Assembly (NCBI GenBank): GCA_016928395.1
Contig: JAFGKV010000147.1
Span: 82,977-146,976 of the forward strand
Source: Candidatus Fermentibacterota bacterium
Lineage (GTDB): Bacteria > JAFGKV01
Direction of reading: 5' to 3'
DNA: 64,000 nucleotides
Shown here: piece after piece, positions 1 through 64,000 of the stretch
Numbering within the stretch: the stretch's first letter is position 1
Layout of the letters: every line of letters begins with the position of its first letter
The notes under the pieces: model-generated
What the model was told of the DNA's origin: nothing
What the model saw: only the letters and a program-made list of their open reading frames with translations
Database searches by the model: none
Translations under genes and position numbers: made by a program

Positions 1-252
1 GTCACGACCTCATTTGGTGCCGAGGGTATCGTTGGAGCTGATGAGGCTGGGCTCATTGCCGACGATTCACAAGGACTTGCGGCGGCAACGCTGCGACTTC
101 TCGAGGATCATGACCTCGCGGTCCGGTTGGGGCGGCGGGGCAGGGAGATCGTTGTGGACCGATACTCGTGGGATGCCAGCGCCGAGGCATTGGAAGGGGT
201 ATGGGAATCGATTCGGGTGATGCGAGGGGAAGGCCATGCCGCCTCTGATTGA
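1..252 (+). CDS. Glycosyltransferase family 1 (GT4-like), C-terminal fragment; gene begins upstream of window
   Basis: Frame +1 reads open from nt 1 to TGA at 250-252. The translation ...GLIADDSQGLAAATLRLLEDHDLAVRLGRRGREIVVDRYSWDASAEAL matches the conserved C-terminal tail of GT4 enzymes. It overlaps the next ATG at 236, which suggests translational coupling. Confidence 0.55.
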   Translation, partial: VTTSFGAEGIVGADEAGLIADDSQGLAAATLRLLEDHDLAVRLGRRGREIVVDRYSWDASAEALEGVWESIRVMRGEGHAASD

Positions 253-1150
253 AGCAGACGACGTCACGTTCCGTTATGGATCCCGAACAGCCCTTGACGG
301 CCTCTCGTTTTCGCTTCCACACGGTGCTACGGGCCTCTTGGGTCCCAACGGCGCGGGGAAGACGACTTTGGTGCGCCTCATCGTGGGACATCTCCCGGTG
401 GGAGTGGGCAAGCTCTGGGTCCAGGGTTTGGATGCGGCCCTGGATTCCTGCGCTCTTCGAGCCACCCTCGGCCTCGCACCCGAAGGCGATGTTCTCGTCC
501 CGGGCTTGAGCGGTGTGGCCTATGTCGCGTACGCCGGTCGGCTGGCCGGCCTCTCCTCCAGGGCGGCAATGGATCGGGCGCACATGGCGCTTCATCACGT
601 GGGGTTGGGGGCTGATCGCTACCGCCGCGTCGAGGAGTACTCCAAAGGCATGCGGCAGAGGCTGAAACTGGCCCAGGCGCTGGTCCATGATCCGTCGTTC
701 CTCATCCTCGATGAGCCTACCGACGGGATGGATCCTGGCGGTCGCGATGAGATGCTGGAGCTGTTGGCAAATCTAGTGGTCGAGCATGGCAAGAACATGC
801 TGCTGTGCACCCATATCCTCGACGATGTGCAGCGAGTGTGTCAGCGGGCCTTGGTGATCTCAAAGGGAAAGGCCATGGGCTGTGTGGAATTGGATCGGGC
901 GGCACGGGGCGTCGACACCTACCAGGTGGTCCTCACTGGCGCGGTACAGGGTTTTGCCGACTCGGTCCGGCAGCATGGAGTGACCATTCGCGTCGACGAT
1001 GAGGGGGAGGGGGACATCAGTATCCCCCAGGGAGAAGTCGATACCGTCATTGCTCTGGGGCGCGAGGCCGGGGTCGAATTCCGTCGGCTCCTTCCCGCCC
1101 GGGAACGTCTCGAAGACCTGTTTGCGCGGTTAGTGCGCACGGAGCCCTGA
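236..1150 (+). CDS. ABC transporter ATP-binding protein
   Basis: Walker A LLGPNGAGKTTL, signature YSKGMRQRL, Walker B LILDEPT. An extra C-terminal domain follows the ATPase core. Confidence 0.85.
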   Translation: MPPLIEADDVTFRYGSRTALDGLSFSLPHGATGLLGPNGAGKTTLVRLIVGHLPVGVGKLWVQGLDAALDSCALRATLGLAPEGDVLVPGLSGVAYVAYAGRLAGLSSRAAMDRAHMALHHVGLGADRYRRVEEYSKGMRQRLKLAQALVHDPSFLILDEPTDGMDPGGRDEMLELLANLVVEHGKNMLLCTHILDDVQRVCQRALVISKGKAMGCVELDRAARGVDTYQVVLTGAVQGFADSVRQHGVTIRVDDEGEGDISIPQGEVDTVIALGREAGVEFRRLLPARERLEDLFARLVRTEP

Positions 1151-1151
1151 C

Positions 1152-1994
1152 ATGTCGGCATACCCATACGAACCCCTGGCGGAAACACCCAGGCCACGGG
1201 CGCCGTGGAGAACCGTATTCTCCATGTATGCCAGGCGGCACATACGCCGCAAGAGTGTCATCATCGTCATCCTGCTCGCCAATATCCCCACGGTGGTGGC
1301 AGCCGTGCTCCTGTACCTTATCGGCCAGGGAAAGCAAATCGGGCCACTGAGCGGTTCGCTTCCCGACGTCAACCTCAAGATGGCGCGCCCCTTTATAGAC
1401 AATTTCCTCACTGCCTCCGCCATCCTTGGCGCCATCATCGGTCCGCCGGCCATCGCCGGGGAGCGCCGAGCCGGAGGGGTGCTCTTTCACCTGCTGCGAC
1501 CCATGACGGCCCGCCACCTGGTAACCGGGCATTGGATGGCGGTTTCGTCGGTGCTGTGCGCCACGGGTCTGGTGCCCGTGATGGCGCTGTTTCTCTTTGC
1601 ACGGCTGGTTCTCCCCGTAAGCCTCCTGGCGTCGCTGCCCTGGGCGGCGGGCCTACGAGTCATAGGGTTCGGCCTTGGAATGGCTGCCCTCATCGGCGTG
1701 GTGGTGATCTCCATCTCCGCGGTGGCTGGCAGCAGCCGCGGCGCCCTGATGCTGTGGCTTCTGCTGTACTTCGGCAGCAAATTCGCCATGGACGTACTCA
1801 CTATGGCCAAGGTGGGCCGGATCGTTCGATGTCTCAGCCTGCCTGATCTGCTCAAGCAGGCTGCGACATACATTCTGGAGGGGAGCCCCCGGTACGAGGG
1901 ATGCGGCCCGTGGTGGCTCGCTGCCATGGCTTTGGTGGTGGGCGGGGCCATTGTCGGCCTTTTGCGAGGGGTGTCGGCGGTTGAACGTGTCTGA
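1152..1994 (+). CDS. ABC-2 family transporter permease
   Basis: 280 aa, strongly hydrophobic with about 6 predicted TM segments. Start lies 1 nt after the upstream stop, between two ABC ATPase genes. Confidence 0.75.
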   Translation: MSAYPYEPLAETPRPRAPWRTVFSMYARRHIRRKSVIIVILLANIPTVVAAVLLYLIGQGKQIGPLSGSLPDVNLKMARPFIDNFLTASAILGAIIGPPAIAGERRAGGVLFHLLRPMTARHLVTGHWMAVSSVLCATGLVPVMALFLFARLVLPVSLLASLPWAAGLRVIGFGLGMAALIGVVVISISAVAGSSRGALMLWLLLYFGSKFAMDVLTMAKVGRIVRCLSLPDLLKQAATYILEGSPRYEGCGPWWLAAMALVVGGAIVGLLRGVSAVERV

Positions 1995-2916
1995 GCCTGC
2001 CGTGAGCCTGGCCGGGGTATCGAAGTGGTACGGCGAGGTGCTGGGTGTCAGCGGGGTGACGTTGGATCTACCTGCCGGCGGCGTCATCGGACTTCTGGGT
2101 CCCAATGGGGCAGGCAAGAGCACCCTCATGGGCATTATCAGCGGTCTTTTGATGCCCTCGGCGGGCACCGCGCGGGTATTCGGGCTCGATCCACGATCGT
2201 CGCCTGAGGTCCGAGCTCATGTTGGGCTGTGTCCAGAGGGGGATGCGTTTTTTCCCGGCATGACCTGCCTTGAGTTCATGGTGTACTTGGGCCGATTATC
2301 AGGTTTGAGCGCGACGGTCAGCAGAGCGCGATCCCGGGATCTGCTGGAAGCGCTGGGCCTGAGTGAGTTCGTGAATCGGGAGCCCCGCCGCATGAGCAAA
2401 GGCGAGCGGCAGCGGGTCAAGCTGGCCCAGGCCTTGCTTCACGAGCCAGCCCTCCTCCTGTTGGACGAGCCACTGTCGGGAATGGATCCTCTTGTACGGA
2501 TTGACATCACTGCCCGCATTCGCGAGTTGGGCTCCCGGGGCGTCACCGCCGTGGTGTCGAGTCACATCCTGTCAGAAGTAGAAGCCATGACCTCAACGGT
2601 GGTGGTGATCAGCGCCGGCAAGGTCGTAGCCAGCGGTACTGTTGCGGATATTCGCGCCATGTTGCACCGATTCCCCCATATGATCAGAGTGACCTGCAGC
2701 CGGCCGGCGACCCTGGCCAAGGAACTGCTAGACGGCCCAGGGGTCGTCGGTTTGGAGCTGGGAGAGGAGGGCATCATGGTGCGCACTACCGAGCCTTTGC
2801 GTTTCTATGCCCACCTGAACGATGCCATTGCCCGGATTCGACCCGGAGTTGAGGGGTTTCATGCTGAGGACCAGGATCTGGCCTCGGTGTTCAAGTACCT
2901 CGTACCGGGGCAGTAG
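1987..2916 (+). CDS. ABC transporter ATP-binding protein (second ATPase of the system)
   Basis: LLGPNGAGKSTLMG, MSKGERQRVKLAQAL, LLLDEPLSGMDP. Likely GTG start at 1987 overlapping the permease stop (GTGTCTGA); the ORF track gives TTG at 1951. Confidence 0.85.
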   Translation: MSEPAVSLAGVSKWYGEVLGVSGVTLDLPAGGVIGLLGPNGAGKSTLMGIISGLLMPSAGTARVFGLDPRSSPEVRAHVGLCPEGDAFFPGMTCLEFMVYLGRLSGLSATVSRARSRDLLEALGLSEFVNREPRRMSKGERQRVKLAQALLHEPALLLLDEPLSGMDPLVRIDITARIRELGSRGVTAVVSSHILSEVEAMTSTVVVISAGKVVASGTVADIRAMLHRFPHMIRVTCSRPATLAKELLDGPGVVGLELGEEGIMVRTTEPLRFYAHLNDAIARIRPGVEGFHAEDQDLASVFKYLVPGQ

Positions 2917-2973
2917 AAGAGGCTCCCGCACCATCGGGTGAGATTCCATGGCGTGGCAGGAGGAGGATGAAAC

Positions 2974-3261
2974 ATGAGCCGCGCTCCCCTGTTGGCAATG
3001 GGCGCGCTACTGGGATTCGTCATGCTGGTGGCTGGCGCTTTGGGGTGGTCTCCCTGGCGGCATGAGCCGGTGGCGCCGACGCCCGCCGTGGATGCGTTCT
3101 CGCCCGAGCTTGTCCTCCCTGCGGTGCCGAAGGACTCCGTGACTGTCGACGCTGACCAGGCACCGCCTGATACCGCTGAAGCACCGAGCCCGGCTCCCGA
3201 CGAACCCCTGGAGCAGCCCGACTCACTGTCGCGTCCTTTCGCGGCCTCTGATTCCATATAG
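2974..3261 (+). CDS. Hypothetical small membrane-anchored protein with Pro/acidic-rich tail
   Basis: RBS AGGAGGAGGA precedes the ATG. N-terminal hydrophobic segment LLAMGALLGFVMLVAGALGW, then a low-complexity Pro/Asp/Glu-rich tail. No recognisable domain. Confidence 0.5.
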   Translation: MSRAPLLAMGALLGFVMLVAGALGWSPWRHEPVAPTPAVDAFSPELVLPAVPKDSVTVDADQAPPDTAEAPSPAPDEPLEQPDSLSRPFAASDSI

Positions 3262-3291
3262 GACACGTCCGATATAGGACGTGTCCTATAC
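3258..3291. terminator. Perfect inverted repeat (14-bp arms, 6-nt loop) immediately after the small ORF; possible terminator or protein-binding palindrome
   Basis: tataggacacgtcc-gatata-ggacgtgtcctata, and the arm itself contains the palindrome ggacacgtcc. No downstream T-tract. Confidence 0.4.
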
Positions 3292-3960
3292 AGTGTGGGT
3301 CAGGAATTGATCCCCTTCACCATCGTTCCATGGTGCCGACCGTGAACTGCGAACGGTGAAGACGAACGGGAGCCATGTTTATCACAGAGTTGCAGAGGGC
3401 ACCGAGAGGAAGGCAGGTACAGAGGGTCGCCTCAGCACGAAGCGCGAAACGAGGAGGCGCGGTTGATGAGCGTCACTGGATGCTGGGGCTCCAACAGGCC
3501 CGCCCGCAGCCTGTGGTGCGGGCCAGGCTCTGTGGGAAATCCGAAGCACGCTCAGCACCTGCCGATGCAGGCCAAGGCGCGAACAGGAGGCAGGTGTTGG
3601 GTTACGCTGGCGCTAACCCCAACCTACATTTCTGCGGGAGCAAGCTCCCGCGAAACAAAGCGCACGCATGCTTGCGCACTCCACAGAGCGCCCTGCTCGA
3701 TGTATCGGAAGAGATCGCGAGGACTACCAGGGAATCCTCTGATCGGCGATTTCGAGATATTTCACGCCGGCGTCGACATCAAAGGGCTTGTGGTCGACCG
3801 CCCCAGGCTGTAGCCCCGGCGCTCTGCGCCGGGTGGCACGCCGCAGAGCGGCGTGGCTGCAACACGCCGTCCTCTCAGCCGCGAAAACCCTGAGTCCCTT
3901 CGCACTGAAAGGCTGAACTGGACCCCGAACCCTGAGCCTGCTCGCGAAGCGAGCCATCCA

Positions 3961-5154
3961 TCATTCCATCATTCCATCATTTCTTCCCTCCAGGAAGGCG
4001 CACAGCTCTGTCGTTGCTTCGACGAAGCGGGGCCAGGAGTAGCGCTGCTCAACCAGGCTACGGCCATTGGAGCCAAGACGGGCGGCGAGGTCGGCATCAC
4101 CGAGGACTCGCAGGATGCCCGATGCGAGTGCCGTGGGCTCCGCAGGCACGAGTACCGCGGTATCGGAGCTCAGGACCTGGGTGTGGGTGGCCAGATCCGT
4201 GGCAACGATGGGCTTTCCTGACTGGAGATAGGAGTAGATCTTCAAGGGCGTGTTCTGCCCAACCAGCCGCGGCGACACCAACACCGATGCCAACTCCATG
4301 AATGCAGGCATCTCGTCGGGCGGGCGCTGGCCGGTCAAACGCACATGGTCGCCCAATCTCATCCGCTCTGCCCTGGAGTGAAATTCCGCGACCTGACCCG
4401 GCTCTCCGCCGACCAGCACGAACATGGCTCGCGGGTGGCGGGCGAGCACCTGCGGAACAGCCTCCATAAGGAGATCCAGCCCCTGGTTCACCTCGAACGT
4501 GCCGGTATACAGGACGACGTCTCTTCCCTTCACGCCCAGGCTTGTCCTGAGGACGCGGGCACTGGTCACGACGTCAGGGCCGGGTGGCTCGCACACTGGT
4601 GGGTTCTCGATCAGAAAGACCCGCTTCTCTGGGTCGATCTTACGGACTACCCGTTCCAGCCAAGGACACACCACGATCACCGCCGCACTGTGTCGCACGA
4701 TCCAGGCCTCCGTTCGTCGGGCCAGGGTCACCAGCGACCGGGGCTTGGTGAACCGGTAGTTTTCCAGCTGCTGCGGCAGGCTCGAGTGCATATCATAGAT
4801 ATGCGGAACCCCGAGCAGCATGGCGACGACGACCCCGATGATGCCGCCTTCTTCGTGAGAATCCACCACATCTACCCTTCCCACCTGGGGAAGCGCAGCC
4901 ACGACGCGGAGGGCAAGGAGGAAGTCCAGGGGAAACTTGATCCACGATGGGCCGATGGGCACGCTTCGTATCGGCGGCAGGGGAGGGCTTCGGAAGACTC
5001 TCACCCCCGGTAGTTCCACCCGCTGGCCGATGGCATAGGTGATCAGGTCCACCGTGTGTCCGAGATGGGTGAGTGCCCGCAATCGTTCCCGGATACTGAA
5101 CGGGGTGCCGCGAAACTGGAAATAGGGCTGGGGCGCGATCATGAGTATGCGCAC
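3961..5154 (-). CDS. Glycosyltransferase family 4 (GT1 group 1)
   Basis: MRILMIAPQPYFQFRGTPFSIRERLRALTHLGHTVDL...; C-terminal GT4 donor-binding region (FEVNQGLDLLMEA...LVSPRLVGQNTPLKIYSYLQSGKPIVATD). Confidence 0.85.
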   Translation of the reverse strand: MRILMIAPQPYFQFRGTPFSIRERLRALTHLGHTVDLITYAIGQRVELPGVRVFRSPPLPPIRSVPIGPSWIKFPLDFLLALRVVAALPQVGRVDVVDSHEEGGIIGVVVAMLLGVPHIYDMHSSLPQQLENYRFTKPRSLVTLARRTEAWIVRHSAAVIVVCPWLERVVRKIDPEKRVFLIENPPVCEPPGPDVVTSARVLRTSLGVKGRDVVLYTGTFEVNQGLDLLMEAVPQVLARHPRAMFVLVGGEPGQVAEFHSRAERMRLGDHVRLTGQRPPDEMPAFMELASVLVSPRLVGQNTPLKIYSYLQSGKPIVATDLATHTQVLSSDTAVLVPAEPTALASGILRVLGDADLAARLGSNGRSLVEQRYSWPRFVEATTELCAFLEGRNDGMME

Positions 5155-5190
5155 GCGCCCCAGCTCCTTTCGCAGTCGATACGGCCGAGC

Positions 5191-6291
5191 CTACTCCAGC
5201 TCAGCCTTGAACCTTCTCAGGATCTCGAGGGCCTCGGATCCCGGCACATTGTCCATGACGCCGAACGCGCCATCCATCTTGCCCTTCATGATTCCCCGGG
5301 CCGTCATGAGCCGCACGGGGTTGTAGTAGGGGCTTTGGGGCGACAGATCCGAGAAGTCGGCCTTGGTCTCGCCGACGTACTTCGTCTCCAGGGAAGGATC
5401 CCGGAAGGCCTCCACGAGTATTCGCTGCATGACCATGGCCAGCTCTGCCCTCGGTAGCGTCTCGTCGGGAATGAATGAGCCATCCGGCGCCACATCAAGG
5501 ATTCCGCAGGAGAGCACCTTCTCGGCGAACCCGCGGGCCCACGATCCCACCAGATCGGGAGGCGTTGCCACATCCGACATGCGATGGCGGTAGATGCGGT
5601 CTAGCGGAAGAAGCTCCACCAGCACGCCGGAGAGCTCGGCCTTGGTGATCGCCGGGGATACCGCGACTTTACGCATGACCTCTGACTGGCCGGCGGTGGC
5701 CCTGCGAATCTCCTGAAGGCGTTCCCACGCTTCGGAGGCCTTGAGGAACTTGGGATCGATCTCCAGGGCCTTGGCATAGCTGGCTTCGGCGGCATCGGTC
5801 AGGTTCTGCTTCTCCTGCACGGCTGCCTTGTAGAACCACGCAAACTTGTACGCCTCGGGCTGGGGTTTGCCGTCTCTGCTTGTGGTGTCCAGAGCCTTGT
5901 CGAACTGCTTCACGGCATCATCGAGCTTGCCCTGGGCCGCCTTCACTCTGCCCAAGCCGACCCTGGCCATGGCGTAGCGGCCGTCCTGGTCGAGTGACTC
6001 GTCCATTTCCTTCTCGGCCTTCTCCAACTCGCCACGCTCAAGATGCACCAGGCCCAGGCCTTCGTGGGCAGGCGCGTAGGGCCGCTTGGCGGTCTTGGCC
6101 AGATCCCGCGAGCGGACAAACATGTCCCCCGCAAGGTCCGGCTTGCCGGTGTTCAGGTAGTCCATACCCTGGCGGTACGCGCCCTCGGGCGTATCCAAGA
6201 CACTCACCGGTTTGAGCTGCTTGCCGCCGCCGCAGGCGACGAGCAGCGACGCTGCCAAGAGCATCACGACATACACGGGTCTCATTCGCAC
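5191..6291 (-). CDS. TPR-repeat lipoprotein with two C-terminal SLH (S-layer homology) domains
   Basis: Lipobox LLVAC|GGG. TPR-like repeats (AYRQGMDYLNTGKPDLA..., AYKFAWFYKAAVQE...). Two SLH-like modules (MSDVATPPDLVGSWARGFAEKVLSCGILDVAPDGSFIPDETLPRAELAMVM and FSDLSPQSPYYNPVRLMTARGIMKGKMDGAFGVMDNV). Confidence 0.75.
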   Translation of the reverse strand: MRMRPVYVVMLLAASLLVACGGGKQLKPVSVLDTPEGAYRQGMDYLNTGKPDLAGDMFVRSRDLAKTAKRPYAPAHEGLGLVHLERGELEKAEKEMDESLDQDGRYAMARVGLGRVKAAQGKLDDAVKQFDKALDTTSRDGKPQPEAYKFAWFYKAAVQEKQNLTDAAEASYAKALEIDPKFLKASEAWERLQEIRRATAGQSEVMRKVAVSPAITKAELSGVLVELLPLDRIYRHRMSDVATPPDLVGSWARGFAEKVLSCGILDVAPDGSFIPDETLPRAELAMVMQRILVEAFRDPSLETKYVGETKADFSDLSPQSPYYNPVRLMTARGIMKGKMDGAFGVMDNVPGSEALEILRRFKAELE

Positions 6292-6296
6292 CTCCT

Positions 6297-7427
6297 CTAT
6301 CGCCTCTCGGCTGCGACGACGATCTTCCTGTCATCCATGGTCGTCAGCCGGAACTCGGAATGCCGATCGATCCCAGTTGCCAGATACACGAGCTTCTCGG
6401 GGTAGTGGAGCGTAACAGTGCCTCCCCCATTCTTAAACACGCCGGGTTCCACGCCTTCCACCCACCGCTGCTTCTCCACCAGGTTCACCAGCTTGCGGAA
6501 CGATGCCATGTCGGGCAGGTCGGCCGCTTCGACGGTCACGGTCTGCATCTTCTGAACCAGGTACTCGGAGTTCATCCACGCCATGACTTTGGCCACCATC
6601 TGAGGGGCAGCCCTGATGAGGGCCTTTTCGCTGGCATCAATGGGGTCTTGACCGAAGTCTTTGACGCGCTGGAGCTGTTCCTGGCCGATGATGCGGCCGG
6701 TTTCCACTTCGACCATGCGGCAGGTAACCCTGGCATGGGCCGACGGCAATGAGATGTCAGACGCATACTCTGTCGTGTTCTCGTGAACCGTGGTGCGGGA
6801 CGTGCCTTTGATGACCAGATTCGACAGGAAGCGCAAGCCGATCACCTGGGCTTCTTCCACGTCACCCTTGATGCGGGACAGCTCCGAGTCACGGCGTCTC
6901 AGCTCAGTGATCTGTTCGCGATCCCGCACGTCGTAGCCGGCATTCACCAGCGCCTCGACTACTTCGCTTTCCACCAGTGGGTCGGGCACCGTCTCGCCGG
7001 CCATATCCTCGTCGATCTGGACGACCACGGTCATGTTGGCGGTCAGATTGCTCTTGATCCCCGTCTCCAGGGAGGCCTTGTCCACTGTTGCCGAGATCTT
7101 GACCTTGTAAAGCCCTGCGGCTGCGTCGGGACCCTCCTCGAGGATCTTGTAGGCGGTGATCAGACCGGAGGATGTATTGCGCACCGTGGCTGCCAGGAGC
7201 AACTCGTTCTGCACCAAAGTTTCGGCATCCACCAGAACGCCGACTGCCTGCTCCAGGGCACGGACCCTGGCATCGATGATAGCCTCGTCCCGCGCCTGGG
7301 CGATGTCGCCCGAGAGGATGGTGCCAACTCCCTCGGCCTCGACGATCTCCGCTCGAGAGATAGAGGCCGTCGTGAGCACCAGCAGCGCCAGAACGGAACG
7401 CGAAGCCCTATCCCACCACGAAGACAA
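6297..7427 (-). CDS. Secreted FlgT-like protein: LPP20/FlgT_N-type N-domain plus TolB-N/CsgG-like middle domain
   Basis: Signal peptide. N-domain AEGVGTILSGDIAQARDEAIIDARVRALEQAVGVLVDAETLVQNELLLAATVRNTSSGLITAYKIL...GLYKVKISATV fits the LPP20/FlgT_N pattern. Middle region VVVQIDEDMAG...VTCRMVEVETGRIIGQ is TolB-N-like. Confidence 0.65.
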   Translation of the reverse strand: MSSWWDRASRSVLALLVLTTASISRAEIVEAEGVGTILSGDIAQARDEAIIDARVRALEQAVGVLVDAETLVQNELLLAATVRNTSSGLITAYKILEEGPDAAAGLYKVKISATVDKASLETGIKSNLTANMTVVVQIDEDMAGETVPDPLVESEVVEALVNAGYDVRDREQITELRRRDSELSRIKGDVEEAQVIGLRFLSNLVIKGTSRTTVHENTTEYASDISLPSAHARVTCRMVEVETGRIIGQEQLQRVKDFGQDPIDASEKALIRAAPQMVAKVMAWMNSEYLVQKMQTVTVEAADLPDMASFRKLVNLVEKQRWVEGVEPGVFKNGGGTVTLHYPEKLVYLATGIDRHSEFRLTTMDDRKIVVAAERR

Positions 7428-8310
7428 CTCGGCACTCCTTGAGGAAGTCGCTCTTCATGTTGGCAGCCACCACGCGTGCGGCATCATCCGTGGAGAGCAG
7501 CACATCGGCGGAATAGGCGCCACCGGTGGCAACGGCCCGAACCACAAGCGGGCTCTCGCCCACGCGCTCTTTGAGCGCCGTCGCCTTGGCGACGGTGTCG
7601 GTGTAGCCTACAACGCCGAAGCGAACGGCTGCGGCCCGGTCCATGTTGACGCGGCCATACAACTCTTCGTCACGGCCTTGCACCAGCACGCGCGGCGCCA
7701 TCGTCGGCTTCACGCCCAAACCTGAGGCGTCTACAATGAGGCCGGAAGCGGGTGGAACGTCGGAGGGTGCAGAGTCGCCCACGGTGAATAGCTTTGGCGC
7801 CGCCGCCTGAGTTCGTCGCTGCAGCCAGGGCACCACCGCCGATGAGAGGCCCTTTTCACCCGTGAGTACGATACCGACGGTCATCTCAACCCACACGGAT
7901 CCATCCTCGAACTCGGTTCGCTCCATGGCGACTTCCCGGGCGCCTTTGATGAGGCCCTCGGTGGAAGATTTCAACTGCACGTCCTGGTGAACCTCATTGG
8001 CGAACAGATTGTCGGCGTCGATGCGCACACCGTAGATGATCTCTGCCAGTTTCTCAAAGGCCAGATGCCGGGCGGTCTTCAGGGCCATGGCATAGCATTG
8101 TGCCTTAGACTTTGCCCTCTCGACATTGCAGGTGCCACCGGCGGTGACTTCAAGGTACCCGTTCTCCCAGTTGACGCGGCTCTTGTAGTCTTCGGCGATG
8201 GTCCGCTCCTCCAACGCGGCCTTGGCACTCTGCTCGTCTTCCCACCAACGGGTCTGGGCAGAGACCACAGCAGCACTCGCCAACATGAGCGCGATGATCG
8301 ATTTCACCAT
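7408..8310 (-). CDS. LPP20/FlgP-like periplasmic protein with uncharacterised C-terminal domain (paralog of the 8412-10982 C-terminus)
   Basis: Start at MVKSIIALMLASAAVVSAQ with RBS AAGGAAGG; the ORF track extends it to 8382. NWENGYLEVTAGGTCNVERAKSKAQCYAMALKTARHLAFEKLAEIIYGVRIDADNLFANE...DGSVWVEMTV fits LPP20. C-terminal GLIVDASGLGVKP...PLVVRAV...FLKECRVVFVV is shared with the next gene. Confidence 0.65.
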   Translation of the reverse strand: MVKSIIALMLASAAVVSAQTRWWEDEQSAKAALEERTIAEDYKSRVNWENGYLEVTAGGTCNVERAKSKAQCYAMALKTARHLAFEKLAEIIYGVRIDADNLFANEVHQDVQLKSSTEGLIKGAREVAMERTEFEDGSVWVEMTVGIVLTGEKGLSSAVVPWLQRRTQAAAPKLFTVGDSAPSDVPPASGLIVDASGLGVKPTMAPRVLVQGRDEELYGRVNMDRAAAVRFGVVGYTDTVAKATALKERVGESPLVVRAVATGGAYSADVLLSTDDAARVVAANMKSDFLKECRVVFVVG

Positions 8311-8411
8311 ACCACCTTCCTTTCGATAGGGCGATCCAGACACAGCGCCAGAACCCTGGCACTCGCCGGGCTCGCATACCATTCGATTCCCACGGCGACG
8401 CGCCTATGGAT

Positions 8412-10982
8412 TCATGCCGTGGGTTCCACCGTGATGGCAACCCTGCAGTTCTTGAGAAATCCTCCCGCCCTATCGGCACGGTCAATGAGCAGTGCGTCCT
8501 CCCGGGAGACTACCACATCGGATCTGTTCTTACCCGTTGCCTCGATAGCCTTGACCACCAGAGGATTCGAACCGATGACACTCACGTGTTTTGTTCGGGC
8601 GGCCTCGGGAGTGGCAGCAAACCGGGTCAGCCCGCCCAGATTCAACTGCACGCTCCGAGAGGCCTTGGAATCGCCGTAGACCTCTTCGCCATCAGTCGAG
8701 AAAACCCGGGACTTAGTGGCCGGCCGAACGCCAAGGTACGCAGCATCCACGATGAGGCCGGTATAGGGTTCCTTACCCAGTTCGACGACCCGCGTCACAC
8801 TGGCTGCCGGCACCGGCATCGCCGAGCCGGGAGCGGACCTCAGCGAGTCCCGGAGTGTCTGTACCGCGCGGGCGGCGGCGGCCGCCTGCTCCATGGCTCG
8901 GGCCACATCGTCGCGGGATGCCCCATCGGTCCTGACGAGCTTTCGCATGGCCGCGGCTTCGGTCTCCGCAGTCGCGGCTCGTCCCTCCAGGGCAGCCACA
9001 GCAGCCTGGAGTGTCTGGGTCTGCGCCAGGCTCCTTTTCAAATCCGCGACCAAGGCGGTCACTTCCGGGGAGGGGGCACGGCTTCCCGTCTCCACGGCCT
9101 TTGTGGCCAGGGACATGGCGGCCATGGTCTCCCGCTCCAGCTCGGTCTGCCGGGCCCTGCTGGAAGCCAACTCCTCGGCCAACCGCTGGGTCTGGGCAGC
9201 CAAGGCCTGAATCTGGGCATCGCGCTGGGCTGCCGATGTCGTGGCGGCACTCTCGGTTGCCAATCGCGCCTGGGAGAGCTGCCGTTCCAACGCCACGGCC
9301 TTTTCCCGCGCAGCCTTGGCCTCGTGCGACGCCTGGCGGGCTTCGGCTACGGCCTGGGCTAGCGCCGCATTGTCTTCCTCTTTCAGACGGGACATGGCCG
9401 ACGTCGTCTGCGCTTCGAAGGCGCTCTGCTTCTGCCGGGCCGACGCCAACTCATCAGCGAGCCGCTTCGTCTCAGCCGATAGACGGGCCATCTCAATTTC
9501 TCGTTCTTGAGCAGGTTTCGAGGAGAGCGTGTCCACGGCGTTTCGGGTGTCCTGCAGTTGTCGTTCTAGCCCATCGGCCCGTTCCCTGGCCCGAAGCGCA
9601 TCATCCGCGGCCTGGCGGGCTTCCGCCAGGGCCTCGGCTGCTTTGTCTCCGGAGCCCGCCGCGGCCATGGCGGTCGTGGTACCCTTTTCGAATTGGGTCT
9701 CCAATTGTACCTGCCTCTGGCGCGTGGCTCCCAATTCCTGGGCAAGGCGCTGGGTTTCCGCGGCCAGCCTCACCATCTCAACGTCTCTCCCGGCGGCTGA
9801 TCGGGCCGTCAGGCTGTCGATAGCCAAGCGTGCCTCGCGAAGCTGCCGTTCCAGGGCCACTGCCTGCTCCCTGGCGTGGCGCGCCTCCTGGGCGGCCTGA
9901 TGGGCTTCGGTGAGAGCTGCGGAGGCCGCCGAATTGTCTGTGGCCAGGGCCGACTGGGCCTGGGTCAAACGTGTGAGCGCCAGCTCATTGTCCCGCCGCA
10001 ATCGGTCCGCTTCAGACCGGGCTGCCTCCACCTGCAGCGCCGCATCCTGGGACTTCTGTAGCATGTCGGCTACCTGGCGAGCCTGTTCTGTGGCCGAGGC
10101 GCTGGCTGCGCGGGCCTCATCCGCCGCGGTCTGGGCTTCGGCTGCGGCGTTGGCCAAACGGCCGGCGATCTCCCGGGCCTCCTGGGCCGCAGCCTGGGCC
10201 TGGCGCGTCTCATCGGATGAGGCCGCCTGAACCTGGCGGGCCTGGGCCTCGGCCGCGGAGCGGGCTACCTCGTCCGCAGCCTTGCGGGCCTCTTCGGCGA
10301 TGCGAAGGGCCGCGGCGGCTTGCTCCAGTGCCCGCGTGGCGGTCTCTCCGTCGCGCGAAGCGGTGATGGCGGCACGGGAGTCCTGGGCGGCCTGGGTTGC
10401 CTGTTGCACCAACGTTTCCAAGCGTTCGGCGCGCTGTGTGGTCTGCGCCAGCTCCGCCTGGGCACGCTCAAAGTCGGCGCGAAGCTTGGCGATCTCCGGG
10501 GCCACGGACGGCGCGGACGCGTGCTGCACCGCGGCGGCGCCGAGGCCCCGGGGACCAAAGATCATGACACCCAACTTCACCCTGACCAGCGGCGACCCGT
10601 CGGGCATGGTGACAGTGTCCTCGCTGATGATCCGGGCGTTCTTGATGAGGCCGTTCACCGCGGTGCGCAGTGTCGTGTTGGCGATTACCTCATCCTGGAA
10701 GGTATTCGAGGAACTCACATGAAGGCCGTGCACCGTCTCCGCCAGCTTCTCATAGGCTAAGGCGCGGGCGGCCTTGATCGCCATGGTGTAGCAGTGGCCC
10801 TGGTTCACGGCGAGGGTGGGATCGCAGGTCGCTTCTCCGACGACCTCCACATACCCGTTCTCCCAGTCTACCGTGGCGGTGTAGTCGGCACCCTGGTCTA
10901 TGTGCCTCAGGGCCGAAGCCTCCTGCGACGAGGCCGCAGTCGCAAGAAGGAGGATCAGACCGCTTACGATTTCATGCCGCAT
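8412..10982 (-). CDS. 856-aa LPP20-like protein with ~500-aa Ala/Gln/Arg-rich coiled-coil repeat region and conserved C-terminal domain
   Basis: Signal peptide; N-domain VDWENGYVEVVGEATCDPTLAVNQGHCYTMAIKAARALAYEKLAETVHGLHVSSSNTFQDE...DGSPLVRVKL (LPP20). Long heptad-like low-complexity segment with three ~90-aa repeats. C-terminus GLIVDAAYLGVRPATKSRVF...PLVVKAIEATG...FLKNCRVAITV. Confidence 0.7.
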   Translation of the reverse strand: MRHEIVSGLILLLATAASSQEASALRHIDQGADYTATVDWENGYVEVVGEATCDPTLAVNQGHCYTMAIKAARALAYEKLAETVHGLHVSSSNTFQDEVIANTTLRTAVNGLIKNARIISEDTVTMPDGSPLVRVKLGVMIFGPRGLGAAAVQHASAPSVAPEIAKLRADFERAQAELAQTTQRAERLETLVQQATQAAQDSRAAITASRDGETATRALEQAAAALRIAEEARKAADEVARSAAEAQARQVQAASSDETRQAQAAAQEAREIAGRLANAAAEAQTAADEARAASASATEQARQVADMLQKSQDAALQVEAARSEADRLRRDNELALTRLTQAQSALATDNSAASAALTEAHQAAQEARHAREQAVALERQLREARLAIDSLTARSAAGRDVEMVRLAAETQRLAQELGATRQRQVQLETQFEKGTTTAMAAAGSGDKAAEALAEARQAADDALRARERADGLERQLQDTRNAVDTLSSKPAQEREIEMARLSAETKRLADELASARQKQSAFEAQTTSAMSRLKEEDNAALAQAVAEARQASHEAKAAREKAVALERQLSQARLATESAATTSAAQRDAQIQALAAQTQRLAEELASSRARQTELERETMAAMSLATKAVETGSRAPSPEVTALVADLKRSLAQTQTLQAAVAALEGRAATAETEAAAMRKLVRTDGASRDDVARAMEQAAAAARAVQTLRDSLRSAPGSAMPVPAASVTRVVELGKEPYTGLIVDAAYLGVRPATKSRVFSTDGEEVYGDSKASRSVQLNLGGLTRFAATPEAARTKHVSVIGSNPLVVKAIEATGKNRSDVVVSREDALLIDRADRAGGFLKNCRVAITVEPTA
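9100..9960 (-). repeat. In-frame tandem protein repeats (~270 bp x3) inside the coiled-coil gene
   Basis: Three ~90-aa units (A(E/Q)AR(H/Q)A.EQAVALERQL(R/S)(E/Q)ARLA...ET(Q/K)RLA(Q/D)ELA..RQ.Q.E.Q). Coordinates approximate. The repeats generate many spurious plus-strand ORFs. Confidence 0.55.
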
Positions 10983-10992
10983 GGTGCGCTCC

Positions 10993-11829
10993 TCACGTGC
11001 AGTGGTTCTTGACGTAGTGGGTGGCTGCCTTGTTTGACGGGTCGATGGCGAGAATCCGTTTCCATAGAGCGCAGGCTTCCTTCAGGTCGCCGCGCTTCTG
11101 AGCTTCCAATGCCAGATCGCCATACACCTTCGCCAGGTTGAACTTGGCATCCTGACTGTTCGGGTTCACCTGGAGAACCCTCCGCCACTGATCGATGGCC
11201 GCCTGGGATTCACCCTTGGCGTAGAGTACCCAGCCCAGGCTGTTGCGGGCCTCCTGATGGCGCGAGTCAAGCTCGATGGCCCGGCGGAACGACAGCTCGG
11301 CATTGGCCTGCATGCCCAGCCGGAAGAACACCGCGCCCAGCTTCAGGTGGGTCTCTGGCTCCATGGCGTCGGCGTCTCGGGAGCGTCGCAGATGGTCCAT
11401 CGCATCCTCGACGCGACCGCGAAGCAGATAGAGAGCCCCCAGGAAGTAGTGTGCGGTGGCATTGCCGGGATCTGCGCCAAGCATGGCCTGGAATTGACCC
11501 CTGGCCTGTTCGATCCGCTCGGCGTGGAGATCAATCACGCCCTGCCACATGCACGCGGTCTCATTGCCCGGATCCAAGGCCTGGACGTAGGCGAACTGAG
11601 CCGAAGCTCCTTTCGTATCGCCGAGCTTGAGGAGAACAAGCCCCAGCAGGTTTCTGGCATAGACGTTTCGTGGGTCCATTGTCACTGCCTGGTTCAGCTT
11701 GTCTCGGGCAGCAGGGAGCCGGCCCGCCACATGATCGAGGTCGGCATCCAGCGCCAGGCGCAGAGACTCTTCAGCCGGGCCTGCCGTGCAGACACCCACG
11801 ATAATCGCGAGTAACGCCGCCACTCTCAT
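10993..11829 (-). CDS. TPR-repeat secreted protein
   Basis: Signal peptide MRVAALLAIIVGVCTAGPA followed by about 6 TPR-like repeats (ARNLLGLVLLKLGDTKGA, AHYFLGALYLLRGRVEDA, and others). Confidence 0.7.
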   Translation of the reverse strand: MRVAALLAIIVGVCTAGPAEESLRLALDADLDHVAGRLPAARDKLNQAVTMDPRNVYARNLLGLVLLKLGDTKGASAQFAYVQALDPGNETACMWQGVIDLHAERIEQARGQFQAMLGADPGNATAHYFLGALYLLRGRVEDAMDHLRRSRDADAMEPETHLKLGAVFFRLGMQANAELSFRRAIELDSRHQEARNSLGWVLYAKGESQAAIDQWRRVLQVNPNSQDAKFNLAKVYGDLALEAQKRGDLKEACALWKRILAIDPSNKAATHYVKNHCT

Positions 11830-13004
11830 GACGCGTAGGCCGCCAGCTTCGCCGCCAGGGTCTCGACCAGCCTCTCCTGAGCCTGTTCGCGGGCCAAGAG
11901 AAGCTCCTCGTCAGGATTGCTGATGAAGGCAGTTTCGACGAGCACCGAGGGCATCCGTGCCTTCTTGAGTACGAAGAAACCCGCGCTACTAATGCCGCGG
12001 CTTCGCACCGGAAACCCGGTCTTGAGGGCCTCCTGCACGTCGGCCGCGATGCGGCCGGAATCTTTCCACAGGAGCTTGCGCTGCAGCCGGAACAAGACCC
12101 ACTCGATATCGACGAGACTCTCCTGTCTGGCCAGTTCCTCGGGCTCGGCGAAGCTGTTCTCGAAGGTGGCGACTCGGGCCGCCTCCGCGCTGGAGGCCTG
12201 CTCGGAGCAGAAGAAGGTCTCGGAGCCGACGGCCTTGCGGTTCTCATTGGCGTTGCAGTGAATGGACACGAAGAGATCGGCGCCATACTGGTTGGCCACG
12301 GCGGTGCGGTCGCTTAGGTTCAGGTAGTAGTCATCGGTGCGTGTCAGGGCAATCCTGCCGAAGCCCGCCCGATCGAGGCGCGCGGCCAGGAGCCGGCTTA
12401 GTGCGAGAGTGATATCCTTCTCCTTGGTTCCCTTGAGACCTACGGCGCCGGGATCATGGCCGCCGTGGCCCGGATCGATGACGATGTTGCGGATACGCAA
12501 CCCAAGCCTGCCATCGGAGCTTCTTTGTCTGAGGCGTTCCGCTTCCTCGCGCGCTTCGGCCTCCAGCCGGGCCATCTCGGGCGAGGTGGCCGCGATTCTT
12601 GGGGCCAAGGCGGGGCCAAGAACATCCACGATGACCCGGGGGGGATCACCCACCATCCGGGCCGTGACATGGGATCCGGTGGATGCATCAAACTCCAGGA
12701 TGGTTTTGTAGCCTTCGTCAGACGGCGTGAAGATCCGATAGCTCCGCACAGGTCCGGAGGAGAGCTGGCGGCTGTCCTCCACTGGCAGATACAGCGCATT
12801 CTTCAGAACCACTTGGGGGGGAGGCCCGGGGCGGACATCCAGAGGGCAGGCTCCATCTAACTCAAGGACGACCCGCGTCTGGTCTTCCAGTACGAAGGCG
12901 TCCACCCTGCCAATGAGGGGAAGAAGATCGTCGTCCGCAAAGGCTGTCCGGGAGAGCAGGATAGCAGACGCCGGAAGGGTTTTCAGGAAGATGCGCCGCC
13001 GCAT
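11826..13004 (-). CDS. N-acetylmuramoyl-L-alanine amidase (AmiC-like: AMIN domain + Amidase_3)
   Basis: IDPGHGGHDPGAVGLKGTKEKDITLALSRLLAARL and ADLFVSIHCNA zinc-ligand motifs. N-terminal AMIN-like beta domain. 4-nt overlap with the upstream gene. Confidence 0.85.
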   Translation of the reverse strand: MRRRIFLKTLPASAILLSRTAFADDDLLPLIGRVDAFVLEDQTRVVLELDGACPLDVRPGPPPQVVLKNALYLPVEDSRQLSSGPVRSYRIFTPSDEGYKTILEFDASTGSHVTARMVGDPPRVIVDVLGPALAPRIAATSPEMARLEAEAREEAERLRQRSSDGRLGLRIRNIVIDPGHGGHDPGAVGLKGTKEKDITLALSRLLAARLDRAGFGRIALTRTDDYYLNLSDRTAVANQYGADLFVSIHCNANENRKAVGSETFFCSEQASSAEAARVATFENSFAEPEELARQESLVDIEWVLFRLQRKLLWKDSGRIAADVQEALKTGFPVRSRGISSAGFFVLKKARMPSVLVETAFISNPDEELLLAREQAQERLVETLAAKLAAYAS

Positions 13005-13007
13005 GGA

Positions 13008-14450
13008 CTACTTCGTGACTACCAGATCATTCACCGTGACCGCCCCGCCCGTGCCCTCAACGGGCTGGGCCACCGCCATCATCTCCATCACTTCGGTCAG
13101 GACGACTTCAGACTTGCTCTTGCGGGTTCTTCCAAGGGTCTTCCCGGTCGCAGGATGGGTGATCGGTTCGCCCTCGGTGAAGACGTGGAGCTTCATGCCT
13201 TTGCGCATGCCTTGGCGGGAACCCAACCCGACGTAGACTGATCCGTCAGGGTCGACCTTGACCACGGAGCCCTCCACGAGGGGGAGGACATTGGCGAAGT
13301 AGGCGGCGATATCCGCCACGGAGCGACGTAGCTGCGCAGGATCGGATTCCGGGGCTTGGGCCGATCGGGCGGCCAGCACTTCTCCCGTTTCCGTGTCAAC
13401 CAGCCGCAGATCCATCTCCACTGTTGGACCCGAACGGTTCACGCTTCCCATCACCAGGCAGTCAACCCCCGCCTGCTTGCCAAGTCTTGCCGCGGTTGAT
13501 TGATCGACGAGGTCGGTCAGCCCGAACTTGAGTTCCTTCAGCACCTTGTCCATCTGGATGCGTTCATTGACTTGAAACCGCTGATACTCCACCAACGATG
13601 TCACCATGCGCTCCGCAATGAGCCCGCCCAAGTCTTCCGTGCCCTTTGGGGCCGACATGGGGATGACTCCGACCGAGAGATAGGGAACAACGCGCTGCAC
13701 CTTGCCGGATGGGTGCGCGGTCGCCGGCGCGGGCGGACGAGTCTGGGCCGGCGGCGTGACCTGCTGAAGTGGAGGAGTTGCAGCCGGCTCAGGGATGACG
13801 CCGAAATCCTTGGGCACTTTCACCTTCCTGATGGCGCCGAGGGTCTTCTTGTCCAGCGTTCCCGTAGCGGAGAGCCGGTTGTCCTGTTGGAAACTCTGTA
13901 GCGCCGCCTGGCTGCCTTTGCCGAAGATTCCGTCTACTGTGCCGGAGTAGTAGCCTTTGTACGACAAGACCCTTTGTACTTCCCGAAGCTCATCCTGCGA
14001 CAGAGTGAGGGCGGGGGTTGCCTGTGGTTTCTCTGGTGTTGCAGGCGGGGTGGGTGTGACGCGGGCAGGAGGAGCAACTCCATTAGAAACCTTGGAAAGG
14101 AACTCGAGCGTCCGCGCATCGTTGGGAGTGTAGGCTGCTGCGAGATCGAGTTCTTCCCGTGCCCGGGTCAGGTCGCCAAGATGATAGGCGGCGATCCCGA
14201 TCTCCCGGTGGGGATGGTAGTCGACGAAATGCATGCCGTAGGTCTGAACCTTTTTCGACTGGTCTTGAAAGAGACCCTCCAACGCTTGTTCGAAGGCCAC
14301 GATGGCCTGCGCGTACTTCGCCTCTTTCGTGAGACGGAGACCCTGGGCGTAGTAGTTGTACCATCGGTCGGCGGAATCGACGAGGCCCGGCCCTGCCGAA
14401 AGAAACCCCACCACGAGGAGAATCACAGTCCGTCTCATCTCTTCCCTCAT
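13008..14450 (-). CDS. Periplasmic protein: TPR region + peptidoglycan-binding (PG_binding_1) domain + CsgG/FlgO(TolB-N)-like domain
   Basis: LREVQRVLSYKGYYSGTVDGIFGKGSQAALQSFQQDNRLSATGTLDKKTL is PG_binding_1. LSVGVIPMSAPKGTEDLGGLIAERMVTSLVEYQRFQVNERIQMDKVLKELKF...LGKQAGVDCLVMGSVNRSGPTVEMDLRLVDTETGEVL fits the CsgG/FlgO/LpoB family. Pro-rich linkers. Start uncertain (14450, 14438 or 14519). Confidence 0.65.
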   Translation of the reverse strand: MREEMRRTVILLVVGFLSAGPGLVDSADRWYNYYAQGLRLTKEAKYAQAIVAFEQALEGLFQDQSKKVQTYGMHFVDYHPHREIGIAAYHLGDLTRAREELDLAAAYTPNDARTLEFLSKVSNGVAPPARVTPTPPATPEKPQATPALTLSQDELREVQRVLSYKGYYSGTVDGIFGKGSQAALQSFQQDNRLSATGTLDKKTLGAIRKVKVPKDFGVIPEPAATPPLQQVTPPAQTRPPAPATAHPSGKVQRVVPYLSVGVIPMSAPKGTEDLGGLIAERMVTSLVEYQRFQVNERIQMDKVLKELKFGLTDLVDQSTAARLGKQAGVDCLVMGSVNRSGPTVEMDLRLVDTETGEVLAARSAQAPESDPAQLRRSVADIAAYFANVLPLVEGSVVKVDPDGSVYVGLGSRQGMRKGMKLHVFTEGEPITHPATGKTLGRTRKSKSEVVLTEVMEMMAVAQPVEGTGGAVTVNDLVVTK

Positions 14451-14792
14451 CGTGAAAACGGCCAGAGTGTCAGATGTACGAAAGCAAGATAGCCAGGCCC
14501 CGAGGAGGCGGCAAGACACGGATTAGGTGCCGGGGTAGGGACAGGCTATCCTCCGCAGACGAAGGGAGTCCTCAAACCCTTCGTGGCTGGAGGTGCGGCA
14601 GAGCACACCGGCTGGTGTGTGGGCTCGCGCGGGAGCAAGCAGGTGTGCAGGAGGGCACGGTGTCATACCCCTTCAGGCCCTGAAGCCATCCTTCATGCCA
14701 GCGTTGCTCTCTTCTGTCGCCGAGCCACACTCGGACCTGCCGCCTTGACAGCGTCACCGGCATTCTTGACCAGCGGGGTGGTCTCTGCGGAT

Positions 14793-14826
14793 GGTTGCTA
14801 TTGACATGGGGGCACCCTGCATGCAG
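14793..14826 (+). promoter_or_regulatory. Candidate sigma70-like promoter (TTGACA-17-CAGAAT) upstream of the ptsN-like gene
   Basis: ttgaca tgggggcaccctgcatg cagaat. Preceded by two more TTGAC-containing repeats at ~14744 and ~14764. Confidence 0.25.
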
Positions 14827-14863
14827 AATACTGTCAGACATATCTCGCTGGGAGGATACTACT

Positions 14864-15358
14864 ATGCTCGTGAGCAGTTTGCTGAGCCCCGCCACAGTCG
14901 CGACCGGACTCTCCCTGGAAAGCAAACAGGAGGTGCTTGAGCGTCTCGTTAGCCTAGCGGCGACGTTCGGCACGGTCGTCAACCGCTCTGCTGCGCTGAC
15001 TGCGCTGTTGGAGCGTGAGGGGCTCTGCAGCACGGCGATCGGCCACGGTATTGCCATACCGCATGCGACCCAGCCGTTGCCAGGGGTATTCAAGGGCGTG
15101 GCCTTGTCGGTCGTGCGCTTGGAACGGGGCCTCGATCTTGACGCGCCGGATGGTGAACCAGTGCGGCTCTTTGTGCTCATGGGTACGGATGATCGCAAGC
15201 AGCACCTGCAAGTCTTGGGGCGGTTGGCCCGGCTGTTCCGTTGCGACCAACTTCGAGCCGAACTCATGCAGGCCCCGACAAGCGAGGCCTTCACCGATTC
15301 GTTGGCGAAGGCCGACAATGCGCTCAATCGGCTGAATGGCACCCTGAGCTCCCCCTGA
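14864..15358 (+). CDS. ptsN: PTS EIIA type-2 (EIIA-Ntr/PtsN-like) regulatory protein
   Basis: RBS GGAGGA 7 nt upstream of the ATG. Phosphorylation-site motif HGIAIPHA and overall PtsN-like sequence. The ORF track starts at 14795. Confidence 0.75.
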   Translation: MLVSSLLSPATVATGLSLESKQEVLERLVSLAATFGTVVNRSAALTALLEREGLCSTAIGHGIAIPHATQPLPGVFKGVALSVVRLERGLDLDAPDGEPVRLFVLMGTDDRKQHLQVLGRLARLFRCDQLRAELMQAPTSEAFTDSLAKADNALNRLNGTLSSP

Positions 15359-15442
15359 CGGTCGGTAGTCGCCGAGAGGATCGCGGATTGCTCGCCATGC
15401 GGTATTCATTGAAGCCCCGCGCCTGATCTCGGGCGAGGGACA

Positions 15443-17284
15443 CTACTTCAAAGGCGCAGAGAATGTCTCCTCAATCAGATGCAGCACATTCTGAGGAAGC
15501 TCACAGGCAAGAAACTCCTTCACATCACGAGCTGACTTTTCCGACTTCTGCGCCCGATTGAGCGAGGCCCGGCTTATCCGGAATCGACAGGCGTGGTCAA
15601 CAGCGATGATTTCCGCGAATTCGGCGGCCTGCCGGAGGCGCTGCAGCGATATCGTCAGCGGAAGGAAGAACTCACCGTTGGCGGCGACGCGCAACGGCAG
15701 CGAGGTCTCAACCGGTGGTGCCTCGAGAGGGGGCTGAAGCGCACGGATGTAGAGCACGTTGGCTTGATCCCGGGCCATGTCGGCCCGTTGACTCCACCAG
15801 ATCGTGGTGGCAAGGCCGGCAAGGAGAGGAGAGGCTGAGTGCTCCGGGGAATCGAGTATCTCCGAAATGGGCGCCAGATCCGGTGCGGTGGCAAGGAGGC
15901 GACGAAAACCCGCAATCCCTATGAGATAGCCCGAAAGACTGGCCACGGGAACCCAGGCCTTCATGGTGGATGTCAGCTCAATAAGATAGCTGCGCAGCCT
16001 GCCGACCAAATGAGTCATCGGTCCCGGCGAAGCGAGGCGACAGGGGCACGATCTGCTTTCGTCCCATGAGAGCAAGGTAGGGAGTTGCGCCACCGCGATC
16101 TGAAACAGCGCACGGGGACCCCGGGCCATGAGATCCTCGGCCTCCGCCGACGGCACAATGACCGGAGATCCGCGTTCCATTGTGACCTGGAGCCAGCCGC
16201 AATCCCAGGACACCGCCAGCAGGAAGCGCTGGTATGGCTGCTGAAGAGCCAACAGTCTGGAAAGCCTATCGACATGGATCATGCTGGGGGTGCTGTCCTT
16301 GGTGGACGGGGGAGGCATCAGGGAGGTCGCGACAAGCAGGCGCAACAGGTCGAGAGCGAAGTCTCCAGGCGGAGTTACCCTGACCAAGGATGTGTCGCGT
16401 GCCGCACGGGAGGGTCGGCTGAATCGCTTAAACAGGCGGGGGATCGCACGGGCTACGGGCTTGTCTGCCTCAAGGGAGATCGAAATCTCCCTCAAGGCAG
16501 AACTTGGATCCAGATCCTTCGGGCGGGCAAGTCCGAGAAGCAAGATCTCCTGAAGCGGGTTGTGACTCCCCGTTCCATGGTAGCGCATATACCGTGGCCA
16601 CGAGAACACCTCCGGCGAGCCTGTTCCTAGCAGGATCGCCAGCCGGGCGGCAGGCTGAGGCGAGGGCGACGACTGCAGTGTTTCCATGGCGAGCAACTGG
16701 CGCAAGGAAAGTGCGGGGATCTGCGAAGCCCACGATCGCCTGACCTGATAGTAGGTGCCGGCCAGGGCATGCAATGCGCGCAGGTACGAGGCTGACTCAC
16801 GGACAGTCTGCCGTGGAATGACCCCCTGTGCCATGTAGGCGACCATGGCCTGCGCCAGGCTCCCTTGCAGAGTCCACGCAGCATCGGAGAGGAAGGCATA
16901 CTCCAGTGGCATCAGAGGCTTGTCGTGTGTATCGATACGAAACGCAAGCCCCAGCTCCACAAGGCGTTGACCGAAGCTCTCACCCAGCGACGGGGGCGAG
17001 AGTTCGAGAAGGAGCTTCTGGAGCGCAAGGCGGTATTGGTTGCGTTCTGATTCGGTGAGCTGCCGAACCTGAAGGAGAATCCACTCCCTACGCCCAAGAA
17101 AGCGACACAGCTTGTCCTGAAGCATGAGCCCCCGAAAGTGATCGCCCCTGGTAAGGCCGATCCCCAGATACTGCGCCATATGCTCCACGAGGGCAGGGCT
17201 GGATGAGAGTATCTGTGCCATCAGTATGGGAGGGCGCAGTCGGCGGGCATTCGTGGCGGTTTTCGGATCAGTTCGCGCGCTCAA
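15443..17284 (-). CDS. Hypothetical 613-aa Leu/Arg-rich protein, 4-nt overlap with (downstream of) cphA
   Basis: Long ORF with codon usage matching neighbours and translational coupling to cphA (ATGA overlap). No recognisable motif. Confidence 0.6.
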   Translation of the reverse strand: MSARTDPKTATNARRLRPPILMAQILSSSPALVEHMAQYLGIGLTRGDHFRGLMLQDKLCRFLGRREWILLQVRQLTESERNQYRLALQKLLLELSPPSLGESFGQRLVELGLAFRIDTHDKPLMPLEYAFLSDAAWTLQGSLAQAMVAYMAQGVIPRQTVRESASYLRALHALAGTYYQVRRSWASQIPALSLRQLLAMETLQSSPSPQPAARLAILLGTGSPEVFSWPRYMRYHGTGSHNPLQEILLLGLARPKDLDPSSALREISISLEADKPVARAIPRLFKRFSRPSRAARDTSLVRVTPPGDFALDLLRLLVATSLMPPPSTKDSTPSMIHVDRLSRLLALQQPYQRFLLAVSWDCGWLQVTMERGSPVIVPSAEAEDLMARGPRALFQIAVAQLPTLLSWDESRSCPCRLASPGPMTHLVGRLRSYLIELTSTMKAWVPVASLSGYLIGIAGFRRLLATAPDLAPISEILDSPEHSASPLLAGLATTIWWSQRADMARDQANVLYIRALQPPLEAPPVETSLPLRVAANGEFFLPLTISLQRLRQAAEFAEIIAVDHACRFRISRASLNRAQKSEKSARDVKEFLACELPQNVLHLIEETFSAPLK

Positions 17285-19935
17285 AACGACATTTCCCCGA
17301 TTCCGGCGGCGGTAGTGCCCGGCGTATTCTGCATGTGCCGACGATTCGCACGGAGCACGTCGAGCGCGATATCCCCGCGGGCGGTCATCACCAGCACCAC
17401 ATCACCCGTGCGGGCGGCATCCAGTGCCTGCACCATCGCTGATTCCTCGCTTTCATACCTTTGGATGTGCTCTGGCGGCACCCCGACCATGGACAGACCT
17501 CTTGCCAGCAACTCCGTGGTACTCCCAGGCTCACGACCCCGCCGGTACCGGGGATCCTCGTACAGATAGGTCTCGTCAGCCACGGCCCCGAGGATGCTGC
17601 CGATGGCGATGATATCCTCGTCCCGGCGATCACCGACCGCGTTCAACACGAAGAGCTTTCTCCGGAATTGGCTTCGCCGAAGGTAATCGACCAGCGCCTC
17701 ATAGGCGGCAGGGTTGTGGGCATAGTCGATCATGACCCAGAAATCGTCTCGGGGTACCAGGTTCATCCGGCCGGGCAACTGGGTGAGAGAAGGGAAAAAG
17801 GAGAGTAATCCCTGACGAACAGTATCAACCTTGACTCCCAGACTGAATGCAGCAAGAGAGGCCGCCATGACATTCTGGATGTTGAACTCAGCAGCGCCGC
17901 CAAGGGTGACCGGGATGTCGGCCGCCTTTGCCAGCGGGTGTACGGTTCCGTCAGCAACAAGAGTCACATAGCCGTTTTGATAGGTAGACGCGGTTCTCCC
18001 GCGCTCAATGTGATGGGTGAGGACGTCACTCTCGGGGTCCATAGAGAAATATGCGATGTTCTCAGAGCAATGTCGTGCCATATCCCGGCAATACGGATCG
18101 TCTGCGTTGAGTACCGAGTATCCACCGGGCCGAACCACTTCCGCCACGATGGACTTCAGAAACGCCAGATCATCCAAGGTCTTCACGTTACCCAGATTCA
18201 AGTGATCCGCGCACACATTCAGAACGATTCCGACATCGGCGTTCTTGTACCCAAGACCATCCCGCAAGAGCCCACCCCGGGCGGTCTCCAGCACGGCGCA
18301 GTCGATGGTGGGATCGCGGAGTACCACTCCTGCGGAGTGGGGTCCGCTCATGTCGCCCTTCACCATCAGACGTCCACCGATGTAGATGCCATCCGTGCAT
18401 GTCATACCCACCGCATACCCGGCGGTCTTCATGATGTGTGCCGCCAAGCGCACCGTGGTGGTCTTGCCATTGGTGCCGGTGACGGAGATGATTGGGATGT
18501 CGGTTTGCGAGCCCGGAGGGAACAGCATATCGAGGATGGGTGCCGCCACATTCCGGGGCTTCCCCTTAGCAGGGGCGAGATGCGCCCTGAGGCCGGGCGC
18601 GGCATTCACCTCGATCACTGCGCTTCCAGTTTCGGTGATCGGCACGTCTATCCGAGGGGCCAGTATATCGATGCCGGCCACGTCCAGCCCAATGATCCTG
18701 GCCACTCGTTCGGCGATGAACCGATTCGTGGGGTGCAAGTCGTCCGTCACATCCTCGGCAGAGCCTCCGGTGCTGAGGTTTGCCGTCAGCTCAAGATTGA
18801 AAACCTCGCCCTCGGGGAGTATCGCCTCCATGGTGTAGCCAGCCTGGGTAAGGAGTCGATGGGTGGTCTTGGAGACGACCAATCGCGTCATTTCCCTTTC
18901 GTGGCCGATACCACGACGGGGATTGGTGTTCTCGATCTCGATGAGCCGCTCGATGGAGTGGATGCCGTCTCCAATCACATGGGCGGGATCGCGGCGCACC
19001 GCGGCAATGAACCGTCCTCCCACGACCAGCAGCCGGAAATCGACGCCGCGGATCATCTGCTCGACCACGATTTCCCGCGAGTACTCCTTCGCCTTGGCAA
19101 ACGCAATCTCCATCTCTTCGTCGCTGGAGATACCGATGGTCACGCCTTTTCCATGGTGGCCGTCAAGTGGCTTCACAACCACTGGGTACCCTATCCACGC
19201 GGCATCCTCCTTGGCAGCCGAGATGTTCGAACACTTCGTGCCCCGGGGTACCGGAATCCCCGCATCGCGAAGCATTCCCGTGGTGAGCGCCTTGTCTCCG
19301 GCCGTCTCTACGCCGATGAATCCCGTTCCCGAGGTGATGGTCGCCTTGACGAGCTTTTGGAACCGCCCTTCACCTAGCTGGATGAGACGATAGTCGTCGA
19401 GCCGGAGTACCGTGATCCGGCGTCGTTCCGCCTCTTCGACGATAGCCGCGGTCGATGGGCCCAACCGGTTGTCGTCCAAGATAGTGAGCAAACGTTTTAC
19501 TGTGGCCTCAAGATCATAGGCCTTGCCGGCAAGGATGGCCTCCACAAGAGCCAAAGCCTCCTCGCCCGCCATGATTCCCGCCTTGTCGACCCAGTAGCTG
19601 AAGATCACATCGTACACGCCTGGCGACCCCGCATTGCGGGTCTTGCCAAAGCCGACAGGCATGTACGCGATGGTCTGGAGCTCGAGGGCGACATGCTCGA
19701 TAACGTGGGTCAGGAGAGTGCCCTCATGCATACGTTCGACAAAACCACCGGGAATGCCTTTACTGCATCGATGATCCCCCAGGCTGGGGATGCACTCCAG
19801 TAGTCTTTCCGGGAACCCGTCGAGCTCTGACGTGAAGACCTCATCGTAGTCCTCGAGGTCGATGGTCATGACTATCACGGGCCGCAAGCTGTAGTAGTTG
19901 GCGCCGTGGAGTGCCTTGATGCCCAAAGTCTTCAT
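17281..19935 (-). CDS. cphA: Cyanophycin synthetase
   Basis: 884 aa. N-terminal CphA-specific region MKTLGIKALHGANYYSLRPVIVMTIDLEDYDEVFT..., ATP-grasp core, C-terminal Mur-ligase domain (ISVTGTNGKTTT). Confidence 0.9.
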   Translation of the reverse strand: MKTLGIKALHGANYYSLRPVIVMTIDLEDYDEVFTSELDGFPERLLECIPSLGDHRCSKGIPGGFVERMHEGTLLTHVIEHVALELQTIAYMPVGFGKTRNAGSPGVYDVIFSYWVDKAGIMAGEEALALVEAILAGKAYDLEATVKRLLTILDDNRLGPSTAAIVEEAERRRITVLRLDDYRLIQLGEGRFQKLVKATITSGTGFIGVETAGDKALTTGMLRDAGIPVPRGTKCSNISAAKEDAAWIGYPVVVKPLDGHHGKGVTIGISSDEEMEIAFAKAKEYSREIVVEQMIRGVDFRLLVVGGRFIAAVRRDPAHVIGDGIHSIERLIEIENTNPRRGIGHEREMTRLVVSKTTHRLLTQAGYTMEAILPEGEVFNLELTANLSTGGSAEDVTDDLHPTNRFIAERVARIIGLDVAGIDILAPRIDVPITETGSAVIEVNAAPGLRAHLAPAKGKPRNVAAPILDMLFPPGSQTDIPIISVTGTNGKTTTVRLAAHIMKTAGYAVGMTCTDGIYIGGRLMVKGDMSGPHSAGVVLRDPTIDCAVLETARGGLLRDGLGYKNADVGIVLNVCADHLNLGNVKTLDDLAFLKSIVAEVVRPGGYSVLNADDPYCRDMARHCSENIAYFSMDPESDVLTHHIERGRTASTYQNGYVTLVADGTVHPLAKAADIPVTLGGAAEFNIQNVMAASLAAFSLGVKVDTVRQGLLSFFPSLTQLPGRMNLVPRDDFWVMIDYAHNPAAYEALVDYLRRSQFRRKLFVLNAVGDRRDEDIIAIGSILGAVADETYLYEDPRYRRGREPGSTTELLARGLSMVGVPPEHIQRYESEESAMVQALDAARTGDVVLVMTARGDIALDVLRANRRHMQNTPGTTAAGIGEMSF

Positions 19936-20025
19936 GGCAGATTAGGGCATCCTTTCATGATCTGAGGGGTTTCGTAGGCTCGGAATGGACAGCAGGGAGG
20001 CTGGCGCATGGCACGGGAAGTCCGG

Positions 20026-20379
20026 TCAGCACTCATGTAAGGCGCCCCGACCAATCTCCAAGGCAATATGATGTGATGCATTGAACGCCGCGAGGAGGCG
20101 TTCAATGCAGGGAGAGGTCTGCAGCGAGGCCGTGGCCATGATGTCGGCAGTTACCATGCCTTCCTTTGGCCATGCCTTCATGACCACATGGGCCACATCA
20201 GCCATAGCGACTCCCGTGACCGAGTCTTCACCGGTGCTGCACACGTGGGTGAAAATCACATGAATGCCCAAAGCTCGTGCAGTCGACCCGAGAGCCTCTC
20301 CCAACACTGCCTTGTCGGCAAGGACCGAAGCGGGGCATCCACTCAGCTCAACCAAGAGCTGCCGGGCAACGGTTTCCAT
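20026..20379 (-). CDS. S-adenosylmethionine decarboxylase (SpeH)-family protein, apparently non-catalytic
   Basis: Aligns along its length to small bacterial SpeH (ELSGCP..., VTGVAMADVAHVVMKAWPKEGMVTADIMATA versus SpeH [31 protein letters not shown]). The E-S processing/pyruvoyl serine is replaced (DV) and the active-site Cys is Ala. Confidence 0.6.
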   Translation of the reverse strand: METVARQLLVELSGCPASVLADKAVLGEALGSTARALGIHVIFTHVCSTGEDSVTGVAMADVAHVVMKAWPKEGMVTADIMATASLQTSPCIERLLAAFNASHHIALEIGRGALHEC

Positions 20380-20529
20380 GGGCATTCCTCCCAATCAGAA
20401 TGCGGCGGCTTGCCGATTCGCCCAGAATGACGCACACTGGATCGTGCGGGCACTGGGGCCTCTTTGCGTGATTGAGACCATCAGGCTGCCGCGCGGGAGG
20501 TCGCTGATCTCCCGCGCGGCGCCAGGAGG

Positions 20530-20739
20530 CTAGCCAGGCAGGGAAATGGCTCCCTCGGGGCACTCATCAACGCAGACGCCGCACTCTATGCAGTCATCCT
20601 CGCTGATAATGGCGACCTTCTCAACCGTTATCGCCTCAACGGGGCACACGGGAACACAGGATTCACACCCGGTGCACTTGGTGGCATCGACGATGGCGGC
20701 CATGGTGAGTCTCCTCCACATAAGGTGTGCAACACACAA
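20530..20739 (-). CDS. 4Fe-4S ferredoxin (2x[4Fe-4S])
   Basis: CTGCESCVPVCP and CIECGVCVDECP motifs; 69 aa. Confidence 0.8.
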   Translation of the reverse strand: MCVAHLMWRRLTMAAIVDATKCTGCESCVPVCPVEAITVEKVAIISEDDCIECGVCVDECPEGAISLPG

Positions 20740-20899
20740 TCCGAGCAGGGGTCAACCGTCCCCTTCTCAGTGCATAAACGAAGAAACTACTCAGGGCGAG
20801 GCCATCGTCGTCAAGGATTTCCTTATCGAGGCATGATGGCGACCGCAGAAGCGAGCCCTGGGTGGGGATTCTCGCTAGGGACAAGAGGCGGTAACAAGA

Positions 20900-20932
20900 C
20901 AGGGTGCATACGGGCAGGGTGCGCACCGTATG
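20900..20932. terminator. Hairpin (8-bp stem GCATACGG/CCGTATGC, 12-nt loop) between the hypothetical gene and ferredoxin gene
   Basis: gcatacgg-gcagggtgcgca-ccgtatgc. No T-tract; coordinates approximate. Confidence 0.25.
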
Positions 20933-20964
20933 CCCTTGGCCACCACAGCCACGCGACGCGGTGT

Positions 20965-21396
20965 TCACTCAGCCCAGGGGGGCTTCTTCTTGCCCAGCCC
21001 CTCCTTCATCTTCCTTTCCAGGTCCGCGAGGCGTTCCTGCTGGCGGCGCTTGACGGCGGCGGCGGAGAGGGAGGCGCCAAGCTTCTCCTGCTCTTCCCGC
21101 TTGCGCTCACGGTGCTTGCGCATCTCATCCTCAAGTTCGGGGATGGTCTGCTCCGGAAGGTCTCGAAGGTTCTCTGGCTTACGAAGGTAGACCCGCGTCT
21201 CGAAAGAGGTGCGAACAGTACGGAGAACCTCTTCCTGTTCCAGGCGGTTCACCATATGGTAGACCAGTTCAGGCGTCGTGCGCAGGAACTCGGCCAACTC
21301 CTCCACGGATGGCGGTGTGCCCTCTCGGTGCATGAACACGCGGACGCCCGCGACGGTGAGATGGGCCTGAGTGAGAAACGAACGATCATCGTTCAT
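20965..21396 (-). CDS. Hypothetical protein with putative HTH and charged C-terminal helix
   Basis: MNDDRSFLTQAHLTVAGVRVFMHREGTPPSVEELAEFLRTTPELVYHMVNRLEQEEVL...; RBS CTGGAG. The ORF track starts further upstream at 21588. Confidence 0.45.
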   Translation of the reverse strand: MNDDRSFLTQAHLTVAGVRVFMHREGTPPSVEELAEFLRTTPELVYHMVNRLEQEEVLRTVRTSFETRVYLRKPENLRDLPEQTIPELEDEMRKHRERKREEQEKLGASLSAAAVKRRQQERLADLERKMKEGLGKKKPPWAE

Positions 21397-21463
21397 GCGA
21401 GAGGCTCCAGCATGCTCATGTGATCCCCGGCTCCGTGGCTTTCGCCGGGAGCCCGTCTCGTAA

Positions 21464-23119
21464 CTACTCCATCTTCCTGAAGAGAGGTTCCGCAATACCA
21501 AGAGAGCGTCTGGGCTGAAGAGGAACTGCCGCGGATGCCCATCGTCGTTCGCCGGGGTGTAGCCCCAAGATTTCCATAATCTTCTCACTAGTGAAGGGCA
21601 TGAACGGTTCCCCCAGAATAGCCAAGGCCTTTACGATGTGCAAGCATGTGTGCAGGGTTGTGCCGCAGCGCCCGAGGTCCTCCTTCCGCTGTCTCCATGG
21701 TGCCTCGTAGTCAAAAAAGCGGTTCCCCATGCGGGCCAGATCCATCACCGCTCCTACGGCGTTCTTGAAGCGAAACGCATCGAGTTCTTCGCCCACGACG
21801 CCGGGCAGTCTCTCCAGGTGGGCGGCCATTTCTTCCGCCTCAGCCGTGACTACCGCAGGTTCCGGCACCGCATTGCCGAAATAGCGAGCCACGAAGGTCA
21901 GAGTGCGATGAACGAAGTTGCCCATAGTCCCCACCAGTTCATCATTATTGCGGCGCATCAGGTCATCGGGCTTGAAGGCCGTCCGCTGGGCTTCGGGAGC
22001 TATGAATGTCAGGTAGTAGCGCAGCGGATCAGGGTCAGCGTCGCGAAGGTACTCATGAATCCACACCGCTGTGCCCCGGCTCTTCGACATCTTCTCTTCG
22101 TCTTTGCCGGGGAACTGGAAGTTCACGAAGCAGTTGGCGACGACATTTGTCGGGAGCTGATAGGTTCCTTCCGCCATGAGCATCGCCGGCCACATGAGGG
22201 CGTGGAACACTATGTTGTCTTCGCCGAGGAAATGATAGATGGGAACGTCGGGGTTCTTCCACCAGTCGGCATACGATTCGCGCGGCAGCCCCCGTTGCTC
22301 AAGAAGGTCGGCGGTGAAGGTGACATAGCCGATGGGAGCGTCAAACCAGACATAGAGCACCTTGCCGCCCGCATCAGAGTCATCCGAAAGCGGCACAGGC
22401 ACGCCCCAGGAGAGGTCACGGGTGATTGCCCGAGGCTTGAGGCCCTGCTTCAGCATACCCAGCGCGAAGTTCTGCACGCTGGGCCGCCAGCCATCCCTGG
22501 CGGAGAGCCATTCTTTGAGTCTGTCCTCCAACCGGTCCTGGCGGAAGTACCAGTGCGTGGTCTGGCGAACCTCGGGAACAGATCCTGTGATTGCACTGCG
22601 AGGATCAATGAGCTCCAACGCATCCTGGTCTTTGCCGCAATTCTCGCATTGATCGCCCAAAGCCTGCTGTCCACAGAAGGGGCACGTGCCGCGCACGTAA
22701 CGGTCGGGGAGGAAGATGCCTGCCTCGGCGTCGAAAAGCTGTTGGGTGCTCCTCTTCTCCAGGAAGCCGTTCCTATTGACGGATAGGAAGAACTCCTGAC
22801 TCATCGCGGCATGGTGCGGTGACGATGTCCGCCCGTACACGTCGAACCTGATGCCCAATCCCTTGAAGTCGCGCTCTTGGGCATCGTGGTAGCGGTGGAC
22901 CACATCCCGCGGAGTGCACCCCTCAGCACGGGCACTCAGGGTGGCGGGGACGCCATGATCGTCGGAGCCGCAGATGAACAGGACCTCTCTGCCGACCGAC
23001 CGGCAGTATCGGGCATATGTGTCGGCCGGCAGATAGCTCCCCCCAATATGGCCGACATGAAGATTGCCATTGGCGTAGGGTAGCGCGGCGGTGATGAGTA
23101 CCTTATCATGAGATCCCAT
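21464..23119 (-). CDS. metG: Methionine--tRNA ligase
   Basis: HVGH (HIGH) motif near the N-terminus, KMSKS motif, zinc knuckle CPFCGQQALGDQCENCG. Confidence 0.92.
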   Translation of the reverse strand: MGSHDKVLITAALPYANGNLHVGHIGGSYLPADTYARYCRSVGREVLFICGSDDHGVPATLSARAEGCTPRDVVHRYHDAQERDFKGLGIRFDVYGRTSSPHHAAMSQEFFLSVNRNGFLEKRSTQQLFDAEAGIFLPDRYVRGTCPFCGQQALGDQCENCGKDQDALELIDPRSAITGSVPEVRQTTHWYFRQDRLEDRLKEWLSARDGWRPSVQNFALGMLKQGLKPRAITRDLSWGVPVPLSDDSDAGGKVLYVWFDAPIGYVTFTADLLEQRGLPRESYADWWKNPDVPIYHFLGEDNIVFHALMWPAMLMAEGTYQLPTNVVANCFVNFQFPGKDEEKMSKSRGTAVWIHEYLRDADPDPLRYYLTFIAPEAQRTAFKPDDLMRRNNDELVGTMGNFVHRTLTFVARYFGNAVPEPAVVTAEAEEMAAHLERLPGVVGEELDAFRFKNAVGAVMDLARMGNRFFDYEAPWRQRKEDLGRCGTTLHTCLHIVKALAILGEPFMPFTSEKIMEILGLHPGERRWASAAVPLQPRRSLGIAEPLFRKME

Positions 23120-23437
23120 GGATCCTGCCTTGTGCCGTGGGTGAGCGATGGAGCGTTGCCAAACACATAAGGGTATACTGACTCGGTGCCCGATGCAACC
23201 ATTGCTTTCCCACGAGCAACCGCTCAGGCTGTTTGGGGTTTTGGATCGAGTGATGTTCGATCCAACGTGACGGACCGATGAACGAGAGGAGTCCCCGGTT
23301 CGTCTTTCGTGACTCCGTGTACGCCGGGCGCATTGAGGCTATGAGTCGTGACTAGTATGGGTAGCTTGAGGAGGACATGTGACGCAGTGTCGTGCACCAG
23401 GAGCATCCGGGGAGATTCCGTGGTAAGACGAACCCTC

Positions 23438-25771
23438 ATGGTGCGTGGCGTGGTCCAAGGAGTGGGGTTTCGCCCCACGGTGTATCGGTGTGCCCTGAGC
23501 CGGCGGGTGGCGGGGTGGGTACGGAATCGTTCTGACGGGCTCGAAATCGCCGTGGAGGGCGATGAACGAACAGTTGCCGGATTCATCAGAGACGTGATCG
23601 ATCATCCTCCACCGTGCGCTCGAGTCACGGCCGTGGAGATTGAGGATGCGGAGCCGGTTGGAGAGGAGGGCTTCACGATTCTGCCAAGCCTGACCGTCGC
23701 AGGCAATACGCTGTGCCCGGCGGATCTGGCGACCTGCGATGCGTGTTTCGGCGAACTGTTCGACCCTCGGGACCGCCGGTTCCGCTATCCGTTCATCAAC
23801 TGCACGGACTGCGGCCCTCGATTCAGCGCCGTGGTCACGCTGCCCTATGACCGGCCTTCCACCAGCATGGCGTGTTTTCCCATGTGCCCACTCTGCAGCG
23901 CTGAGTATCATGACCCGCTCAACCGGCGGTACCATGCCCAACCGAACGCCTGTGCCGAGTGCGGCCCGAAAGTGTGGCTGGTGGATGGGGCCGGACAACC
24001 TCTGGTTTCAGACGATCCGGTGGGAACCCTTGCCTCAATGCTCCGGCAGGGATTCCTGGCGGCCATCAAGGGCATAGGGGGGTTCCACCTGGCAGCCGAT
24101 GCCACCGATGAAGCCTCGGTGGCCCGCTTGCGCCGGCGAAAGGGCCGCGATGCCAAGCCGCTGGCTGTCATGGTGGCTGACCTCGAGTGGGGCCGCCGTT
24201 GCGGCGTCATTGATGACCAGGCCGAGGCGATTCTGGTATCACCGGCACGCCCCATTGTCGTGGTCGATGCCGTAATGGATGGCCCGTTGGCCCCTTCCAT
24301 CGCACCGGGGATCGGCACCGTGGGGATCATGCTGCCCTACAGCCCGATTCATCATCTTCTGTTCCGTGACCGTGCCCAGACACTGCCCCCCTTGGTCATG
24401 ACCAGCGGGAATCTGAGCGACGAACCCATCGCTATCGGCAATCGGGAGGCCATAGGGAGACTTGGGCGATGCGCCGACATCATGCTCCTGCACGATCGCG
24501 ATATCGTGGCTCGAGCGGATGATTCCGTGATGCAACACCACCGGCACGGCGCGGTGTTCATTCGCCGCTCTCGCGGCCATGTGCCAGAGCCCCTGCCCCT
24601 TCCCTCGGATATGCCGCCCTCGTTGGGTACGGGGGCCTATCTCAAGGCAACTCCTTGCCTTGTCTCGGGGCGCCAGGCGTTCCTTGGCCAACACGTTGGT
24701 GACTTGTCGACCCTGGAAGGCGTTCGGTTTCATGCTCTGGCGATCGATGCGCTTGAGAGCCTCATGCGAATCACCCCGGAGGCCATCGGGTGTGACCTGA
24801 ACCCGGATTTTCCTTCCAGTGTGTGGGCGAGGCGCCATTGTATGAGGGTTGAGCCCGTGCAACACCATCACGCCCACGTGGTAGCGGCGGGCCTGGATCA
24901 TGGCCTGGAGCCTCCCCTCTTGGGGTTGGCCATCGACGGGACTGGCCTGGGGACCGACGGTTCGATCTGGGGGTGCGAGCTTGTGCTGGCGGATCGCGTG
25001 GATTTCAAGAGGCTTGGTCATCTCCTCCCTCTCCCTCTTCCCGGAGGCGATGCGGCCGTACACGAAACCTGGCGTGTCGCGATCGGGCTTCTGCATGCTT
25101 GCTTCGGAGAGGCCGCGCAGGGCCTTCTGGAGCAGGTGCTCTGTGGCGTTGACATTGCACACAAACGGCTCGTGCTGGAGGCGGTGCATCGGGGAGCCCA
25201 CACGCCGATGCAGACGTCGTGTGGGAGGCTCTTCGATGCTGCAGCCGCCCTTACTGGCGTGTGCACTGTCGCTCGATTTGAGGCAGAGGCGGCCATGATG
25301 TTGGAGCGGGCTGCAGGATTCGGGGCATATCGCCACGCAAAGGCGCGGCCGTTTCCCATGGGGATGCTGGAAGATGCCCCCTTGGTGTTGGATCCGCGCC
25401 CCATGGTGAGGGAGCTGACAGGTCGGCTTTTGGCCGGCGATGGACCGGAGATCCTGGCCAGGAGGTTTCATGACACCATGGTTCACGGTCTTTCCGGAAT
25501 GGTCATTCGGTGTGCTTCTGGAGCCGGGTTCGACACGGTGGTTTTGACCGGAGGGTGTATGCTCAACCGTTATCTCGCGGACGGTCTTACCCGAGAGATG
25601 GAGCGGGCCGGCCTCCGGGCTTTGGTGCCACGTCGGATTCCGGTCGGGGATGGGGGCATCAGCCTGGGCCAAGCCGCAGTGGCTGGCTGGCGGTTGAGCA
25701 CCGATGAGGTTGACAGGGTTCGGGATTCGGTGGGGGCTGAGCAGGTTCGGAATCGAGCCCACGCGGGATGA
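23438..25771 (+). CDS. hypF: [NiFe]-hydrogenase maturation carbamoyltransferase HypF
   Basis: Acylphosphatase domain VRGVVQGVGFRPTVYR, two Zn-finger pairs (CDACFGEL...CTDCGPRFS; CPLCSAEY...CAECGPK), YrdC-like and Kae1-like domains. Start is ambiguous: ATG at 23438 or GTG at 23348. Confidence 0.9.
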   Translation: MVRGVVQGVGFRPTVYRCALSRRVAGWVRNRSDGLEIAVEGDERTVAGFIRDVIDHPPPCARVTAVEIEDAEPVGEEGFTILPSLTVAGNTLCPADLATCDACFGELFDPRDRRFRYPFINCTDCGPRFSAVVTLPYDRPSTSMACFPMCPLCSAEYHDPLNRRYHAQPNACAECGPKVWLVDGAGQPLVSDDPVGTLASMLRQGFLAAIKGIGGFHLAADATDEASVARLRRRKGRDAKPLAVMVADLEWGRRCGVIDDQAEAILVSPARPIVVVDAVMDGPLAPSIAPGIGTVGIMLPYSPIHHLLFRDRAQTLPPLVMTSGNLSDEPIAIGNREAIGRLGRCADIMLLHDRDIVARADDSVMQHHRHGAVFIRRSRGHVPEPLPLPSDMPPSLGTGAYLKATPCLVSGRQAFLGQHVGDLSTLEGVRFHALAIDALESLMRITPEAIGCDLNPDFPSSVWARRHCMRVEPVQHHHAHVVAAGLDHGLEPPLLGLAIDGTGLGTDGSIWGCELVLADRVDFKRLGHLLPLPLPGGDAAVHETWRVAIGLLHACFGEAAQGLLEQVLCGVDIAHKRLVLEAVHRGAHTPMQTSCGRLFDAAAALTGVCTVARFEAEAAMMLERAAGFGAYRHAKARPFPMGMLEDAPLVLDPRPMVRELTGRLLAGDGPEILARRFHDTMVHGLSGMVIRCASGAGFDTVVLTGGCMLNRYLADGLTREMERAGLRALVPRRIPVGDGGISLGQAAVAGWRLSTDEVDRVRDSVGAEQVRNRAHAG

Positions 25772-26003
25772 GTCCGCAGTCAGATTGCGAGCACGGCAGC
25801 GGGACGGCCCGCTGCCGTGCTCTCCGATCCCACATCCTTCACCAGCAGGGTACGTTCAGGTCCCGTGCCACTCCACACCGTCCCTACACCGTGGGTGAGA
25901 CTTGTGTTTGATGTGAGCACGCCGTACACTGGCTCTAAATGCTCCCGCTTTTATCCGCTTTTGTCCACAACCGTGGGCCTTTCTACACAGGAGGAAGGAG
26001 CAC

Positions 26004-26171
26004 ATGCCCACCTACGATTTCCACTGCAGTTCATGCGGCAAGGACTTCAGCACAATCCTCTCCATTGCCGCCAGGGGTGAAGACGCCATTGTATGCCCCG
26101 CCTGCGGTTCCAAGAATGTCGAGCAGCAGTTCACCTCTGTGTCGGTGAAGACCGGCAAGAAGACCTGGTAG
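26004..26171 (+). CDS. FmdB-family zinc-ribbon protein (55 aa); absent from the ORF track because <60 aa
   Basis: RBS AGGAGGAAGGAG precedes the ATG. MPTYDFHCSSCGKDF...IVCPACGS is the canonical M-x-Y-x-(F/Y)-x-C-x-x-C ... C-P-x-C-G FmdB signature. Confidence 0.75.
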   Translation: MPTYDFHCSSCGKDFSTILSIAARGEDAIVCPACGSKNVEQQFTSVSVKTGKKTW

Positions 26172-26204
26172 CACCAGGGCTCATCTCTTCGGAAGGAGGC
26201 CTCC

Positions 26205-27257
26205 ATGAGAGTGCCGGCGGTCTTGCTGTTCCTGTTTTTGGCGATGTCGGTGCAGGCTGCCAACGTTTTCGTGTATGATCACGACGACGGTGCCACGCTG
26301 ACTGACCCGTTGGGTGCCGGCGTTGTCGGTACCCAATTCGCCGTGGTCCGGGCTCTGCAGGCATCAGGGCATCAGGTGACCACCTCAACAGTGCTGCCCA
26401 CGAACCTGAGCCCGTATGATGCCGTCTTTGTGCTCACCGCCTGGGGTACCGGGTGAGGTTCGTGTATCTCACTTGAGCAGGCTGCTCAAGTCACTCTTAT
26501 GAGCTACTTGGATTCCGGCGGTTCGGTGTATCTTGAAGGCGTTGAGATCGGCTACTATCACGCCCCAGGGCAAGCCTACAACTACGGACTCTGGAACTAC
26601 CTAGGCACTCTCTGGCTGGGTGATGGGAACTCCACGAACAATGTGAGCCTCGTGAAAGGTCAGAACGTGTGGTTCGGTACGGGGATGCAGTTCGGCTATC
26701 CCTACGGCCAACTCCCCGACTCCTGGGTTGACATTCTGGGCCCTGCGGGTACGGGCAGCGCGCAGCCTTTCGTTGATCAGACCAACCAGGGCCGGGTCGT
26801 TTCCTACATCCCGTCCGGCCAGCCGTGGCGTACCATTACCAGCGGGGTATGTTTCTGTGCATTCAGCGAGGATGCGCCCCTGTCTACCCAGCAGCGCCTG
26901 ATGGCGAGGATCATGGGCTTCTTGCTGGCCGAGGATGCGATTCCTCCTGCGGCTGTTGTGGACGTAACGGCCCAGGTCGTTGGAGTATCTTTGGAGCTCT
27001 CATGGGCTCCGGTCACGCAGGATTCGCAGGGTAATCCTGAGAGTATGGATTCCTACGTGGTGGAACGAGGCACCTCACCGAAAGGGAGATGGACCCCCAT
27101 CGGCGTCGCAGCGAATCCCGGATTCACCGACGGTGGTTCAGACATCGGTGATCCTGCTGTGAATAGCTACTATCGTATCAGGGCCGTCGACACCAGTGGG
27201 AATGTGGGAGCGGAAGCGCTCGCCGGCGAGTTCGACTTCGCTCTGAATACTCAATAG
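26205..27257 (+). CDS. Secreted GATase1-like (DUF4350-like) + fibronectin-III protein interrupted by one in-frame TGA at 26454-26456 (pseudogene, selenocysteine, or sequencing error)
   Basis: RBS GGAAGGAGG and signal peptide MRVPAVLLFLFLAMSVQA. The track's 26205..26456 and 26499..27257 ORFs share a frame with only the TGA between them, and the protein fold motif runs continuously across it (YDAVFVLTAWGTG-x-GSCISLEQAAQVTLMSYLDSGGSVYLEG). C-terminal FN3-like module (SWAPVTQ...YYRIRAVDTSGN). Confidence 0.6.
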
Positions 27258-27625
27258 GCTACACCATACACCGGCGTTCCTCGATGCTTTTTTCGGGGCG
27301 CCGGATGCGCGGGAACCACCTGTGACTGCAGGGATTGGGCGGAAGGCGATCGCCGAGGTGGCCGGGACTTGGGTTGCTCAGCCGGAAGAATGCGGTCGAA
27401 CTCCCTTGGATGCCCCGCAGCGGCACTCAGCTCGGATCCGCCATTCGCAGCCGGTGCCGTCTCGCCCGGGCTTTCTTCAGCTCCTCGTGTGAGGCACAGA
27501 ACGTTGGGTTCTTGGCGCTGTGCGGTCAGTGCCGTCACACTCCTTGGGACCCTGGCTTGGATCTGGCGTCTCTACCACGACTGCCTGATGCGCCTGTGGC
27601 CATAGTCCAGGCGTTCGCCGCGAGG

Positions 27626-28381
27626 CTATCTCCTGCCCGGCGTTCCCCTTTCGATCCGATCGACTAGGCTCTTGTAGTCGTGCGCCCCTTGGGAATCAGG
27701 GGCGTACTCAAAAATCGTCTTTCCATGTCCTGAAGCTTCGAGGATGTGCGCACTGCTTCTGATCGGCTGGCACAGCTGTTTCGAGAAATACGTCTGGAGG
27801 AGATCATAGATGTCCATGCTATGCTGCAGCCCCTCGTTGAGAAACGACGGGAGGATGTAGAGAGTGCCAACGGATGGATCGTGCGCGCCCGTCTTCTTGA
27901 TCCGGTGGGCGAAGTCGAGGAGACCCTTCACCGAGAGCGCCGCCATTGAAACTGGAATCAAGACATCATCGGCGTGAAAGAGCGCATTGACCGTCAGGGA
28001 ATCGTAGCCGGGAGACGTGTCATGAATGACATAGTCATACTTCGGCTCAACAGGTTCCAGAGCTCGTCTCAGAGTCAGCACTCCACCGGGGCCATCCCGA
28101 TCGATAGCCCTCCTCGCGTCATCCAAAGCACGACCACCGGCGAGCAGATCAAGATTCTTCCTTGCCTCCACGATGGCCTTGTCAGGCGGGAGATTTCCAG
28201 ATAGTAGGTCGGCAAGTCCTACCGTCGGGCTGAGCCCCAAGAGCGGTCCGGCTTGGCCCAATGTGTCACAATCTACCAGAAGGACCTTTCTCCCTCTGAG
28301 TGCCAAGCCGTGAGCCAAGGTGACGGCCGTCGTCGTCTTTCCAACGCCACCTTTCGTGAGGGAGACTGCAATCCTGCGCAT
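27626..28381 (-). CDS. ParA/MinD-family P-loop ATPase (orphan)
   Basis: MRRIAVSLTKGGVGKTTTAVTLAHGLALRGRKVLLVDCD deviant Walker A; full ParA/Soj-like length. The track's longer N-terminus (to 28453) is probably not translated. Confidence 0.8.
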   Translation of the reverse strand: MRRIAVSLTKGGVGKTTTAVTLAHGLALRGRKVLLVDCDTLGQAGPLLGLSPTVGLADLLSGNLPPDKAIVEARKNLDLLAGGRALDDARRAIDRDGPGGVLTLRRALEPVEPKYDYVIHDTSPGYDSLTVNALFHADDVLIPVSMAALSVKGLLDFAHRIKKTGAHDPSVGTLYILPSFLNEGLQHSMDIYDLLQTYFSKQLCQPIRSSAHILEASGHGKTIFEYAPDSQGAHDYKSLVDRIERGTPGRR

Positions 28382-28901
28382 GGTTCCATACCCTCTCATG
28401 CTCACCGAGAACGGCGATCTGAGACTACTTGAGAACGGAGAATGACGGTTCATCTATGCACTCCAACTTCCGTGTCGTCAAGGAGTCATACCATGCCGGG
28501 GCGGGATCGGCCGAGGATCTGGAGTCGCAACGCGCGCAGGAAGGCCCGGGTGAGAGACAAGGGATAGGAGAACGCACATGGCAGACAGGGGTACGCGATG
28601 CCCCGCCGTCTTTCGATTGACCCGGGGAACCGACGTGGCGTGCCCTCTCTCCTCTGTGCTGCGCCCCAGGAGAGGCGTAAGGTCCGTTGTGATGCCGACG
28701 CGGAGGGGTAGGCCTGGCTGCATGAGACTTGTGCCGTCGAACCGGGGCTCAGCTGGCCTGCAACGAATAGGGCTGCCGGCTGGCGGTGGTACCGGACTGC
28801 ACGCGCCGTGTTGTAGGGCGTCCAAGAGCTCGGATCGTATCACAGGCGGGCATTTCTCCCGACGGAACTCAGTCCTTGACCCGGGGTATCTTTTCCCATA
28901 G

Positions 28902-28919
28902 ACTGACTGTCAAGTCAGT
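28902..28919. promoter_or_regulatory. Candidate TetR operator: inverted repeat ACTGACT-gtca-AGTCAGT about 36 nt upstream of the tetR start, with an extra CTGACT half-site at 28922
   Basis: Perfect 7-bp arms with a 4-bp spacer. Lies in the divergent parA-like/tetR intergenic region, adjacent to the tetR RBS AAGGGAG. Confidence 0.35.
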
Positions 28920-28954
28920 TTCTGACTGGCAGGTCATTTCAAAGGGAGCGCAGT

Positions 28955-29584
28955 GTGGAAACACGATTCCGTGTGAGCCGAAAGGCACTCGAGAAGGAGG
29001 CACGGAAGCAGGACATTCTGGATGCGGCCGCCCGGTTGTTCTCCCAGCGGGATTTCCACGAAGTAACGGTGGATCAGATCGCCGCAGAGGTCGGCCTGTC
29101 AAAGGGCACGGTCTATCTCTACTTCCGGAACAAGGACGACCTGTTCCATGCCATCGTCGTTCAGAAGGGGCAAAGCCTGTTGCGAAAGACCAGAGAGTCG
29201 CTGCAGTGCGCCGGGGACTTTGTCGATTGTCTTCGTGAGTTCGTGCGTGCTCATTGCGGGTTTTTCGAGGAGAATGTGACCTACTTCAGGATCACGCACT
29301 CCGAGAAGACCAGAATGACCGCTGAGGGCAAGCACCGTCTTCATGATTATGCCGACCAGTTGTTCCACGCTCATCTTGCGATGCTGATGGAGTTGGTGGA
29401 ACGGGGCCGGTCAGAAGGGGTCCTTCGAGAGGAGGGTTCCCTTGCTCTGGTGAAGGCTCTCCGGGGGATTCTTACTGCCTACGTGTTTCATTACGCCTTC
29501 GGTCAGAGCGAGACGCCGCTGTCGGAGCAGGCGGAGGAAATCGTCGATCTGTTCCTGAACGGTGCGAAACGCCAAGCCCCTTGA
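28955..29584 (+). CDS. TetR/AcrR-family transcriptional regulator
   Basis: GTG start with RBS. N-terminal HTH ILDAAARLFSQRDFHEVTVDQIAAEVGLSKGTVYLYFRNKDDLF. First gene of the efflux operon. Confidence 0.85.
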   Translation: METRFRVSRKALEKEARKQDILDAAARLFSQRDFHEVTVDQIAAEVGLSKGTVYLYFRNKDDLFHAIVVQKGQSLLRKTRESLQCAGDFVDCLREFVRAHCGFFEENVTYFRITHSEKTRMTAEGKHRLHDYADQLFHAHLAMLMELVERGRSEGVLREEGSLALVKALRGILTAYVFHYAFGQSETPLSEQAEEIVDLFLNGAKRQAP

Positions 29585-29745
29585 CTCGAGGTGAGCACTC
29601 AAAGCGGTGGCCAGGCACAGGATACGTATCGTTCCATCTCCTGCGGCATGTGTAGCGGTGAAGAAACCGTGGCGCGACGAGGTAGAAGGGGATAGACCCG
29701 ATCAGCACCACAAGGATGATGAAGGGAAGACGTGGAGGATCGTTC

Positions 29746-31137
29746 ATGATCAAGAGATGCTGCGTAGTGATCTGGCTGCCGGTTGTGCTGGCGGCAGCCG
29801 CACTCCATGCCGGTGAGGAGAGAACGCTCACCTTGGAGCAGGCCGTGCACATCGCGCTGGACCGAAACCCACAGATGCTGATCGCGGAGAAGGAAGTCGC
29901 GAAAGCTCGCGCGGTCGTCTGGGAAGCATTCGGAGCCCTGATGCCCACGCTGGAGGCCACCGCGGTGGTCAATCACTCGTGGGAGATCCAGACTACCACG
30001 ATTCCGAACTTTCTGAAGCCCATGCTGGAGCCTCTGGCGCCGTCGATTCCGGAGTTCGCCGACATGCCGGATTTCGTTGAGATGTCCTTCGGCATGGAGA
30101 ACCTGGTGACATACGGCGCGAGCCTTCGACAACCGCTCTTCCTCGGCGGTGCCGGTATCGCGGGCGTTCGACTGGCCAAGGTCGCACGAGAGGCCAGCGA
30201 GCAGCAGCTTGAGTCGCGGCGCCAGAACCTCATATATGGGACTACCCGAGCGTTCTATGGGTGTTTGCTGGCCAAAGAGCTGGTGAGAGTGCAGGAAGAT
30301 GCCCTGGCCCAAGCCGAGGCCAATCTGGCCGCTGTGGAGGCTCAGCACGAGGTGGGCTCAGCCTCGGGATTCGACAAGATGCGATCCGAGGTCGAGGTCG
30401 CGAACCTGAAGCCGGACGTGATTTCGAGCCGAAACGACTACCGGTCTGCCCTGACAGGCTTGAGGACGATTCTGGGATTGCCCGCCGACTCGCAGATCGC
30501 CGTTGACGGCGATCTGACATTCGTGCCCGACGATTACGGGGATCAACCCCTGTCGTCGCTGCGGGAGCTGGCCGATGAGAACAGGCCGGAGTTGCACGCG
30601 ATGCGTGCGCAGAAGACCATGGCGTCACGTTCAGTCGCCATTGCCAAGAGCGGATTCCTGCCAAAGGTGTTCTTCAGTACCGACTACTCCAACCAAGCCT
30701 CCCGTAACGATTGGGACTTTACCGGAGATGACTTCAGCAAGGGGTTCTCATCGGCCATCAGCGTTCAGCTCCCGCTCTTCGATGGGCTGCGAAACGTGAA
30801 GGCTCATCAGAAGGCACAGCTTGACTATCGGATCGCGGACGACAGAGAACGACAACTCGCTGACGCGGTGGCCGGCGAGGTTGAAGTTGCGCGCAATGGC
30901 CTGCAGGTGGCCAGCGAGAAGTGCGCGGCCGCCCAAGAGTCCGTTGCCTTGGCCCGCGAGGCTCTTCGACTGGCCAACTTGCGCTACGAAGAGGGCGCCA
31001 GCACTCAGCTGGATGTGTTGGGGTCACAACTGGCCATGCAGCGGGCGGAGCTCAATCATGTGTCAGCGCTTTTTGAGTACCAGATGGCCCGGTACGGGCT
31101 TCGGCTGGCGACCGGTACGCTGGGGGGGCTCTTGTGA
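29746..31137 (+). CDS. TolC-family outer-membrane efflux protein
   Basis: Signal peptide; LTLEQAVHIALDRNPQMLIAEKEVAKARA; two OEP repeats. RBS GGAGGA 7 nt upstream of the ATG (the track starts at 29716). Confidence 0.85.
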   Translation: MIKRCCVVIWLPVVLAAAALHAGEERTLTLEQAVHIALDRNPQMLIAEKEVAKARAVVWEAFGALMPTLEATAVVNHSWEIQTTTIPNFLKPMLEPLAPSIPEFADMPDFVEMSFGMENLVTYGASLRQPLFLGGAGIAGVRLAKVAREASEQQLESRRQNLIYGTTRAFYGCLLAKELVRVQEDALAQAEANLAAVEAQHEVGSASGFDKMRSEVEVANLKPDVISSRNDYRSALTGLRTILGLPADSQIAVDGDLTFVPDDYGDQPLSSLRELADENRPELHAMRAQKTMASRSVAIAKSGFLPKVFFSTDYSNQASRNDWDFTGDDFSKGFSSAISVQLPLFDGLRNVKAHQKAQLDYRIADDRERQLADAVAGEVEVARNGLQVASEKCAAAQESVALAREALRLANLRYEEGASTQLDVLGSQLAMQRAELNHVSALFEYQMARYGLRLATGTLGGLL

Positions 31138-31487
31138 GGGGGCGTTCCATGAGCCGGGTTCGGGGTTCAGGGGCGGAATGATGGGGATGGATGGAAGAAT
31201 GGAAGAATGGAAGAATGGAGCGGGGGGTGTCCTTTCCTGCAATCCCTGGATGCCCTTCATGCCGCAGGCCCTGAGCCGAGTCGAGGGGGTGAGTTTCTCC
31301 GCTCTGTGGCATCTGTGCCCTCCGTGGTGAACTCTCCTTAACGAGCGTTGCGGCTTTGTCGTTGACCCTGAGAGTAGTCGAGGGGCGTCAGATCTCTGTT
31401 TTGGATTTCGAGCTTGGCCTCGCACCCGCGGATGCGGGGTTTTGTGCCTCCCGCGAAGCGGGCGGACTGCTGAGAATGGAGAGGGCA

Positions 31488-32660
31488 ATGAGATCAAATC
31501 TGAGGCTGTGGTACCTTCTCTCCTTCGCGCTCCTCATCGGATGCCAGCGAGGAGGAGGCGGGGAGTCCAAGGAGCCGCTGGTTCCCGTGGCGGTCAGCGC
31601 GGTGCAGCGGGGCACTGTGCGCCAGGCTTTGACCTACAGCTGCGACATCAAGGCGGAACTCGAAGTCAAGGTCTTCTCCAAGATCCCCGATCGCATCGAG
31701 CGATACTTCGTGAACGATGGAGATCATGTTCGCCGCGGCGACCCCGTCGCCTCCATAGCGGCGACCACCATTGGGCAGGCGGTTCGGCAGGCTGAAGCCG
31801 GCCTGGCCGCAGCCCGTGCCCAGCACGGCAACGTCACTACCGAGTTCGAACGCGCGGAGCGTCTGTACAAGGAAGACGCTATCAGCACCCAGCAGTTCGA
31901 GGCGATTCAGGCCCAGTACAAGGCCGTCTCCGCGCAACTGGAGCACGCGCAGGCAGGCCTCGCCACGGCGCGGAGTCAGATGAGTGATGCCACAGTGACT
32001 TCGCCCATCGATGGCCTGATCGGGATGCGATACTCCGAGGCGGGAGACATGGCCAGCCCCGCGGTCCCGCTGGTCAGCGTGGTGCAAATGGATCGGGTCA
32101 AGATCGAGTTCAGTGCCACAGAGGATGATCTGGGGAAGCTGGCCGTCGGACAGAAGGCGGAAGTCCGGGTGCGCAGCCATCCCGATACGGCCTTTGAGGG
32201 GAAGATCCAGAAAATCAGCCCCGTCTTGGATCCCGTGACGCGCATGGCAACGGTGGAGGTACTGCTTCCCAATCCGGGACACCGGCTCAAGCCGGGCATG
32301 TACGCGGAGGTTGACGTCACCGTGGGCATCATCGAGAACACGCTGGTCGTGCCCCGGGAATCGGTGCTGGAGGCCACGTCGCTGGAACACGCCAATGGCA
32401 CTCGTCGCGTAGTAAAGAACTTCTTCGTATATGTCGTCAATGACAGCGACCGCGCCGAGCAGAGGAAGCTCGAGGTGGCGTACCTCAATCAGACGCATGC
32501 GGCTGTGCGCGTCGGCGTTGCTGTCGGCGAGCGTCTCGTTGTCTCGGGCCAGAACAACCTGCGGGATGGCGTGGCGGTGTTGATCCCCGGCGCGGGTTCA
32601 GCGGGCGAGGCGCCAGCCGTGGCGGATACTACCGGGCCCGTCGAGCAGAAGGCACGATAG
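31488..32660 (+). CDS. Efflux RND periplasmic adaptor (membrane fusion protein, HlyD family) lipoprotein
   Basis: Lipobox LLIGC. Biotinyl-lipoyl-like, beta-barrel and MP domains (VTSPIDGLIGMRYSEAGDMAS...). Stop overlaps the RND gene start. Confidence 0.85.
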   Translation: MRSNLRLWYLLSFALLIGCQRGGGGESKEPLVPVAVSAVQRGTVRQALTYSCDIKAELEVKVFSKIPDRIERYFVNDGDHVRRGDPVASIAATTIGQAVRQAEAGLAAARAQHGNVTTEFERAERLYKEDAISTQQFEAIQAQYKAVSAQLEHAQAGLATARSQMSDATVTSPIDGLIGMRYSEAGDMASPAVPLVSVVQMDRVKIEFSATEDDLGKLAVGQKAEVRVRSHPDTAFEGKIQKISPVLDPVTRMATVEVLLPNPGHRLKPGMYAEVDVTVGIIENTLVVPRESVLEATSLEHANGTRRVVKNFFVYVVNDSDRAEQRKLEVAYLNQTHAAVRVGVAVGERLVVSGQNNLRDGVAVLIPGAGSAGEAPAVADTTGPVEQKAR

Positions 32661-35600
32661 TGCGCATCACACAGACCGCCATCAAGCGGGGCGTCACGTT
32701 CCTCATGATCTACATCGTTGCCGTGGGCTTCGGCCTTTTTTCCCTGGGGAGACTTCGGGTCGATCTGTGGCCCCGGCTCGATTTTCCGATGATCGCAGTC
32801 ATCACCCAATACACCGGAGTCGGACCGTTCGACATGGAGACCGTGGTGACCCGGCCGCTGGAGGAAGCGGTCGCGTCGGTGCAGAACGTGAAGACGGTCA
32901 GCTCGACCTCGCGCCAGGGCCTCTCCCTACTCATGCTTGAGTTCGGCTGGGGAACCGACATGAACCAGGCGGAGATCGACGTTCGGAATGCCCTGGAATG
33001 GGTTGAGGACTACCTGCCGCCTGATGTCACGGATCCCTTGGTCTTCGCCTTTGACCCCGCCATGCAGCCCATCGGATTCTACACCGTGGGTTCCGAAGTT
33101 CATGGTCTCGCCGAACTCCGGCGTATCTCGGAGCTTGAGCTGGAGCCTCGCATCGAGCGCATCCCGGGAGTGGCCTCGGCATCAACCACGGGCGGACTCC
33201 AGCGTGAGATCAAGGTTCTGCTGGATCCCGTCAGGCTGCGGGCGCGCAGTACTTCCGCCCAGCAAGTGGAGCTGGCCCTGCAGATGAACAATCGGCAGGT
33301 ACCCTCCGGATGGATCGATGACGAACACCAGGAGTTCACCATTCAGACGCAGGGGGAGTACCAGTCCCTTGAACAGATCGAGCAGACGGCAGTGGCGTCC
33401 ATGGAAGGATCGGTTGTTCGCATCAAGGATGTCGCCGATGTCGTGGACGGCTTCGTGGAGTCGCGTCAGCAGGTGTGGACGAACGGAAAGCCCGCCGTGA
33501 TCCTGATTCTGCAGCGTCAATCGGATGCGAACACGGTCTCGGTCACCCGGGAGTTGAAGAAGCGCCTGCCCGGAATCATGGCGGAGTTGCCCAAGGGGGT
33601 CGCGGTGGAGGCGGTGTATGAGCAGGCAGAGTTCATCAACCGGTCCATCTCGAACCTGGGCACTACGGCCATCCAGGCCGTCCTGCTGACCATCGTCGTG
33701 CTCTTGGTCTTTCTGCGGAACATCCGTAGTTCGATGATCGTGGCGCTTTCCATTCCCATCTCGATCATCGTGACGTTCGCCGTGATGGATCAAGCGGGCC
33801 TCACCCTGAACATGATCTCCATGGCCGGCCTCGCTTTGGCCGTGGGGCTCTTGGTCGACAACTCCATCGTGGTGCTGGAGAGTATCTACCGGCACCGGGA
33901 GCGGGGGGCCGAGGCGTGGAAGGCGGCCGAGGTGGGCACCAATGAGGTGGCCATGGCCATCACCGCGTCGACTTTGACCACCGCATCTGTGTTCGTGCCG
34001 GTGCTCTTCGTTCCGGGGATTGCGGGTGAGATGTTCAATGATATGGTGGTCACCATCTGTTTCTCGTTGGCGGCTTCCCTGGCCGTGGCCCTGACACTGG
34101 TACCGCTGCTCGCCTCACGCATGCTCCGGATCAAGGATGGAACGACGCCGCGGTCTGGCTTCGATCGGCTGGGCGACCGCATCGGGGCCGGCATCGACAA
34201 GGCTCGAGCGCGGTATCTGGTTGCGCTGAGGTGGTCGCTCTTCCATCGCCGTGTCGTCCTCATTTCCGCGGCGGGTCTCTTCGTCCTGTCGGTGATCCTG
34301 CTCACGACCCGGGGAGGCGAATTCCTGCCGCACAGTGATATGGGGTTCGTGCAGGTGGCGTTCGACCGTTCGGCGGGAACGAGCCTGGCGGCAACGGAGA
34401 CGAGCGTTCGAACCTTGCATGAGATCGTAAACAACGCCGTTCCCGAGGCCGAGATGGTGTACACGAACTTCGGCCAGGGTGAGGGGGTCTTTGCCGCGTT
34501 CTCGGCCAGCGGATCCAATCAGGGCGAGATGATGATCCGCCTGAAGCCGCGCTCACACCGCGCACGGTCCATGCAGAGGATTCAGGATGATCTACGGGAG
34601 CGGGTGAACGCGATTCCCGATCTGAACGTACGCTTCGAGGACCGTGGAGCCGAGGCGTTTTTCGGTGGCGCGGGCGACATCGCCGTGGAGATCTTTGGCC
34701 ATGATCTGGAGGTGGCGGAAGCGCTGGCCCGCGATATCGTTGCCACGGTCGAGGGCATTCGCGGGGTTGCCACTACGGAGGTGAGCGTCGAAGACGCCGC
34801 GCACGAGCTGAAGATACGGCTCGACCGGCAGCGCATCGCCGATCTGGGACTGTCCACCGCGCAGGTGGGGCAGGTGATCTCCACCAGTGTACTGGGGAGT
34901 GTCGCAACACGATACCGTGAAGGCGGCGACGAGTTCGACGTACGTGTACAACTGAGGGAAGACGCCCGGAGGAATCACGTCGACATCGGCAATATCCTGC
35001 TCATGACACCGGGGGGAAGACAGGTTCCCCTTCGGGCCGTGGCGGATCTCTCCTTCGGGACCGCGCCTGCCGCCATCACCCGGGAGGATCAGGAACGCAA
35101 GGTCACGGTGGCCATCGACGTGTCGGGCCGTGATCTACGACGGACCACCACAGACGTGCAGAGAGCCCTGGCTCAGATCGCCGTGCCCAACGATTTCCGT
35201 GTGGAGATCGGCGGCTCCGCCAAGGAGATGATGGAATCGTTCATGTTTCTCGGCATTGCGTTCATTGTCGCCATGGCCCTGACCTACATGGTCATGGCGT
35301 CGCAGTTCGAGTCGCTGGTGGACCCGTTCATTATCCTGTTCACCATACCGCTGTCCATCATCGGTGTCGCCCTGGGGCTCACGCTGACGGGGACGACGCT
35401 GAGTGTCATGTCGCTCATCGGGATCATCATGCTCATCGGGATCATCGTGAACAATGGCATCGTGCTGGTTGACTACACGAACCAGCTCCGCGAACAGGGC
35501 CACCCCCTGTTTGAAGCCATCATGCTGGCCGGGGAGGCGCGGATGAGGCCGGTGATCATGACGGCGCTGACCACCATGCTCGCCATGCTTCCCCTGGCCC

Positions 35601-35791
35601 TGGGCCTCGGCGAGAGCGGGGAGAACTGGGCTCCCATGGCGAGGTCTCTCATCGGCGGGCTCCTGGTTGGTACGGCCCTCACGCTGGTGGTGGTTCCGGT
35701 GATCTACGCTGCGCTGGAGACAGGAGCGCAGAAGAGGAGGGAGCGCCGCCAGACCGGGAGGGTATCCTCCTCTGCCGAACAGCCTGCATAG
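32660..35791 (+). CDS. RND efflux transporter permease (HAE1/AcrB family)
   Basis: 1043 aa, 12 TM segments, two large periplasmic loops. MRITQTAIKRGVTFLMIYIV N-terminus, and conserved TM4 motifs. Confidence 0.92.
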   Translation: MRITQTAIKRGVTFLMIYIVAVGFGLFSLGRLRVDLWPRLDFPMIAVITQYTGVGPFDMETVVTRPLEEAVASVQNVKTVSSTSRQGLSLLMLEFGWGTDMNQAEIDVRNALEWVEDYLPPDVTDPLVFAFDPAMQPIGFYTVGSEVHGLAELRRISELELEPRIERIPGVASASTTGGLQREIKVLLDPVRLRARSTSAQQVELALQMNNRQVPSGWIDDEHQEFTIQTQGEYQSLEQIEQTAVASMEGSVVRIKDVADVVDGFVESRQQVWTNGKPAVILILQRQSDANTVSVTRELKKRLPGIMAELPKGVAVEAVYEQAEFINRSISNLGTTAIQAVLLTIVVLLVFLRNIRSSMIVALSIPISIIVTFAVMDQAGLTLNMISMAGLALAVGLLVDNSIVVLESIYRHRERGAEAWKAAEVGTNEVAMAITASTLTTASVFVPVLFVPGIAGEMFNDMVVTICFSLAASLAVALTLVPLLASRMLRIKDGTTPRSGFDRLGDRIGAGIDKARARYLVALRWSLFHRRVVLISAAGLFVLSVILLTTRGGEFLPHSDMGFVQVAFDRSAGTSLAATETSVRTLHEIVNNAVPEAEMVYTNFGQGEGVFAAFSASGSNQGEMMIRLKPRSHRARSMQRIQDDLRERVNAIPDLNVRFEDRGAEAFFGGAGDIAVEIFGHDLEVAEALARDIVATVEGIRGVATTEVSVEDAAHELKIRLDRQRIADLGLSTAQVGQVISTSVLGSVATRYREGGDEFDVRVQLREDARRNHVDIGNILLMTPGGRQVPLRAVADLSFGTAPAAITREDQERKVTVAIDVSGRDLRRTTTDVQRALAQIAVPNDFRVEIGGSAKEMMESFMFLGIAFIVAMALTYMVMASQFESLVDPFIILFTIPLSIIGVALGLTLTGTTLSVMSLIGIIMLIGIIVNNGIVLVDYTNQLREQGHPLFEAIMLAGEARMRPVIMTALTTMLAMLPLALGLGESGENWAPMARSLIGGLLVGTALTLVVVPVIYAALETGAQKRRERRQTGRVSSSAEQPA

Positions 35792-36215
35792 CCCGTATTG
35801 ACCCTTTGCCTCCACGCGCCCCGCCGTCTGGGTTATCCTTGACCAGATCCGGAGTACTCGAGGGGCCTGAGTCAGAGAACCAACCGGAATCCAGCCGACA
35901 GAGGGGTGGTCGCGCACGGGATTCGCTTCTGGATGAGACGGCTGGGAAGCCCCTGCCTCCTGGTCGCGTGATTGGCCGAATCATCGCGCCTGGCTGTCAT
36001 CGGCGAGGCTTTGTCACGATGGACCACACCGCGGCGCCTGGCCGCGTGACTACCTCGCTTCGTTTCGGCAGATTCTGGTCTTGCCAGTCCCGATCGCCTG
36101 CGTATGATCCTCATGCCGGTCTCGGCGGCAGTCATTGAAGGGTAGTGTCTTCTCCGCGCCTCTTGACACCGCGTTCCCGTTGGGTGATTCTGGCCTCTTA
36201 CCACAAGGAGGTCCC

Positions 36216-37307
36216 GTGAGACACCCTGCCAAACCGCTACAGGTAGTGTGCCAACGCGTTCGCGACGCACCGCGCTGGCTCCTGAATCGGCAGCAGACCG
36301 GCCTCGTTCTGGTAATACTCGCACTCGCCGTGGTGCTCACCGCTTTCTCCGGCACTCATGTCGACCGTCGCTCAGGCGCGGCGGTGAACAACTTCCTCAA
36401 TTCAGGCACTCTCATGCAGGTCGCCACCGACGCGAGTTTCTTCGCCGTCATGGCGATAGGGGCGACCATCGTCATCATCTCCGGCGGTATCGACCTTTCG
36501 GTGGGATCGGTGTACGCGGTGGCAGGAGTAACCATGGCCCTCGTCTTGCGCTCCCCTCCGCAGGGGCCCTTGCAGACCGTGGGTGTGGGAATCCTTGTCT
36601 CTCTGGGCATCGGCCTTATCTGCGGAGTGATCAACGGGCTCATGATCGTTGGGCTTCGCGTGCACTCCTTCGTTATCACTCTGGGCACCATGTGGATCTT
36701 CCGAGGAATCGCCTTCGTGACCTCTCGAGCCACCAGCGTGCTGGTCCCTGATGCACTCACGGGGGTGGCCAAAGCGAACTTCGGGCTCGGCCCGGGCCTG
36801 TACCCCATGCCCATGGCGGTGATGATCGTCGTCACCTTGTGCGGGGCCATCTACCTTTCCCACACGGTGATGGGGCGGCATGTATTTGCTGTGGGAGGCA
36901 ACGTTGAGGCCAGCAGGTATGCCGGCCTTAGGATTGAGCGGATTCAGCTCGGCGTGTTTGCGCTTTCCGGGCTCGCCGCGGGGATCGCGGCATTCATGGG
37001 TACGAGCTACTATGGATCGGCATCCTGTGCGGATGCATCGGGCTATGAGCTCTACGTCATCGCCTCGGCGGTGGTGGGCGGCGCCAGCCTCAAGGGAGGC
37101 AGAGGCAGCGCGGTCAGCGCCACCTTGGGCGCCCTGCTCATCGTGCTCATCCGCCAGTCAATTCGCTCTCTGCGGCTTGACCAGAACTACGAATGGATCA
37201 TTATCGGTTGCGCCATCATCGTTGCGGTGGTGCTGGATCGTGTCAGCACGGCACTCACATCCCGAAGACTCACCGCCGTGGGCGATACCCACCACAGAGG
37301 AGGTTGA
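36216..37307 (+). CDS. Sugar ABC transporter permease (RbsC/AraH-like)
   Basis: Polytopic membrane protein with the conserved ribose/xylose-permease region GAIYLSHTVMGRHVFAVGGNVEASRYAGLRIERIQL. Proposed GTG start with RBS AAGGAGG (the track extends to a TTG at 36135). Confidence 0.75.
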   Translation: MRHPAKPLQVVCQRVRDAPRWLLNRQQTGLVLVILALAVVLTAFSGTHVDRRSGAAVNNFLNSGTLMQVATDASFFAVMAIGATIVIISGGIDLSVGSVYAVAGVTMALVLRSPPQGPLQTVGVGILVSLGIGLICGVINGLMIVGLRVHSFVITLGTMWIFRGIAFVTSRATSVLVPDALTGVAKANFGLGPGLYPMPMAVMIVVTLCGAIYLSHTVMGRHVFAVGGNVEASRYAGLRIERIQLGVFALSGLAAGIAAFMGTSYYGSASCADASGYELYVIASAVVGGASLKGGRGSAVSATLGALLIVLIRQSIRSLRLDQNYEWIIIGCAIIVAVVLDRVSTALTSRRLTAVGDTHHRGG

Positions 37308-37308
37308 T

Positions 37309-38304
37309 ATGCGCATTGCGACCATCACCGCGATCTACACCGTCCTGGTTTGGGCACCTGCGCCCTGCGCCGCGGGATCCGAGCACACCACCCTGCGGAT
37401 CGCCATGATCGCCAAGAGCTCGACCAATCCGGTGTTTCTCTCCGCACGAACCGGCGCTCTGGCTGCCGCGCGGGATCTCTCAGCGCTCCACGGCATCTCC
37501 ATCACCATCGACTGGTTGACTCCTCCCACGGAGGACGGCCAGGTCCAAGCGCAACGGATCGCCCAGGCGGTGAACGAAGGCTCGGATGTGGTCTTAATCT
37601 CCTGTTCCGATGCCGCCAAGGTCACTGGGGCGATCAATGATGCCGTGGCCCGGGGCGTGCCGGTCATGACCTTTGACAGCGATGCACCGCAGTCCAGGCG
37701 GTTCGCGTATTATGGGGTGGACGATGTGCAGACCGGCGAGAGGGTCATGGCTGAGCTGGCATCCCAACTCGGTGACAGCGGCAATGTCGCCATCCTGGCC
37801 GGCAATCAGAACGCCCCTAACCTACAGAAACGGGTGCAAGGCGTGAAGCAAGAGGCTCAACGACACCCGGGTATCAGAATTACCGGAACATTCTACCACC
37901 CCGAGACTCCCCAGGATGCGGCGGCGGAGGTCGTACGAGTCGGCAGGGCATATCCAGAGATCGAAGGCTGGGCCATGGTGGGAGGCTGGCCGCTGTTCAC
38001 TAAGTCTCTGCTCACCGATCTGGATCCGGCTAGGACCAAAGTCGTCGCGGTGGATGCCCTGCCTGCCCAGCTTCCCTATGTGGAGATGGGCATCGCACCT
38101 GCACTCCTGGCTCAGCCGACCTACCGCTGGGGTTACGTATCCGTGGAGACAATCGTCGACAAGGTTGTTCTGGGAGTGGATGTGCCTATGGTCAACCCCA
38201 TGGAACTCGTCAGGGTAACGAAGGAGAACCTCGGACAGTGGGCCCGCCAGTTGCAGGAATGGGGATTCACCGATGTGCCGGCCGAGTATCTCCAGATGGA
38301 GTAA
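37309..38304 (+). CDS. Periplasmic sugar-binding protein (type I PBP, RbsB-like)
   Basis: RBS AGAGGAGG and signal peptide MRIATITAIYTVLVWAPAPCAAG, then a Peripla_BP_4-like fold (LRIAMIAKSSTNPVFL..., GYVSVETIVDKVV). The track fuses it to an upstream reading frame. Confidence 0.8.
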   Translation: MRIATITAIYTVLVWAPAPCAAGSEHTTLRIAMIAKSSTNPVFLSARTGALAAARDLSALHGISITIDWLTPPTEDGQVQAQRIAQAVNEGSDVVLISCSDAAKVTGAINDAVARGVPVMTFDSDAPQSRRFAYYGVDDVQTGERVMAELASQLGDSGNVAILAGNQNAPNLQKRVQGVKQEAQRHPGIRITGTFYHPETPQDAAAEVVRVGRAYPEIEGWAMVGGWPLFTKSLLTDLDPARTKVVAVDALPAQLPYVEMGIAPALLAQPTYRWGYVSVETIVDKVVLGVDVPMVNPMELVRVTKENLGQWARQLQEWGFTDVPAEYLQME

Positions 38305-38642
38305 ATCAGCGCACGGAGTTCACGAGTCACTGTTGACCATTCTGCGTGCTCCGATGCTTCGCGCGGGAAGGGCGTGCGGGACAATCACCGTGGAGTGCGT
38401 TGGCATCCCAGCGGTTGTCCCCGCGCCGGATGCCGGGCCTTCTGGAGCGGGAGTTGGGCTCCCCCAGTCCATTGGGCGGGTACGCCGGCGTACTCCAAGA
38501 ACTCCACGGCCGGGCTCTTCAGTCGCGCCGCGGCTAGTTCACAGGGTTCGGGGTTGAGGCTGGACTGGATACGGTGAGGGCCACGGCATCATCTTGCCCC
38601 CCCTCCAGGCCCATCCAGTGCCGCCCCATTCTCTACCAGGAT

Positions 38643-40139
38643 ATGCCTGAACCGCTGATTTGCTTTGTCGGGATTACCAAACGTTTCCCCGGCGTTGTGG
38701 CCCTGCGCGATGTGCATCTGGACATCGCGCAGGGCTCCTGCCATGGGCTCGTCGGAGAGAACGGAGCGGGCAAGAGCACGCTGGGGAAGATTCTGGCGGG
38801 CATTCACCGCCCGGATGGCGGTCAGATCAGGTTGTCAGGGAGTGAGGTTTGCTTCGGTGGTCCCCACGAGGCACTGGGCGCGGGTGTCGGCATCGTACAC
38901 CAGGAATTGTCGTTCTGCGAGAACCTGACGGTGGCGGAGAACCTGAGCTTGGGGTCTCTCCCGACCTGCGGGCCTTTCTGGTCGCGAGACGCCACCGAAC
39001 GGCTGGCGAGGGAATGCCTGGATTCGTTGCGGGTTGAGCTGGATCCACAGCGACGCCTAGGTGACTTGCCGGTGAGTCAACAGCAACTCGTCCAGATCGC
39101 GTCAGTGGTTTCCCGGGGCGCTCGGGTGATCGTCATGGACGAGCCGACTTCCTCTCTCTCCCAGGCCGAAGCATGCCGTCTCTTTGCCCTCATTGAACGA
39201 CTCCGCGATGCAGGCACCACGCTGATCTATGTCTCGCACCGGCTGGAAGAGGTATTCATGCTGTGCGACACAATCACGGTGCTGCGGGATGGGGCGATCG
39301 TGGCGACCAAAGCCGCAACCGAGTGGTCGAGGGATGGGCTGGTGCAGGCGATGATCGGGCGTCCGTTGGATGACTACTTCCCCCGCCACATGGAGCAGCC
39401 CCTGGGTGAGGAACTCCTGCGCGTTGAGGACCTGCGCAGCCCGGGTCGCCTGGAGGGGATCTCGTTCTCGCTCCGTGCGGGAGAAGTGCTTGGGCTGGCA
39501 GGCCTGGTTGGCTCGGGACGTACCGAGATTGCCGAGGCCATCTGTGGCCTTGACCGCCGCGCCACGGGCAGGATACTCGTTCGAGGGCGCCCGATGCGAA
39601 TCCGCCACCCGCGGCAGGCCTTGTCTTTGGGCATCGGCCTGGTTCCGGAGGACCGGAAACGGCACGGGCTGGTCTTGTCCATGCGGGCCAGTGAGAACCT
39701 GACCTTGCCGACTCTAAAGCGCCATGCGCGCATGGGGTGGGTGAAGAGACGCAGTGAGAGTGCGGTCGTCCGGGAGTTCTTCGCCGCGCTTGACATTCGG
39801 GCAGCCACTCCGGGTGTCGTCACGGAGAGCCTGTCGGGCGGTAACCAACAGAAGATCGTCCTCGCCAAGTGGGTAGCTGCCCGCTGCCCCATCCTTATCG
39901 TTGATGAGCCGACCAGAGGGATCGACGTGGGGGCGAAAGCCGAGATTCATGCACTCATCGATGGATTGGCGCGACAGGGAGTCGGCGTACTTCTGATTTC
40001 CAGCGAACTACCGGAGCTGATCAACCTCGCGACGAGGATCCTCGTGCTCCGAGGAGGCGAAATCGTCGGAGAACTTTCCAGAGGTGATGCCGACCAGGAT
40101 GCCTTGCTCCGGCTAATGGCCGGCATCGAGGCGACCTAG
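38643..40139 (+). CDS. Sugar ABC transporter ATP-binding protein (two fused ABC domains, RbsA/MglA-like)
   Basis: Two Walker A motifs (GENGAGKSTL, GLVGSGRTEIA), two signature/Walker B sets (LSGGNQQKIVLAKW, LIVDEPTRGIDVGAK). Confidence 0.85.
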   Translation: MPEPLICFVGITKRFPGVVALRDVHLDIAQGSCHGLVGENGAGKSTLGKILAGIHRPDGGQIRLSGSEVCFGGPHEALGAGVGIVHQELSFCENLTVAENLSLGSLPTCGPFWSRDATERLARECLDSLRVELDPQRRLGDLPVSQQQLVQIASVVSRGARVIVMDEPTSSLSQAEACRLFALIERLRDAGTTLIYVSHRLEEVFMLCDTITVLRDGAIVATKAATEWSRDGLVQAMIGRPLDDYFPRHMEQPLGEELLRVEDLRSPGRLEGISFSLRAGEVLGLAGLVGSGRTEIAEAICGLDRRATGRILVRGRPMRIRHPRQALSLGIGLVPEDRKRHGLVLSMRASENLTLPTLKRHARMGWVKRRSESAVVREFFAALDIRAATPGVVTESLSGGNQQKIVLAKWVAARCPILIVDEPTRGIDVGAKAEIHALIDGLARQGVGVLLISSELPELINLATRILVLRGGEIVGELSRGDADQDALLRLMAGIEAT

Positions 40140-40420
40140 CGCCTCATCCTGGAGCACGGCTCCCGGGGCGAGGGGGACAAGACGCTCGAAGTCCACGGCG
40201 CGAGCAAAGAAGACATCCGCGCGCCGTCTCACCGACGAGCAGCACAGGAGTCCGCGACGTATCGTTCGCAGATCTCCTTACGTGCAGGCGGTCCCACGCT
40301 CTGGAGGAGGGTCGATCTCCGCCACTCTCGCCTCATGCGACGGCCTCTCAGAACAGACTCACCTGCGTACAGGACGCCCCATGAACCGCGTGTTCGCCTG
40401 GCCGCTCAACTAGGACGCGT

Positions 40421-40434
40421 CATATATATGACAT
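40421..40434. repeat. AT-rich perfect 14-bp palindrome GTCATATATATGAC in a convergent intergenic region
   Basis: Very unusual composition for this ~65% GC sequence. Followed ~95 nt later by a strong hairpin. Confidence 0.5.
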
Positions 40435-40527
40435 GTCCCATATGCCTCGCTCGGGGTCCACACCGTGACAGAATGAGCTTACCGAAGCCGTAATGCTCCG
40501 TGGATGTTTGTGTCGGCCGTTCTGTAC

Positions 40528-40553
40528 GCGGGAGGGGTCGCCATCCCTCCCGC
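40528..40553. terminator. Strong GC hairpin gcgggaggg-gtcgccat-ccctcccgc (9-bp stem); candidate terminator or sRNA 3' end
   Basis: Lies ~75 nt beyond the pmbA stop on the minus strand and ~390 nt beyond the ABC ATPase stop on the plus strand. No T-tract. Confidence 0.3.
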
Positions 40554-40627
40554 GTCAGATCGTTCCTTGGGTCAGCAGAGAAGAAACCTTCACGCCCCAA
40601 GGCTCGGTCTTCTCGAGAATCGGCCTT

Positions 40628-41935
40628 TCAGGCGCCCACCACGCTGATGTCGTTCAGGAGTATCGAAGGGTCTTGGAACACGCTTCCGGTGTAGTGGAGG
40701 CCGCTCTCGACCGCGACAGCCTTTGAGAGCATGTCGTAGACATTGCCCGCCATCATGCCGTCCTTTACCCGGCCCACGATTTCGCCGTTCTCTACATACA
40801 GCCCCGGATTCAAGCCCACCGAGAGATCGCCATTGAGTATGTTGCCGGAATGGGCTCCCAGAAGACCGTGCACAATCACGCCCCGGTCGATCATGGAGAG
40901 CATCTCCTCAAAGGATTTCGCTCCCGGCTGGAAGTTGGCATAGGAGAGGCTGGGGGAGGGGCTCAGAGAGATCTTGTCTCCGCCCCACATGCCTCCTCGA
41001 AATCCCGTTCCCAGAGGTTTCTCACTCAGTTTCGCAGCGTAATCCAGGTTGTTGTAGGCGCTGGTGAACACACCGTTCTCGAAGATAGGCACCCGTCGGG
41101 TCTGCACGCCCTCGTCGTCAAAGAGCCTTCTGTCGGCGTGTGCCGTCGTGGGATCACTGATGAGAGACAGGAGAGAAGAAATGACCTGCTGCCCCTTCTT
41201 GTTCATTAGCGGCGAGATCTTCTCGTGAAAGGCCTTGGCAGAGGCAGCGGAACCCAACCTCCAGGTGAAGGCGTACAGCACATCGGGGAGCACGAGGACC
41301 TTCATTCTTCCCTCGCCTATCTTTATCTCGGGAAGAGAGTCCCTGAAGAAGCCCAACGTTCTTTTCACATCAGGTTCGTGGATAACGGCCTTTGACCTCC
41401 CACGGAAGACGTTGCCGATATCTGTGCTGGAACCGGGATACATCACCAGGCCCATTCGGTACACCTCGGAATCCTTCTGCATCAGATTCGCGCCGGAGGT
41501 ATTCCTGATGGTTATCTCGGTTGTTCCACACCCGGCTCTAAGGCTGACGATCCCCCGGGTTACTCCGCCGTAGAGGGCCTCAAGCTCCTCGATCTGCTCT
41601 CGCAGCTCGGGAAACCCCATTCCTTCGATCGTGTCATCGTATTCCTCCGTGAATTCAAGAGCGCCAGACTCAGGGAAATCGAAACCGGCTTCTACGCCGG
41701 CTTCCAGGGAAGCCAGAGCATTGTCCACAAGCTCTTCACGGTTGATCAGGTTCTTCGTGTAGGCCATTCCCGTCTTGCCGTTTTTGATCACCCTGAGCGA
41801 TACGCCGGACTGGATCGAGGCCGACACAGCATTCACCGAGCCATTGGTCTTCTCCATCTCCGTTGACTTGGTTCGAATGCCAAACACCTCAGCTCTGCAG
41901 CCGCGGCTTTCTGAGATCTCCAAAAGCTTGTCCAT
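40628..41935 (-). CDS. pmbA: Metalloprotease PmbA (TldE)
   Basis: TldD/PmbA-family C-terminal region. Its start overlaps the tldD stop by 1 nt (TAATG). Confidence 0.85.
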   Translation of the reverse strand: MDKLLEISESRGCRAEVFGIRTKSTEMEKTNGSVNAVSASIQSGVSLRVIKNGKTGMAYTKNLINREELVDNALASLEAGVEAGFDFPESGALEFTEEYDDTIEGMGFPELREQIEELEALYGGVTRGIVSLRAGCGTTEITIRNTSGANLMQKDSEVYRMGLVMYPGSSTDIGNVFRGRSKAVIHEPDVKRTLGFFRDSLPEIKIGEGRMKVLVLPDVLYAFTWRLGSAASAKAFHEKISPLMNKKGQQVISSLLSLISDPTTAHADRRLFDDEGVQTRRVPIFENGVFTSAYNNLDYAAKLSEKPLGTGFRGGMWGGDKISLSPSPSLSYANFQPGAKSFEEMLSMIDRGVIVHGLLGAHSGNILNGDLSVGLNPGLYVENGEIVGRVKDGMMAGNVYDMLSKAVAVESGLHYTGSVFQDPSILLNDISVVGA

Positions 41936-43296
41936 TACGCGCCTCCGATCACCATGGAGCGGATAAGAACGCTGGGTCCTCCGGAACCGCTCTTTATGTT
42001 CAGTTGACCCTTGCCGCATCCCCCCCGTTCGCCGAGCTGCATGGTGTTGTCCGTCGCCTCCATGTTTTTCAGGGTCTTGAACAGGTTTCCCATGATGTTG
42101 ATGTCGCGGATCATCTCCCGGATCTGGCCGTTCTTCACGATGTACCCGTACTGGGCGCCGAATGTGAAGTTCTCGCCTGAAGTCTGGCCCCCCTTGGCAT
42201 CACAGAGATAGAGCCCGTCGCCAAGCCTGCTTAACAGCTCTTCAAAGCTCATCTCGCCTTTCTCGAGGTAGATGGTCCCCATGCGGACAATCGGTTCGAA
42301 CCGGTGATCCTCGGCAACGGCGTGCCCTGACACAGGTTCACCGAATTCGGCTGCGGTCCTGCGGGAATGAAGCCTGCCCCTGAGTACGCCGCGTACCATC
42401 AGGGGAGTTCTTCTGACGGGAGTTCCCTCGTCATCATACTTGTAGAAACCAACCTGATTCGGGATGGTCGAGTCGGCGATGATTGTGACCTGTTCGCTGC
42501 CGATCGTGGCGCCCAGCGACATCTTCTCGCGAAGGGGAGGATTGTCCTCGATGATGTCAGCTTCGCTGAAGTGGCCGAAGGCTTCGTGGACGAACACTCC
42601 GGCAAGGTCGGGGTTTATTACCACATCGTATGTGCCGCCCCTCACGGGTGATGCGTCAAGAAGCTCCTTGGCCAGTTCTGCCCGTCGCAGGAATACATCG
42701 TCCCTGTCCCTGAGGGACGCCATTCCGTTGGCTCCGCCCACTGAAGCGCGGATGTTCTGGATGAGCTCGCCGCGCCGGGCAACGACCTCTCCACCGATAC
42801 TCACGGTACAGACGCGCTCTCTGATCGAGGCTCCCTCGGACGAGACAAAGAACTTCTCCCTGTCAACCTCGCTGTAGGTCATGGTGGTACTGGCTATCTC
42901 GGGTTGGGAGAGCATAATGCCGTTGTACATCTTCAACAGAGCTATCTTCTCCCCCAGGGGAGACTTCGCAGGGTCTCCGCGAAGGTCTGGCTCTACGCAA
43001 TCCTGCGCCGGCTCCACCGGTGCCAGGGACACGGTCTTCCCGCCGCCGGCCATGGCCTCAGCCCCCTGGACGGCGAGTCTGACCGCCTCCGGCACATCCG
43101 ATTCCTTGGTAACCGTGACCGAGGAGAATCCACTGTCTTTGAGGGCTCTCACCACGAAGCCATCGGTGCTGTTCGAGCCGGCGTTCTTCAGTTCAGGACC
43201 GGACATACCTACTGAGGTCTCCTTCTTCACCTCATACCGTATGTCGACGTAGTCGGCTCCTGAACCAGAGATCATGGTCTTGAGTTTCTTGAGCAT
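41935..43296 (-). CDS. tldD: Metalloprotease TldD
   Basis: SGADYVDIRYEVKKETSV N-terminal motif; HExxxH-like region FGHFSE; 453 aa. Confidence 0.88.
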   Translation of the reverse strand: MLKKLKTMISGSGADYVDIRYEVKKETSVGMSGPELKNAGSNSTDGFVVRALKDSGFSSVTVTKESDVPEAVRLAVQGAEAMAGGGKTVSLAPVEPAQDCVEPDLRGDPAKSPLGEKIALLKMYNGIMLSQPEIASTTMTYSEVDREKFFVSSEGASIRERVCTVSIGGEVVARRGELIQNIRASVGGANGMASLRDRDDVFLRRAELAKELLDASPVRGGTYDVVINPDLAGVFVHEAFGHFSEADIIEDNPPLREKMSLGATIGSEQVTIIADSTIPNQVGFYKYDDEGTPVRRTPLMVRGVLRGRLHSRRTAAEFGEPVSGHAVAEDHRFEPIVRMGTIYLEKGEMSFEELLSRLGDGLYLCDAKGGQTSGENFTFGAQYGYIVKNGQIREMIRDINIMGNLFKTLKNMEATDNTMQLGERGGCGKGQLNIKSGSGGPSVLIRSMVIGGA

Positions 43297-43605
43297 GGCT
43301 CTCCTATCCCTTTGTCTGAGCCTGAGCCGAGGGTGTCCTCCCTGTGGAGCACACAGCGTGTTCCGGCACGATCAGCCCCGACTGCGGGACAGGCGGGCCG
43401 CCGATGGAGGCCTCGCGATGCCGGTTGCTCCTCAACTAGCCATGTGGCCGAGCGGGGTCAAGGCTCGGGCATGCCTCTGACGGCAACCGAAGATCCGATG
43501 CCGATCGGCGGCGACGCATTCGAGGAACCGCCGGCGGTTAGGCCACACACGTGACAGACCGGGGAATGGAGCCGAATTGAGCCGCCACGCCTTCACCCCG
43601 CCGTC

Positions 43606-45255
43606 TTGACCGGGCTGAAGGTTCCCCGTTTCTTACGTCTGCCGTCCACTCCAGGAATCACCCTCGCCGTGGGGCATATGTTGCGCTCGACCGCCGAACT
43701 CCTCTGCGGGTCCGCCATGATTGTGCATGCCAGGCCGCCTCTTTCCCGCGCGGTGTGGGTCGTGGGCGCCGGCATCGCACTTCTGCTGCTCTCCACTGCT
43801 GGCCGCTATGGCATTTTCCGCGATGAGTACTACTACCTCATGTGCGCAGACCACCCGGCCTGGGGATACGTGGACCACCCGCCCCTGGCGATGTTTCTCC
43901 TTGCCCTGTGGAAGGCGGTATTCGGATCATCAGTGACTGCATTGCGCATTCCCCCTTCATTGCTGGGTGGCATGGTTGCTGTGGGTGCGGCCTTGGTGGC
44001 TCGAGAGATGCGGGGTGGCGCCGTTGCGCAGTCAATGGCCGCCCTCACTGCGGGGTTGATGCCCGGCACACTGGCCCTGGGTAGTTTCTACAGCATGAAT
44101 TCCTTTGATGTGGTGCTGTGGGTGCTGGTCGTGTGGATCGCCTGCCGGCTCTTGGATCCTGCCGGAGACCGCCGTTGGTGGTGGGGCCTGGGAGGTGCGG
44201 TGGGCCTCGGGCTCCTCAACAAGTACTCGATGGGCTTTCTGTGTGTCGGGCTGGGTCTGGGAATTCTGATGTCTCCTCTTCGCCGTGAGCTGTTCACACG
44301 GCAACGGCTGGCGGGCACCCTCGTCGTCCTGCTGATCGTGTCACCTCATGTTCTCTGGCAGATACGACAAGGCTGGCCGACTCCGGAGTTCATCCACAAC
44401 GCCCAGGGGGTGAAGAATGTGGCCCTCGATCCTGCTGAATTCTGGGGTGAGCAGCTCCTTCTGGCTCATCCGGGATTCTTGCCTGTCTGGGTCATCGGCC
44501 TTTCCTGCCTGCTGTTCATGCCGAGACTTCGCCCCTGGCGGCCACTGGGGATGGCTTTTGTGGTGATCGGCCTGTGGCATACGGTATCCCGGGCCAAGCC
44601 CTACTATCTGGTCCCCGCGTATCCTATGCTCATGGCGGCCGGCTCGGCGGTCATCACCGGATGGCTGAGCCTTCGGGGCCGCGCGCTCCGCGTAATCATG
44701 GTGTCGCTTCCTGTCCTCCTGGCGGTGCAAGGCATCCTCATTGCTCCCATGGCGATCCCGGTTCTCCGCCCGGATGCGTACGTCGCATACGAACAGGCTT
44801 TGGGTCTGCGACCCAAGAACATGGAGCAGAATGCGGTTGGTGTGTTACCTCAGCACTTCGCCGATCGATTCGGCTGGGAGGAGTTGGCGGTTACGGTCCG
44901 GAAAGTAGTCTCCGCGTTGCCTGAGGCGACCCGTTCTCAAACGTTGGTGGTTGCGGGCAACTACGGGGAGTGCGGTGCCATCAACTACTGGGGCTTGCCC
45001 CCGGGTGTTCCGCCCTCCGTGTCCGGCCACAACTCCTGCTTTTCCTGGTGGCCGGCAGACTTCCGGCCTGAGATCGTGGTTGTGATCGGCATCCCTCGGG
45101 AGAAAGTGGGGGAGGTATTCGAGATTGTCCAACTGGGCGCGGTACACGACAGTCAGTGGGCCATGCCGTACGAGCAGGAGGTGCCGATCTGGGTCTGCAG
45201 GGGCTGGAAGGTCGAGCCCGCTGTGGTACGGAAGAGTCTGCGCTTCGCGATCTAG
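43606..45255 (+). CDS. Membrane glycosyltransferase family 39/83 (ArnT / PMT_2-like, undecaprenyl- or dolichyl-phosphate-sugar dependent)
   Basis: Polytopic. FRDEYYYLMCADHPAWGYVDHPPLAMFLLALW contains the conserved DE/loop-1 motif of the GT-C ArnT/PMT family. Start uncertain (TTG 43606, ATG 43678 or 43717). Confidence 0.75.
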   Translation: MTGLKVPRFLRLPSTPGITLAVGHMLRSTAELLCGSAMIVHARPPLSRAVWVVGAGIALLLLSTAGRYGIFRDEYYYLMCADHPAWGYVDHPPLAMFLLALWKAVFGSSVTALRIPPSLLGGMVAVGAALVAREMRGGAVAQSMAALTAGLMPGTLALGSFYSMNSFDVVLWVLVVWIACRLLDPAGDRRWWWGLGGAVGLGLLNKYSMGFLCVGLGLGILMSPLRRELFTRQRLAGTLVVLLIVSPHVLWQIRQGWPTPEFIHNAQGVKNVALDPAEFWGEQLLLAHPGFLPVWVIGLSCLLFMPRLRPWRPLGMAFVVIGLWHTVSRAKPYYLVPAYPMLMAAGSAVITGWLSLRGRALRVIMVSLPVLLAVQGILIAPMAIPVLRPDAYVAYEQALGLRPKNMEQNAVGVLPQHFADRFGWEELAVTVRKVVSALPEATRSQTLVVAGNYGECGAINYWGLPPGVPPSVSGHNSCFSWWPADFRPEIVVVIGIPREKVGEVFEIVQLGAVHDSQWAMPYEQEVPIWVCRGWKVEPAVVRKSLRFAI

Positions 45256-45407
45256 TACTCGGGCTCATGGGTACGGTGGTGCCGGCTCCTTTTGTGAGGC
45301 GGAAGGCGGGATTGTGTGATTGGAATCGCTTCCGGGCTGAATGGATCGGGCATCTCCCGTGGCCCTTGTCTTCTCGTGGTGATTCTGAAAGAAGGGAGAT
45401 GACACGC

Positions 45408-46988
45408 ATGTATCGAATTCCAGACGCCGCTTTGGTGAACAGGCGATGGCTGCTGTCACGCACTATGCCCAGGATGATTGCGCGTGGGCTTGTCGCCGGT
45501 GTCGCACTGTCTGCTGTGCTCGTGTCGTGTGGGGGCAGCACCGGCTCTGCCGAGCCGAAGGGGGTTTTGCCCGTCGAGCTTGACACGGCTCATTCATTCC
45601 TGATCCTGGCCACGGAGGCCGCGGCAGCCGCGTATGGTGACGCCATCCAGACCTGCCGTAGGATGCACTCGACGGCACGGATCGAATACTTCAGGCCCGA
45701 AGATCTTGCATCGGTCGAATCGCTGCTCAGAGAGCATGAGCCGTACTATGTGCAGCTCTTCATGATGCCCCACGAACTTGACGTGAACTTCAACTGGCGG
45801 TGGCTGGCCATGACGGCTGGTCTCGACACGGATCCTTTTGTGGATACGAGGGCCGGGATCATCACCGGCGCAACTCCCGACGATGCAGCCCGTTTCGTCG
45901 AGCGCATCCTTCGGGCCACCTCCGGTGAACTGCTCCTGCCGGCGACCATGGTCGACAACCTGGGGCCCAATCCCCAGGTCGCGCCGGGCTCCATCACTAC
46001 GTTTCCCACATCCTACTTCCTCCCGGCCCTCGGTGCTTCCATGGGCCTGAAGGGTATCTCGCACGGGGCCGGTTACCAGGACCAGTGGCTTGACGCCATG
46101 AGTGGCGCCGGCATCATCCATTTGGGAGGGCATGGCCATCCGGACGGAATCGATGACGGCATGACGGCATCCCAGGCTCGACGAGCGACGCTGGATCCCT
46201 GTGTCGTCTTCAGCGGCGTGTGTTACACAGGGGTGTGTGGGGTATGGTTTGACATGTACGGCTCAGAAAACAGGGTGGTCTTACACATGACTGATCCTTC
46301 CGAGTCGTTTTGTCTTCAACTACTGGGGAATAACGTCATCGGCTATCTCGCGGCCCTGCATCCCGACCATGGGATACCCGTGTATCAGGAAATGGAGTTC
46401 ATGGCCCACCTTGGATCATCGCTGGGTGAGGTCATGAAGCATTCCTATGATGGAGTGGTGTTGGGACGCGGCGGGGAGTTGCCCGAGTTCGAGTTCCTCA
46501 CAGACGGCATGCCCTCTCCCCGATGGACCCCGGCGGAGATCATGTTGCACGGAACCGCATCCCGGGTTCTATTCGGAGATCCGTCGCTGAGGATTACCAA
46601 AGCACTGGACGTACCGGCTCCTCTGAGGGTCACGACGGAGCGCAGAGGGTCTGCGCTGATTGTCGGCGGCATCATGAACAACCCAGAGTACAAGGCCACG
46701 TTTACCGATCCGTTCCATGACTACCTGGCGTTCCAGAGGAACATGTTTAATGACCGCATGCTGCTCTCAGTGCCATTGGCCGCTGAAGACCCTTCTTCTT
46801 CGTCGGTTCGGGTACTGGGCGCGGCTAATGGGCCACGCAGAATCGAGCACAGGCTGCAGGGATGGGGCATTGAACATGACGCCGGAGGGAGAGTGCTTCA
46901 TGTCCAGGTGGATCTGGCGTCGACTGGCTACATGCAATCGGAATGGCGTACCCGGGGAGCAGCCGTCGGCATCGAGGCCTTGCCGTAA
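45408..46988 (+). CDS. Hypothetical lipoprotein, possibly clan-CD (gingipain/C25-like) cysteine peptidase fold
   Basis: RBS AAGGGAG 9 nt upstream; lipobox LVSC|GGS. IIHLGGHGHPDG and VVFSGVCYTG resemble a His-Gly / Ala-Cys caspase-like dyad. The peptidase call is weak. Confidence 0.5.
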   Translation: MYRIPDAALVNRRWLLSRTMPRMIARGLVAGVALSAVLVSCGGSTGSAEPKGVLPVELDTAHSFLILATEAAAAAYGDAIQTCRRMHSTARIEYFRPEDLASVESLLREHEPYYVQLFMMPHELDVNFNWRWLAMTAGLDTDPFVDTRAGIITGATPDDAARFVERILRATSGELLLPATMVDNLGPNPQVAPGSITTFPTSYFLPALGASMGLKGISHGAGYQDQWLDAMSGAGIIHLGGHGHPDGIDDGMTASQARRATLDPCVVFSGVCYTGVCGVWFDMYGSENRVVLHMTDPSESFCLQLLGNNVIGYLAALHPDHGIPVYQEMEFMAHLGSSLGEVMKHSYDGVVLGRGGELPEFEFLTDGMPSPRWTPAEIMLHGTASRVLFGDPSLRITKALDVPAPLRVTTERRGSALIVGGIMNNPEYKATFTDPFHDYLAFQRNMFNDRMLLSVPLAAEDPSSSSVRVLGAANGPRRIEHRLQGWGIEHDAGGRVLHVQVDLASTGYMQSEWRTRGAAVGIEALP

Positions 46989-47284
46989 TAGCCTGAAAGC
47001 CTCCTGAAGCAAGGCCAACTCGGCCTCCAACGTGCGGGCCGGCCTGCTCACACCGTCTGTGTGGACCTCGATGCCATGGATAGCCGGGAGTAGCTGATTG
47101 GCTCGCCTCGAGAATGCAGTGGTCGGTGACGCAGTTCATCCGAGCATCCAGAGACTGCGTATCCTGACTTTTCGCCCCTATCCTTCGCGTAGGAATCCTG
47201 CATCGCTGTCATTAGGTTGCCACCGGCACCACGGGACTCGCCATTTTGGCCGTACCGTGGAGAGTCTCACCACCGGAGGTAGGC

Positions 47285-47707
47285 ATGCTGGATCATCTGC
47301 ACACCCATGTGGTCAGCGAGCTGCAACAGAGCTCGCGGACGGACACCGTATTCGTGGTTACCGCCGTGCTGTTCAATCTGGTCGTGCTGGGGATCAACTG
47401 GGGTGTGGCCGCGGCATCGCACGGAGCCGGTCAGAGCGCCACAAAGGACCTGATCCTTGCGGTGCTTGTGGTGGCGACGATCCTCATCAACTTCTTCTGT
47501 TTCAAGGCACTTCGTGCGGGCCGGCACATGAGGGCGAAGCTGACCGGAGGGCTAGTCGCGTTGTACCGCGACAAGGAAATCGACCGGTACTATGATCCTC
47601 AGTTGCTGGACGAATATGGCACGCGCAACAAGCTGTTCGTCGCAGTACTGGTAGTCCTCGCGGTCATCGCCACTGTCGTTCCGTTGCTGGAGCGCATCGG
47701 CGGATAG
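47285..47707 (+). CDS. Hypothetical small integral membrane protein
   Basis: RBS GGAGG 5 nt upstream of ATG. Three predicted TM helices. No motif. Confidence 0.45.
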   Translation: MLDHLHTHVVSELQQSSRTDTVFVVTAVLFNLVVLGINWGVAAASHGAGQSATKDLILAVLVVATILINFFCFKALRAGRHMRAKLTGGLVALYRDKEIDRYYDPQLLDEYGTRNKLFVAVLVVLAVIATVVPLLERIGG

Positions 47708-47972
47708 GCGGCAGGTGGACGGGGCTTCGCGCTCGGATTCACACGCATGATTGCATCTGATCGCCGTTGCATCCCGGGCAGCCGCGCCACTCGATCGGTG
47801 AGATGCCACAGTTGACATCTACGCTCATCGCTTTTCCGCTGCCCCGTCGCCTCGTCGCTCCTGGTGCGTGACCGTACTCATAACCCCGGGTATTCAGGCT
47901 GCAACCCCGCCCGCCTTCCATGGGCGGGAGAATCGCGGACCGCACGCACCGCACGCCGTTACAGAGAGATCC

Positions 47973-49709
47973 TTACGACCTCTCCCGCCATGCGGTGGCT
48001 CCTCGGCAGCGATTTCCACGAAGCTGCGAGCCGCCGCTCGACTCGCCGAGTTCGAAGTCAAAGCACAGCGATGTGACCACAAGGGTCGCAGAGTAGGGAG
48101 GCGCGAGCAGCGTTACGCAGTTGCCGATGAACTCCAGGTCAGCCAGAGGCTGCAGGGGCGTGTATCCCGCCCATTGATACACGTGGGCGACACCCAAAGG
48201 CGGCGCATTGCGAACCTCCAGGGTGACGGGCGTGACTCCGGAAGGATATTTGTTGAGGACGATCACCTTGAGCTGCCATGTGTCGGTGTCGATGCTGGCG
48301 AACGCCGCCACCGAGTCGGGATTGGCAACGCTGCATGCGAGTGAGACATTACCGAACCCGCTGCCGGCATCGTCGTAGTCTGTATACAGCTTGAAGGCAT
48401 TGTAGCCAGGCGACCCTGGCTGTACATCCGTCCATAAGGTGCCGATATCGAGCCCCTCCCTGCCGAAGATGCCAAGGATGTCGGCCTGAGCGATGCCGCC
48501 GTCGGGATACCCCAGTGCGCCCCAGTTGTACTCGGTGATGCCTATCTTGGTGCCCGGGTAGAGGCTGTCCACCCATGCGCGCATCCGGGGGATCAGCATG
48601 ATGATGTCGGCGATCCAGGTTTCGTCCACATACTCGGGATCCCAGAGGCATCGCGTGGACCGCATCCTGCGGGCCTGCATGGCAGCCGATTCATTGTTTG
48701 AGTACTCGCCGCCCTGGGGGTAGAGATGGGCCGTGAACACATCCAGCAGGCGCCTGCCTGCCGTCACCTCCGCCTGGCTGAGCTCCTGCAGGTAGTACTC
48801 GGCGAAGAATTCGTACCCGCCGGATGAGCGATCGGGCGTCCAACTCCAGTTTCCGGTGTTGCACGCATACTGGAAGTCAAAGGGCGAGTAGATAAGGGAG
48901 AGCCACCCCCAGCCTTCATACCCCAAAGTCATGGCTGTGGAATCGGCCGACTTGATGGTTGACGCATAGCTCACGGAGGTTGCCGCCAACTCGGCATCGT
49001 GGGGCGCGATGAGTCGCACGTCGCGATGAGTCTCGTGCCACAAGCCGGGCTCATTGTCCAAGGCCAAGTATTGCACGCCGCCGGATGAGGCCTGGCCATA
49101 ACGACTGACGAGGTGGGCCACCCAGTCTCCCATGAAGGCTTCGCCGACGGCCACGTGGGAATCCAGCGGATCATTGTCGGTGATTGGGCTTCCGTCGAGC
49201 CTGATTCCGTTGCCGGCATCAGGGAACCACTGCCAGTCATTATCCTGCTGAGGCCCGTACTTGATGATAGAGTAGCTGCAGAGGCGGTTCCGGTCTTTGG
49301 CGACATAGCCGATCATGGGAACCGTGAGGATGGTGGCGCAGCCGTGGGAGGCATTGGCCTCGTAGAACCGGTCGGTGGAGCTGCCGTGAGGGAGTTGCCC
49401 TGGATTGGCGTTGTCATTGGGCAGGCTTTCGAAGTACCAGTCAGACGCCCGATTGGTGGCGTCAGCCTGCCAGTTGTACCGAGTTTGGGAATTGCCTCCG
49501 CTGCGGTTTACGGGCAGGCGCAGATCCTCCACGAGATCCTCTGGGGCGAACGCCATCCCATAGATCAGGGGGCTGATGGACCCAGTTGTCGCCGCAGGAT
49601 CGATGATCACGGTCACGGGCGGATTGTCGCCCCAAAGCGGCGAGCAAAGGGTGAGGAACACGGCGGGGGTGAGGCCTGCCCAAAGGGGCAATGAGCCTTT
49701 CGGGTTCAT
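47973..49709 (-). CDS. Secreted glycoside hydrolase family 44-like (endoglucanase/xyloglucanase) with C-terminal beta-sandwich domain
   Basis: RBS AGGAGG; signal peptide MNPKGSLPLWAGLTPAVFLTLCSPLWG. ISPLIYGMAF...LPVNRSGGNSQTRYNWQADATNRASDWYFE matches the GH44 R-x-GGN-x-x-T-x-YNW...DW signature. Confidence 0.7.
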   Translation of the reverse strand: MNPKGSLPLWAGLTPAVFLTLCSPLWGDNPPVTVIIDPAATTGSISPLIYGMAFAPEDLVEDLRLPVNRSGGNSQTRYNWQADATNRASDWYFESLPNDNANPGQLPHGSSTDRFYEANASHGCATILTVPMIGYVAKDRNRLCSYSIIKYGPQQDNDWQWFPDAGNGIRLDGSPITDNDPLDSHVAVGEAFMGDWVAHLVSRYGQASSGGVQYLALDNEPGLWHETHRDVRLIAPHDAELAATSVSYASTIKSADSTAMTLGYEGWGWLSLIYSPFDFQYACNTGNWSWTPDRSSGGYEFFAEYYLQELSQAEVTAGRRLLDVFTAHLYPQGGEYSNNESAAMQARRMRSTRCLWDPEYVDETWIADIIMLIPRMRAWVDSLYPGTKIGITEYNWGALGYPDGGIAQADILGIFGREGLDIGTLWTDVQPGSPGYNAFKLYTDYDDAGSGFGNVSLACSVANPDSVAAFASIDTDTWQLKVIVLNKYPSGVTPVTLEVRNAPPLGVAHVYQWAGYTPLQPLADLEFIGNCVTLLAPPYSATLVVTSLCFDFELGESSGGSQLRGNRCRGATAWRERS

Positions 49710-49774
49710 GGCACGCGCCTCCTGTGGTGAAGTGACTGAGGTCTCAGGTCTTCCCGAGGCCGCGGCACTGGCAT

Positions 49775-51280
49775 TCAGGGCCTCGCGAGCTGCCGGCGCC
49801 ACGGCAGGCCCCGGGCTCGGGCAGAAAGACGGGCGATACGTTGCTGCACGTCATTGGCGGTGACGCGGAACTGAGCTTTGGACGTGGCGCCGACGGACTT
49901 TAGCTCCTGAATCGCCCGCAGCGCTTCCTCGGCCGCGACCCGGGCCTCGTCGAAGGCCCGCGCGTTATGCTCGAGCTCTTTGGCCAGCTCGACGAGAGAG
50001 AAGGGTCTCAGTAGACGTCCTTCTTTCGCCAAAGAGGAGAATACGCGGCACGCTTCGTCCCGCTCACCCAGGCGCCGGTAGAGAAGCCCCAATCGCCCCA
50101 ACGCCTCTTCCCGAGCCGCCTGGGTCTTGAACTCGCCATCCGCGGCTGCTCGATAGAGCTTTAGGGCGTCGCGGGCGGCCTCAGCCTCAACGATCCGGGC
50201 CAGGCTGAGCAGATCCTCCGCCGCGCTCACTGTGGGCACTGTCCCCGCCAGCAGCCGGGCCGCTTCCACCGTGAGGCCCGCCAGTGAGAGGATGTCGTGG
50301 GCATTGTGCTCAAACACAGGCGCAAGCCCCCTGGCATCTCCCGAGCCAAGGGCTGAGAAGTAGATCCCGGGTATCATCGCTCCCGGCACATCACCCTCCC
50401 GCTCCACGCCCAGGATCTCCCGCTCAAGGCTACTCAGGCTGCACCCCGCGCCGCGAGCCCGCCAGAGCCTGCGGGCCGGATATAGCATATCGAGATGCAG
50501 GTCGGGAATGGGGGGATCGAAGACTCGATTGGTGGCGAAACGAGCGGCCAGGAGAGGGAGGTCAAAGGCCCGGCCATTGTAGGTGACCAGACCCTGGAAG
50601 TTGCGTAGGCGTCTGTCCAATGCCCACAGAAGGGCGGGTTCCTCGTCGAAGTCGCGGGCGAAGAACTGCTCCACCACGAAGAGGCAGCCATCGACGAAAC
50701 CGACACCGACCAAGAAGGCGAAGGTCCCGGCCGTGGTAGCTAGTCCGGTGGTTTCGGTGTCGAGGAAGAGCAGGCGTGCCGGGGCCATGCCCGCAAGAGC
50801 CGTGTGTCCGGCAAGGCGGGTCATGGCGTGAGGAAGGGGCGTTTCAAGGAGCGAGAGCGAGGAACCAAACCGGCCGCGGGGCCAGGAGAGAGGGACTTCG
50901 GCCCGTGTCGTGAACAGAGGGCCGTGGGGAGTGTCGAGGAAAGAGCCGGCTACCACATCCGCGATGGGGACCCGGCGCTGACGACGCGCAGGGTGTACAC
51001 TTCCGGCCTCGACCCGGGCGATGAGCCTGCGGAGAATCTCGACTGTCTCACTGGCGTCGCTCACTCCGGTGCCGGCCCTCGACGGGGCAGCGCCCGCACC
51101 GGAGAGCTGCTGCAACCGGTCGGACACCGAACGGGAGGAGGGTCTCACGGGTTCTGGACTACGGTTCCTGGATCCGGGCAGTGCTGTCGGCACGAGTGGC
51201 GCGACCCCCGCGTACGCTACAGACCTGGACGCGCGACGTGGGGCTACGCATCGCTGCGCCAGCCCGCGGGCGGACGTCAC
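49775..51280 (-). CDS. MrfB/YprB-like DnaQ-fold 3'-5' exonuclease with C-terminal TPR-like region
   Basis: Exo I motif RLLFLDTETTGL; RNase H-like core; TPR-like helical C-terminus. 4-nt overlap with the upstream helicase gene. Confidence 0.7.
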   Translation of the reverse strand: MTSARGLAQRCVAPRRASRSVAYAGVAPLVPTALPGSRNRSPEPVRPSSRSVSDRLQQLSGAGAAPSRAGTGVSDASETVEILRRLIARVEAGSVHPARRQRRVPIADVVAGSFLDTPHGPLFTTRAEVPLSWPRGRFGSSLSLLETPLPHAMTRLAGHTALAGMAPARLLFLDTETTGLATTAGTFAFLVGVGFVDGCLFVVEQFFARDFDEEPALLWALDRRLRNFQGLVTYNGRAFDLPLLAARFATNRVFDPPIPDLHLDMLYPARRLWRARGAGCSLSSLEREILGVEREGDVPGAMIPGIYFSALGSGDARGLAPVFEHNAHDILSLAGLTVEAARLLAGTVPTVSAAEDLLSLARIVEAEAARDALKLYRAAADGEFKTQAAREEALGRLGLLYRRLGERDEACRVFSSLAKEGRLLRPFSLVELAKELEHNARAFDEARVAAEEALRAIQELKSVGATSKAQFRVTANDVQQRIARLSARARGLPWRRQLARP

Positions 51281-53634
51281 GACGTGGGGGCGGCTGACTC
51301 ATGGATGAGCAGGTCCAGGAGAGACCGGGCGATGCGTTTTGACTCACGACCAACGAAGTTCACCGGGCCGACGCAGGAGGGGCAGCCATTGACGCAGGGA
51401 CAGGCTCGGATGAGGGAGAGGGTTCGCATCATCAGTTCCTCGTGGGCTTTGAAGAGCCCCTCGGAAAAGCCGACCCCGCCGGGCAGATTGTCGTAGAGGA
51501 AGAGAACCGGCTCGAAATCCTCGGGCATGGCGCCCTCGTCTGTGGGTATCCGTCGCACGCCCGCCATGGTTTGCTCCACGCTGAAACTGCCCTGGCGGTC
51601 GCCCAGAGTCGCGCCCAAGTCACGGGGGTCGCACATGAGGTGCACCGCTGCCACATTGTGCAGGGCATAGATGATGCCCAGGAGCCCGTCCACCAGCATG
51701 TCGCGAGGGTAGGGGAGCGATGCGATGAGGGAGGACGGTATGGTGAACCAGTAACTCATAGTGTGCATCTGGTTTTCGGGGAGATTCACCTCGCCGGAAC
51801 CGATGTTCTCCAGGGTATGGAATTTGATCTTCTTGAACCCCACTACCTGCGTGAAGACCAAGACCTCGCCGTGCTCCACCGAAACAGGGCCCGAAGGGCG
51901 TTCGTCGAAGGACTCGATAACCCGTACCTTTGTGTAGGTAATGGCATCGGTGAAGTAGTCTATGGCAACCTTGGAGACATACGCTCGGCGTTCCTCAAAG
52001 TCCAACTCGTCGACGTAGTACTGGGTGCCCTCGTGGATATAGATGGCCTTCTCGTGGATTATGGTCGGGGCACTGGTGAAATCGACCTCGCCGATGACGC
52101 GACTGGTGGAGGCCGTGCGGTCGACCACGATGAAGTTGTCGGAAGAGACTGAACGGAGGCTGATATGGTCGGCAGGGTAGTTGTCGGCCGTCCAGTGCCA
52201 CTTGCCTCCGGCATGCCGCAGCACACCCTCCTGCTCCAGGTACTCCAGCATCTCACTGGTATCCGTGTCGCCCAAGCGTTCTCTGTCCTCAAAGGGCAGC
52301 TCGAAGGCCGCGCACTTCACATGAGAGAGCAGGATCAGGAGATTCTCCGGATCGATAAGGCCATGCTCGGGGCTACTGCCGAAGAAGTAGTCGGGGTTGC
52401 GGACCACATACTGATCCAGCGGTGCCGAGGAGGCGACCAGAATCGCCGCAGACAGGCCGGATCTCCGACCCGCTCTGCCCGCTTGCTGCCAGGTTGAGTT
52501 GATGGTACCGGGATAGCCGGCCAGCACCGCCACATCCAAGCGCCCGATGTCAACACCTAGCTCCAGGGCATTGGTGGAGACGACCCCCCGAACCGTCCCC
52601 TCCCTCAGGCCCCGCTCGATCTCACGGCGCTGTTTGGGCAGATAGCCGCCCCGATAGCCCCGGACCAGCCCCGTCTCGGCCGGTGTCTTCTCCACGCGCC
52701 GGCGGATCTCGGTCAGAAGCACTTCGGTAGTCATGCGTGCCCGGGCGAATACGATGGTCATGATGCTGCTGTTGAGGAACAGGCTGGCGAAATGCACCGC
52801 CTCGGGGATGTAGGAGCGCCGAATGCCCAGCTCTTCCTGGATGACCGGAGGATTGTAAAATGCCAGCACCTTGTCGCCCCGGGGCGCTCCGCTGTGGTCG
52901 ATTAGATCGACCGGGGAGCCTATGACACGAGCTGCCAGCTCCCGGGGGTTCGCGATGGTGGCCGAGGAGAGGATGAACCGGGGGGAGGAACCGTAGAAGG
53001 AGGCGATGCGGCGCAATCGACGGATGACATTCGCCACGTGGCTGCCGAATACGCCGCGATAGGCGTGAAGCTCATCGATGACGATGTAGTTCAGGTTGCG
53101 GAAGAGGCCCATCCACTTGGTGTGGTGGGGCAAGATGCCGGCGTGGAGCATGTCGGGATTGGTCACCACGATGTGAGCCTTATTGCGCACCGCACGTCGC
53201 ACATCCCCCGGGGTGTCGCCGTCATAGGCATACGCGTTCACGGAAGACCTAAGCAGCGGGATTATCTCCTGGAGTTCGGCCACCTGGTCTTGGCCCAATG
53301 CTTTGGTGGGGAAGAGATAAATGGCGCGGCTGGAAGGATCCTTCAGTATGGCATCGAGCACCGGGAGATTGTAGCAGAGCGTCTTACCCGAAGCGGTGGG
53401 AGTCGTCACCACCACATCACGTCCAGAGGTGACGCGGTCGTACACCTCGGCCTGATGGGAATAGAGCTGGGTGATGCCGCGGTCTTCATAGGCCGCGCGC
53501 AATGCCGGCGACAGCGCCTGAGGCCACGGGGCGTACTCCGGCTCTTGAGCTGGAAGGCGTTTCCAGGCAGTGATATTGGCGCCCAGTGGGCCGTTCTTTA
53601 TGCTGGTGAGAAGGCTCTGTAGATCGGTACGCAT
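51277..53634 (-). CDS. MrfA/YprA-like DEXH-box helicase with C-terminal DUF1998 (4-Cys) domain
   Basis: Walker A TPTASGKT, DELH box (YIVIDELHAYRG), helicase C motifs (QQAGRAGRR), C-terminal CPCVNGCPSCVGP zinc cluster. Confidence 0.85.
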   Translation of the reverse strand: MRTDLQSLLTSIKNGPLGANITAWKRLPAQEPEYAPWPQALSPALRAAYEDRGITQLYSHQAEVYDRVTSGRDVVVTTPTASGKTLCYNLPVLDAILKDPSSRAIYLFPTKALGQDQVAELQEIIPLLRSSVNAYAYDGDTPGDVRRAVRNKAHIVVTNPDMLHAGILPHHTKWMGLFRNLNYIVIDELHAYRGVFGSHVANVIRRLRRIASFYGSSPRFILSSATIANPRELAARVIGSPVDLIDHSGAPRGDKVLAFYNPPVIQEELGIRRSYIPEAVHFASLFLNSSIMTIVFARARMTTEVLLTEIRRRVEKTPAETGLVRGYRGGYLPKQRREIERGLREGTVRGVVSTNALELGVDIGRLDVAVLAGYPGTINSTWQQAGRAGRRSGLSAAILVASSAPLDQYVVRNPDYFFGSSPEHGLIDPENLLILLSHVKCAAFELPFEDRERLGDTDTSEMLEYLEQEGVLRHAGGKWHWTADNYPADHISLRSVSSDNFIVVDRTASTSRVIGEVDFTSAPTIIHEKAIYIHEGTQYYVDELDFEERRAYVSKVAIDYFTDAITYTKVRVIESFDERPSGPVSVEHGEVLVFTQVVGFKKIKFHTLENIGSGEVNLPENQMHTMSYWFTIPSSLIASLPYPRDMLVDGLLGIIYALHNVAAVHLMCDPRDLGATLGDRQGSFSVEQTMAGVRRIPTDEGAMPEDFEPVLFLYDNLPGGVGFSEGLFKAHEELMMRTLSLIRACPCVNGCPSCVGPVNFVGRESKRIARSLLDLLIHESAAPTS

Positions 53635-53955
53635 GTACAGAACCTATGGATCAACCCACGGGCGGTCAATGCGGGGAAGAAGTGAACACGTGAAGAGGTG
53701 AAGAGGCTGGTGACGAAGAAGCGAAGAACGGCGAAGCCCGTCTGAGTTGCCACAGGGTCGCGCGATGCCGGTAGCCTGCGGATTGTCACGTCTGGGGGAG
53801 CCAATGCCTCGAAGACACAGGGCATCATGAGATCCTCGCAGGGGGACGCGGGAGCTTCTTGGGCTGTATGATCTCTGGGTTGCACTCCCGGTACTGCCAG
53901 AGTCATCGAGCACGAAACAGAAATGCATCCTCAAGGCCGTGACGCGGCCGAGGCG

Positions 53956-56184
53956 TCACGCCAGGAGGTCGGCGTCTCCGTTGGAGCAGGTCAGGATGGT
54001 AGTGGGCAAGCCGTCGAGCATGCGGTTGAATCGATCGTAAAACGCGGAATCCGCGCCCTGTCTGGGGATCCCAAAGCCCAGGAAGACGACATCCGCGTCG
54101 GCGGAGTAACGCCGGAGCGCGGCTTCAACGGGACCGTCGGCCTTGGCGACCTGGAGATCGGCATCGATTCGACCACCTCTCACCAAGGCGTGCAGCTCTT
54201 CTTGGGCCTGGGGCGCCCCGTCCGCCTCCTCCACCAACCGGAGCACGCGGATGCGCGCATTCCGCCAGGCGGGATTGCGAGTCAGCAGATAGGCGAGAAT
54301 CACCATAAGGGAGCCGTTCTTCTGGCCGCGCCACCAGACATCGATACGAGAAGAAGCCTTCTGGGAAGACGGCAGTCCACGGTCAACAAGACAGAGAGCA
54401 CTCATGCCGAGGGTCCCGGCGGCGCGCAGCAACTCTCCGACAAGGGGTGCCCTCGTTCCTCGAGGAGGCCAGCCCAGCAGCAGGGTATTAGGCTTCAGGG
54501 GGCCGATGGAGTGGGCCTGCATGACGGTAAGCAAGCTTGTGTCGGGGTGCTGTGCGACGATGACTTCAGGGAACACATTGGGGTGGCGGCTCCGCACTTC
54601 AAGGGTCAATTCCCGGATCTGGTGTGACCTGCCATCGGCGCACGCCTGCAGTGAGCCCTCCATGACATGAGCCAGGGTGATCATTCCTCGGCCTGCCTCC
54701 AGCCACGCTGCGTACTGGGCAAGCGAAAGACGGGATTGGGGGTTCCCCGAAAGGACCAGAAGCGCCGGCCGCCAATTGCGGCGGTCAACGCCGAGGCGGG
54801 CCAACTGCCTGAGATTACGGCTGGTCAATCCGTAGAGGAACCCACGGCGGGCATCGCCGAAGGTGGCGGCCATGGAGTGCTGGCTTATGACAGCATGGAG
54901 CGCGGCGATGCACCCCGTCGCCACCGCGGCAGTGACCGCGTCGATCATGAACATGACCCAGACGCAGGCCATCGCGCCTGCCAGCGGTGCCGACCAATGG
55001 AGAACCCTGAACCGAGGCCGGAACGAAGGGTTTCCTCCGAAGGCCTCCACGAATGCCGCCAGGTTGATCATGCCGTAGGTGGCGAGGAAGAACATGGTGG
55101 TGATGCTGGCCAGGGTGTCGAAGGCGTCCAGAGACTCGCCGCGAGTGGCGAAGACGGCCACGGTTACGGCGATAAACACGGTGAGCCACAACGCGCGCCG
55201 GGGCTCATTGTTGATGCCATGACCACGGCCGAAAAACCCAAGACCGGGGATTACACTGTCGGATCCCAGGGCCTGCAGAATGCGGGGTGCGCCCAGCATC
55301 GAGCCGATGCCGCTGGAGAGGGTGGCTGCCAGAACGCCTCCCACCACCAGGAATGCGGTGCCCCAGAGCGCGTGGTCCAAGAGCGTGTGGTAGGGCCGGT
55401 AGATCAAATCATCCCTGTTCTGGGCGCCACCGCACAGGATGATCTCCAACCCGTACACCACGAAGCCGACGGCGATAGCGGAGAGGGTGCCGCGCACCAG
55501 GGCTTTGGCAGGGTCCTTCAGGTCTCCCGACATGTTCACGCCGGCAAGGATTCCAGTCACCGCAGGAAAGAAGACTGCAAACATGGTCCACAGATTCAGA
55601 TTCTGCGCCGCATAGCCCGGTCCCCAGTTGGCCGCGAAGCGCGCCTGGTCGAAACGGATCGCGGATCCCCCCAGCAATGACACGATGGCCAGACCTAGCA
55701 CGGCCATGACCGCGTATTGCGCACGCAACGCCCACCCGGCACCGACATAGTTGAGCACGAACACTGCGGTGGTGATGCTCAGTGCGACTGGTGCGAGCCA
55801 GGGGGCCAGAGCGGGGAATGTCTGGATCAAGGCCTGGGAGAAGCCCACCAGGTACAGCGGCACTGACACGGCCTGGGCCAGGTACAGCGTCAATCCAATG
55901 GCGCCGCCCAGTTGCGGCCCCAGCGTCCGGGAGATCATGAAGTAGGCGCCCCCCCCACCCACCGGCGTATTGGTGGCGATGGCGGCGATGGAGAGTGCGG
56001 TGAGCACCACGATGACTTCGGCAATGAAGAGGATAAGGAGCGCGCCGCCGATGCCGGCCTGGCCGGTCACATAGCCGGCCCGAAGGAACATGATCACGCC
56101 GAGGATGGTCAGGATAGAGGGTGTGAACACCCCCTGGAAGGTGCCGAACCTGCCGGGAGCGGCCGGCCGGCCCTCGCTCGTCAC
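53956..56184 (-). CDS. APC-superfamily transporter of the cation-chloride cotransporter (SLC12-like) type, with cytoplasmic C-terminal domain
   Basis: 12-TM amino-acid-permease-fold N-terminal half (FGTFQGVFTPSILTILGVIMFLR...) plus ~300-aa soluble C-terminal domain typical of bacterial CCC homologs. Confidence 0.8.
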   Translation of the reverse strand: MTSEGRPAAPGRFGTFQGVFTPSILTILGVIMFLRAGYVTGQAGIGGALLILFIAEVIVVLTALSIAAIATNTPVGGGGAYFMISRTLGPQLGGAIGLTLYLAQAVSVPLYLVGFSQALIQTFPALAPWLAPVALSITTAVFVLNYVGAGWALRAQYAVMAVLGLAIVSLLGGSAIRFDQARFAANWGPGYAAQNLNLWTMFAVFFPAVTGILAGVNMSGDLKDPAKALVRGTLSAIAVGFVVYGLEIILCGGAQNRDDLIYRPYHTLLDHALWGTAFLVVGGVLAATLSSGIGSMLGAPRILQALGSDSVIPGLGFFGRGHGINNEPRRALWLTVFIAVTVAVFATRGESLDAFDTLASITTMFFLATYGMINLAAFVEAFGGNPSFRPRFRVLHWSAPLAGAMACVWVMFMIDAVTAAVATGCIAALHAVISQHSMAATFGDARRGFLYGLTSRNLRQLARLGVDRRNWRPALLVLSGNPQSRLSLAQYAAWLEAGRGMITLAHVMEGSLQACADGRSHQIRELTLEVRSRHPNVFPEVIVAQHPDTSLLTVMQAHSIGPLKPNTLLLGWPPRGTRAPLVGELLRAAGTLGMSALCLVDRGLPSSQKASSRIDVWWRGQKNGSLMVILAYLLTRNPAWRNARIRVLRLVEEADGAPQAQEELHALVRGGRIDADLQVAKADGPVEAALRRYSADADVVFLGFGIPRQGADSAFYDRFNRMLDGLPTTILTCSNGDADLLA

Positions 56185-56885
56185 GGAGGGCTCACGGTGA
56201 ACGGGTGCGCACCACGCATCGCGTCCACAGCGGCGCGCCGATCTGGAGCACGGAACACCGACGTGCCTGCCACCAGAATGTCGGCCCCTGCCTGGGCCAC
56301 CTGCCGAGCATTGGCCGGCCCTATGCCCCCATCAACGGAGATGCAAAGGGCCAGTCCGTGGACGTCGCGCTGGTGCACTGCCCAGCGAATCCTCTTTAGG
56401 GACTCAGGCTGGAAACTCTGCCCGCCGAACCCGGGGTGCACGCTCATGATGAGCAGTTCGTCAACAGCGGGCAGCCACGGCTGCACCCGATGGGTCGGCG
56501 TCTCCGGATTGAGCGTGATGCCCACCCGGGCACCGGAGGCCTTGATATCCTCGATGGTCTCCACAGGATCGGTCAGGGTTTCGATATGCACCAAAATGGT
56601 GTCGGCACCGGCGTCGCGAAATGCGGAGATGTATTGGCTGGGTTCCGCAATCATGAGATGGCAGTGTAAAGGGAGCCTAGTCGCCCGTCGGACGGCCTCT
56701 ACCACCACGGGGCCGAAGCTGATATTCGGCACAAACACGCCGTCCATGACATCGAGGTGAAGGCCATCCACAAAGGGCTCCACATCGCGAATCTCGTCGG
56801 CGAGGTGCGCAAAATCGGCCGCGAGCAGGCTGGGATGGATTTCGATACGTCGCACTCCGCTGGTTGCTGACAGCTCACGACTCAT
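56181..56885 (-). CDS. rpe: Ribulose-phosphate 3-epimerase
   Basis: IHPSLLAADFAHLADEI...LHLDVMDGVFVPNISFG...HLMI; 4-nt overlap with the upstream transporter gene. Confidence 0.9.
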   Translation of the reverse strand: MSRELSATSGVRRIEIHPSLLAADFAHLADEIRDVEPFVDGLHLDVMDGVFVPNISFGPVVVEAVRRATRLPLHCHLMIAEPSQYISAFRDAGADTILVHIETLTDPVETIEDIKASGARVGITLNPETPTHRVQPWLPAVDELLIMSVHPGFGGQSFQPESLKRIRWAVHQRDVHGLALCISVDGGIGPANARQVAQAGADILVAGTSVFRAPDRRAAVDAMRGAHPFTVSPP

Positions 56886-57031
56886 AGTTCAGTACCCGTG
56901 CCCTTCGCCGGACCCCGAGGCAGTCGGCAGTCTGCGGTAGGCTGTCGGCAGCCCAGGCTGAACCCTGGACCCTGGGGGGTCCTCGCCCGCTGCGCACCGG
57001 TGAACTGCCCGAGGAGCGAGCACGACCGGCG

Positions 57032-57760
57032 TCACGACGCCAGCACCACGGAAAGGCTCTCCCCCCGACAGATTCGAAACCCCGCCGGCGGGGTGGTGGC
57101 GAATACGGTGCCTTCGGGAGCACCGGAATCTGGGACATAGGTTCGCCGGCCCAATGGGATACCATCGCCTCGGAGTCTCTGCACCACTTCACTGATAGGA
57201 CGCCCCACCAGATGGGGTACGATGTAGCACTCCGCCGCGTGTGGTCCCGCCACAAGGAGATGAACCTCGTCATCCACAAGCACGGACTGCCCTTCTGCCG
57301 GATGGGAGGCCAGCACTTGTCCGACGGATCCCCATCCGGCCTGGACCATGATGATGTCGCCGGTACGCAGTCCTGCCTGGGACAGCACCACCAGGGCTTC
57401 TCGGCAGCCCATCCTGGCCAGGGCCGGCACGGCCACTCTGGCGGGACCCGAGGCAAGAAACAAATGCACTGTCCGTGAAGGTTTGGCCGAAGCTCCACTC
57501 AGAGGCTCCTGACGAACCACGAAACCCAGCGGAAGTACCGGGTCAGGCTCGTGGCCCCCGATGACGGGGCGAAACCCCGCCGCGCGGAGGCTATCCGCCG
57601 CACTGGGATACTCAAAGCCTGTCACATCTGGAATGGGGCGTTCGCGGCCGTGCAGGACCAGCAGAGGCATCACCGTCTTGTCCATGGCGGCAAGACCCCC
57701 AAGCACCATGATGGCCGTGAGAACCACATACCACATGAAGTATCTGATCGCAGCCTTCAT
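57032..57760 (-). CDS. Membrane-anchored PASTA-domain protein (3 PASTA repeats)
   Basis: N-terminal TM helix, then three ~65-aa PASTA-like modules (PDVTGFEYPSAADSLRAAGF..., PALARMGCREALVVLSQAGL..., PHLVGRPISEVVQRLRGDGI...). Start taken at MKAAIRYF; the track extends 78 nt into fmt. Confidence 0.7.
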   Translation of the reverse strand: MKAAIRYFMWYVVLTAIMVLGGLAAMDKTVMPLLVLHGRERPIPDVTGFEYPSAADSLRAAGFRPVIGGHEPDPVLPLGFVVRQEPLSGASAKPSRTVHLFLASGPARVAVPALARMGCREALVVLSQAGLRTGDIIMVQAGWGSVGQVLASHPAEGQSVLVDDEVHLLVAGPHAAECYIVPHLVGRPISEVVQRLRGDGIPLGRRTYVPDSGAPEGTVFATTPPAGFRICRGESLSVVLAS

Positions 57761-58737
57761 GGGGATTCCCCTTTGCTCTCCCCGAATCCCGCTCCGGGCA
57801 GGACGTCGCCCACAGCGAGCCGTGCTCCCCGGAGCCACACTAGGGCCGGCAGCGGCAGTTTCCCCGGGCTCTGCAGTTCCAGCAAGACCAGCTCGCCGCT
57901 TCCGCAGGCGATCCTCACGCCTTCGCCTTCGCCTTCAACGACCGTGGCGCCCACAACCGTGCCGGGAGAATACTCGCTCTTGGCGCTCAGGGGAAACGAG
58001 CGAAGCACCTTCACCTCACGGCCGTGGCATTGGCACCATGCGCAGGGCCACGGTACCAGCGCCCTGACCACGCGGTCCAGGGCGAAGGCGTCGGTTTCCC
58101 ACCGCAGCATCCCGTCGAGTCTCCGAAGCTTGCGGGCAACAGGGGCGTCGCCGGGAGGCTGCGGGGTCAAAGTCAGCGAGCCGGTCTGCAGGTGGCGCAG
58201 GGCCTCCAGCATGACGACGGCGCCCGTCTTGGCCAACCGATGGGCCAGGGTTGCACCTGTTTCGCGATCGCAGACCGGTATGGTCTCGCTCAACGCCACA
58301 TGCCCCGTATCCACCGATGCCGAGATCTTGAACACAGAGACGCCTGTCATTCCATCGCCCGACAGTATGGTCCACGGAATCGGCGCCGCACCGCGCCATC
58401 TGGGAAGCAGCGATGGGTGAAGGCCGAAGAATCCGTGTCTCGTCCAGGCGAAGACGAAGGGTTTGAGAATCTCACCGAAATCGGCGACCACCGCCACATC
58501 GGCGCCGAGAGCCCGGAACTCAGGCTCGAATGAAGGGACGGAAACCCGGATCGGGCGAAGAAGGGGCCACTCGCCCGCCATGGCCCATAATGCGGCAGGG
58601 GAGGGTGTAGCGATGCGGCCTCTCCCGTGGGGACGATCAGGCCGCGATACCACGCCTGCCAGGCGATGCTCGCTATCGGCGATGGCATCCAGAAGCGGGA
58701 TGGCGAAGCTGCCCCCGGCCAGAACCGCAACGTTCAC
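57757..58737 (-). CDS. fmt: Methionyl-tRNA formyltransferase
   Basis: Formyl_trans_N motifs (HPSLLPRWRGAAPI), C-terminal domain; directly downstream of def. Confidence 0.9.
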   Translation of the reverse strand: MNVAVLAGGSFAIPLLDAIADSEHRLAGVVSRPDRPHGRGRIATPSPAALWAMAGEWPLLRPIRVSVPSFEPEFRALGADVAVVADFGEILKPFVFAWTRHGFFGLHPSLLPRWRGAAPIPWTILSGDGMTGVSVFKISASVDTGHVALSETIPVCDRETGATLAHRLAKTGAVVMLEALRHLQTGSLTLTPQPPGDAPVARKLRRLDGMLRWETDAFALDRVVRALVPWPCAWCQCHGREVKVLRSFPLSAKSEYSPGTVVGATVVEGEGEGVRIACGSGELVLLELQSPGKLPLPALVWLRGARLAVGDVLPGAGFGESKGESP

Positions 58738-59249
58738 CCCGCCGACCTACCGGTCTCCTTGATCCTCTCCAGATCCTCCGCGATGGCCCGGCGCTGGCGC
58801 GGCGAGATCCGGTCTACCAGAAGCACACCGTCGAGATGATCCAATTCGTGCTGCAGCGCCACTGCCAGCATATCCGATGCCTTGACTACCTGGTGCTGCC
58901 CCGCAAGATCCACATACCTGACCTTGACATGCGTCGCCCGGCGCACCTCAACCCAGATACCGGGGAGGCTCAGGCACCCCTCTTCCAACGCTGACTCCCC
59001 CCAGGCCACTTCCATCATGGGGTTGACTAGCACCAGGTCCTCGCCGGACTGAGTCATACGCCGATCCACCACCGCTACGCGGAGATCGACGCCGATCTGG
59101 GGCGCGGCAAGGCCGGCGCCATCGGCGTCACGCATGGTGTCAATCATGGTAGTGACAAGCTCACGAATCTGGGGGTCTGACTGGTCTGCAGCTCGAGTTC
59201 GTTCTCTCAGAACCTGGTCACCCCACACTCTAATCGGGACTACGCTCAC
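58734..59249 (-). CDS. def: Peptide deformylase
   Basis: GLAAPQIG, EGCLS, HELDHLDG metal-binding motifs. Confidence 0.9.
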   Translation of the reverse strand: MSVVPIRVWGDQVLRERTRAADQSDPQIRELVTTMIDTMRDADGAGLAAPQIGVDLRVAVVDRRMTQSGEDLVLVNPMMEVAWGESALEEGCLSLPGIWVEVRRATHVKVRYVDLAGQHQVVKASDMLAVALQHELDHLDGVLLVDRISPRQRRAIAEDLERIKETGRSAG

Positions 59250-59596
59250 TCCTCCTTACCCCGTTCCAGTACGGCCTGCACCGAGGCCAGTTGGAATTCA
59301 GCTTTCACGGTTTCTCCCTGGCGGGATCCGTCGGCAATCTTCAACACGACCGTGGTCTCCTTGACGCCCACCACGGTGCCGTACATCCCGCCCGAGGTCA
59401 GCACTCGGTCACCCTTCTTGAGCGATTGGAGCATTGCCGCGTGCTTCTTCTGCTCCTTCTGTTTGGGCATCACGATCAGGAGGTAGAAGAATGCGAAGAT
59501 CATCAGGAACGGCAGCATCTGAATCAGGAAGTTGGGTTGAGGCTGGGAGCCTTGAGGAGCGGAGCCGGCGCCGGCCATCAGGATCCATGGGTACAT
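59246..59596 (-). CDS. yajC: Preprotein translocase subunit YajC
   Basis: 116 aa; single TM FLIQMLPFLMIFAFFYLLIVMPKQKEQKK; LKKGDRVLTSGGMYGTVVGV. Confidence 0.85.
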   Translation of the reverse strand: MYPWILMAGAGSAPQGSQPQPNFLIQMLPFLMIFAFFYLLIVMPKQKEQKKHAAMLQSLKKGDRVLTSGGMYGTVVGVKETTVVLKIADGSRQGETVKAEFQLASVQAVLERGKEE

Positions 59597-59620
59597 GGTG
59601 CATTCCTTTCGTGAAAGGTG

Positions 59621-60751
59621 TCAGCGGCCAGGTATGGCCGATTCGTGGTGGTCACCTGCGCGGTAGTGTTGTAGGAAATCGGCCTTCCAGGGTCCGAAAC
59701 GCCCGCTGATGATCGAATCCCGGGCATCCCGCATCATGCGGACAAAGAACGATACATTGTGGAGGCTGACAAGCCGGGGGCCAAGAAGCTCACCCGATGC
59801 GAAGAGATGGCGGAGATACGCTCTGGAATACGTGGTACAGACCCGGCATGGGCAGGTCTCATCCAAGGGGCGTTCATCCATGGCATGTCGTGCGTTCTTG
59901 ATGATGACCTTGCCCCTTGCGGTGTAGGCAGTTCCGCGGCGGCCGTTTCTGGTGGGCACTACGCAGTCAAACATATCGATGCCGCGCGTGATTCCCTCAA
60001 CTAGATCTTCAGGCGGCCCCATTCCCATGGCATAGCGGGGCTTGTTCCTCGGCAGCAATGGAGCGATTCGTTCCATAATACCCATGGTCTCATCCCTTGG
60101 TTCGCCCACGGCTAGTCCCCCCAGAGCGATGCCCGCGAAGGGGAGGGCGGCCAGGGCTTCTGCATGCCACGCCCGGATGTCATGGTAGACCGATCCCTGG
60201 ACGATGCCGAACACAGCCTGGTCAGGGGATGCCCGGTCTAGGCACCGGCTCGCCCATCGCAGGGATAGTTGTGCGGATCGCTCCGCGTCTTCCCGGTTCA
60301 CTGGGTAGGGGGGGCATTCATCCAGCACCATGGCGATGTCGCTGCCCAAGGCGTATTGGATCTCCATGGCTTTCTCAGGGGTGATGAGGTGCCGAGATCC
60401 GTCCAGGTGAGACTTGAACTCCGCGCCGTTCTCATCAATGCGGCGCAAGTCGCCCAGACTGAGGATCTGATAGCCGCCAGAATCGGTCAAAATGGCGCGA
60501 TCCCACGCCATGAAACGGTGGAGACCTCCGAGGGCCGCGATCAGATCATGGCCGGGCCGAAGGTACAGGTGATAGGCATTGCCCAACACGATAGGGGCGT
60601 CCGTGCACCGGAGATCGTGGACATCCAGCCCCTTCACGGTGGCCTGGGTTCCCACCGGCATGAAAACCGGGGTCGGCACGTCTCCATGCGCCGTGTGCAG
60701 CACCCCGGCCCGTGCCGGCCCGTCCTCGGCGACCATGGTGAATGAGATCAC
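59621..60751 (-). CDS. tgt: Queuine tRNA-ribosyltransferase (tRNA-guanine transglycosylase)
   Basis: TAHGDVPTPVFMPVGTQATVKG; zinc site CPCRVCTTYSRAYLRHL. Confidence 0.92.
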   Translation of the reverse strand: MISFTMVAEDGPARAGVLHTAHGDVPTPVFMPVGTQATVKGLDVHDLRCTDAPIVLGNAYHLYLRPGHDLIAALGGLHRFMAWDRAILTDSGGYQILSLGDLRRIDENGAEFKSHLDGSRHLITPEKAMEIQYALGSDIAMVLDECPPYPVNREDAERSAQLSLRWASRCLDRASPDQAVFGIVQGSVYHDIRAWHAEALAALPFAGIALGGLAVGEPRDETMGIMERIAPLLPRNKPRYAMGMGPPEDLVEGITRGIDMFDCVVPTRNGRRGTAYTARGKVIIKNARHAMDERPLDETCPCRVCTTYSRAYLRHLFASGELLGPRLVSLHNVSFFVRMMRDARDSIISGRFGPWKADFLQHYRAGDHHESAIPGR

Positions 60752-61158
60752 ATGAGCCTCAGGGTCCGGGGTGCAGCAGGGCCTCCAAGGGCGCCCGCCC
60801 TCAGATGTTTCGGGGCTGAACGCATGCGCGATGATCTTTCGCCGTCGTGGGGGATGCGTCGTCGCTGGCGATATCGCTATCGGAATCGAAGGCCCATCGC
60901 CGATTCGCGTCCGGAAACGAGTGCGAGAGTGATTGCCAAGGGATTGCAGGATTTCCTGCTCTCAGACATGTCAGGTCAACGGTAGAGACACGCATGCACA
61001 CACTCGCATTCGCATTCACCGGCGTCACCGTTGGTGGTCTCGTCGTGTCGGAGCGCCTGGGTGACGCTTCCACGCGGTGGGAACGGCCTCAGCCGCGACA
61101 GAGCGAGGCGACCCTGACGAGCGCAGCGTCCCTGCCGTAGTCGATACGGGGATCACGG

Positions 61159-62181
61159 TCAGGAGAACAGCGACAATTCATCCGCCCGCGGCCGTTCTCT
61201 CATCAGGTGTGACGAAGCCAACTCGGTGGCCAGCCTCCCCCTGGGTGTTCGCTCAAGCAGCCCCTGCATGATCAGAAACGGTTCGTACACCTCCTCGATC
61301 GTGCCCGCTTCTTCACCCACCGCCACGGCCAAGGTGTTGAGACCCACCGGTCGCCCGCGAAACTTATCGATGAGCGTCAACAGGATACGCTTGTCCATGT
61401 CGTCGAGGCCGAGGTGATCCACGCCCTCGAGGTCCAGCGACTGGTCGGCGATCTCGCGGGTGATGGTGCCGTCACCTTTCACCTGCGCGAAGTCGCGAAC
61501 CCGGCGCAAAAGCCGGTTGGCGACACGGGGCGTACCCCGGGAGCGCCGGGCGACCTCAAAGGCTCCCTGTGGTGTCAAAGAAACACCCAGAATGCGGGCG
61601 GATCGTACCACCACTTGGGTCAACTCCTCCGCAGAGTAGAAGTCAAGCCGTTCAGCAATGCCGAACCGTTCCCGCATTGGCCGGGTGATCATGCCTGCCC
61701 TGGTGGTCGCCCCCACCAGGGTGAATGGTTCCAAGTTTATTCGCACGGACCGAGCGCGGGGCCCCTTGTCCAGCATGATGTCGATGCGGAAGTCTTCCAT
61801 GGCGGGATAGAGGTACTCCTCCACTACATGACTCAGCCGGTGCACCTCATCCACGAAGAGCACATCGCCACGTGTGAGGTTGGTGAGATGTCCCGCCAGA
61901 TCGCCCGGACGCTCGAGAATCGGGCCCGATGTGATCTGCAGGTCGGCGCCCATCTCCTGGGCGATGATGTGGGCCAGGGTTGTCTTGCCCAAGCCGGGGG
62001 GGCCGTAGAACAAGACATGGTCCAGGGCTTCCCCGCGTTCCTTCGCTGCTCGAACATAGAGGGAGAGCTTTTCCCGCACTCTTTCCTGGCCTATGAAATC
62101 GCTGAGTCGCCGGGGCCTGAGGGTCTCCTCAAATTGCAGATCCTCGTCGGTTGGGACACCGCTGGTCAGCCTGTCGCTCAT
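61159..62181 (-). CDS. ruvB: Holliday junction branch migration ATPase RuvB
   Basis: [19 protein letters not shown], Walker [12 protein letters not shown], sensor motifs; 340 aa. Confidence 0.95.
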
Positions 62182-62777
62182 ACGGTTCCTTTCCGCCCGG
62201 AGATGGCCAGGGGTCGCAGGGCCGCTCGCACAACATCCTCGACTGACGTGTCAGGCCCGAGATCCGGCAGTACCTTCTCCACGGCCCGGGCAGCTACGTT
62301 CCGCGGATACCCCAAGCTCATGAGTGCTTCGGTGGCTTCCACAGACGGAAGCCCTGGGGCTCCTGCTGGCTGGAGGGCTGTCTCGATCTTGCCGGACAGC
62401 TCCATGATGATCCTGCCCGCCGTCTTGCGGCCTATCCCGGGAATTCGTGACAGCATGCCGGGCTCGCCCTTGGTGACGGCCTGGTTCAGCCCCTCCACCG
62501 ACGCGCCAGATAGCACCGTGCATGCCAATTTGGGCCCGACTCCCGCCACGGAGCGCAATAGGTTGAAGTAGGCACGTTCCTTCTCGCTGGCAAACCCGAA
62601 CAGGGTCATCGAATCCTCTCTGACCAGCAGCTCAGCCCAGAGCGCGGTCTTGGTTCCTGCAGTGACGCGGGAACTGGTGGAGACCGGGACCGTCAACCGG
62701 AAGGCAATGCCCCCCACATCAACCACCACTGCCATGGGCTCTACTTTGGTCACGACGCCAGAGACGCGATCAATCAT
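62178..62777 (-). CDS. ruvA: Holliday junction DNA helicase subunit RuvA
   Basis: [31 protein letters not shown]...; HhH motifs; overlaps ruvB by 4 nt. Confidence 0.9.
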
Positions 62778-63265
62778 CGGGTTTTTCCAATCCGCTCATC
62801 GAAGCGCATCCGCTGGGACCGGCACATCGCCACGGCCAGCGCATCGGTGCAGTCTGCGGGGATTTTCTCATCGCCCAGTCTCAGTAAACGGCGTACCATG
62901 AAGCCCACCTGATCCTTGGAGGCCGAGCCGCTGCCTGTCAACGCCAGCTTGACTTCGGCAGGCGAGTAGAGATGCACCCGGAGCTCACAGAGCGAGGCCA
63001 CGAGCAGTGCGATGCCGCGGGTCTGGCCGATGATCAGAGCCGTGCGAGGGTTCTTGCCGAAGAACCCGTCCTCCACCGCCATCTCGTGGGGATGCTCGCG
63101 CTCAACCACCGCCTGAAGTTCTGTGAAGAGGATAGCGAGTCGTTCGGAGAGGCCGAGTTGGGGCGACGTTCGTATCACTCCCCACACCCGTACCAGGCCC
63201 TGGGAACCCATCACGTCGATCAGCCCATAACCCGTGGCCGCCAAGCCTGCGTCGATACCCAGGAT
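62774..63265 (-). CDS. ruvC: Crossover junction endodeoxyribonuclease RuvC (start codon uncertain)
   Basis: Conserved TILGIDAGLAATGYGLID N-terminus is encoded upstream of the track's TTG start (63244). No ATG/GTG/TTG lies between the in-frame stop at 63302-63304 and the ILGID motif; candidates are ATC 63263-63265 or CTG. Confidence 0.75.
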   Translation of the reverse strand: MLGIDAGLAATGYGLIDVMGSQGLVRVWGVIRTSPQLGLSERLAILFTELQAVVEREHPHEMAVEDGFFGKNPRTALIIGQTRGIALLVASLCELRVHLYSPAEVKLALTGSGSASKDQVGFMVRRLLRLGDEKIPADCTDALAVAMCRSQRMRFDERIGKTR

Positions 63266-63281
63266 AGTGACCGCGGGGTTC

Positions 63282-64000
63282 TCACTCCTCTTCGGCAGCC
63301 TTCACATCCTCTTCCGCGATGTCACAGTTGGCCCAGAGCTTCTGGACATCATCCTGATCCTCCAGATGCCCGATCAGTTTGAGGAGCTGGGCCGCCTCCT
63401 TGCCGGTTACCGGTACATAGTTTTTGGGCACCTTGGCAACCTCCGCGGTGGCACACTCGATACCCACGGCCTCCAACGATGCTTTGACGGCATCTAGAGA
63501 GCTGGGCTCGGTGGTGATCAGGAACGATCCCTCGTCGGGCTGGAGGTCATCCGCGCCTGCCACGAGTACCCGCTCCATTAGCTCGTCTTCCGACCACTTC
63601 TCACCGTCCACGGTAATCAGGCCGCGGGTCTCAAACATCCATGCGACGCTGCCCACATCTGCCAGGCGGCCGCCGTGTTTGCTCAGGATGTGACGAATCT
63701 CCGCCACGGTACGGTTTCGATTGTCGGATAGGGTCTCAACGAGTATTGCGGCGCCGCCGGGACCGTATACTTCGTAGGTGGTCTCCTCGTAGGTGACTCC
63801 AGGCAGATCGCCGGTGCCTTTCTTGATGGCACGATCGACATTGTCCCACGGCATGTTGGCTGCCTTGGCGGCCAGCACCGCAGTGCGCAGCCGTGGATTG
63901 TTCGCCTGGTCGCCTCCACCCATGCGGGCGGCGGTGCTGATTTCACGGATAAGTCTGGTGAAGACCTTGCCGCGTTGGGCATCCTGCGCGGCCTTCTTGT
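63282..64000 (-). CDS. YebC/PmpR-family transcriptional regulator (N-terminus beyond window end)
   Basis: GGGDQANNPRLRTAVLAAKAANMPWDNVDRAIKKG corresponds to residues ~55-90 of YebC, so the gene continues past nt 64000. Confidence 0.8.
   Translation of the reverse strand, partial: KKAAQDAQRGKVFTRLIREISTAARMGGGDQANNPRLRTAVLAAKAANMPWDNVDRAIKKGTGDLPGVTYEETTYEVYGPGGAAILVETLSDNRNRTVAEIRHILSKHGGRLADVGSVAWMFETRGLITVDGEKWSEDELMERVLVAGADDLQPDEGSFLITTEPSSLDAVKASLEAVGIECATAEVAKVPKNYVPVTGKEAAQLLKLIGHLEDQDDVQKLWANCDIAEEDVKAAEEE

What the first reader, a model, noticed from the sequence alone, without database searches (positions are those of the whole stretch)
5191..14519. Non-flagellar FlgO/FlgP/FlgT-like envelope module co-clustered with SLH, peptidoglycan-binding, TPR and amidase proteins
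Seven consecutive minus-strand genes encode: (i) a TPR lipoprotein with two SLH domains; (ii) a protein with FlgT architecture (LPP20/FlgT_N domain plus TolB-N-like middle domain); (iii, iv) two LPP20/FlgP-like paralogs; (v) a TPR protein; (vi) an AmiC-type amidase with AMIN domain; (vii) a TPR + PG_binding_1 + CsgG/FlgO-like protein. LPP20 (FlgP), CsgG-like (FlgO) and FlgT are the three components of the outer-membrane-associated H-ring/basal disk of Vibrio and Campylobacter flagella, and TPR scaffolds (PflA/PflB) are their periplasmic partners. No flagellar structural, motor or export gene occurs anywhere in these 64 kb. The module is instead wired to SLH and PG-binding domains and a septal-type amidase. 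This looks like an uncharacterised envelope ring/disk or OM-PG tethering apparatus built from flagellar-disk-type parts.
Basis: partly seen in the sequence, partly recalled or inferred. Interest (0 to 1): 0.8.

Follow-up and report, generated by a model that had tools for sequence, protein, structure and literature searches.

The report
Non-flagellar FlgT/FlgP/FlgO-like envelope operon
A non-motile, uncultured bacterium carries a tightly packed operon of exported proteins whose domains match the outer-membrane ring proteins of Vibrio and Campylobacter flagella, here joined to cell-wall-binding modules instead of a flagellum; the same core occurs in several other phyla and has no known function.

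Summary
Window 5191-14519 (-) carries seven tightly spaced genes, plus a conserved eighth (GT4 glycosyltransferase, 3961-5154), in a Candidatus Fermentibacteria contig.

- **g6:** the family profile hits C. jejuni FlgP and Pfam FlgT_N. Its AF2 model's best PDB match is Vibrio FlgT over the full length.
- **g4 and g5:** paralogs whose family profile hits FlgP structures (E 1e-8 to 1e-19). The profile also matches T. pallidum Tp0624 domains D1-D2 end to end (E 3e-20). g4 carries an extra ~575-aa coiled coil.
- **g1:** PG_binding_1 plus a CsgG/FlgO/LpoB-type domain plus a weak FlgT_C match.
- **g7:** a TPR lipoprotein with two SLH domains.
- **g2:** an AmiC/AmiA-like amidase with a twin-arginine-type signal. 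Its AMIN domain is not confirmed.

No major ORF of the 64 kb matches a flagellar family, and published Fermentibacteria genomes lack flagella. The block is syntenic in three other Fermentibacteria loci. Core subsets recur in Methylomirabilota, Nitrospirota, Desulfobacterota, Selenomonadaceae, Truepera, Stella and Planctomycetota, never beside flagellar genes in the loci checked.

My best reading is a non-flagellar periplasmic scaffold linking outer membrane and peptidoglycan. Ring geometry is untested. Unlike FlgP and FlgO, only g7 is lipidated.

The parts
13008..14450 (-). g1: exported protein, not a lipoprotein. It has a weak TPR-like N-terminal region, PG_binding_1 (aa 175-230 = 13830-13997), a Pro-rich linker, a CsgG/FlgO/LpoB-type alpha/beta domain (aa 289-392 = 13344-13655) and a FlgT_C-like C-terminal domain (aa 427-501 = 13017-13241). 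The ORF extends to 14519; the likely start is Met24 (14450) or Met28 (14438).
   Evidence: Pfam: PG_binding_1 58.4 bits, CsgG 45.7, FlgO 25.0 (cut-off 22.6, model positions 29-128 of 130), LpoB 25.1, FlgT_C 20.1 (below the cut-off of 27). The PG-binding domain matches SleB and phiKZ gp144. Orthologues in L035 and L036 are 472-473 aa. The Selenomonadaceae homologue scores FlgT_C 31.3 bits. No lipobox.
11826..13004 (-). g2: N-acetylmuramoyl-L-alanine amidase of the AmiC/AmiA type. It has a twin-arginine-type signal (MRRRIFLK) and an N-terminal domain of about 130 aa of unconfirmed type.
   Evidence: Amidase_3 at 9.8e-50. NCBIfam AmiC 9e-40 and AmiA 2e-39, both below the equivalog cut-offs. AMIN only E 0.047. 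The RRRIFLK motif is read directly from the translation. Its 3' end overlaps g3 by 4 nt.
10993..11829 (-). g3: exported TPR protein, co-conserved with the amidase.
   Evidence: TPR_2 98.6 bits and other TPR families. The g2+g3 pair is conserved in L004, L006, L035 and L036.
8412..10982 (-). g4: long paralog of g5. It has a FlgP/LPP20-type SHS2 N-domain (about 10533-10871), an Ala/Arg/Glu/Gln-rich coiled-coil region of about 575 aa with three diverged repeats of about 94 aa (about 8778-10505), and a Tp0624-D2-type C-domain (about 8424-8768).
   Evidence: BLASTP against g5: N-domain 41% identity (4e-30), C-domain 37% identity (1e-15). The middle region has 7 Pro and 12 Gly in 575 aa, and its repeats are 47-50% identical. 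Length varies among relatives: 573, 681 and 698 aa.
7408..8310 (-). g5: exported two-domain protein of 300 aa, made of a FlgP/LPP20-type SHS2 domain plus a Tp0624 D2-type domain.
   Evidence: Family profile A2 against the PDB: Tp0624 5jir_B at 3e-20 across profile positions 47-300, and FlgP chains 9hmf_C 1.7e-19, 9yfg 4e-10, 8z5n_2 2e-9. AF2 model pLDDT 84.6; Foldseek top hit 5jir at 4e-9. The family has 2423 representatives with E<=1e-3. NCBI calls the protein as 300 aa.
6297..7427 (-). g6: exported FlgT-like three-domain protein, made of an SHS2/FlgT_N-type N-domain, a TolB-N/CsgG/PelC-type middle domain and a C-terminal alpha/beta domain.
5191..6291 (-). g7: lipoprotein (lipobox LVAC, Cys20) with TPR repeats and two C-terminal SLH domains (about 5194-5556).
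   Evidence: TPR families and SLH (2 SLH stretches, 35.3 bits). Lipobox found. Full-length homologues at 32-34% identity sit next to g5- and g6-like genes in Methylomirabilota, Nitrospirota, Desulfobacteraceae and an unassigned metagenome contig (L005). It is the commonest neighbour of g5-like genes in metagenome loci.
3961..5154 (-). GT4 glycosyltransferase, 36 nt downstream of g7. It is probably the last gene of the operon and is conserved at this position only within Fermentibacteria.
   Evidence: Glyco_trans_1_4 and Glycos_transf_1. Found in the same position in L006, L035 and L036.

Best explanation
This is an eight-gene operon for a non-flagellar structure of the periplasm and outer-membrane underside.

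**Shown**
- Seven products are exported. Six carry Sec-type signals and the amidase carries a twin-arginine motif.
- g6 has the three-domain FlgT architecture.
- g4 and g5 carry the FlgP-type SHS2 domain, including the segment between the helix and the next strand that forms the ring-building beta-hairpin in C. jejuni FlgP. They also carry a Tp0624-D2 domain.
- g1 combines a peptidoglycan-binding domain with a FlgO/CsgG/LpoB-type domain.
- g7 is the only lipoprotein and carries two SLH domains.

**Inferred**
[quoted passage not shown] It holds the wall, or a wall polymer, through its SLH domains and docks partners through its TPR repeats.
- g6, g5 and g4 oligomerise through their SHS2 domains into arcs, rings or sheets under the outer membrane, as FlgT and FlgP do.
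- g1 pins the assembly to peptidoglycan.
- The g4 coiled coil acts as a long strut or spacer.
- The amidase g2, with its TPR partner g3, locally strips peptide stems from peptidoglycan so the assembly can be seated in or through the wall.
- The GT4 enzyme may make the glycan ligand.

The net function would be a mechanical link between outer membrane and peptidoglycan, or a platform in the envelope.
For: - **Domain assignments:**
- **Export signals and single lipobox:**
- **Operon structure:** ORF spacing. A divergent PTS EIIA gene sits upstream here and in L035 and L036.
- **Gapless alignment of g4, g5 and g6 with C. jejuni and V. cholerae FlgP through the post-helix segment:**. The AF2 monomer models are disordered exactly there (pLDDT<50 at g5 98-115 and g6 66-81), as expected if the segment orders only in an oligomer.
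- **Ring formation in the FlgP family:** Drobnic et al. 2025 (PMC12222027) state that it correlates with this insert.
- **Synteny:** the full block recurs in L006, L035 and L036. Core sets recur in Methylomirabilota (L001, L008), Nitrospirota (L016, L017), Desulfobacteraceae (L013), Selenomonadaceae (L018), Truepera (L024), Stella (L029-31) and Planctomycetota (L032).
- **No flagellar genes:** none in the window or in the neighbour loci checked.
- **Non-flagellate phylum:** reported.
- **Related folds:** proteins with the g6 middle-domain fold (PelC, CsgG, FlgT, TraT) form rings at the outer membrane (one search lists them; the ring-forming behaviour is established knowledge).
Against: - No oligomer was modelled or observed, so ring or disk geometry is pure inference.
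- FlgP and FlgO are anchored by lipid, but g1, g4, g5 and g6 are not. Family-wide, only 1 of 45 g5-type and 2 of 25 g6-type proteins have a lipobox.
- Sequence identity to FlgT is 13-14%, so functional transfer is weak.
- SLH domains normally need a pyruvylated wall polymer. No pyruvyl transferase was seen in the window, and the rest of the genome could not be read.
- The amidase, the TPR protein g3 and the GT4 enzyme are restricted to Fermentibacteria and one related lineage, so they are accessory.
- In other phyla the core sits beside caspase, M48, transglutaminase, a CHASE2 cyclase or a STAND regulator. This could point to a sensing or proteolytic role rather than a purely structural one.
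- In a metagenome sample, only 7 of 37 g5 loci of at least 7 kb also held a g6-like gene. The eight-gene set is therefore one combination among several.
Confidence: 0.55

Rival explanations
1. This is a peptidoglycan-remodelling or cell-division module. The LpoB/CsgG-type domain proteins (g1, g6) and the TPR proteins would target or activate the AmiC-type amidase, or a synthase, at particular wall sites. This would parallel the way LpoB, NlpD, EnvC and ActS control wall enzymes. The SHS2 proteins would be adaptors.
For: - g1 hits LpoB above the Pfam cut-off (25.1 against 22.3) and carries PG_binding_1.
- g1 ends 3 nt before g2, and g2 overlaps g3 by 4 nt.
- The amidase is AmiC/AmiA-like with a Tat-type signal.
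- SpoIID and LysM proteins recur near g5-like genes.
Against: - The amidase is absent from the module in most phyla.
- The conserved core is g5, g6, the CsgG-like gene and g7, not the enzyme.
- No LytM-type activator and no synthase lies in the block.
- AMIN, the septal-targeting domain, is unconfirmed.
Confidence: 0.15
2. This is an accessory outer-membrane export scaffold for an exopolysaccharide or another polymer, Pel-like in logic. It would combine a PelC/CsgG-fold ring, TPR scaffolds and a PelF-like GT4 glycosyltransferase.
For: - g1 hits CsgG at 45.7 bits.
- TPR proteins are present, and a conserved GT4 gene follows g7.
Against: - The block has no beta-barrel porin, no inner-membrane synthase or copolymerase, and no PelD/E/G or Wza/Wzc-type genes.
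- The CsgG match covers only model positions 43-98 of 210 in its best stretch, and the domain is only about 100 aa. It is too short for the channel hairpins, and g1 is not lipidated.
- GT4 is not part of the module outside Fermentibacteria.
Confidence: 0.1
3. This is an envelope-damage or surface sensor. The exported scaffold would report on outer-membrane or wall integrity to signalling or proteolytic effectors located elsewhere in this genome.
For: In other lineages the core sits next to:
- a CHASE2 adenylate/guanylate cyclase (L004, L005);
- a FecR-domain protein (L005);
- a caspase fused to a g5-like domain, plus an M48 peptidase (L001, L003);
- a MalT/BTAD STAND regulator, and a Ser/Thr kinase with a PP2C phosphatase (L033, L034);
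- transglutaminase-like proteins.
Against: - None of these effectors is in the Fermentibacteria block or within the 64 kb window.
- There are no PADLOC defence-family hits beyond generic TPR.
- No transmembrane signalling protein is encoded in the operon.
Confidence: 0.1
4. This is either a relic of a lost flagellum or a chance juxtaposition of unrelated envelope genes.
For: - The Pfam names FlgT_N, FlgO and FlgT_C appear.
- Saad 2017 reports 'single genes for flagellar biosynthesis' in a non-motile Fermentibacteria genome.
Against: - All ORFs are intact and tightly spaced.
- Orthologues at 63-86% identity are kept in several Fermentibacteria.
- The same core is linked to non-flagellar partners (SLH-TPR, Tp0624-D2) across at least seven phyla.
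- Identity to the flagellar proteins is only about 13-18%.
Confidence: 0.03

Closest known systems
Vibrio H-ring proteins FlgT, FlgP and FlgO (PDB 3W1E, 8Z5N, 9YDS/9YEF) and the C. jejuni basal-disk protein FlgP (9HMF)
   Same: - g6 matches FlgT over the full length of its model (N, M and C domains).
- g4, g5 and g6 carry the FlgP-type SHS2 domain, with a post-helix segment of the same length.
- g1 carries a FlgO-family domain above the Pfam cut-off and a weak FlgT_C match.
- All are exported to the periplasm.
   Different: - There is no flagellum. No FlgH/FlgI LP-ring or MotX/MotY is present to bind.
- The FlgP- and FlgO-like proteins are not lipoproteins.
- The FlgP-like proteins carry an extra D2 domain, and g4 also has a coiled coil of about 575 aa.
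- The FlgO-like domain is fused to PG_binding_1.
- Partners are an SLH-TPR lipoprotein and an amidase.
- Identity is about 13-18%.
Treponema pallidum Tp0624 (PDB 5JIR; Parker et al. 2016, PMC5104382)
   Same: g5, and the two ends of g4, are homologous to the D1-D2 tandem across its whole length (profile E 3e-20; top Foldseek hit). The paper already noted about 50 D1-D2-only proteins in other bacteria, with function unknown.
   Different: - Tp0624 has a C-terminal OmpA-like domain D3, which g5 and g4 lack. Here wall binding is supplied in trans by g1 and g7.
- The paper did not link D1 to FlgP/LPP20, and it did not describe any gene neighbourhood.
LPP20/Lpp20 (H. pylori HP1456, 5OK8) and the CsgG/PelC/LptE/LpoB/GNA1162/HpaA outer-membrane lipoprotein fold group
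   Same: - The Selenomonadaceae g5 homologue hits Pfam LPP20 above its cut-off.
- The middle domain of g6 and the g1 domain share this fold group. Several of its members form rings under the outer membrane.
   Different: Those proteins are single-domain lipoproteins with assigned roles in curli, Pel, LPS or PBP1B activation. Here the domains are unlipidated and embedded in multidomain proteins.
SLH-based outer-membrane tethers of diderm Terrabacteria (OmpM, SlpA)
   Same: SLH domains on an outer-membrane-associated protein would attach the outer membrane to the wall.
   Different: - g7 is a TPR lipoprotein, not a beta-barrel porin.
- The host belongs to the FCB group, where Pal- and OmpA-type tethers are expected. 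This last point rests on my own knowledge and was not tested here.
Leptospira lipoprotein LipL46
   Same: g6 residues 29-180 match the LipL46 model (E 6e-8), which suggests the same N plus M domain arrangement.
   Different: The score of 31.7 bits is far below the 400-bit family cut-off. LipL46 is lipidated and is studied only as a surface antigen or adhesin.

Membership tests
Flagellar H-ring / basal disk (FlgT-FlgP-FlgO) | FlgT three-domain architecture (FlgT_N SHS2, FlgT_M TolB-N-like, FlgT_C) | tested here: met
   [not shown]
Flagellar H-ring / basal disk (FlgT-FlgP-FlgO) | FlgP-type SHS2 domain with the insert between the helix and the second strand that correlates with ring formation | tested here: met
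   Profile A2 against FlgP chains gives E 1.7e-19 to 1.5e-8. The alignment through the insert is gapless. The criterion comes from PMC12222027. Only the presence of the segment was tested, not the hairpin structure.
Flagellar H-ring / basal disk (FlgT-FlgP-FlgO) | FlgO-family domain | tested here: met
   g1 scores FlgO 25.0 bits against a cut-off of 22.6, covering model positions 29-128 of 130. The same residues score higher for CsgG.
Flagellar H-ring / basal disk (FlgT-FlgP-FlgO) | N-terminal lipidation of FlgP and FlgO (outer-membrane anchoring) | tested here: not met
   g1, g4 and g5 have no lipobox. Family-wide, 1 of 45 g5-type proteins has one. The lipidation of Vibrio FlgP Cys18 and FlgO Cys16 is taken from 10.64898/2025.12.02.691832.
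Flagellar H-ring / basal disk (FlgT-FlgP-FlgO) | Association with a flagellum (LP-ring FlgH/FlgI, MotX/MotY, flagellar gene clusters) | tested here: not met
   No flagellar Pfam family is found in the 64 kb or in the related loci checked. Kirkegaard 2016 reports no flagella-related proteins in any Hyd24-12 genome; Saad 2017 describes a Fermentibacteria member as non-motile with incomplete motility pathways. The rest of this genome could not be read.
Flagellar H-ring / basal disk (FlgT-FlgP-FlgO) | Assembly into large homo-oligomeric rings | not testable with these tools
   Only monomer structure prediction was available.
Tp0624 D1-D2 tandem family | Contiguous D1 (SHS2-like) plus D2 (orthogonal beta-sheets) unit | tested here: met
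   Profile A2 matches 5jir_B residues 14-262 at E 3e-20. Foldseek gives 5jir at E 4e-9, probability 1.0.
Tp0624 D1-D2 tandem family | C-terminal OmpA-like domain D3 (treponemal full-length form) | tested here: not met
   g5 ends after D2. Neither g4 nor g5 has an OmpA Pfam hit.
CsgG curli secretion channel | Full-length lipidated CsgG with transmembrane hairpins and csgE/F/A/B neighbours | tested here: not met
   The best CsgG stretch covers model positions 43-98 of 210. The domain is about 100 aa. There is no lipobox and there are no curli genes.
AmiC-type septal amidase | Amidase_3 catalytic domain | tested here: met
   Amidase_3 at 9.8e-50, 169 bits.
AmiC-type septal amidase | N-terminal AMIN targeting domain | tested here: inconclusive
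   AMIN scores E 0.047 and 14.2 bits, below the 20.5 cut-off, over only 26 residues. No structure model was made for g2.
AmiC-type septal amidase | Equivalog-level match to AmiC | tested here: not met
   NCBIfam amidase_AmiC scores 136.5 bits against a cut-off of 700.
SLH-mediated wall anchoring | Tandem SLH domains on an envelope protein | tested here: met
   Two SLH stretches, 35.3 bits against a cut-off of 20.8.
SLH-mediated wall anchoring | Pyruvylated wall polymer / CsaB pyruvyl transferase in the genome | not tested
   No such gene is among the window ORFs scanned.
Pel exopolysaccharide export | PelB porin plus PelD/E/G inner-membrane components alongside PelC and PelF | tested here: not met
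   [not shown]

The most novel reading that the evidence does not exclude
The operon encodes a large, previously unseen ring or lattice under the outer membrane of non-flagellated bacteria. It would be built from FlgT/FlgP/FlgO-type subunits and a Tp0624-D2 domain. It would represent the non-flagellar lineage from which the Vibrio H-ring and the Campylobacterota basal disk were recruited. The same apparatus would then explain the unknown function of T. pallidum Tp0624 D1-D2 and of Leptospira LipL46.
Probability: 0.22. Interest if true: 0.85.

Novelty: new variant of a known kind. Interest (0 to 1): 0.66.

Why it matters
**Origin of flagellar disk proteins.** High-torque flagellar motors acquired their outer disks (H-ring, basal disk) from proteins whose origin is unknown. 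[quoted passage not shown] This locus, and its relatives in at least seven phyla, show a coherent non-flagellar gene set. It contains FlgT-like, FlgP-like and FlgO-like proteins together, linked to wall-binding modules. That gives a concrete candidate for the source system and makes the co-option hypothesis testable.

**Unexplained spirochaete proteins.** The locus gives a gene-neighbourhood context to the Tp0624 D1-D2 unit and links D1 to FlgP. That unit comes from a T. pallidum protein solved in an effort to understand how the unusual treponemal cell envelope is stabilised, and its function is unknown. It also offers a weak link to Leptospira LipL46.

**Outer-membrane tethering.** The block points to an SLH-based lipoprotein tether in an FCB-group bacterium.

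**Experimental access.** Carriers such as Geobacter, Stella vacuolata ATCC 43931 and Truepera radiovictrix could make experiments feasible.

Tried and rejected
- **RNA features:** the tRNA and Rfam scans of the window found nothing.
- **Single-sequence Pfam and NCBIfam scans of g4, g5 and g6:** essentially empty. Family profiles were needed.
- **Promoter and terminator scan of 3700-15000:** counts did not exceed the shuffles (3 against 1.4±1.4; 10 against 7.0±2.5). The operon boundaries therefore rest on gene spacing and synteny only.
- **Tandem repeats in g4:** Tandem Repeats Finder found no DNA-level repeat in g4 and a self-BLAST printed nothing. The three protein repeats were found by pairwise alignment.
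- **PADLOC defence families:** only generic TPR hits, so the defence-system reading was rejected for this locus.
- **afdb50 fold library:** unavailable.
- **The search for related loci on metagenome contigs:** alignments A2 and A3 were too divergent. I replaced them with a degenerate DNA pattern for the YTGLIVDA motif.
- **hhalign of the g6 family against g1:** only a weak match between the two CsgG-type domains (probability 31%, E 5e-4).
- **The 256-aa minus-strand ORF at 14572-15342:** rejected as a gene. It has no family hits, and a PTS EIIA gene lies on the opposite strand.
- **The 613-aa protein upstream (15443-17284):** not part of the operon, because the divergent EIIA gene separates it.

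Full report
**Source and layout**

The g6 protein is 100% identical to NCBI 'hypothetical protein JXA88_09775 [Candidatus Fermentibacteria bacterium]' on a 152-kb contig. NCBI places this class in the FCB group. Between 3961 and 14519 the minus strand carries eight ORFs with gaps or overlaps of +3, -4, +10, +101, -20, +5 and +36 nt.

Upstream, the 256-aa minus-strand ORF at 14572-15342 has no family match. The plus strand at 14795-15358 encodes a PTS EIIA domain protein (E 1.5e-26). The same divergent EIIA gene precedes the block in two related contigs. The transcription unit therefore most likely starts at g1 and ends with the GT4 gene. Consensus promoter and terminator scans gave nothing above shuffled controls.

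**Checking each protein**

- **g7 (5191-6291).** It has TPR repeats and two SLH stretches (35.3 bits against a cut-off of 20.8) and a canonical lipobox LVAC.
- **g6 (6297-7427).**
  - The single sequence is only marginal for Pfam FlgT_N (E 0.063). Its family alignment A1 (25 sequences) behaves differently: 14 members hit FlgT_N (best 8e-12) and 6 hit CsgG weakly.
  - The A1 profile finds C. jejuni FlgP (9hmf_C) at E 6e-10.
  - An AF2 model (pLDDT 75.7) has Vibrio FlgT as its best Foldseek matches (3w1e at E 1.2e-11 and 8z5n_0), each over about 386 columns, which is the whole protein.
  - The FlgT-like architecture is therefore supported.
- **g5 (7408-8310, 300 aa as called by NCBI) and g4 (8412-10982).** They are paralogs, 41% identical in the N-domain and 37% in the C-domain. 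Neither hits Pfam on its own.
  - The g5 family is large: 2423 representatives at 50% clustering with E<=1e-3.
  - Its profile A2 matches T. pallidum Tp0624 (5jir_B) over profile positions 47-300 at E 3e-20. It also matches FlgP chains from Campylobacter and Vibrio (1.7e-19, 3.6e-10, 8.3e-10, 2e-9, 1.5e-8) on the N-domain.
  - The AF2 model (pLDDT 84.6) again finds Tp0624 first.
  - hhalign joins the g5 and g6 N-domains at 98% probability.
  - g4 additionally holds about 575 residues that are 28% Ala and rich in Arg, Glu and Gln, with only 7 Pro and 12 Gly. This region includes three diverged repeats of about 94 aa. I read it as a coiled coil from composition. Its length differs among relatives: 573 to 856 aa.
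- **g3** is a TPR protein.
- **g2** has Amidase_3 (1e-49), resembles AmiC and AmiA below the equivalog cut-offs, and begins MRRRIFLK, a twin-arginine-type motif.
- **g1** has PG_binding_1 (58 bits, also matching the SleB and phiKZ gp144 wall-binding domains). One domain of about 100 aa scores above the cut-off for CsgG, FlgO and LpoB, and there is a sub-threshold FlgT_C match. The Selenomonadaceae homologue reaches FlgT_C at 31 bits, above the cut-off.

**Absence of a flagellum**

About 45 further ORFs across the window were scanned. They encode:
- ABC transporters, cyanophycin synthetase, MetRS and HypF;
- a ParA-like ATPase and a TetR-TolC-AcrAB efflux set;
- a sugar ABC system, TldD/PmbA, a PMT_2 glycosyltransferase and GH44;
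- helicases, TGT and RuvB.

No flagellar family appears among them.

Kirkegaard et al. 2016 state that none of the Hyd24-12 (Fermentibacteria) genomes encodes flagella-related proteins and that the envelope is diderm with LPS. Saad et al. 2017 describe another member as non-motile, with only 'single genes for flagellar biosynthesis'. I could not read the rest of this particular genome.

**Synteny**

- **Within Fermentibacteria.** Three other loci (L006, L035, L036; g6 at 67-78% identity) keep the order g1-g2-g3-g4-g5-g6-g7-GT4.
- **An unassigned MAG contig (L004; g6 homologue 45% identical).** It has a CHASE2 cyclase, a g5-like gene, the amidase, TPR, a g4-like gene and a g6-like gene.
- **Methylomirabilota / Rokubacteria (L001, L008).** The set there comprises:
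  - a g5-like domain fused to a caspase, and an M48-TPR peptidase;
  - TPR-CsgG, a g6-like gene and CsgG-DUF4384;
  - a g5-like gene and a g7-like TPR-SLH protein (34% identity, full length);
  - a transglutaminase and a GNA1162-like protein.
- **Other phyla.** The genome scan with the g6 profile returned 27 loci. Searching their ORFs, together with the other loci held at that point, with my profile HMMs found these sets:
  - g5-like, g7-like and CsgG-like genes beside g6-like genes in Nitrospirota and Desulfobacteraceae (L013);
  - g5-like and CsgG-like genes beside g6-like genes in Selenomonadaceae and Truepera;
  - g5-like genes within a few kilobases of g6-like genes in Stella and Planctomycetota;
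  - a simpler g6-like plus lipoprotein TPR-CsgG pair in Geobacter and Trichlorobacter.
- **Flagellar neighbours.** No flagellar gene lay beside any locus I annotated.
- **From the g5 side.** I sampled metagenome contigs through the conserved YTGLIVDA motif.
  - 104 of 120 loci held a g5-like ORF.
  - Among the 37 of those that were at least 7 kb, 15 had a g7-like neighbour, 7 a g6-like and 5 a CsgG-like.
  - Other recurrent neighbours were transglutaminase-like, CarboxypepD_reg and DUF4384 proteins. No flagellar family was among the 25 commonest.

The deepest pairings are therefore g5 with g7 and g6 with a CsgG-like protein. The Fermentibacteria operon combines both and adds an amidase, a TPR protein, a coiled-coil paralog and a GT4 enzyme.

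**How it probably works**

*Shown:* export signals on seven products, a single lipoprotein (g7), two kinds of wall-binding module (SLH, PG_binding_1), three proteins with FlgP-type SHS2 domains, and two with the TolB-N/CsgG/PelC-type domain.

Drobnic et al. 2025 report that ring formation in the FlgP family goes with an insert between the SHS2 helix and the second strand. g4, g5 and g6 align without gaps to C. jejuni and V. cholerae FlgP through that segment. The monomer models are disordered exactly there.

*Inferred:*
- The SHS2 proteins oligomerise beneath the outer membrane.
- g7 fixes them to the membrane by its lipid and to the wall by SLH.
- g1 adds a second wall contact.
- g4 provides a long strut.
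- g2 and g3 clear peptide stems locally.

I put about 0.55 on a structural scaffold or tether between outer membrane and peptidoglycan, and about 0.3 on true ring geometry.

**Differences from the flagellar system**

In Vibrio, FlgP and FlgO are lipidated at Cys18 and Cys16, and FlgT surrounds the LP-ring. Here g1, g4, g5 and g6 lack a lipobox. Family-wide, only 1 of 45 g5-type and 2 of 25 g6-type proteins have one. There is also no LP-ring to surround. The locus therefore fails membership of the flagellar H-ring system while sharing its building blocks.

**Literature**

Full-text searches found no description of this gene set:
- FlgT-like, FlgP-like, FlgO-like and LPP20-like returned no papers.
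- LPP20, CsgG and DUF799 returned nothing relevant.
- CHASE2, FecR and CsgG returned nothing relevant.

The Tp0624 paper calls D1-D2 'previously uncharacterized', notes about 50 D1-D2-only proteins and assigns no function. I searched it for neighbouring genes and it describes none.

**Verdict**

Homology, the non-flagellar context and synteny are established. The ring or tether function is inferred. I class the locus as a new variant of a known kind.

Noticed in passing
window 14572-15342 (-) and 14795-15358 (+): The 256-aa minus-strand ORF upstream of g1 is a spurious high-GC ORF. The real gene is a divergently transcribed PTS EIIA (PF00359, E 1.5e-26). It is conserved at this position in L035 and L036 and marks the operon boundary.
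   Followed up: yes
L001 5471-7183; L003 6631-8319: In Methylomirabilota/Rokubacteria contig L001 and the unassigned JGI contig L003, a g5-like D1-D2 unit (35% identical to g5 over about 290 aa) is fused to a C-terminal caspase (Peptidase_C14) domain. An M48-TPR peptidase gene follows it. This places a periplasmic SHS2 scaffold domain on a protease.
   Followed up: partly
L004 53-1951; L005 7741-9930 and 13206-13958: A CHASE2-sensor adenylate/guanylate cyclase lies immediately upstream of the g5-like gene in two unrelated lineages. In L005 a FecR-domain protein sits inside the module. This hints at a signalling link that is absent from the Fermentibacteria version.
   Followed up: no
window 8778-10505 (g4 middle); L035 6094-8139; L036 6947-9043; L004 5320-7041: The g4 coiled-coil spacer varies in length among relatives (856, 681, 698 and 573 aa). 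Here it contains three diverged repeats of about 94 aa that are 47-50% identical at the protein level, with no DNA-level tandem repeat.
   Followed up: partly
L033 17000-18298; L034 11949-13241: Proteins that Pfam labels T6SS-SciN (TssJ-like lipoprotein) match the g5 family profile (E 3e-16). They lie about 6 kb downstream of a FlgT_N protein plus TPR-CsgG pair. A MalT/BTAD STAND regulator is encoded nearby in both contigs; in L033 a Ser/Thr kinase and a PP2C phosphatase also follow.
   Followed up: no
window 15443-17284 (-) and 17281-19935 (-): A 613-aa protein with no family assignment (only a sub-threshold Helicase_C_3 hit) overlaps the stop of a cyanophycin synthetase gene by 4 nt. The same pair (612 aa plus cyanophycin synthetase) recurs in L036.
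   Followed up: no
window 5194-5556 (g7 SLH domains): SLH domains on a lipoprotein in an FCB-group bacterium. To my knowledge, SLH-based wall attachment is mostly discussed for Terrabacteria. No pyruvyl transferase gene was seen in the window.
   Followed up: no
literature, bioRxiv 10.1101/146886: Saad et al. report 'single genes for flagellar biosynthesis' transcribed in a non-motile Fermentibacteria genome. These could be automatic annotations of FlgT_N- or FlgO-like genes such as g6 and g1. This is my speculation.
   Followed up: no
window 28955-35791 (+); 40628-43296 (-); 23348-25771 (+): Ordinary neighbours are present: a TetR-TolC-AcrA-AcrB efflux operon (which confirms a diderm envelope), a TldD/PmbA peptidase pair, and a HypF carbamoyltransferase with no other hyp or hydrogenase genes nearby.
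   Followed up: no

What the first reader, a model, noticed from the sequence alone, without database searches (positions are those of the whole stretch)
8412..10982. 856-aa LPP20-domain protein carrying a ~500-residue tandemly repeated coiled coil: a candidate periplasmic spacer
The protein combines a signal peptide and N-terminal LPP20-like domain with a very long Ala/Gln/Arg/Glu-rich heptad-like segment. That segment contains three clear ~90-aa tandem repeats (…EARQA..A..ARE.AVALERQL..ARLA…ETQRLAEELA..R.RQ…). It ends in a ~115-aa globular domain. Architecturally this resembles OM-PG tethers such as SLH-coiled-coil-barrel proteins (SlpA/OmpM type), but with different terminal domains. Unit copy number may vary between strains. 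A 500-aa coiled coil (tens of nm) exceeds normal periplasmic width, implying tilted, ring-like or bundled packing.
Basis: seen in the sequence. Interest (0 to 1): 0.65.

Follow-up and report, generated by a model that had tools for sequence, protein, structure and literature searches.

The report
Periplasmic two-domain protein split by coiled coil
This is a real, conserved exported protein of an uncultured, apparently flagellum-less bacterium, in which a two-domain module known from a syphilis-spirochete protein is split by a ~555-residue hinged coiled coil; it probably acts as a long strut in a cell-envelope complex, which is a new variant of a known family rather than a new kind of system.

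Summary
ORF 8412-10982(-) encodes an 856-aa exported protein with a globular N-domain, a ~555-aa helical middle and a globular C-domain.

- **Repeats.** Three 93-96-aa units lie at aa 348-442, 443-535 and 536-631. They are old copies (42-51% aa, 52-56% DNA identity). An independent assembly has the same three units, each under purifying selection, so they are not an assembly artefact.
- **Copy number.** Seven shorter orthologues have exactly one unit. Number differs between lineages (1 or 3), not by recent slippage.
- **Domains.** Pfam finds nothing. Profile searches match the N-domain to flagellar FlgP (LPP20-type fold) and the C-domain to domain D2 of Treponema pallidum Tp0624. The protein is a Tp0624-type D1-D2 module whose 20-residue linker is replaced by the helical region.
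- **Coiled coil.** Twelve ~40-49-aa heptad segments are separated by hinges. Core composition and 16:0 attractive g-e' charge pairs point to a parallel, in-register, probably two-stranded coil.
- **Context.** The gene sits in a conserved eight-gene envelope operon with a coil-less paralogue.
- **Function.** Unknown. My best guess is a hinged periplasmic strut. It is not itself an OmpM/Lpp-type tether.

Moderate interest; a new variant of a known kind.

The parts
8412..10982 (-). Whole gene: 856-aa exported D1-coiled coil-D2 protein
   Evidence: ORF with RBS. Eight homologues at 39-71% identity.
10923..10982 (-). Signal peptide, aa 1-~20 (MRHEIVSGLILLLATAASSQ); SPase-I type with no lipobox Cys
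   Evidence: Read from the sequence. N-termini of the orthologues align. No predictor was run.
10542..10910 (-). D1, aa ~25-147: FlgP/LPP20-type SHS2-like domain with a conserved Cys53/Cys64 pair and a ~30-aa insert (aa 86-115) after the helix
   Evidence: Family profiles hit C. jejuni FlgP 9hmf_C at E 1e-8 and 4e-11, ungapped over the helix plus insert. Pfam LPP20 gives no hit. The insert has pLDDT <50 but is the most conserved stretch.
8835..10499 (-). Helical region, aa 162-716: ~12 heptad segments of 27-49 aa with hinges; Ala-rich a/d core
   Evidence: AF2 helices. Heptad statistics. a/d and g-e' analysis. Conserved Pro/Gly hinge columns.
9657..9941 (-). Repeat unit U1, aa 348-442
9378..9656 (-). 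Repeat unit U2, aa 443-535
9090..9377 (-). Repeat unit U3, aa 536-631
8415..8771 (-). D2, aa ~738-856: homologue of Tp0624 domain D2
   Evidence: Profile hits to 5jir_B at E 3e-10 (A2) and 8e-4 (A1). Foldseek top hit is 5jir. pLDDT 86-95.
7408..8310 (-). Downstream paralogue, 300 aa: D1-D2 without the coil. The 324-aa ORF to 8382 probably starts at Met25.
   Evidence: BLASTP to the 856-aa protein: D1 36% (E 4e-30), D2 37% (E 1e-15). The 300-aa form is the NCBI-annotated product P0009. Foldseek aligns it to 5jir over 281-302 columns.
6297..7427 (-). 376-aa exported protein with a FlgT_N/LipL46-like N-domain
   Evidence: NCBIfam LipL46 E 6e-8 and Pfam FlgT_N E 0.06. Counterparts in distant loci hit FlgT_N at the tool's unmarked level, E<=1e-5.
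5191..6291 (-). TPR + SLH lipoprotein (lipobox LLVAC)
   Evidence: Pfam TPR families and SLH at 31.8 bits against a 20.8-bit cutoff. Conserved next to D1-D2 genes in distant lineages.
3961..5154 (-). GT4 glycosyltransferase, last gene of the conserved cluster
   Evidence: Pfam. Synteny. Terminator-like hairpin at 3679-3660(-).
10993..11829 (-). 278-aa TPR protein directly upstream; start and stop overlap the amidase gene
   Evidence: Pfam. Synteny.
11826..13004 (-). N-acetylmuramoyl-L-alanine amidase (Amidase_3) with an N-terminal MRRRIFLK twin-arginine-like motif
   Evidence: Pfam E 1e-49. Motif read from the sequence.
13008..14519 (-). First gene of the cluster: PG_binding_1 + CsgG/LpoB/FlgO-like + weak FlgT_C-like protein
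   Evidence: Pfam. Synteny. The divergently transcribed PTS_EIIA gene upstream marks the operon boundary.

Best explanation
The gene encodes a Sec-exported, soluble periplasmic structural protein. It comes from a diderm MAG labelled Candidatus Fermentibacteria.

It is a Tp0624-type D1-D2 module. D1 is a FlgP/LPP20-like SHS2 domain that keeps the FlgP-type insert. D2 is the fold first seen in Tp0624. The short D1-D2 linker has been replaced by ~555 residues of Ala-rich coiled coil.

The coil is built of ~12 heptad segments of ~40-49 residues joined by hinges. Its sequence signatures indicate a parallel, in-register, probably two-stranded homo-oligomer. The D1 domains would then sit at one end and the D2 domains at the other.

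A lineage-specific triplication of one 93-96-aa two-segment unit lengthened the rod by about 28 nm. That takes it from ~55 to ~82 nm if fully extended.

Together with its coil-less paralogue and the other operon products, I infer that it forms a peptidoglycan/outer-membrane-associated scaffold. In that scaffold the coiled coil would be a long, hinged strut or ruler lying obliquely or parallel to the wall. The other operon products are a CsgG/FlgO-like PG-binding protein, an amidase, two TPR proteins (one an SLH lipoprotein), a FlgT_N-like protein and a GT4 transferase.

Shown: the architecture, the homologies, the repeats and their copy numbers, the heptad and charge signatures, the purifying selection and the operon conservation. 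Inferred: periplasmic location, oligomeric state, D1 oligomerisation through the insert, and the strut function.
For: **Architecture and homology.** A2 and A1 family profiles hit FlgP chains (9hmf_C at E 4e-11 and 1e-8; also 9yfg, 9yec, 9yds, 8z5n). They also hit Tp0624 D2 (5jir_B at E 3e-10 and 8e-4). Foldseek puts 5jir first for both AF2 models. Parker et al. 2016 (PMC5104382) define D1, the 20-aa linker L1 and D2.

**Helix.** AF2 predicts helix for aa 162-716.

**Coiled coil.** All 12 segments have significant heptad periodicity, with period 3.43-3.54 in 11 of 12. Position a is 38% Ala and 41% LIVMF; position d is 48% Ala and 36% LIVMF.

**Parallel orientation.** Beta-branched residues number 21 at a against 4 at d, and Leu 13 against 21; all nine orthologues show the same bias. 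Charge pairs g to e'(i+5) are 16 attractive and 0 repulsive. Controls are b-g 5:4 and e-c 5:6, and the permutation p is 5e-5.

**Repeats.** Three units in the window protein and in P0001/L004, one unit in seven other orthologues. dN/dS is 0.11-0.14 per unit.

**Context.** The eight-gene operon is conserved down to 41% identity. A core of D1-D2, TPR-SLH, FlgT_N-like and CsgG-like genes recurs in distant lineages.

**Envelope.** A TolC-type efflux operon lies in the window. Fermentibacteria are reported as diderm and without flagellar genes (PMC5030696; PMC5763382).
Against: - No experiment exists on any D1-D2 protein's function. Tp0624's role is itself only proposed.
- Oligomeric state and orientation rest on sequence statistics from my own scripts. 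No established predictor or multimer model could be run.
- In Tp0624, D1 and D2 pack as one integrated unit. That would favour a fold-back hairpin that keeps them together.
- Hinge positions are roughly symmetric about a Pro/Gly-rich site at aa 344-351. Only odd unit numbers (1 and 3) were seen. Both fit a hairpin.
- The AF2 monomer model has low pTM (0.34) and says nothing reliable about overall shape.
- The protein has no membrane anchor or recognised PG-binding domain, so any tethering must go through partners.
- The absence of flagella is documented for other Fermentibacteria genomes, not for this MAG.
Confidence: 0.5

Rival explanations
1. Fold-back stalk. D1 and D2 stay packed together as in Tp0624. 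The helical insert forms an intramolecular antiparallel hairpin projecting ~27 nm from that head. In the three-unit form the outer half becomes a four-helix bundle (aa 256-348, U1, U2, U3).
For: - Tp0624 D1-D2 is an integrated unit, and the insertion lies in the flexible C-terminal part of linker L1 (alignments).
- Conserved Pro/Gly columns at aa 344-351 could be a hairpin tip.
- Hinges lie about 50, 96, 138 and 186 residues before the tip and about 46, 91, 138 and 168 after it in one-unit proteins.
- The helix at aa 256-348 and the three units all have 89-94 residues.
- Only 1 or 3 units were found, never 2. Odd numbers keep the chain returning to the head.
- Foldseek matches of the helical part are to antiparallel helical proteins such as MRS2/CorA, syntaxin, VIPP1 and MukB, all weak.
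Against: - The 16:0 attractive g-e'(i+5) pairs and the beta-branched-at-a, Leu-at-d asymmetry are hallmarks of parallel in-register coils. An antiparallel hairpin does not predict them.
- Foldseek aligned only one end domain of the 856-aa model to 5jir, 144-148 columns.
- All segments are ~45 aa, so hinge symmetry could be coincidence.
- The sample of copy numbers is small, about ten loci.
Confidence: 0.25
2. Direct outer membrane-peptidoglycan tether or periplasmic width ruler of the OmpM/SlpA or Lpp kind. One end would be fixed in or on the outer membrane and the other on peptidoglycan, so that coil length sets the spacing.
For: - The domain-coiled coil-domain layout.
- Coil length changes in steps between lineages: 572, 681-688 and 856-860 aa.
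- Operon partners carry SLH and PG_binding_1 domains and an amidase.
Against: - The protein has no lipobox, beta-barrel, SLH, OmpA-like or PG_binding domain, and no C-terminal Lys.
- Even the one-unit form (~55 nm extended) is longer than a usual periplasm.
- Frequent hinges make it a poor rigid ruler.
Confidence: 0.12
3. Flagellar accessory protein: a component of a basal disk or H-ring like FlgP, FlgT and FlgO.
For: - D1 is homologous to FlgP, including the insert that builds FlgP rings.
- Neighbouring genes have FlgT_N-, FlgO/CsgG- and FlgT_C-like regions.
Against: - No flagellar gene is found among the ~35 ORFs scanned in the 64-kb window.
- The phylum is described as lacking flagellar genes and as non-motile.
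- The protein has no lipid anchor, unlike FlgP.
- The D1-D2 family is very large, 5568 clusters, and mostly non-flagellar in architecture.
Confidence: 0.03

Closest known systems
Treponema pallidum Tp0624 (PDB 5JIR), D1-D2 tandem unit (Parker et al. 2016, PMC5104382)
   Same: Same two domains in the same order. D2 is matched by sequence profile (E 3e-10 and 8e-4). Foldseek aligns D1 and D2 of the paralogue's model over 281-302 columns. Both proteins are exported. The paper notes that D1-D2-only proteins exist in other bacteria.
   Different: Tp0624 has a 20-residue linker, an integrated D1-D2 unit and a C-terminal OmpA-like D3. This protein has ~555 helical residues in place of the linker and no D3. 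Neither protein has a demonstrated function.
FlgP (LPP20 family, IPR024952), the flagellar basal-disk protein of Campylobacter and Vibrio (PDB 9HMF, 8Z5N, 9YDS)
   Same: D1 aligns without gaps to C. jejuni FlgP residues 79-146. That stretch covers the SHS2 helix and the following insert, which in FlgP is the ring-forming beta-hairpin.
   Different: This protein has no lipobox and no flagellar context. It has an extra D2 domain and a coiled coil. Pfam LPP20 does not reach it. Oligomerisation of D1 has not been tested.
Tropomyosin-type parallel two-stranded, Ala-rich, segmented coiled coils (comparison from general knowledge)
   Same: It shows heptads with Ala clusters in the core. Beta-branched residues sit at a and Leu at d. 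The g-e' charge pairs are attractive, and segment length is quasi-regular at ~40-49 residues.
   Different: There is no sequence homology. This protein is periplasmic and has globular domains at both ends. Binding along a polymer is pure conjecture.
OmpM/SlpA (SLH-coiled coil-beta-barrel) and Braun lipoprotein Lpp tethers
   Same: A coiled coil in the cell envelope with different functions at its two ends. An SLH lipoprotein is encoded in the same operon.
   Different: This protein has no SLH domain, barrel, lipid anchor or C-terminal Lys. Its coil is far longer and is hinged.

Membership tests
Tp0624-type D1-D2 family (no Pfam model) | D2 domain homologous to Tp0624 residues ~198-317 | tested here: met
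   5jir_B hit over chain positions 136-261: E 3e-10 with the paralogue family profile and 8e-4 with the coiled-coil family profile. 5jir is the Foldseek top hit.
Tp0624-type D1-D2 family (no Pfam model) | D1 (beta-sheet plus long helix) N-terminal to D2 in the same chain | tested here: met
   Foldseek aligns the 300-aa paralogue's model to 5jir_A/B over 281-302 columns at E 7e-9. The 856-aa protein's D1 is 36% identical to the paralogue's D1.
Tp0624-type D1-D2 family (no Pfam model) | Short linker with D1 and D2 packed as one unit | tested here: not met
   The linker is replaced by aa ~148-737, of which 162-716 is helical. Whether D1 and D2 still touch could not be tested.
LPP20/FlgP family (PF02169, IPR024952) | Match to the Pfam LPP20 model | tested here: not met
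   No hit at E<=10 for the isolated N-domain or the whole protein. Some distant D1-D2 relatives do hit PF02169: P0045, P0132 and P0185.
LPP20/FlgP family (PF02169, IPR024952) | Sequence homology to a bona fide member (FlgP) | tested here: met
   9hmf_C at E 1e-8 and 4e-11. Four further FlgP chains at E 1e-7 to 4e-3.
LPP20/FlgP family (PF02169, IPR024952) | Lipoprotein signal peptide (lipobox Cys) | tested here: not met
   No Cys before residue 53. The orthologues also lack one.
Flagellar basal-disk / H-ring components | Flagellar gene neighbourhood or a flagellated host | tested here: not met
   No flagellar families among the scanned ORFs of the window. The phylum is reported to lack flagellar genes. 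The whole genome of this MAG was not examined.
OmpM/SlpA-type OM-PG tether | N-terminal SLH domain and C-terminal beta-barrel | tested here: not met
   No SLH or porin family hit. The C-domain is the alpha/beta D2 fold.
Braun lipoprotein (Lpp)-type tether | Lipid anchor, short trimeric coil and C-terminal Lys linked to peptidoglycan | tested here: not met
   No lipobox. The C-terminus is ...TVEPTA. The coil is ~555 aa and has dimer-like a/d residues.
Parallel coiled coil | Heptad periodicity with a hydrophobic a/d seam | tested here: met
   12 of 12 segments have p<=0.03, and 11 of 12 have period 3.43-3.54. a/d positions are 79-84% Ala or hydrophobic.
Parallel coiled coil | In-register parallel chain orientation | tested here: inconclusive
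   g-e' pairs are 16:0 attractive (p 5e-5) and the a/d asymmetry fits a parallel coil. These are only sequence statistics; no multimer model or experiment was available.

The most novel reading that the evidence does not exclude
The operon builds a non-flagellar periplasmic ring, disk or lattice under the outer membrane of a flagellum-less phylum. It would be made of FlgP-like (D1-D2), FlgT-like and FlgO/CsgG-like proteins. The coiled-coil paralogue would act as a tropomyosin-like ruler or strut, lying along or bridging that polymer and the SLH/PG-bound wall. This would be a living example of the kind of envelope scaffold from which flagellar basal disks and H-rings were recruited.
Probability: 0.12. 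Interest if true: 0.75.

Novelty: new variant of a known kind. Interest (0 to 1): 0.4.

Why it matters
D1-D2 proteins form a very large family with no Pfam model and no known function. The search found 5568 clusters at 50% identity with E<=1e-3. The only solved member is the T. pallidum protein Tp0624.

This locus adds three things:
- A link between D1 and the ring-forming flagellar protein FlgP.
- A conserved set of partner genes (TPR-SLH lipoprotein, FlgT_N-like and CsgG/FlgO-like proteins, amidase). These point to a peptidoglycan-associated envelope complex in bacteria reported to lack flagella.
- A natural 'length series' of 572, ~683 and ~858 aa made by a coiled-coil insertion and unit triplication. 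It could be used to test whether coil length sets an envelope dimension.

If the complex proves to be a non-flagellar ring or lattice, it would bear on how flagellar periplasmic disks evolved.

Tried and rejected
- **Tandem Repeats Finder on the DNA** found only a 9-bp micro-repeat. The units are too diverged for it.
- **Self-BLASTP** gave only the identity diagonal, so I wrote a windowed dot plot.
- **Pfam and NCBIfam** gave no useful family for the protein. The only hits were a weak SMC coiled-coil match and UPF0425_C noise.
- **Global Fourier analysis** of the 550-aa region was not significant, because the heptad register shifts. Per-segment, family-averaged analysis was needed.
- **Unit HMM on the rest of the helix** found no cryptic older repeats above reversed-sequence controls.
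- **Third homologue search**, with a D1-only profile, hit the candidate cap and returned only ~300-aa paralogue-type proteins.
- **The genome-collection scan** found two loci, one cut at the contig end (L002).
- **The metagenome scan** added L010, which is cut inside the first unit, plus L012-L014.
- **The exact window protein** is not on record in the collection.
- **Accession searches** for GCA_900174595/FWPV01 in the literature found nothing relevant. I suspect that genome is 'Sabulitectum silens' but could not verify it.
- **Model coordinates** are not exposed, so D1-D2 contact and end-to-end distance in the AF2 model could not be measured.
- **Rfam** found no RNA in the window.
- **The promoter/terminator scan** was uninformative apart from a hairpin after the last operon gene.
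- **Assembly artefact** is rejected. The units are only 52-56% identical in DNA and are reproduced in an independent assembly.
- **Single-alpha-helix (SAH) domain** was considered, because i to i+3/i+4 salt bridges are abundant (34:11 and 37:8). I rejected it as the main reading because of the consistent a/d seam and the g-e' pairing.
Full report
**1. The observation**

ORF 8412-10982 on the minus strand encodes 856 aa. It has an ATG start and a GGAG 8-9 nt upstream.

- The N-terminus (MRHEIVSGLILLLATAASSQ...) reads as a Sec/SPase-I signal peptide without a lipobox Cys. This is read from the sequence; no predictor was run.
- The middle region is 28% Ala, 11% Arg, 10% Glu and 9% Gln.
- A windowed BLOSUM62 dot plot gives diagonals at offsets 95, 93 and 188. 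Their scores are 93-116, against 53.6 +/- 5.2 (maximum 72) for shuffles of the region.
- The three units are aa 348-442, 443-535 and 536-631. They share 42-51% protein and 52-56% codon-aligned DNA identity.
- Tandem Repeats Finder sees nothing at the DNA level.
- Long ORFs on the plus strand across this region (for example 8406-9362 and 9011-9823) are shadows of the GC- and Ala-codon-rich gene.

**2. Homologues and copy number**

A search of 5.8 billion proteins found eight relatives. P0001 has 860 aa and ~70% identity. P0002-P0008 have 681-688 aa and 39-64% identity.

- In the alignment, the shorter proteins lack ~175-190 residues exactly where two of the three units lie.
- An HMM built from the units finds exactly three copies (92-101 bits each) in the window protein and in P0001/L004. 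It finds exactly one copy (82-109 bits) in all seven shorter orthologues and their loci L001, L003/L011, L012 and L013/L014.
- The rest of the helical region does not score above reversed-sequence controls.
- No two-copy form was seen, but the sample is only about ten loci. L002 and L010 are cut by contig ends.
- Between the window gene and L004, each unit has 68-73% amino-acid identity and dN/dS of about 0.11-0.14. This is similar to the rest of the protein, although dS is saturated.

The triplication is therefore old, shared by two independently assembled genomes and selectively maintained. It is not an assembly artefact. With only 52-56% DNA identity between copies it will not vary by slippage between strains.

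**3. The end domains**

Pfam and NCBIfam give no family for this protein or for the gene downstream, even at E<=10 for the isolated domains.

The downstream ORF is a paralogue with the same two end domains and no long middle. It runs 7408-8382 and probably starts at Met25, giving 300 aa. D1 is 36% identical (E 4e-30) and D2 37% identical (E 1e-15).

A profile of 20 paralogue-type sequences (A2) searched against PDB sequences gave two sets of hits:
- The N-domain matched flagellar FlgP chains: 9hmf_C at E 4e-11, then 9yfg, 9yec, 9yds and 8z5n.
- The C-domain matched T. pallidum Tp0624 (5jir_B, chain positions 137-261) at E 3e-10.

The coiled-coil family's own profile (A1) gives the same two answers, FlgP at E 1e-8 and Tp0624 at E 8e-4.

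The AlphaFold2 model of the paralogue has pLDDT 64. Its top Foldseek hit is 5jir over 281-302 columns (E 7e-9), followed by the C. jejuni motor scaffold 9hmf_A. The 856-aa model also has 5jir as its top hit.

Parker et al. 2016 (PMC5104382) describe Tp0624 as D1 (sheet plus long helix), a 20-residue linker L1, D2 (a then-novel fold) and an OmpA-like D3. They report that D1 and D2 pack as one unit, and that about 50 D1-D2-only proteins occur in other bacteria. Function is unknown.

The window protein is therefore a D1-D2 protein whose linker has been replaced by about 590 residues. The conserved G-x-x-G-L motif that starts the linker is retained in both paralogues.

The 'LPP20-like' call is right in the sense of homology to FlgP. 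The FlgP alignment is ungapped over the SHS2 helix and the next ~35 residues (window aa 62-129 against FlgP 79-146). In FlgP that stretch is the beta-hairpin insert that builds the rings (PMC12222027). In this family it is the most conserved stretch, yet AF2 leaves it unstructured with pLDDT <50. This fits folding on oligomerisation, but that is an inference.

Cys53 and Cys64 are invariant in the coiled-coil family. This suggests a disulfide, as expected outside the cytoplasm.

**4. Size of the family**

An exhaustive HMMER search with the A2 profile against 1.84 billion representatives gave 5568 clusters at E<=1e-3 and 1094 at E<=1e-30.

- Most members are 280-350 aa long.
- Among the best 150, only P0002, P0007, P0008 and P0034 (572 aa) have the match split by a long insert.
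- P0034 carries a ~290-aa Ala/Glu/Arg-rich helical insert at the same place.
- P0024/P0025 have a separate ~60-aa heptad insert there.
- Other variants are D1-D2 fused to a caspase-like peptidase (P0050, P0059, P0061) and arrays of several LPP20-like domains (P0045, P0130, P0132). Some of these reach Pfam LPP20.

**5. The helical region**

AF2 (pLDDT 74, pTM 0.34) predicts helices at aa 162-208, 212-250, 256-348, 350-440, 445-487, 492-533, 538-631, 639-684 and 690-716. Pro/Gly-rich alignment columns mark conserved hinges near aa 162, 249, 294-298, 344-351, 395 and 639.

I divided the region into 12 segments of 27-49 residues and used hydrophobicity averaged over the nine orthologues.
- Every segment shows a significant a/d pattern (p 0.0005-0.03).
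- Eleven of the twelve have a best period of 3.43-3.54.
- The register is not continuous through the middle of any unit (p 0.19-0.61). Each unit is therefore two heptad segments.

Core and flanking positions have the following composition:

| Position | Composition |
|---|---|
| a | 38% Ala, 41% LIVMF |
| d | 48% Ala, 36% LIVMF |
| e | Arg-rich |
| g | Glu-rich |

Two features bear on chain orientation.
- Beta-branched residues are 21 at a against 4 at d, and Leu is 13 against 21. All nine orthologues show the same bias. By the established rules for coiled coils, this is typical of parallel two-stranded coils.
- Charged g to e'(i+5) pairs are 16 attractive and 0 repulsive. The controls at the same spacing are b-g 5:4 and e-c 5:6, and the permutation p is 5e-5. 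Orthologues give 7-15 attractive against 0-2 repulsive.

This is the pattern expected for a parallel, in-register homo-oligomer, not for an antiparallel hairpin. At ~0.148 nm per residue, 555 residues would span ~82 nm. The one-unit form would span ~55 nm.

**6. Genomic context**

P0009, the 300-aa product identical to the paralogue, is annotated by NCBI as a hypothetical protein of a 'Candidatus Fermentibacteria bacterium'.

The gene sits in a tightly packed minus-strand cluster:

| Coordinates | Product |
|---|---|
| 13008-14519 | PG_binding_1 + CsgG/LpoB/FlgO-like, with a weak FlgT_C match |
| 11826-13004 | Amidase_3 with an MRRRIFLK twin-arginine-like start |
| 10993-11829 | TPR protein |
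| 8412-10982 | This gene |
| 7408-8310 | Coil-less D1-D2 paralogue |
| 6297-7427 | FlgT_N/LipL46-like protein |
| 5191-6291 | TPR + SLH lipoprotein |
| 3961-5154 | GT4 glycosyltransferase |

- The same eight genes in the same order occur in L003, L004 and L013, the last at only 41% identity. L001 has the same order, but its contig ends inside the amidase gene, so the first gene is not covered.
- Distant lineages with a single D1-D2 gene keep a core of D1-D2, TPR-SLH, FlgT_N-like and CsgG-like genes (L005/L006 and L009).
- No flagellar family was found among about 35 ORFs scanned in the window. The window does hold a TolC/HlyD/AcrB efflux operon.
- Fermentibacteria genomes are reported to be diderm with LPS and to lack flagellar genes. 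'Sabulitectum silens' is described as non-motile (PMC5030696, PMC5763382).

**7. Interpretation**

What is shown: an exported D1-coiled coil-D2 protein; its homologies to FlgP and Tp0624; a lineage-specific, selected triplication; a segmented coil with parallel-type signatures; and a conserved peptidoglycan-related operon.

What I infer (confidence about 0.5): the protein is a hinged periplasmic strut. It would hold FlgP-like D1 assemblies, perhaps mixed with the paralogue's D1, at one end and D2 at the other. It would work within a wall/outer-membrane-associated complex built by the operon.

The main rival (0.25) is an intramolecular fold-back stalk that keeps D1 and D2 together as in Tp0624.
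- For it: roughly symmetric hinges about aa 344-351, the equal ~91-94-residue lengths of helix 256-348 and the three units, and the odd unit numbers.
- Against it: the g-e' and a/d statistics.

A flagellar role is very unlikely.

**8. Verdict**

It is a new architectural variant of a known but uncharacterised family, with no experimental handle on function. Interest is moderate (0.4).

The most novel reading still open is a non-flagellar FlgP/FlgT/FlgO-type periplasmic assembly with a tropomyosin-like ruler (probability about 0.12).

Noticed in passing
window 7408-8310 (-): A coil-less D1-D2 paralogue (300 aa) lies directly downstream of the coiled-coil gene. It is present wherever the coiled-coil gene occurs. 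Lineages without the coiled-coil gene have a single D1-D2 gene, so the coiled-coil gene probably arose by duplication followed by insertion.
   Followed up: yes
window 5191-6291 (-); also L005 10877-11995, L009 3839-5011, L013 8028-9125: A TPR lipoprotein with a C-terminal SLH domain is conserved next to D1-D2 genes. This is in bacteria labelled as members of the FCB group. An SLH-based wall anchor is better known from Terrabacteria-type diderms.
   Followed up: partly
L005/L006 10001-14863 and L009 2906-7278: Distant lineages carry a recurrent four-gene core: D1-D2, TPR-SLH, FlgT_N-like and CsgG-like, with a FecR/MtxA_N protein in L005/L006. This is a candidate uncharacterised envelope module.
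   Followed up: partly
window 11826-13004 (-): The Amidase_3 gene starts with MRRRIFLK. This resembles a twin-arginine export motif like those of E. coli AmiA/AmiC. An N-terminal beta-rich region precedes the catalytic domain and was not identified by Pfam.
   Followed up: no
proteins P0050, P0059, P0061: These are D1-D2 modules fused to a C-terminal caspase-like Peptidase_C14 domain. Other relatives are arrays of three or more LPP20-like domains (P0045, P0130, P0132).
   Followed up: partly
proteins P0024/P0025 (alignment A2 columns ~200-275) and P0034: These proteins carry other helical or heptad inserts at the same D1-D2 linker. The inserts are ~60 aa in sequences labelled Armatimonadetes and ~290 aa in P0034. 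The linker seems to be a hot spot for coiled-coil insertion.
   Followed up: partly
window 8406-9362 (+), 9011-9823 (+), 9529-9900 (+), 10282-10760 (+): Long antisense ORFs overlap the coiled-coil gene. They are Pro/Gly/Ser/Arg-rich shadows of the GC- and GCN-codon-rich sense strand, not genes.
   Followed up: partly
window 17281-19935 (-), 23348-25771 (+), 29716-35791 (+), 40628-43296 (-): Ordinary genes elsewhere in the window: cyanophycin synthetase, HypF, a TolC/HlyD/AcrB efflux operon and a TldD/PmbA pair. The efflux operon supports a diderm envelope.
   Followed up: no
L004 15583-17911: The closest three-unit relative has bacterial microcompartment shell genes (BMC, EutN_CcmL) and an aldehyde dehydrogenase a few kb from the operon. 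There is no counterpart next to the operon in the window.
   Followed up: no

What the first reader, a model, noticed from the sequence alone, without database searches (positions are those of the whole stretch)
26205..27257. Single in-frame TGA followed by a SECIS-like hairpin in a secreted GATase1-like/FN3 protein: selenoprotein candidate versus fresh pseudogene
The two adjacent ORFs (26205..26456 and 26499..27257) are in the same frame, separated only by TGA at 26454-26456. The conserved fold motif (YDAVFVL…G-x-GS…LEQAAQVTLMSYLDSGGSVYLEG) runs straight through the stop, so this is one gene. The residue after the stop context reads U/stop-G-S-C, i.e. a potential U-x-x-C redox pair. From 26472 there is an inverted repeat cttgagca-GGC-tgctcaag. 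Its apical part (GCA-GGC-UGC) resembles the E. coli fdhF SECIS apex (GCA-GGUC-UGC), although it sits ~4-5 nt further from the UGA than canonical. Alternatives are a TGG/GGA/CGA to TGA nonsense mutation or a sequencing error.
Basis: partly seen in the sequence, partly recalled or inferred. Interest (0 to 1): 0.55.

Follow-up and report, generated by a model that had tools for sequence, protein, structure and literature searches.

The report
Unannotated secreted bacterial selenoprotein family
The in-frame TGA is almost certainly a real selenocysteine codon, read with the help of a conserved RNA hairpin just downstream, in a secreted protein family from poorly known bacterial phyla that databases currently annotate as truncated hypothetical proteins.

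Summary
Window 26205..27257 (+) is one gene with a single in-frame TGA at 26454-26456, followed by an 8-bp, GGC-loop hairpin at 26472-26490. Both were confirmed.

The TGA is not a fresh mutation. All 14 homologous genes for which I could read DNA carry TGA at the same alignment column. The named relatives come from Ca. Eisenbacteria, WOR-3, TA06 and Cloacimonadota, at 28-78% protein identity. dN/dS is 0.06-0.29 on both sides of the TGA, with synonymous sites saturated.

The hairpin is kept through compensatory changes and meets every constraint of the published bacterial SECIS model. A Cloacimonadota homologue has Cys at the Sec column. A Cys always lies within three residues of Sec (UxxC, CU or CxxU), which points to a selenenylsulfide redox pair. 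One distant member sits beside a NifS-SelD fusion gene.

The Cys homologue's N-terminal domain models as a class I glutamine-amidotransferase-like fold, and the C-terminal domain is FN3-like.

No Pfam or NCBIfam model matches the N-terminal domain, and nothing in a 2026 catalogue of 119 prokaryotic selenoprotein families corresponds to it.

Two things remain untested: Sec machinery (selA/B/C/D) in this genome, and the protein's biochemical function.

The parts
26191..26199 (+). Shine-Dalgarno sequence GGAAGGAGG of the gene
   Evidence: Read directly. It lies 5 nt before ATG 26205. There is no comparable site before the internal ATG 26499.
26205..27257 (+). Complete selenoprotein gene: 350 codons including Sec84, then a TAG stop
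   Evidence: One frame with a single TGA. Orthologues share the same architecture. dN/dS is 0.06-0.29 both upstream and downstream of the TGA.
26205..26258 (+). Predicted Sec-type signal peptide MRVPAVLLFLFLAMSVQA, with cleavage after VQA
   Evidence: Read from the sequence: a basic N-terminal region, a hydrophobic core and an AxA-like site. It is conserved in all full-length orthologues. No signal-peptide predictor was available.
26259..26936 (+). Class I glutamine-amidotransferase-like alpha/beta domain (residues 19-244), which spans the TGA
   Evidence: BLASTP against the Cys homologue P0125 gives 33% identity, E 1e-34, across the Sec/Cys column. The AF2 model of the P0125 domain has pLDDT 88.7 and pTM 0.89. 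Foldseek hits are GATase1-fold proteins at E 4e-7 to 4e-5 and TM 0.5-0.62.
26454..26456 (+). UGA codon read as selenocysteine (U84)
   Evidence: TGA is at the homologous column in 14 of 14 genes with DNA. Cys is there in P0125.
26463..26465 (+). Cys87 codon (TGT), the proposed partner of Sec84 in a U-x-x-C pair
   Evidence: A Cys lies within +/-3 residues of the Sec column in every Sec or Cys member. The forms are UxxC, CU, CUxxC, CxxU and CxxC.
26472..26490 (+). Bacterial SECIS hairpin: stem 26472-26479 with 26483-26490, and apical loop GGC at 26480-26482
   Evidence: Fold results are. The stem is conserved with compensatory pairs. It meets the bSECIS criteria quoted.
26937..27254 (+). C-terminal FN3-like beta-sandwich domain (residues 245-350)
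   Evidence: Profile positions 145-245 hit repeated stretches in large multi-repeat proteins. One such protein, P0024, scores as Pfam fn3 at 2.2e-26. The window protein itself has no direct Pfam hit.
26004..26171 (+). FmdB-family CxxC...CxxC zinc-ribbon gene, a conserved upstream neighbour and probably in the same operon
   Evidence: Pfam Zn_ribbon_8 at 4e-15 and TIGR02605 at 58 bits. The same neighbour is present in L001, L002 and L013.
23348..25771 (+). hypF, which is syntenic context only
   Evidence: Pfam HypF domains. The order hypF, zinc ribbon, this gene is also seen in L001.

Best explanation
This is an intact gene for a secreted selenoprotein.

**Decoding (mechanism inferred from established bacterial Sec biology).** When the ribosome reaches UGA84, the hairpin that starts 15 nt downstream recruits SelB-GTP-Sec-tRNA(Sec). 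The hairpin has an 8-9 bp stem and a G-G-C apical loop 23 nt after the UGA. Selenocysteine is inserted and translation continues to the TAG at 27255.

**Product.** The result is a 350-residue precursor. A signal peptide appears to be removed. The mature protein has a GATase1-like alpha/beta domain followed by an FN3-like domain.

**Position of Sec.** Sec84 sits in the loop between a central beta-strand (AVFVLTAW) and the following helix (EQAAQVTLMSYL). From the order of secondary-structure elements, I infer that this is one beta-alpha unit before the position of the classical GATase nucleophile elbow, which in this family carries an invariant Glu-Gly.

**Proposed chemistry (inferred).** Across the family the Sec column is fixed, while a partner Cys moves between positions -3, -1 and +3. 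I therefore propose that Sec and Cys form a reversible selenenylsulfide, making this an extracytoplasmic two-electron redox centre grafted onto a scaffold that is otherwise non-catalytic. The substrate is unknown.
For: - **TGA conservation.** TGA is at the same column in 14 of 14 genes with DNA:
  - window, L001, L002, L003, L004;
  - L006;
  - L010, L011b, L012b and L013a;
  - L015, L016a, L016b;
  - L011a.

  Named sources are Ca. Eisenbacteria, WOR-3, TA06 and Cloacimonadota.
- **Truncated database entries.** 55 cluster representatives carry the N-domain. Of these, 38 begin within about 35 profile positions after the Sec column, as expected if gene callers restart after a stop. Only 9 span the column: 1 with Cys and 8 with neither Cys nor Sec there.
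- **Cys homologue.** The P0125 cluster (18 members, Cloacimonadota) reads WCTG-C-GS against the window's W-GTG-U-GS.
- **Selection.** dN/dS is 0.06-0.29 upstream and 0.10-0.25 downstream of the TGA, with dS above 1.
- **Hairpin covariation.** In 11 tri-loop members the 7 core pairs are always paired. Four pairs show changes on both sides. One pair shows all four Watson-Crick types. No shuffle out of 500 reaches the observed covariation.
- **Selection acts on the RNA.** In the close orthologues the 5' stem changes are non-synonymous (Glu to Gly or Val), while the compensating 3' changes are synonymous Ala third positions.
[quoted passage not shown] In all 14 genes:
  - the loop is GGC, GGA, GUC, GGU, GGUC or CGUGA;
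  - the spacing is 20-29 nt;
  - the MFE of the 60-nt segment is -9.3 kcal/mol or lower. In L002 the MFE fold is an alternative structure, and its hairpin is read from the alignment.
- **Ordinary TGA stops.** TGA is the commonest normal stop in the window, 20 of 34 genes.
- **No conserved restart.** L003, L004 and L006 have no ATG where the window has ATG 26499, and the window has no Shine-Dalgarno there.
- **Link to selenium metabolism.** The L010 member lies next to a NifS-SelD fusion gene (TIGR00476, 372 bits) and near a second TGA-containing thioredoxin-like gene.
- **Several copies per genome.** One Eisenbacteria MAG has two paralogues on different contigs, each with a TGA and a hairpin.
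- **Fold.**
Against: - No selA, selB, selD or tRNA-Sec gene is present in the 64-kb window, in the 10 kb upstream of it (L014), or in the other Eisenbacteria-type loci. The rest of the genome could not be read.
- No experimental evidence exists.
- The structural model is of a 33%-identical Cys homologue, not of the window protein, and the Sec loop is its least confident part (pLDDT about 63-76).
- Placing Sec relative to the GATase elbow rests on the order of secondary-structure elements.
- The redox-pair function is inferred from motif pattern alone.
Confidence: 0.88

Rival explanations
1. Recent nonsense mutation (fresh pseudogene) or a sequencing or assembly error that created the TGA.
For: A single isolated in-frame stop is what such an event would look like in one sequence. 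Database annotations treat the gene as two ORFs.
Against: TGA is at the identical column in 14 independent genes from different samples and phyla. Flanking codons differ synonymously. Strong purifying selection acts on both sides while dS exceeds 1. None of the full-length copies has any other stop or frameshift; only L006 loses frame, in a duplicated stretch at its contig end.
Confidence: 0.01
2. The TGA is a genuine, conserved stop. Two products are made: an ~83-residue secreted peptide, and a ~250-residue protein started downstream. The hairpin would serve translational coupling, pausing or mRNA stability.
For: Gene callers find a start codon shortly after the stop in many members. The hairpin lies between the stop and that start in the window.
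Against: The downstream start is not conserved: ATG in the window, GTG further upstream in L003, and a much later ATG in L004. There is no Shine-Dalgarno before 26499. The frame is always preserved across the stop. The stretch between the stop and the putative start is conserved as protein (GSCISLEQAAQ). In the Cys homologue the stop column lies inside a single compact domain, between a core strand and its helix, so the two halves could not fold separately. The downstream part would also lack a signal peptide.
Confidence: 0.04
3. UGA is read through with a standard amino acid (Trp, Cys or Arg by near-cognate decoding, or a suppressor tRNA). The hairpin would act as a generic read-through stimulator, with no Sec machinery involved.
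For: Sec machinery was not seen in the sequence available for this genome. Downstream structures can stimulate read-through in some systems (general knowledge).
Against: The hairpin matches the specific SelB-type model, including G[G/U] at the start of a small apical loop and the right spacing, in all members. The only sense codon seen at the column in homologues is Cys, inside CxxC-type motifs, which is the classic Sec/Cys signature. A selD fusion gene sits beside one member. TGA is the main normal stop in the window, so leaky decoding would be costly.
Confidence: 0.05

Closest known systems
Bacterial selenoprotein genes with an in-ORF SECIS, prototype E. coli fdhF (consensus bSECIS model of Zhang and Gladyshev as summarised in PMC13188914)
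   Same: An in-frame UGA is followed within the coding sequence by a small stem-loop whose apical loop starts with G-G or G-U. The spacing, stem length and stability fall inside the model. The window's apex GCA-GGC-UGC resembles the fdhF apex GCA-GGUC-UGC (the fdhF sequence is from memory).
   Different: The loop is a tri-loop (GGC) rather than GGUC, and the stem has no bulged U. The UGA-to-loop spacing is 23 nt. The host protein is unrelated to formate dehydrogenase.
Thiol/selenol oxidoreductase-type selenoproteins with UxxC or CxxU motifs (Trx-, Grx-, DsbA-, TlpA-like families listed in PMC13188914 Table 1)
   Same: A vicinal Sec/Cys pair, Cys-containing homologues, and a signal peptide as in the DsbA/TlpA-like periplasmic members. 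This suggests a similar selenenylsulfide redox chemistry (inference).
   Different: The fold is GATase1-like, not thioredoxin-like. The partner Cys is not fixed (UxxC, CU, CxxU). No Pfam or NCBIfam model of those families hits the protein.
UGSC family (seleno)protein, NF041046
   Same: The identical tetrapeptide U-G-S-C occurs in the window protein.
   Different: There is no match to the NCBIfam model even at E up to 10. Other members of the present family have CU or CxxU instead, so the tetrapeptide is a coincidence of a subgroup.
[quoted passage not shown]
   Same: It is also a selenoprotein on a class I GATase fold.
   Different: Its GxUxG motif matches the classical GATase nucleophile-elbow motif GxCxG (my reading). 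Here Sec lies in the preceding strand-helix loop (inference) and is paired with a vicinal Cys. There is no HMM match.
Non-catalytic GATase1-like domains: STM3548/STM1381, the GH42 middle domain, ThuA-like proteins, the GldG/IFT52 N-terminal domain, OST48
   Same: These are the best structural matches. Non-Cys homologues give weak sub-threshold Pfam hits to ThuA and ABC_transp_aux. Like several of these, the non-Cys relatives occur in cell-surface multidomain proteins.
   Different: None of those is known to carry a Sec or CxxC loop at this position. Sequence similarity is undetectable by HMM.

Membership tests
Bacterial selenoprotein gene (Sec-UGA plus bSECIS) | In-frame UGA conserved at the same position in homologues | tested here: met
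   14 of 14 genes with DNA. 38 of 55 database representatives begin just after the column.
Bacterial selenoprotein gene (Sec-UGA plus bSECIS) | Homologues with Cys aligned to the UGA column | tested here: met
   The P0125 cluster (18 members, Cloacimonadota) has WCTG-C-GS. Only one Cys cluster was found.
Bacterial selenoprotein gene (Sec-UGA plus bSECIS) | [quoted passage not shown] | tested here: met
   Criteria are quoted and values are. For the window: GGC loop, 8-9 bp stem, 23 nt spacing, and -19.8 kcal/mol for the 60-nt segment. In L002 the hairpin is an alternative to the MFE fold.
Bacterial selenoprotein gene (Sec-UGA plus bSECIS) | Evolutionary support for the RNA structure (compensatory changes) | tested here: met
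   4 of 8 pairs have changes on both sides, and 0 of 500 shuffles reach the observed score. In the close orthologues the compensating 3' changes are synonymous.
Bacterial selenoprotein gene (Sec-UGA plus bSECIS) | selA, selB, selC (tRNA-Sec) and selD present in the same genome | not testable with these tools
   None is present in the window, in L014 or in the related loci, but only about 74 kb of this genome was readable. For the distant member L010, a NifS-SelD fusion gene is adjacent.
Bacterial selenoprotein gene (Sec-UGA plus bSECIS) | Selenium demonstrated in the protein (75Se labelling or mass spectrometry) | not testable with these tools
   This needs an experiment.
UGSC family (seleno)protein NF041046 | Match to the NCBIfam model | tested here: not met
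   No hit at E up to 10 or at E up to 0.1 for the full length.
Any of the 119 catalogued prokaryotic selenoprotein families (PMC13188914 Table 1) | Match to the family's Pfam or NCBIfam model | tested here: not met
   The N-domain has no Pfam hit at E up to 1 and no NCBIfam hit. The table was read. Families defined only by CDD or PANTHER identifiers could not be scanned. By their names in Table 1 they are thioredoxin-like, (2Fe-2S)-binding/CopZ, BtuF and Fe-S oxidoreductase families.
Class I glutamine amidotransferase-like fold | Three-dimensional similarity to GATase1-fold structures | tested here: met
   Foldseek with the N-domain model of the Cys homologue hits 2gk3, 3soz, 2d7j, 1o1y, 5dfa, 5fmr and 4e5v, at probability 1.0 and TM 0.5-0.62. 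The result is transferred to the window protein through 33% identity at E 1e-34.
Catalytic class I glutamine amidotransferases | Cys-His-Glu triad with the nucleophile at the strand-helix elbow (GxCxG) | tested here: inconclusive
   By the order of secondary-structure elements, the elbow position carries an invariant Glu-Gly and Sec lies one beta-alpha unit earlier. This is an inference: no residue-level structural alignment was available, and hhalign to HisH was insignificant. No GATase Pfam model matches.
Fibronectin type III domain (C-terminal part) | Match to the Pfam fn3 model | tested here: inconclusive
   The window protein has no direct Pfam hit. The family profile hits the fn3 repeats of other proteins.

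The most novel reading that the evidence does not exclude
This may be a previously undescribed, fairly large selenoprotein family. It has at least 38 clusters at 50% identity. The named members come from Ca. Eisenbacteria, WOR-3, TA06 and Cloacimonadota. It would differ from known families in three ways. It is built on a glutamine-amidotransferase-like scaffold rather than a thioredoxin fold. Sec lies outside the classical nucleophile elbow. The proteins carry a signal peptide, and many members carry a T9SS sorting domain. If so, these phyla would have surface or extracellular selenoenzymes with unknown redox chemistry, currently hidden by truncated annotation.
Probability: 0.6. Interest if true: 0.6.

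Novelty: new member of a known kind. Interest (0 to 1): 0.55.

Why it matters
- **Annotation.** Dozens of database entries call only the part after the TGA, for example the Eisenbacteria MUE60_02930, the WOR-3 MBN2620281.1 and the TA06 KPJ53723.1. These are N-terminally truncated selenoproteins that have lost their signal peptide and active-site loop in annotation.
- **A family absent from current catalogues.** It adds a selenoprotein family that a 2026 catalogue of 119 families and NCBIfam release 20 do not contain. It occurs in candidate phyla for which I found no papers mentioning selenocysteine.
- **An unusual fold.** Most known selenoproteins are thioredoxin-like. A GATase1-like scaffold with a moving Cys partner is a natural experiment on what a Sec-Cys pair needs from its surroundings.
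- **Exported selenoproteins.** Signal-peptide and T9SS-tailed members would put selenium chemistry at the cell surface of anaerobic FCB-group bacteria.
- **A training case.** The tight covariation of a 19-nt in-ORF hairpin is a clean example for bacterial SECIS predictors.

Tried and rejected
- **Metagenome scans.** Both scans of metagenome contigs, one protein-pattern and one DNA-pattern, found no relatives; the 3 DNA-pattern hits were chance matches.
- **Genome scan.** The genome-contig scan found only the Eisenbacteria MAG, on two contigs.
- **Word-indexed protein search.** With the N-domain alignment it recovered only close relatives.
- **Rfam.** Nothing at the gathering threshold over the window, and nothing at E up to 10 around the hairpin.
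- **Family and PDB sequence searches.** Pfam, NCBIfam and the PDB sequence search gave nothing for the N-domain.
- **Full-length Foldseek.** The search with the 778-residue model was swamped by Ig-like domains and was uninformative for the N-domain. It was redone with the isolated domain.
- **Tool limits.** The Cys homologue had to stand in.
- **Sec machinery.**
  - Pfam over about 43 window ORFs, and ARAGORN on the window and 10 loci, found nothing.
  - The 10 kb upstream of the window (L014) held no sel gene.
  - The right-edge gene was not on record, so the downstream flank could not be fetched.
- **Other candidates in the window.** A scan for other TGA-joined ORF pairs found only antisense or adjacent-gene artefacts.
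- **Literature.** Searches pairing selenoprotein or selenocysteine with Eisenbacteria, Cloacimonadota or type IX secretion returned nothing relevant.
- **Unused search.** I ran no further search on SelA/SelB, because its hits could not be tied to this genome.
Full report
**1. The observation**

- Window 26205..27257 (+) translates in one frame. The only interruption is TGA at 26454-26456. The local text is ...YDAVFVLTAWGTG-*-GSCISLEQAAQVTLMSYLDSGGSVYLEG....
- The inverted repeat cttgagca-ggc-tgctcaag lies at 26472-26490. RNAfold makes it a 9-bp hairpin inside a longer structure, at -27.7 kcal/mol for 76 nt with z = -2.35.
- Only four perfect 8-bp/3-nt-loop hairpins occur in the whole window.
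- A strong Shine-Dalgarno sequence (GGAAGGAGG) precedes ATG 26205. None precedes the internal ATG 26499.
- TGA is the commonest ordinary stop in the window, used by 20 of 34 genes. There is therefore no genome-wide reassignment of TGA.

**2. Orthologues keep the TGA**

- A search of 5.8 billion proteins with the read-through sequence returned only six hits. All were C-terminal fragments starting just after the stop column.
- I fetched the DNA of these fragments and of more distant relatives found by a full HMMER scan. A TGA sits at exactly this column in every gene examined:

| Gene(s) | Source | Motif at the Sec column |
|---|---|---|
| window, L001, L002, L004 | L001 is Ca. Eisenbacteria MAG GCA_025453925.1 | TG-U-GSC |
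| L003, L006 | L006 is a second paralogue in the same Eisenbacteria MAG | GC-U-G |
| L013a | ENA assembly, unnamed | GG-U-GSC |
| L012b | ENA assembly, unnamed | DC-U-GDC |
| L015 | WOR-3 | SC-U-SDC |
| L016a, L016b | TA06 | C-U |
| L010 | ENA assembly, unnamed | CIG-U |
| L011a, L011b | Cloacimonadota | CVG-U, CES-U |

- That is 14 of 14 genes, at 28-78% protein identity to the window.
- Neighbouring codons differ synonymously (GGG/GGT, GGT/GGC, TGT/TGC).
- Pairwise dN/dS is 0.06-0.29 upstream and 0.10-0.25 downstream of the TGA, with dS above 1. The stop has therefore been kept through saturating divergence while both halves stayed under purifying selection. This excludes a fresh pseudogene or a sequencing error.
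- 55 cluster representatives carry the N-terminal domain. Of these, 38 begin within about 35 profile positions after the Sec column. Only 9 span it.
- Of those 9, one has Cys: the P0125 cluster, with 18 members, Cloacimonadota, reading WCTG-C-GS. BLASTP to the window gives E 1e-34 and 33% identity across the column. The other eight have neither Cys nor Sec at the column.

**3. The hairpin is a SECIS**

- The six Eisenbacteria-type sequences all keep the 8-bp stem. The fifth pair is A-U in three, U-A in two and G-C in one. One U-A pair becomes U-G in L001.
- The 5' changes alter the protein (Glu to Gly or Val). The compensating 3' changes are synonymous third positions of an Ala codon. Selection is therefore acting on the RNA.
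- Adding five more tri-loop members gives alignment A7. Its 7 core pairs are paired in every sequence. Four pairs have changes on both sides, and one shows all four Watson-Crick types. No shuffle out of 500 reaches the observed covariation, and slid registers pair at only 23-40%.
- The 2026 review PMC13188914 gives the consensus bacterial SECIS constraints:
  - a stem of 4-16 bp;
  - 16-37 nt between the UGA and the loop;
  - MFE of -7.5 kcal/mol or lower.
- All 14 genes comply. The loops are GGC, GGA, GUC, GGU, GGUC or CGUGA, and the spacing is 20-29 nt. The MFE of the 60-nt segment is -9.3 kcal/mol or lower. In L002 the MFE fold is an alternative structure, and its hairpin is read from the alignment.
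- The two L011 paralogues differ by a compensatory pair in their stems (ggaAc/gUucc versus ggaGc/gCucc).
- Rfam has no matching model.

**4. Against two separate products**

- The downstream start codon is not conserved.
- The window has no ribosome-binding site before 26499.
- The peptide between the stop and that putative start is conserved.
- In the Cys homologue the column lies inside one compact domain.

**5. What the protein is**

- The N-terminus reads as a Sec-type signal peptide, MRVPAVLLFLFLAMSVQA|A. This is from the sequence only; no predictor was run.
- No Pfam or NCBIfam model matches the following ~225-residue domain.
- The tools would not accept a sequence containing the stop. 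I therefore modelled the N-domain of the Cys homologue with a 26-row alignment. The model has pLDDT 88.7 and pTM 0.89.
- Foldseek against the PDB returns class I glutamine-amidotransferase-fold proteins at E 4e-7 to 4e-5 and TM 0.5-0.62:
  - STM3548 and STM1381;
  - true GATases (2d7j, 1o1y, 7d97);
  - the GH42 middle domain;
  - the IFT52 N-terminal domain;
  - OST48;
  - a ThuA-like protein.
- Weak sub-threshold Pfam hits of a non-Cys homologue to ThuA and ABC_transp_aux agree with this.
- The Sec/Cys loop follows strand 56-62 (VIFVTLG) and precedes helix 78-89. The next strand ends in a Glu-Gly that is invariant across the family.
- From the canonical GATase1 topology (my own knowledge), that Glu-Gly occupies the nucleophile-elbow position. 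On this reading Sec sits one beta-alpha unit earlier, in the loop that in true GATases helps form the oxyanion hole. This placement is an inference. A profile alignment to HisH was insignificant.
- The C-terminal ~100 residues are FN3-like by transitive profile hits.
- More distant members replace FN3 with PKD, CARDB or choice-of-anchor domains and a T9SS sorting tail.

**6. Likely chemistry**

- In every Sec or Cys member a Cys lies within three residues of the fixed Sec column, but at varying positions: +3, -1, both, or -3.
- A wandering partner next to a fixed Sec argues for a selenenylsulfide two-electron redox couple. It argues against a metal site or an acyl-enzyme nucleophile. This is inference, and the substrate is unknown.
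- The non-Cys relatives of the domain occur in cell-surface multidomain proteins with amidase_3, NlpC/P60-like, FN3 and T9SS modules. This suggests an envelope-associated scaffold onto which the redox loop was grafted.

**7. Links to selenium metabolism**

- In L010 the family member lies directly downstream of a NifS-SelD fusion gene (TIGR00476, 372 bits).
- It is also 0.7 kb upstream of another T9SS-tailed gene with an in-frame TGA in a thioredoxin-like G-U-PYC motif, which has its own GGU-loop hairpin.
- For the window's own genome I found no selA, selB, selC or selD in the window, or in the 10 kb upstream recovered as L014.

**8. Comparison with what is known**

- The decoding mechanism is the ordinary bacterial one.
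- The protein family is not in the May 2026 catalogue of 119 prokaryotic selenoprotein families.
- It matches none of those families' Pfam or NCBIfam models. That includes the UGSC family NF041046, despite the shared tetrapeptide, and the GATase-type selenoprotein NF004836.
- NCBI records annotate only the post-TGA part as hypothetical or T9SS-sorting proteins.
- Literature searches for selenoproteins in these phyla or in T9SS cargo found nothing.

**9. Verdict**

- This is a genuine Sec-encoding UGA with a functional-looking SECIS, confidence about 0.88.
- It defines a selenoprotein family that appears to be undescribed, so I rate it a new member of a known kind.
- Interest is moderate at 0.55. 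The evidence is strong, the fold is unusual for a selenoprotein, and it corrects many annotations. However, new bacterial selenoprotein families are reported regularly, and the function is still unknown.

Noticed in passing
L010:4737-6896 (+), TGA at 4872: A second, unrelated selenoprotein candidate. It has a signal peptide, then ...VFSTSSG-TGA-PYC..., a thioredoxin-like UxxC motif, then PKD domains and a T9SS tail. A 7-bp hairpin with a GGU loop lies 20 nt after the UGA.
   Followed up: partly
L010:231-2429 (+): A NifS-SelD fusion gene (cysteine desulfurase plus selenophosphate synthetase; TIGR00476 at 372 bits). It lies immediately upstream of a family member, with an Rrf2 regulator between the two TGA-containing genes. 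This looks like a small selenium gene cluster.
   Followed up: partly
window 26004-26171 (+); also L001:1028-1195, L002:1001-1168, L013:1142-1309: An FmdB-family CxxC...CxxC zinc-ribbon gene always sits directly upstream of the Eisenbacteria-type members, 33 nt away in the window, with hypF before it. The FmdB family is itself listed as a selenoprotein family (UxxU form) in PMC13188914. A functional partnership is possible but was not tested.
   Followed up: partly
L012:92-2025, L013:1354-2873, L016:2200-4747, L011:685-4986; L005 and L006 in one MAG: The family is often present as tandem or multiple paralogues. Each copy has its own TGA and hairpin, and the Cys partner position differs between copies (for example GG-U-GSC next to DC-U-GDC).
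   Followed up: yes
L012:2124-4406 (-): A Peptidase_C25 (gingipain-like) gene lies next to the tandem pair in L012.
   Followed up: no
L006:10730-11032: The 3' end of the second Eisenbacteria paralogue repeats a DDAVPPA stretch and loses frame at the contig end. This is probably an assembly artefact rather than biology.
   Followed up: no
Public records: MUE60_02930 and MUE60_01890 (Eisenbacteria), MBN2620281.1 (WOR-3), KPJ53723.1 and KPL10319.1 (TA06), MBN2460625.1 (Cloacimonadota): The deposited annotations call only the part after the TGA, naming it a hypothetical protein or a T9SS sorting-domain protein. The signal peptide and the Sec loop are missing from the protein records.
   Followed up: yes
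window 8412-10982 (-), 15443-17284 (-), 45156-46988 (+), 6297-8382 (-): Several large ORFs have no Pfam hit at E up to 1e-5. Some lie among TPR, amidase_3 and CsgG-like envelope genes.
   Followed up: no
window 17281-19935 (-); 40628-43296 (-); 47973-49802 (-): Cyanophycin synthetase, a TldD/PmbA pair and a GH44 glycoside hydrolase. These are ordinary genes, noted only for context.
   Followed up: no
L014 (Logan SRR13394437) and L011 (same run): A contig carrying an identical copy of the window's first gene comes from the same sequencing run as the Cloacimonadota-type locus L011. That sample therefore holds both branches of the family.
   Followed up: no
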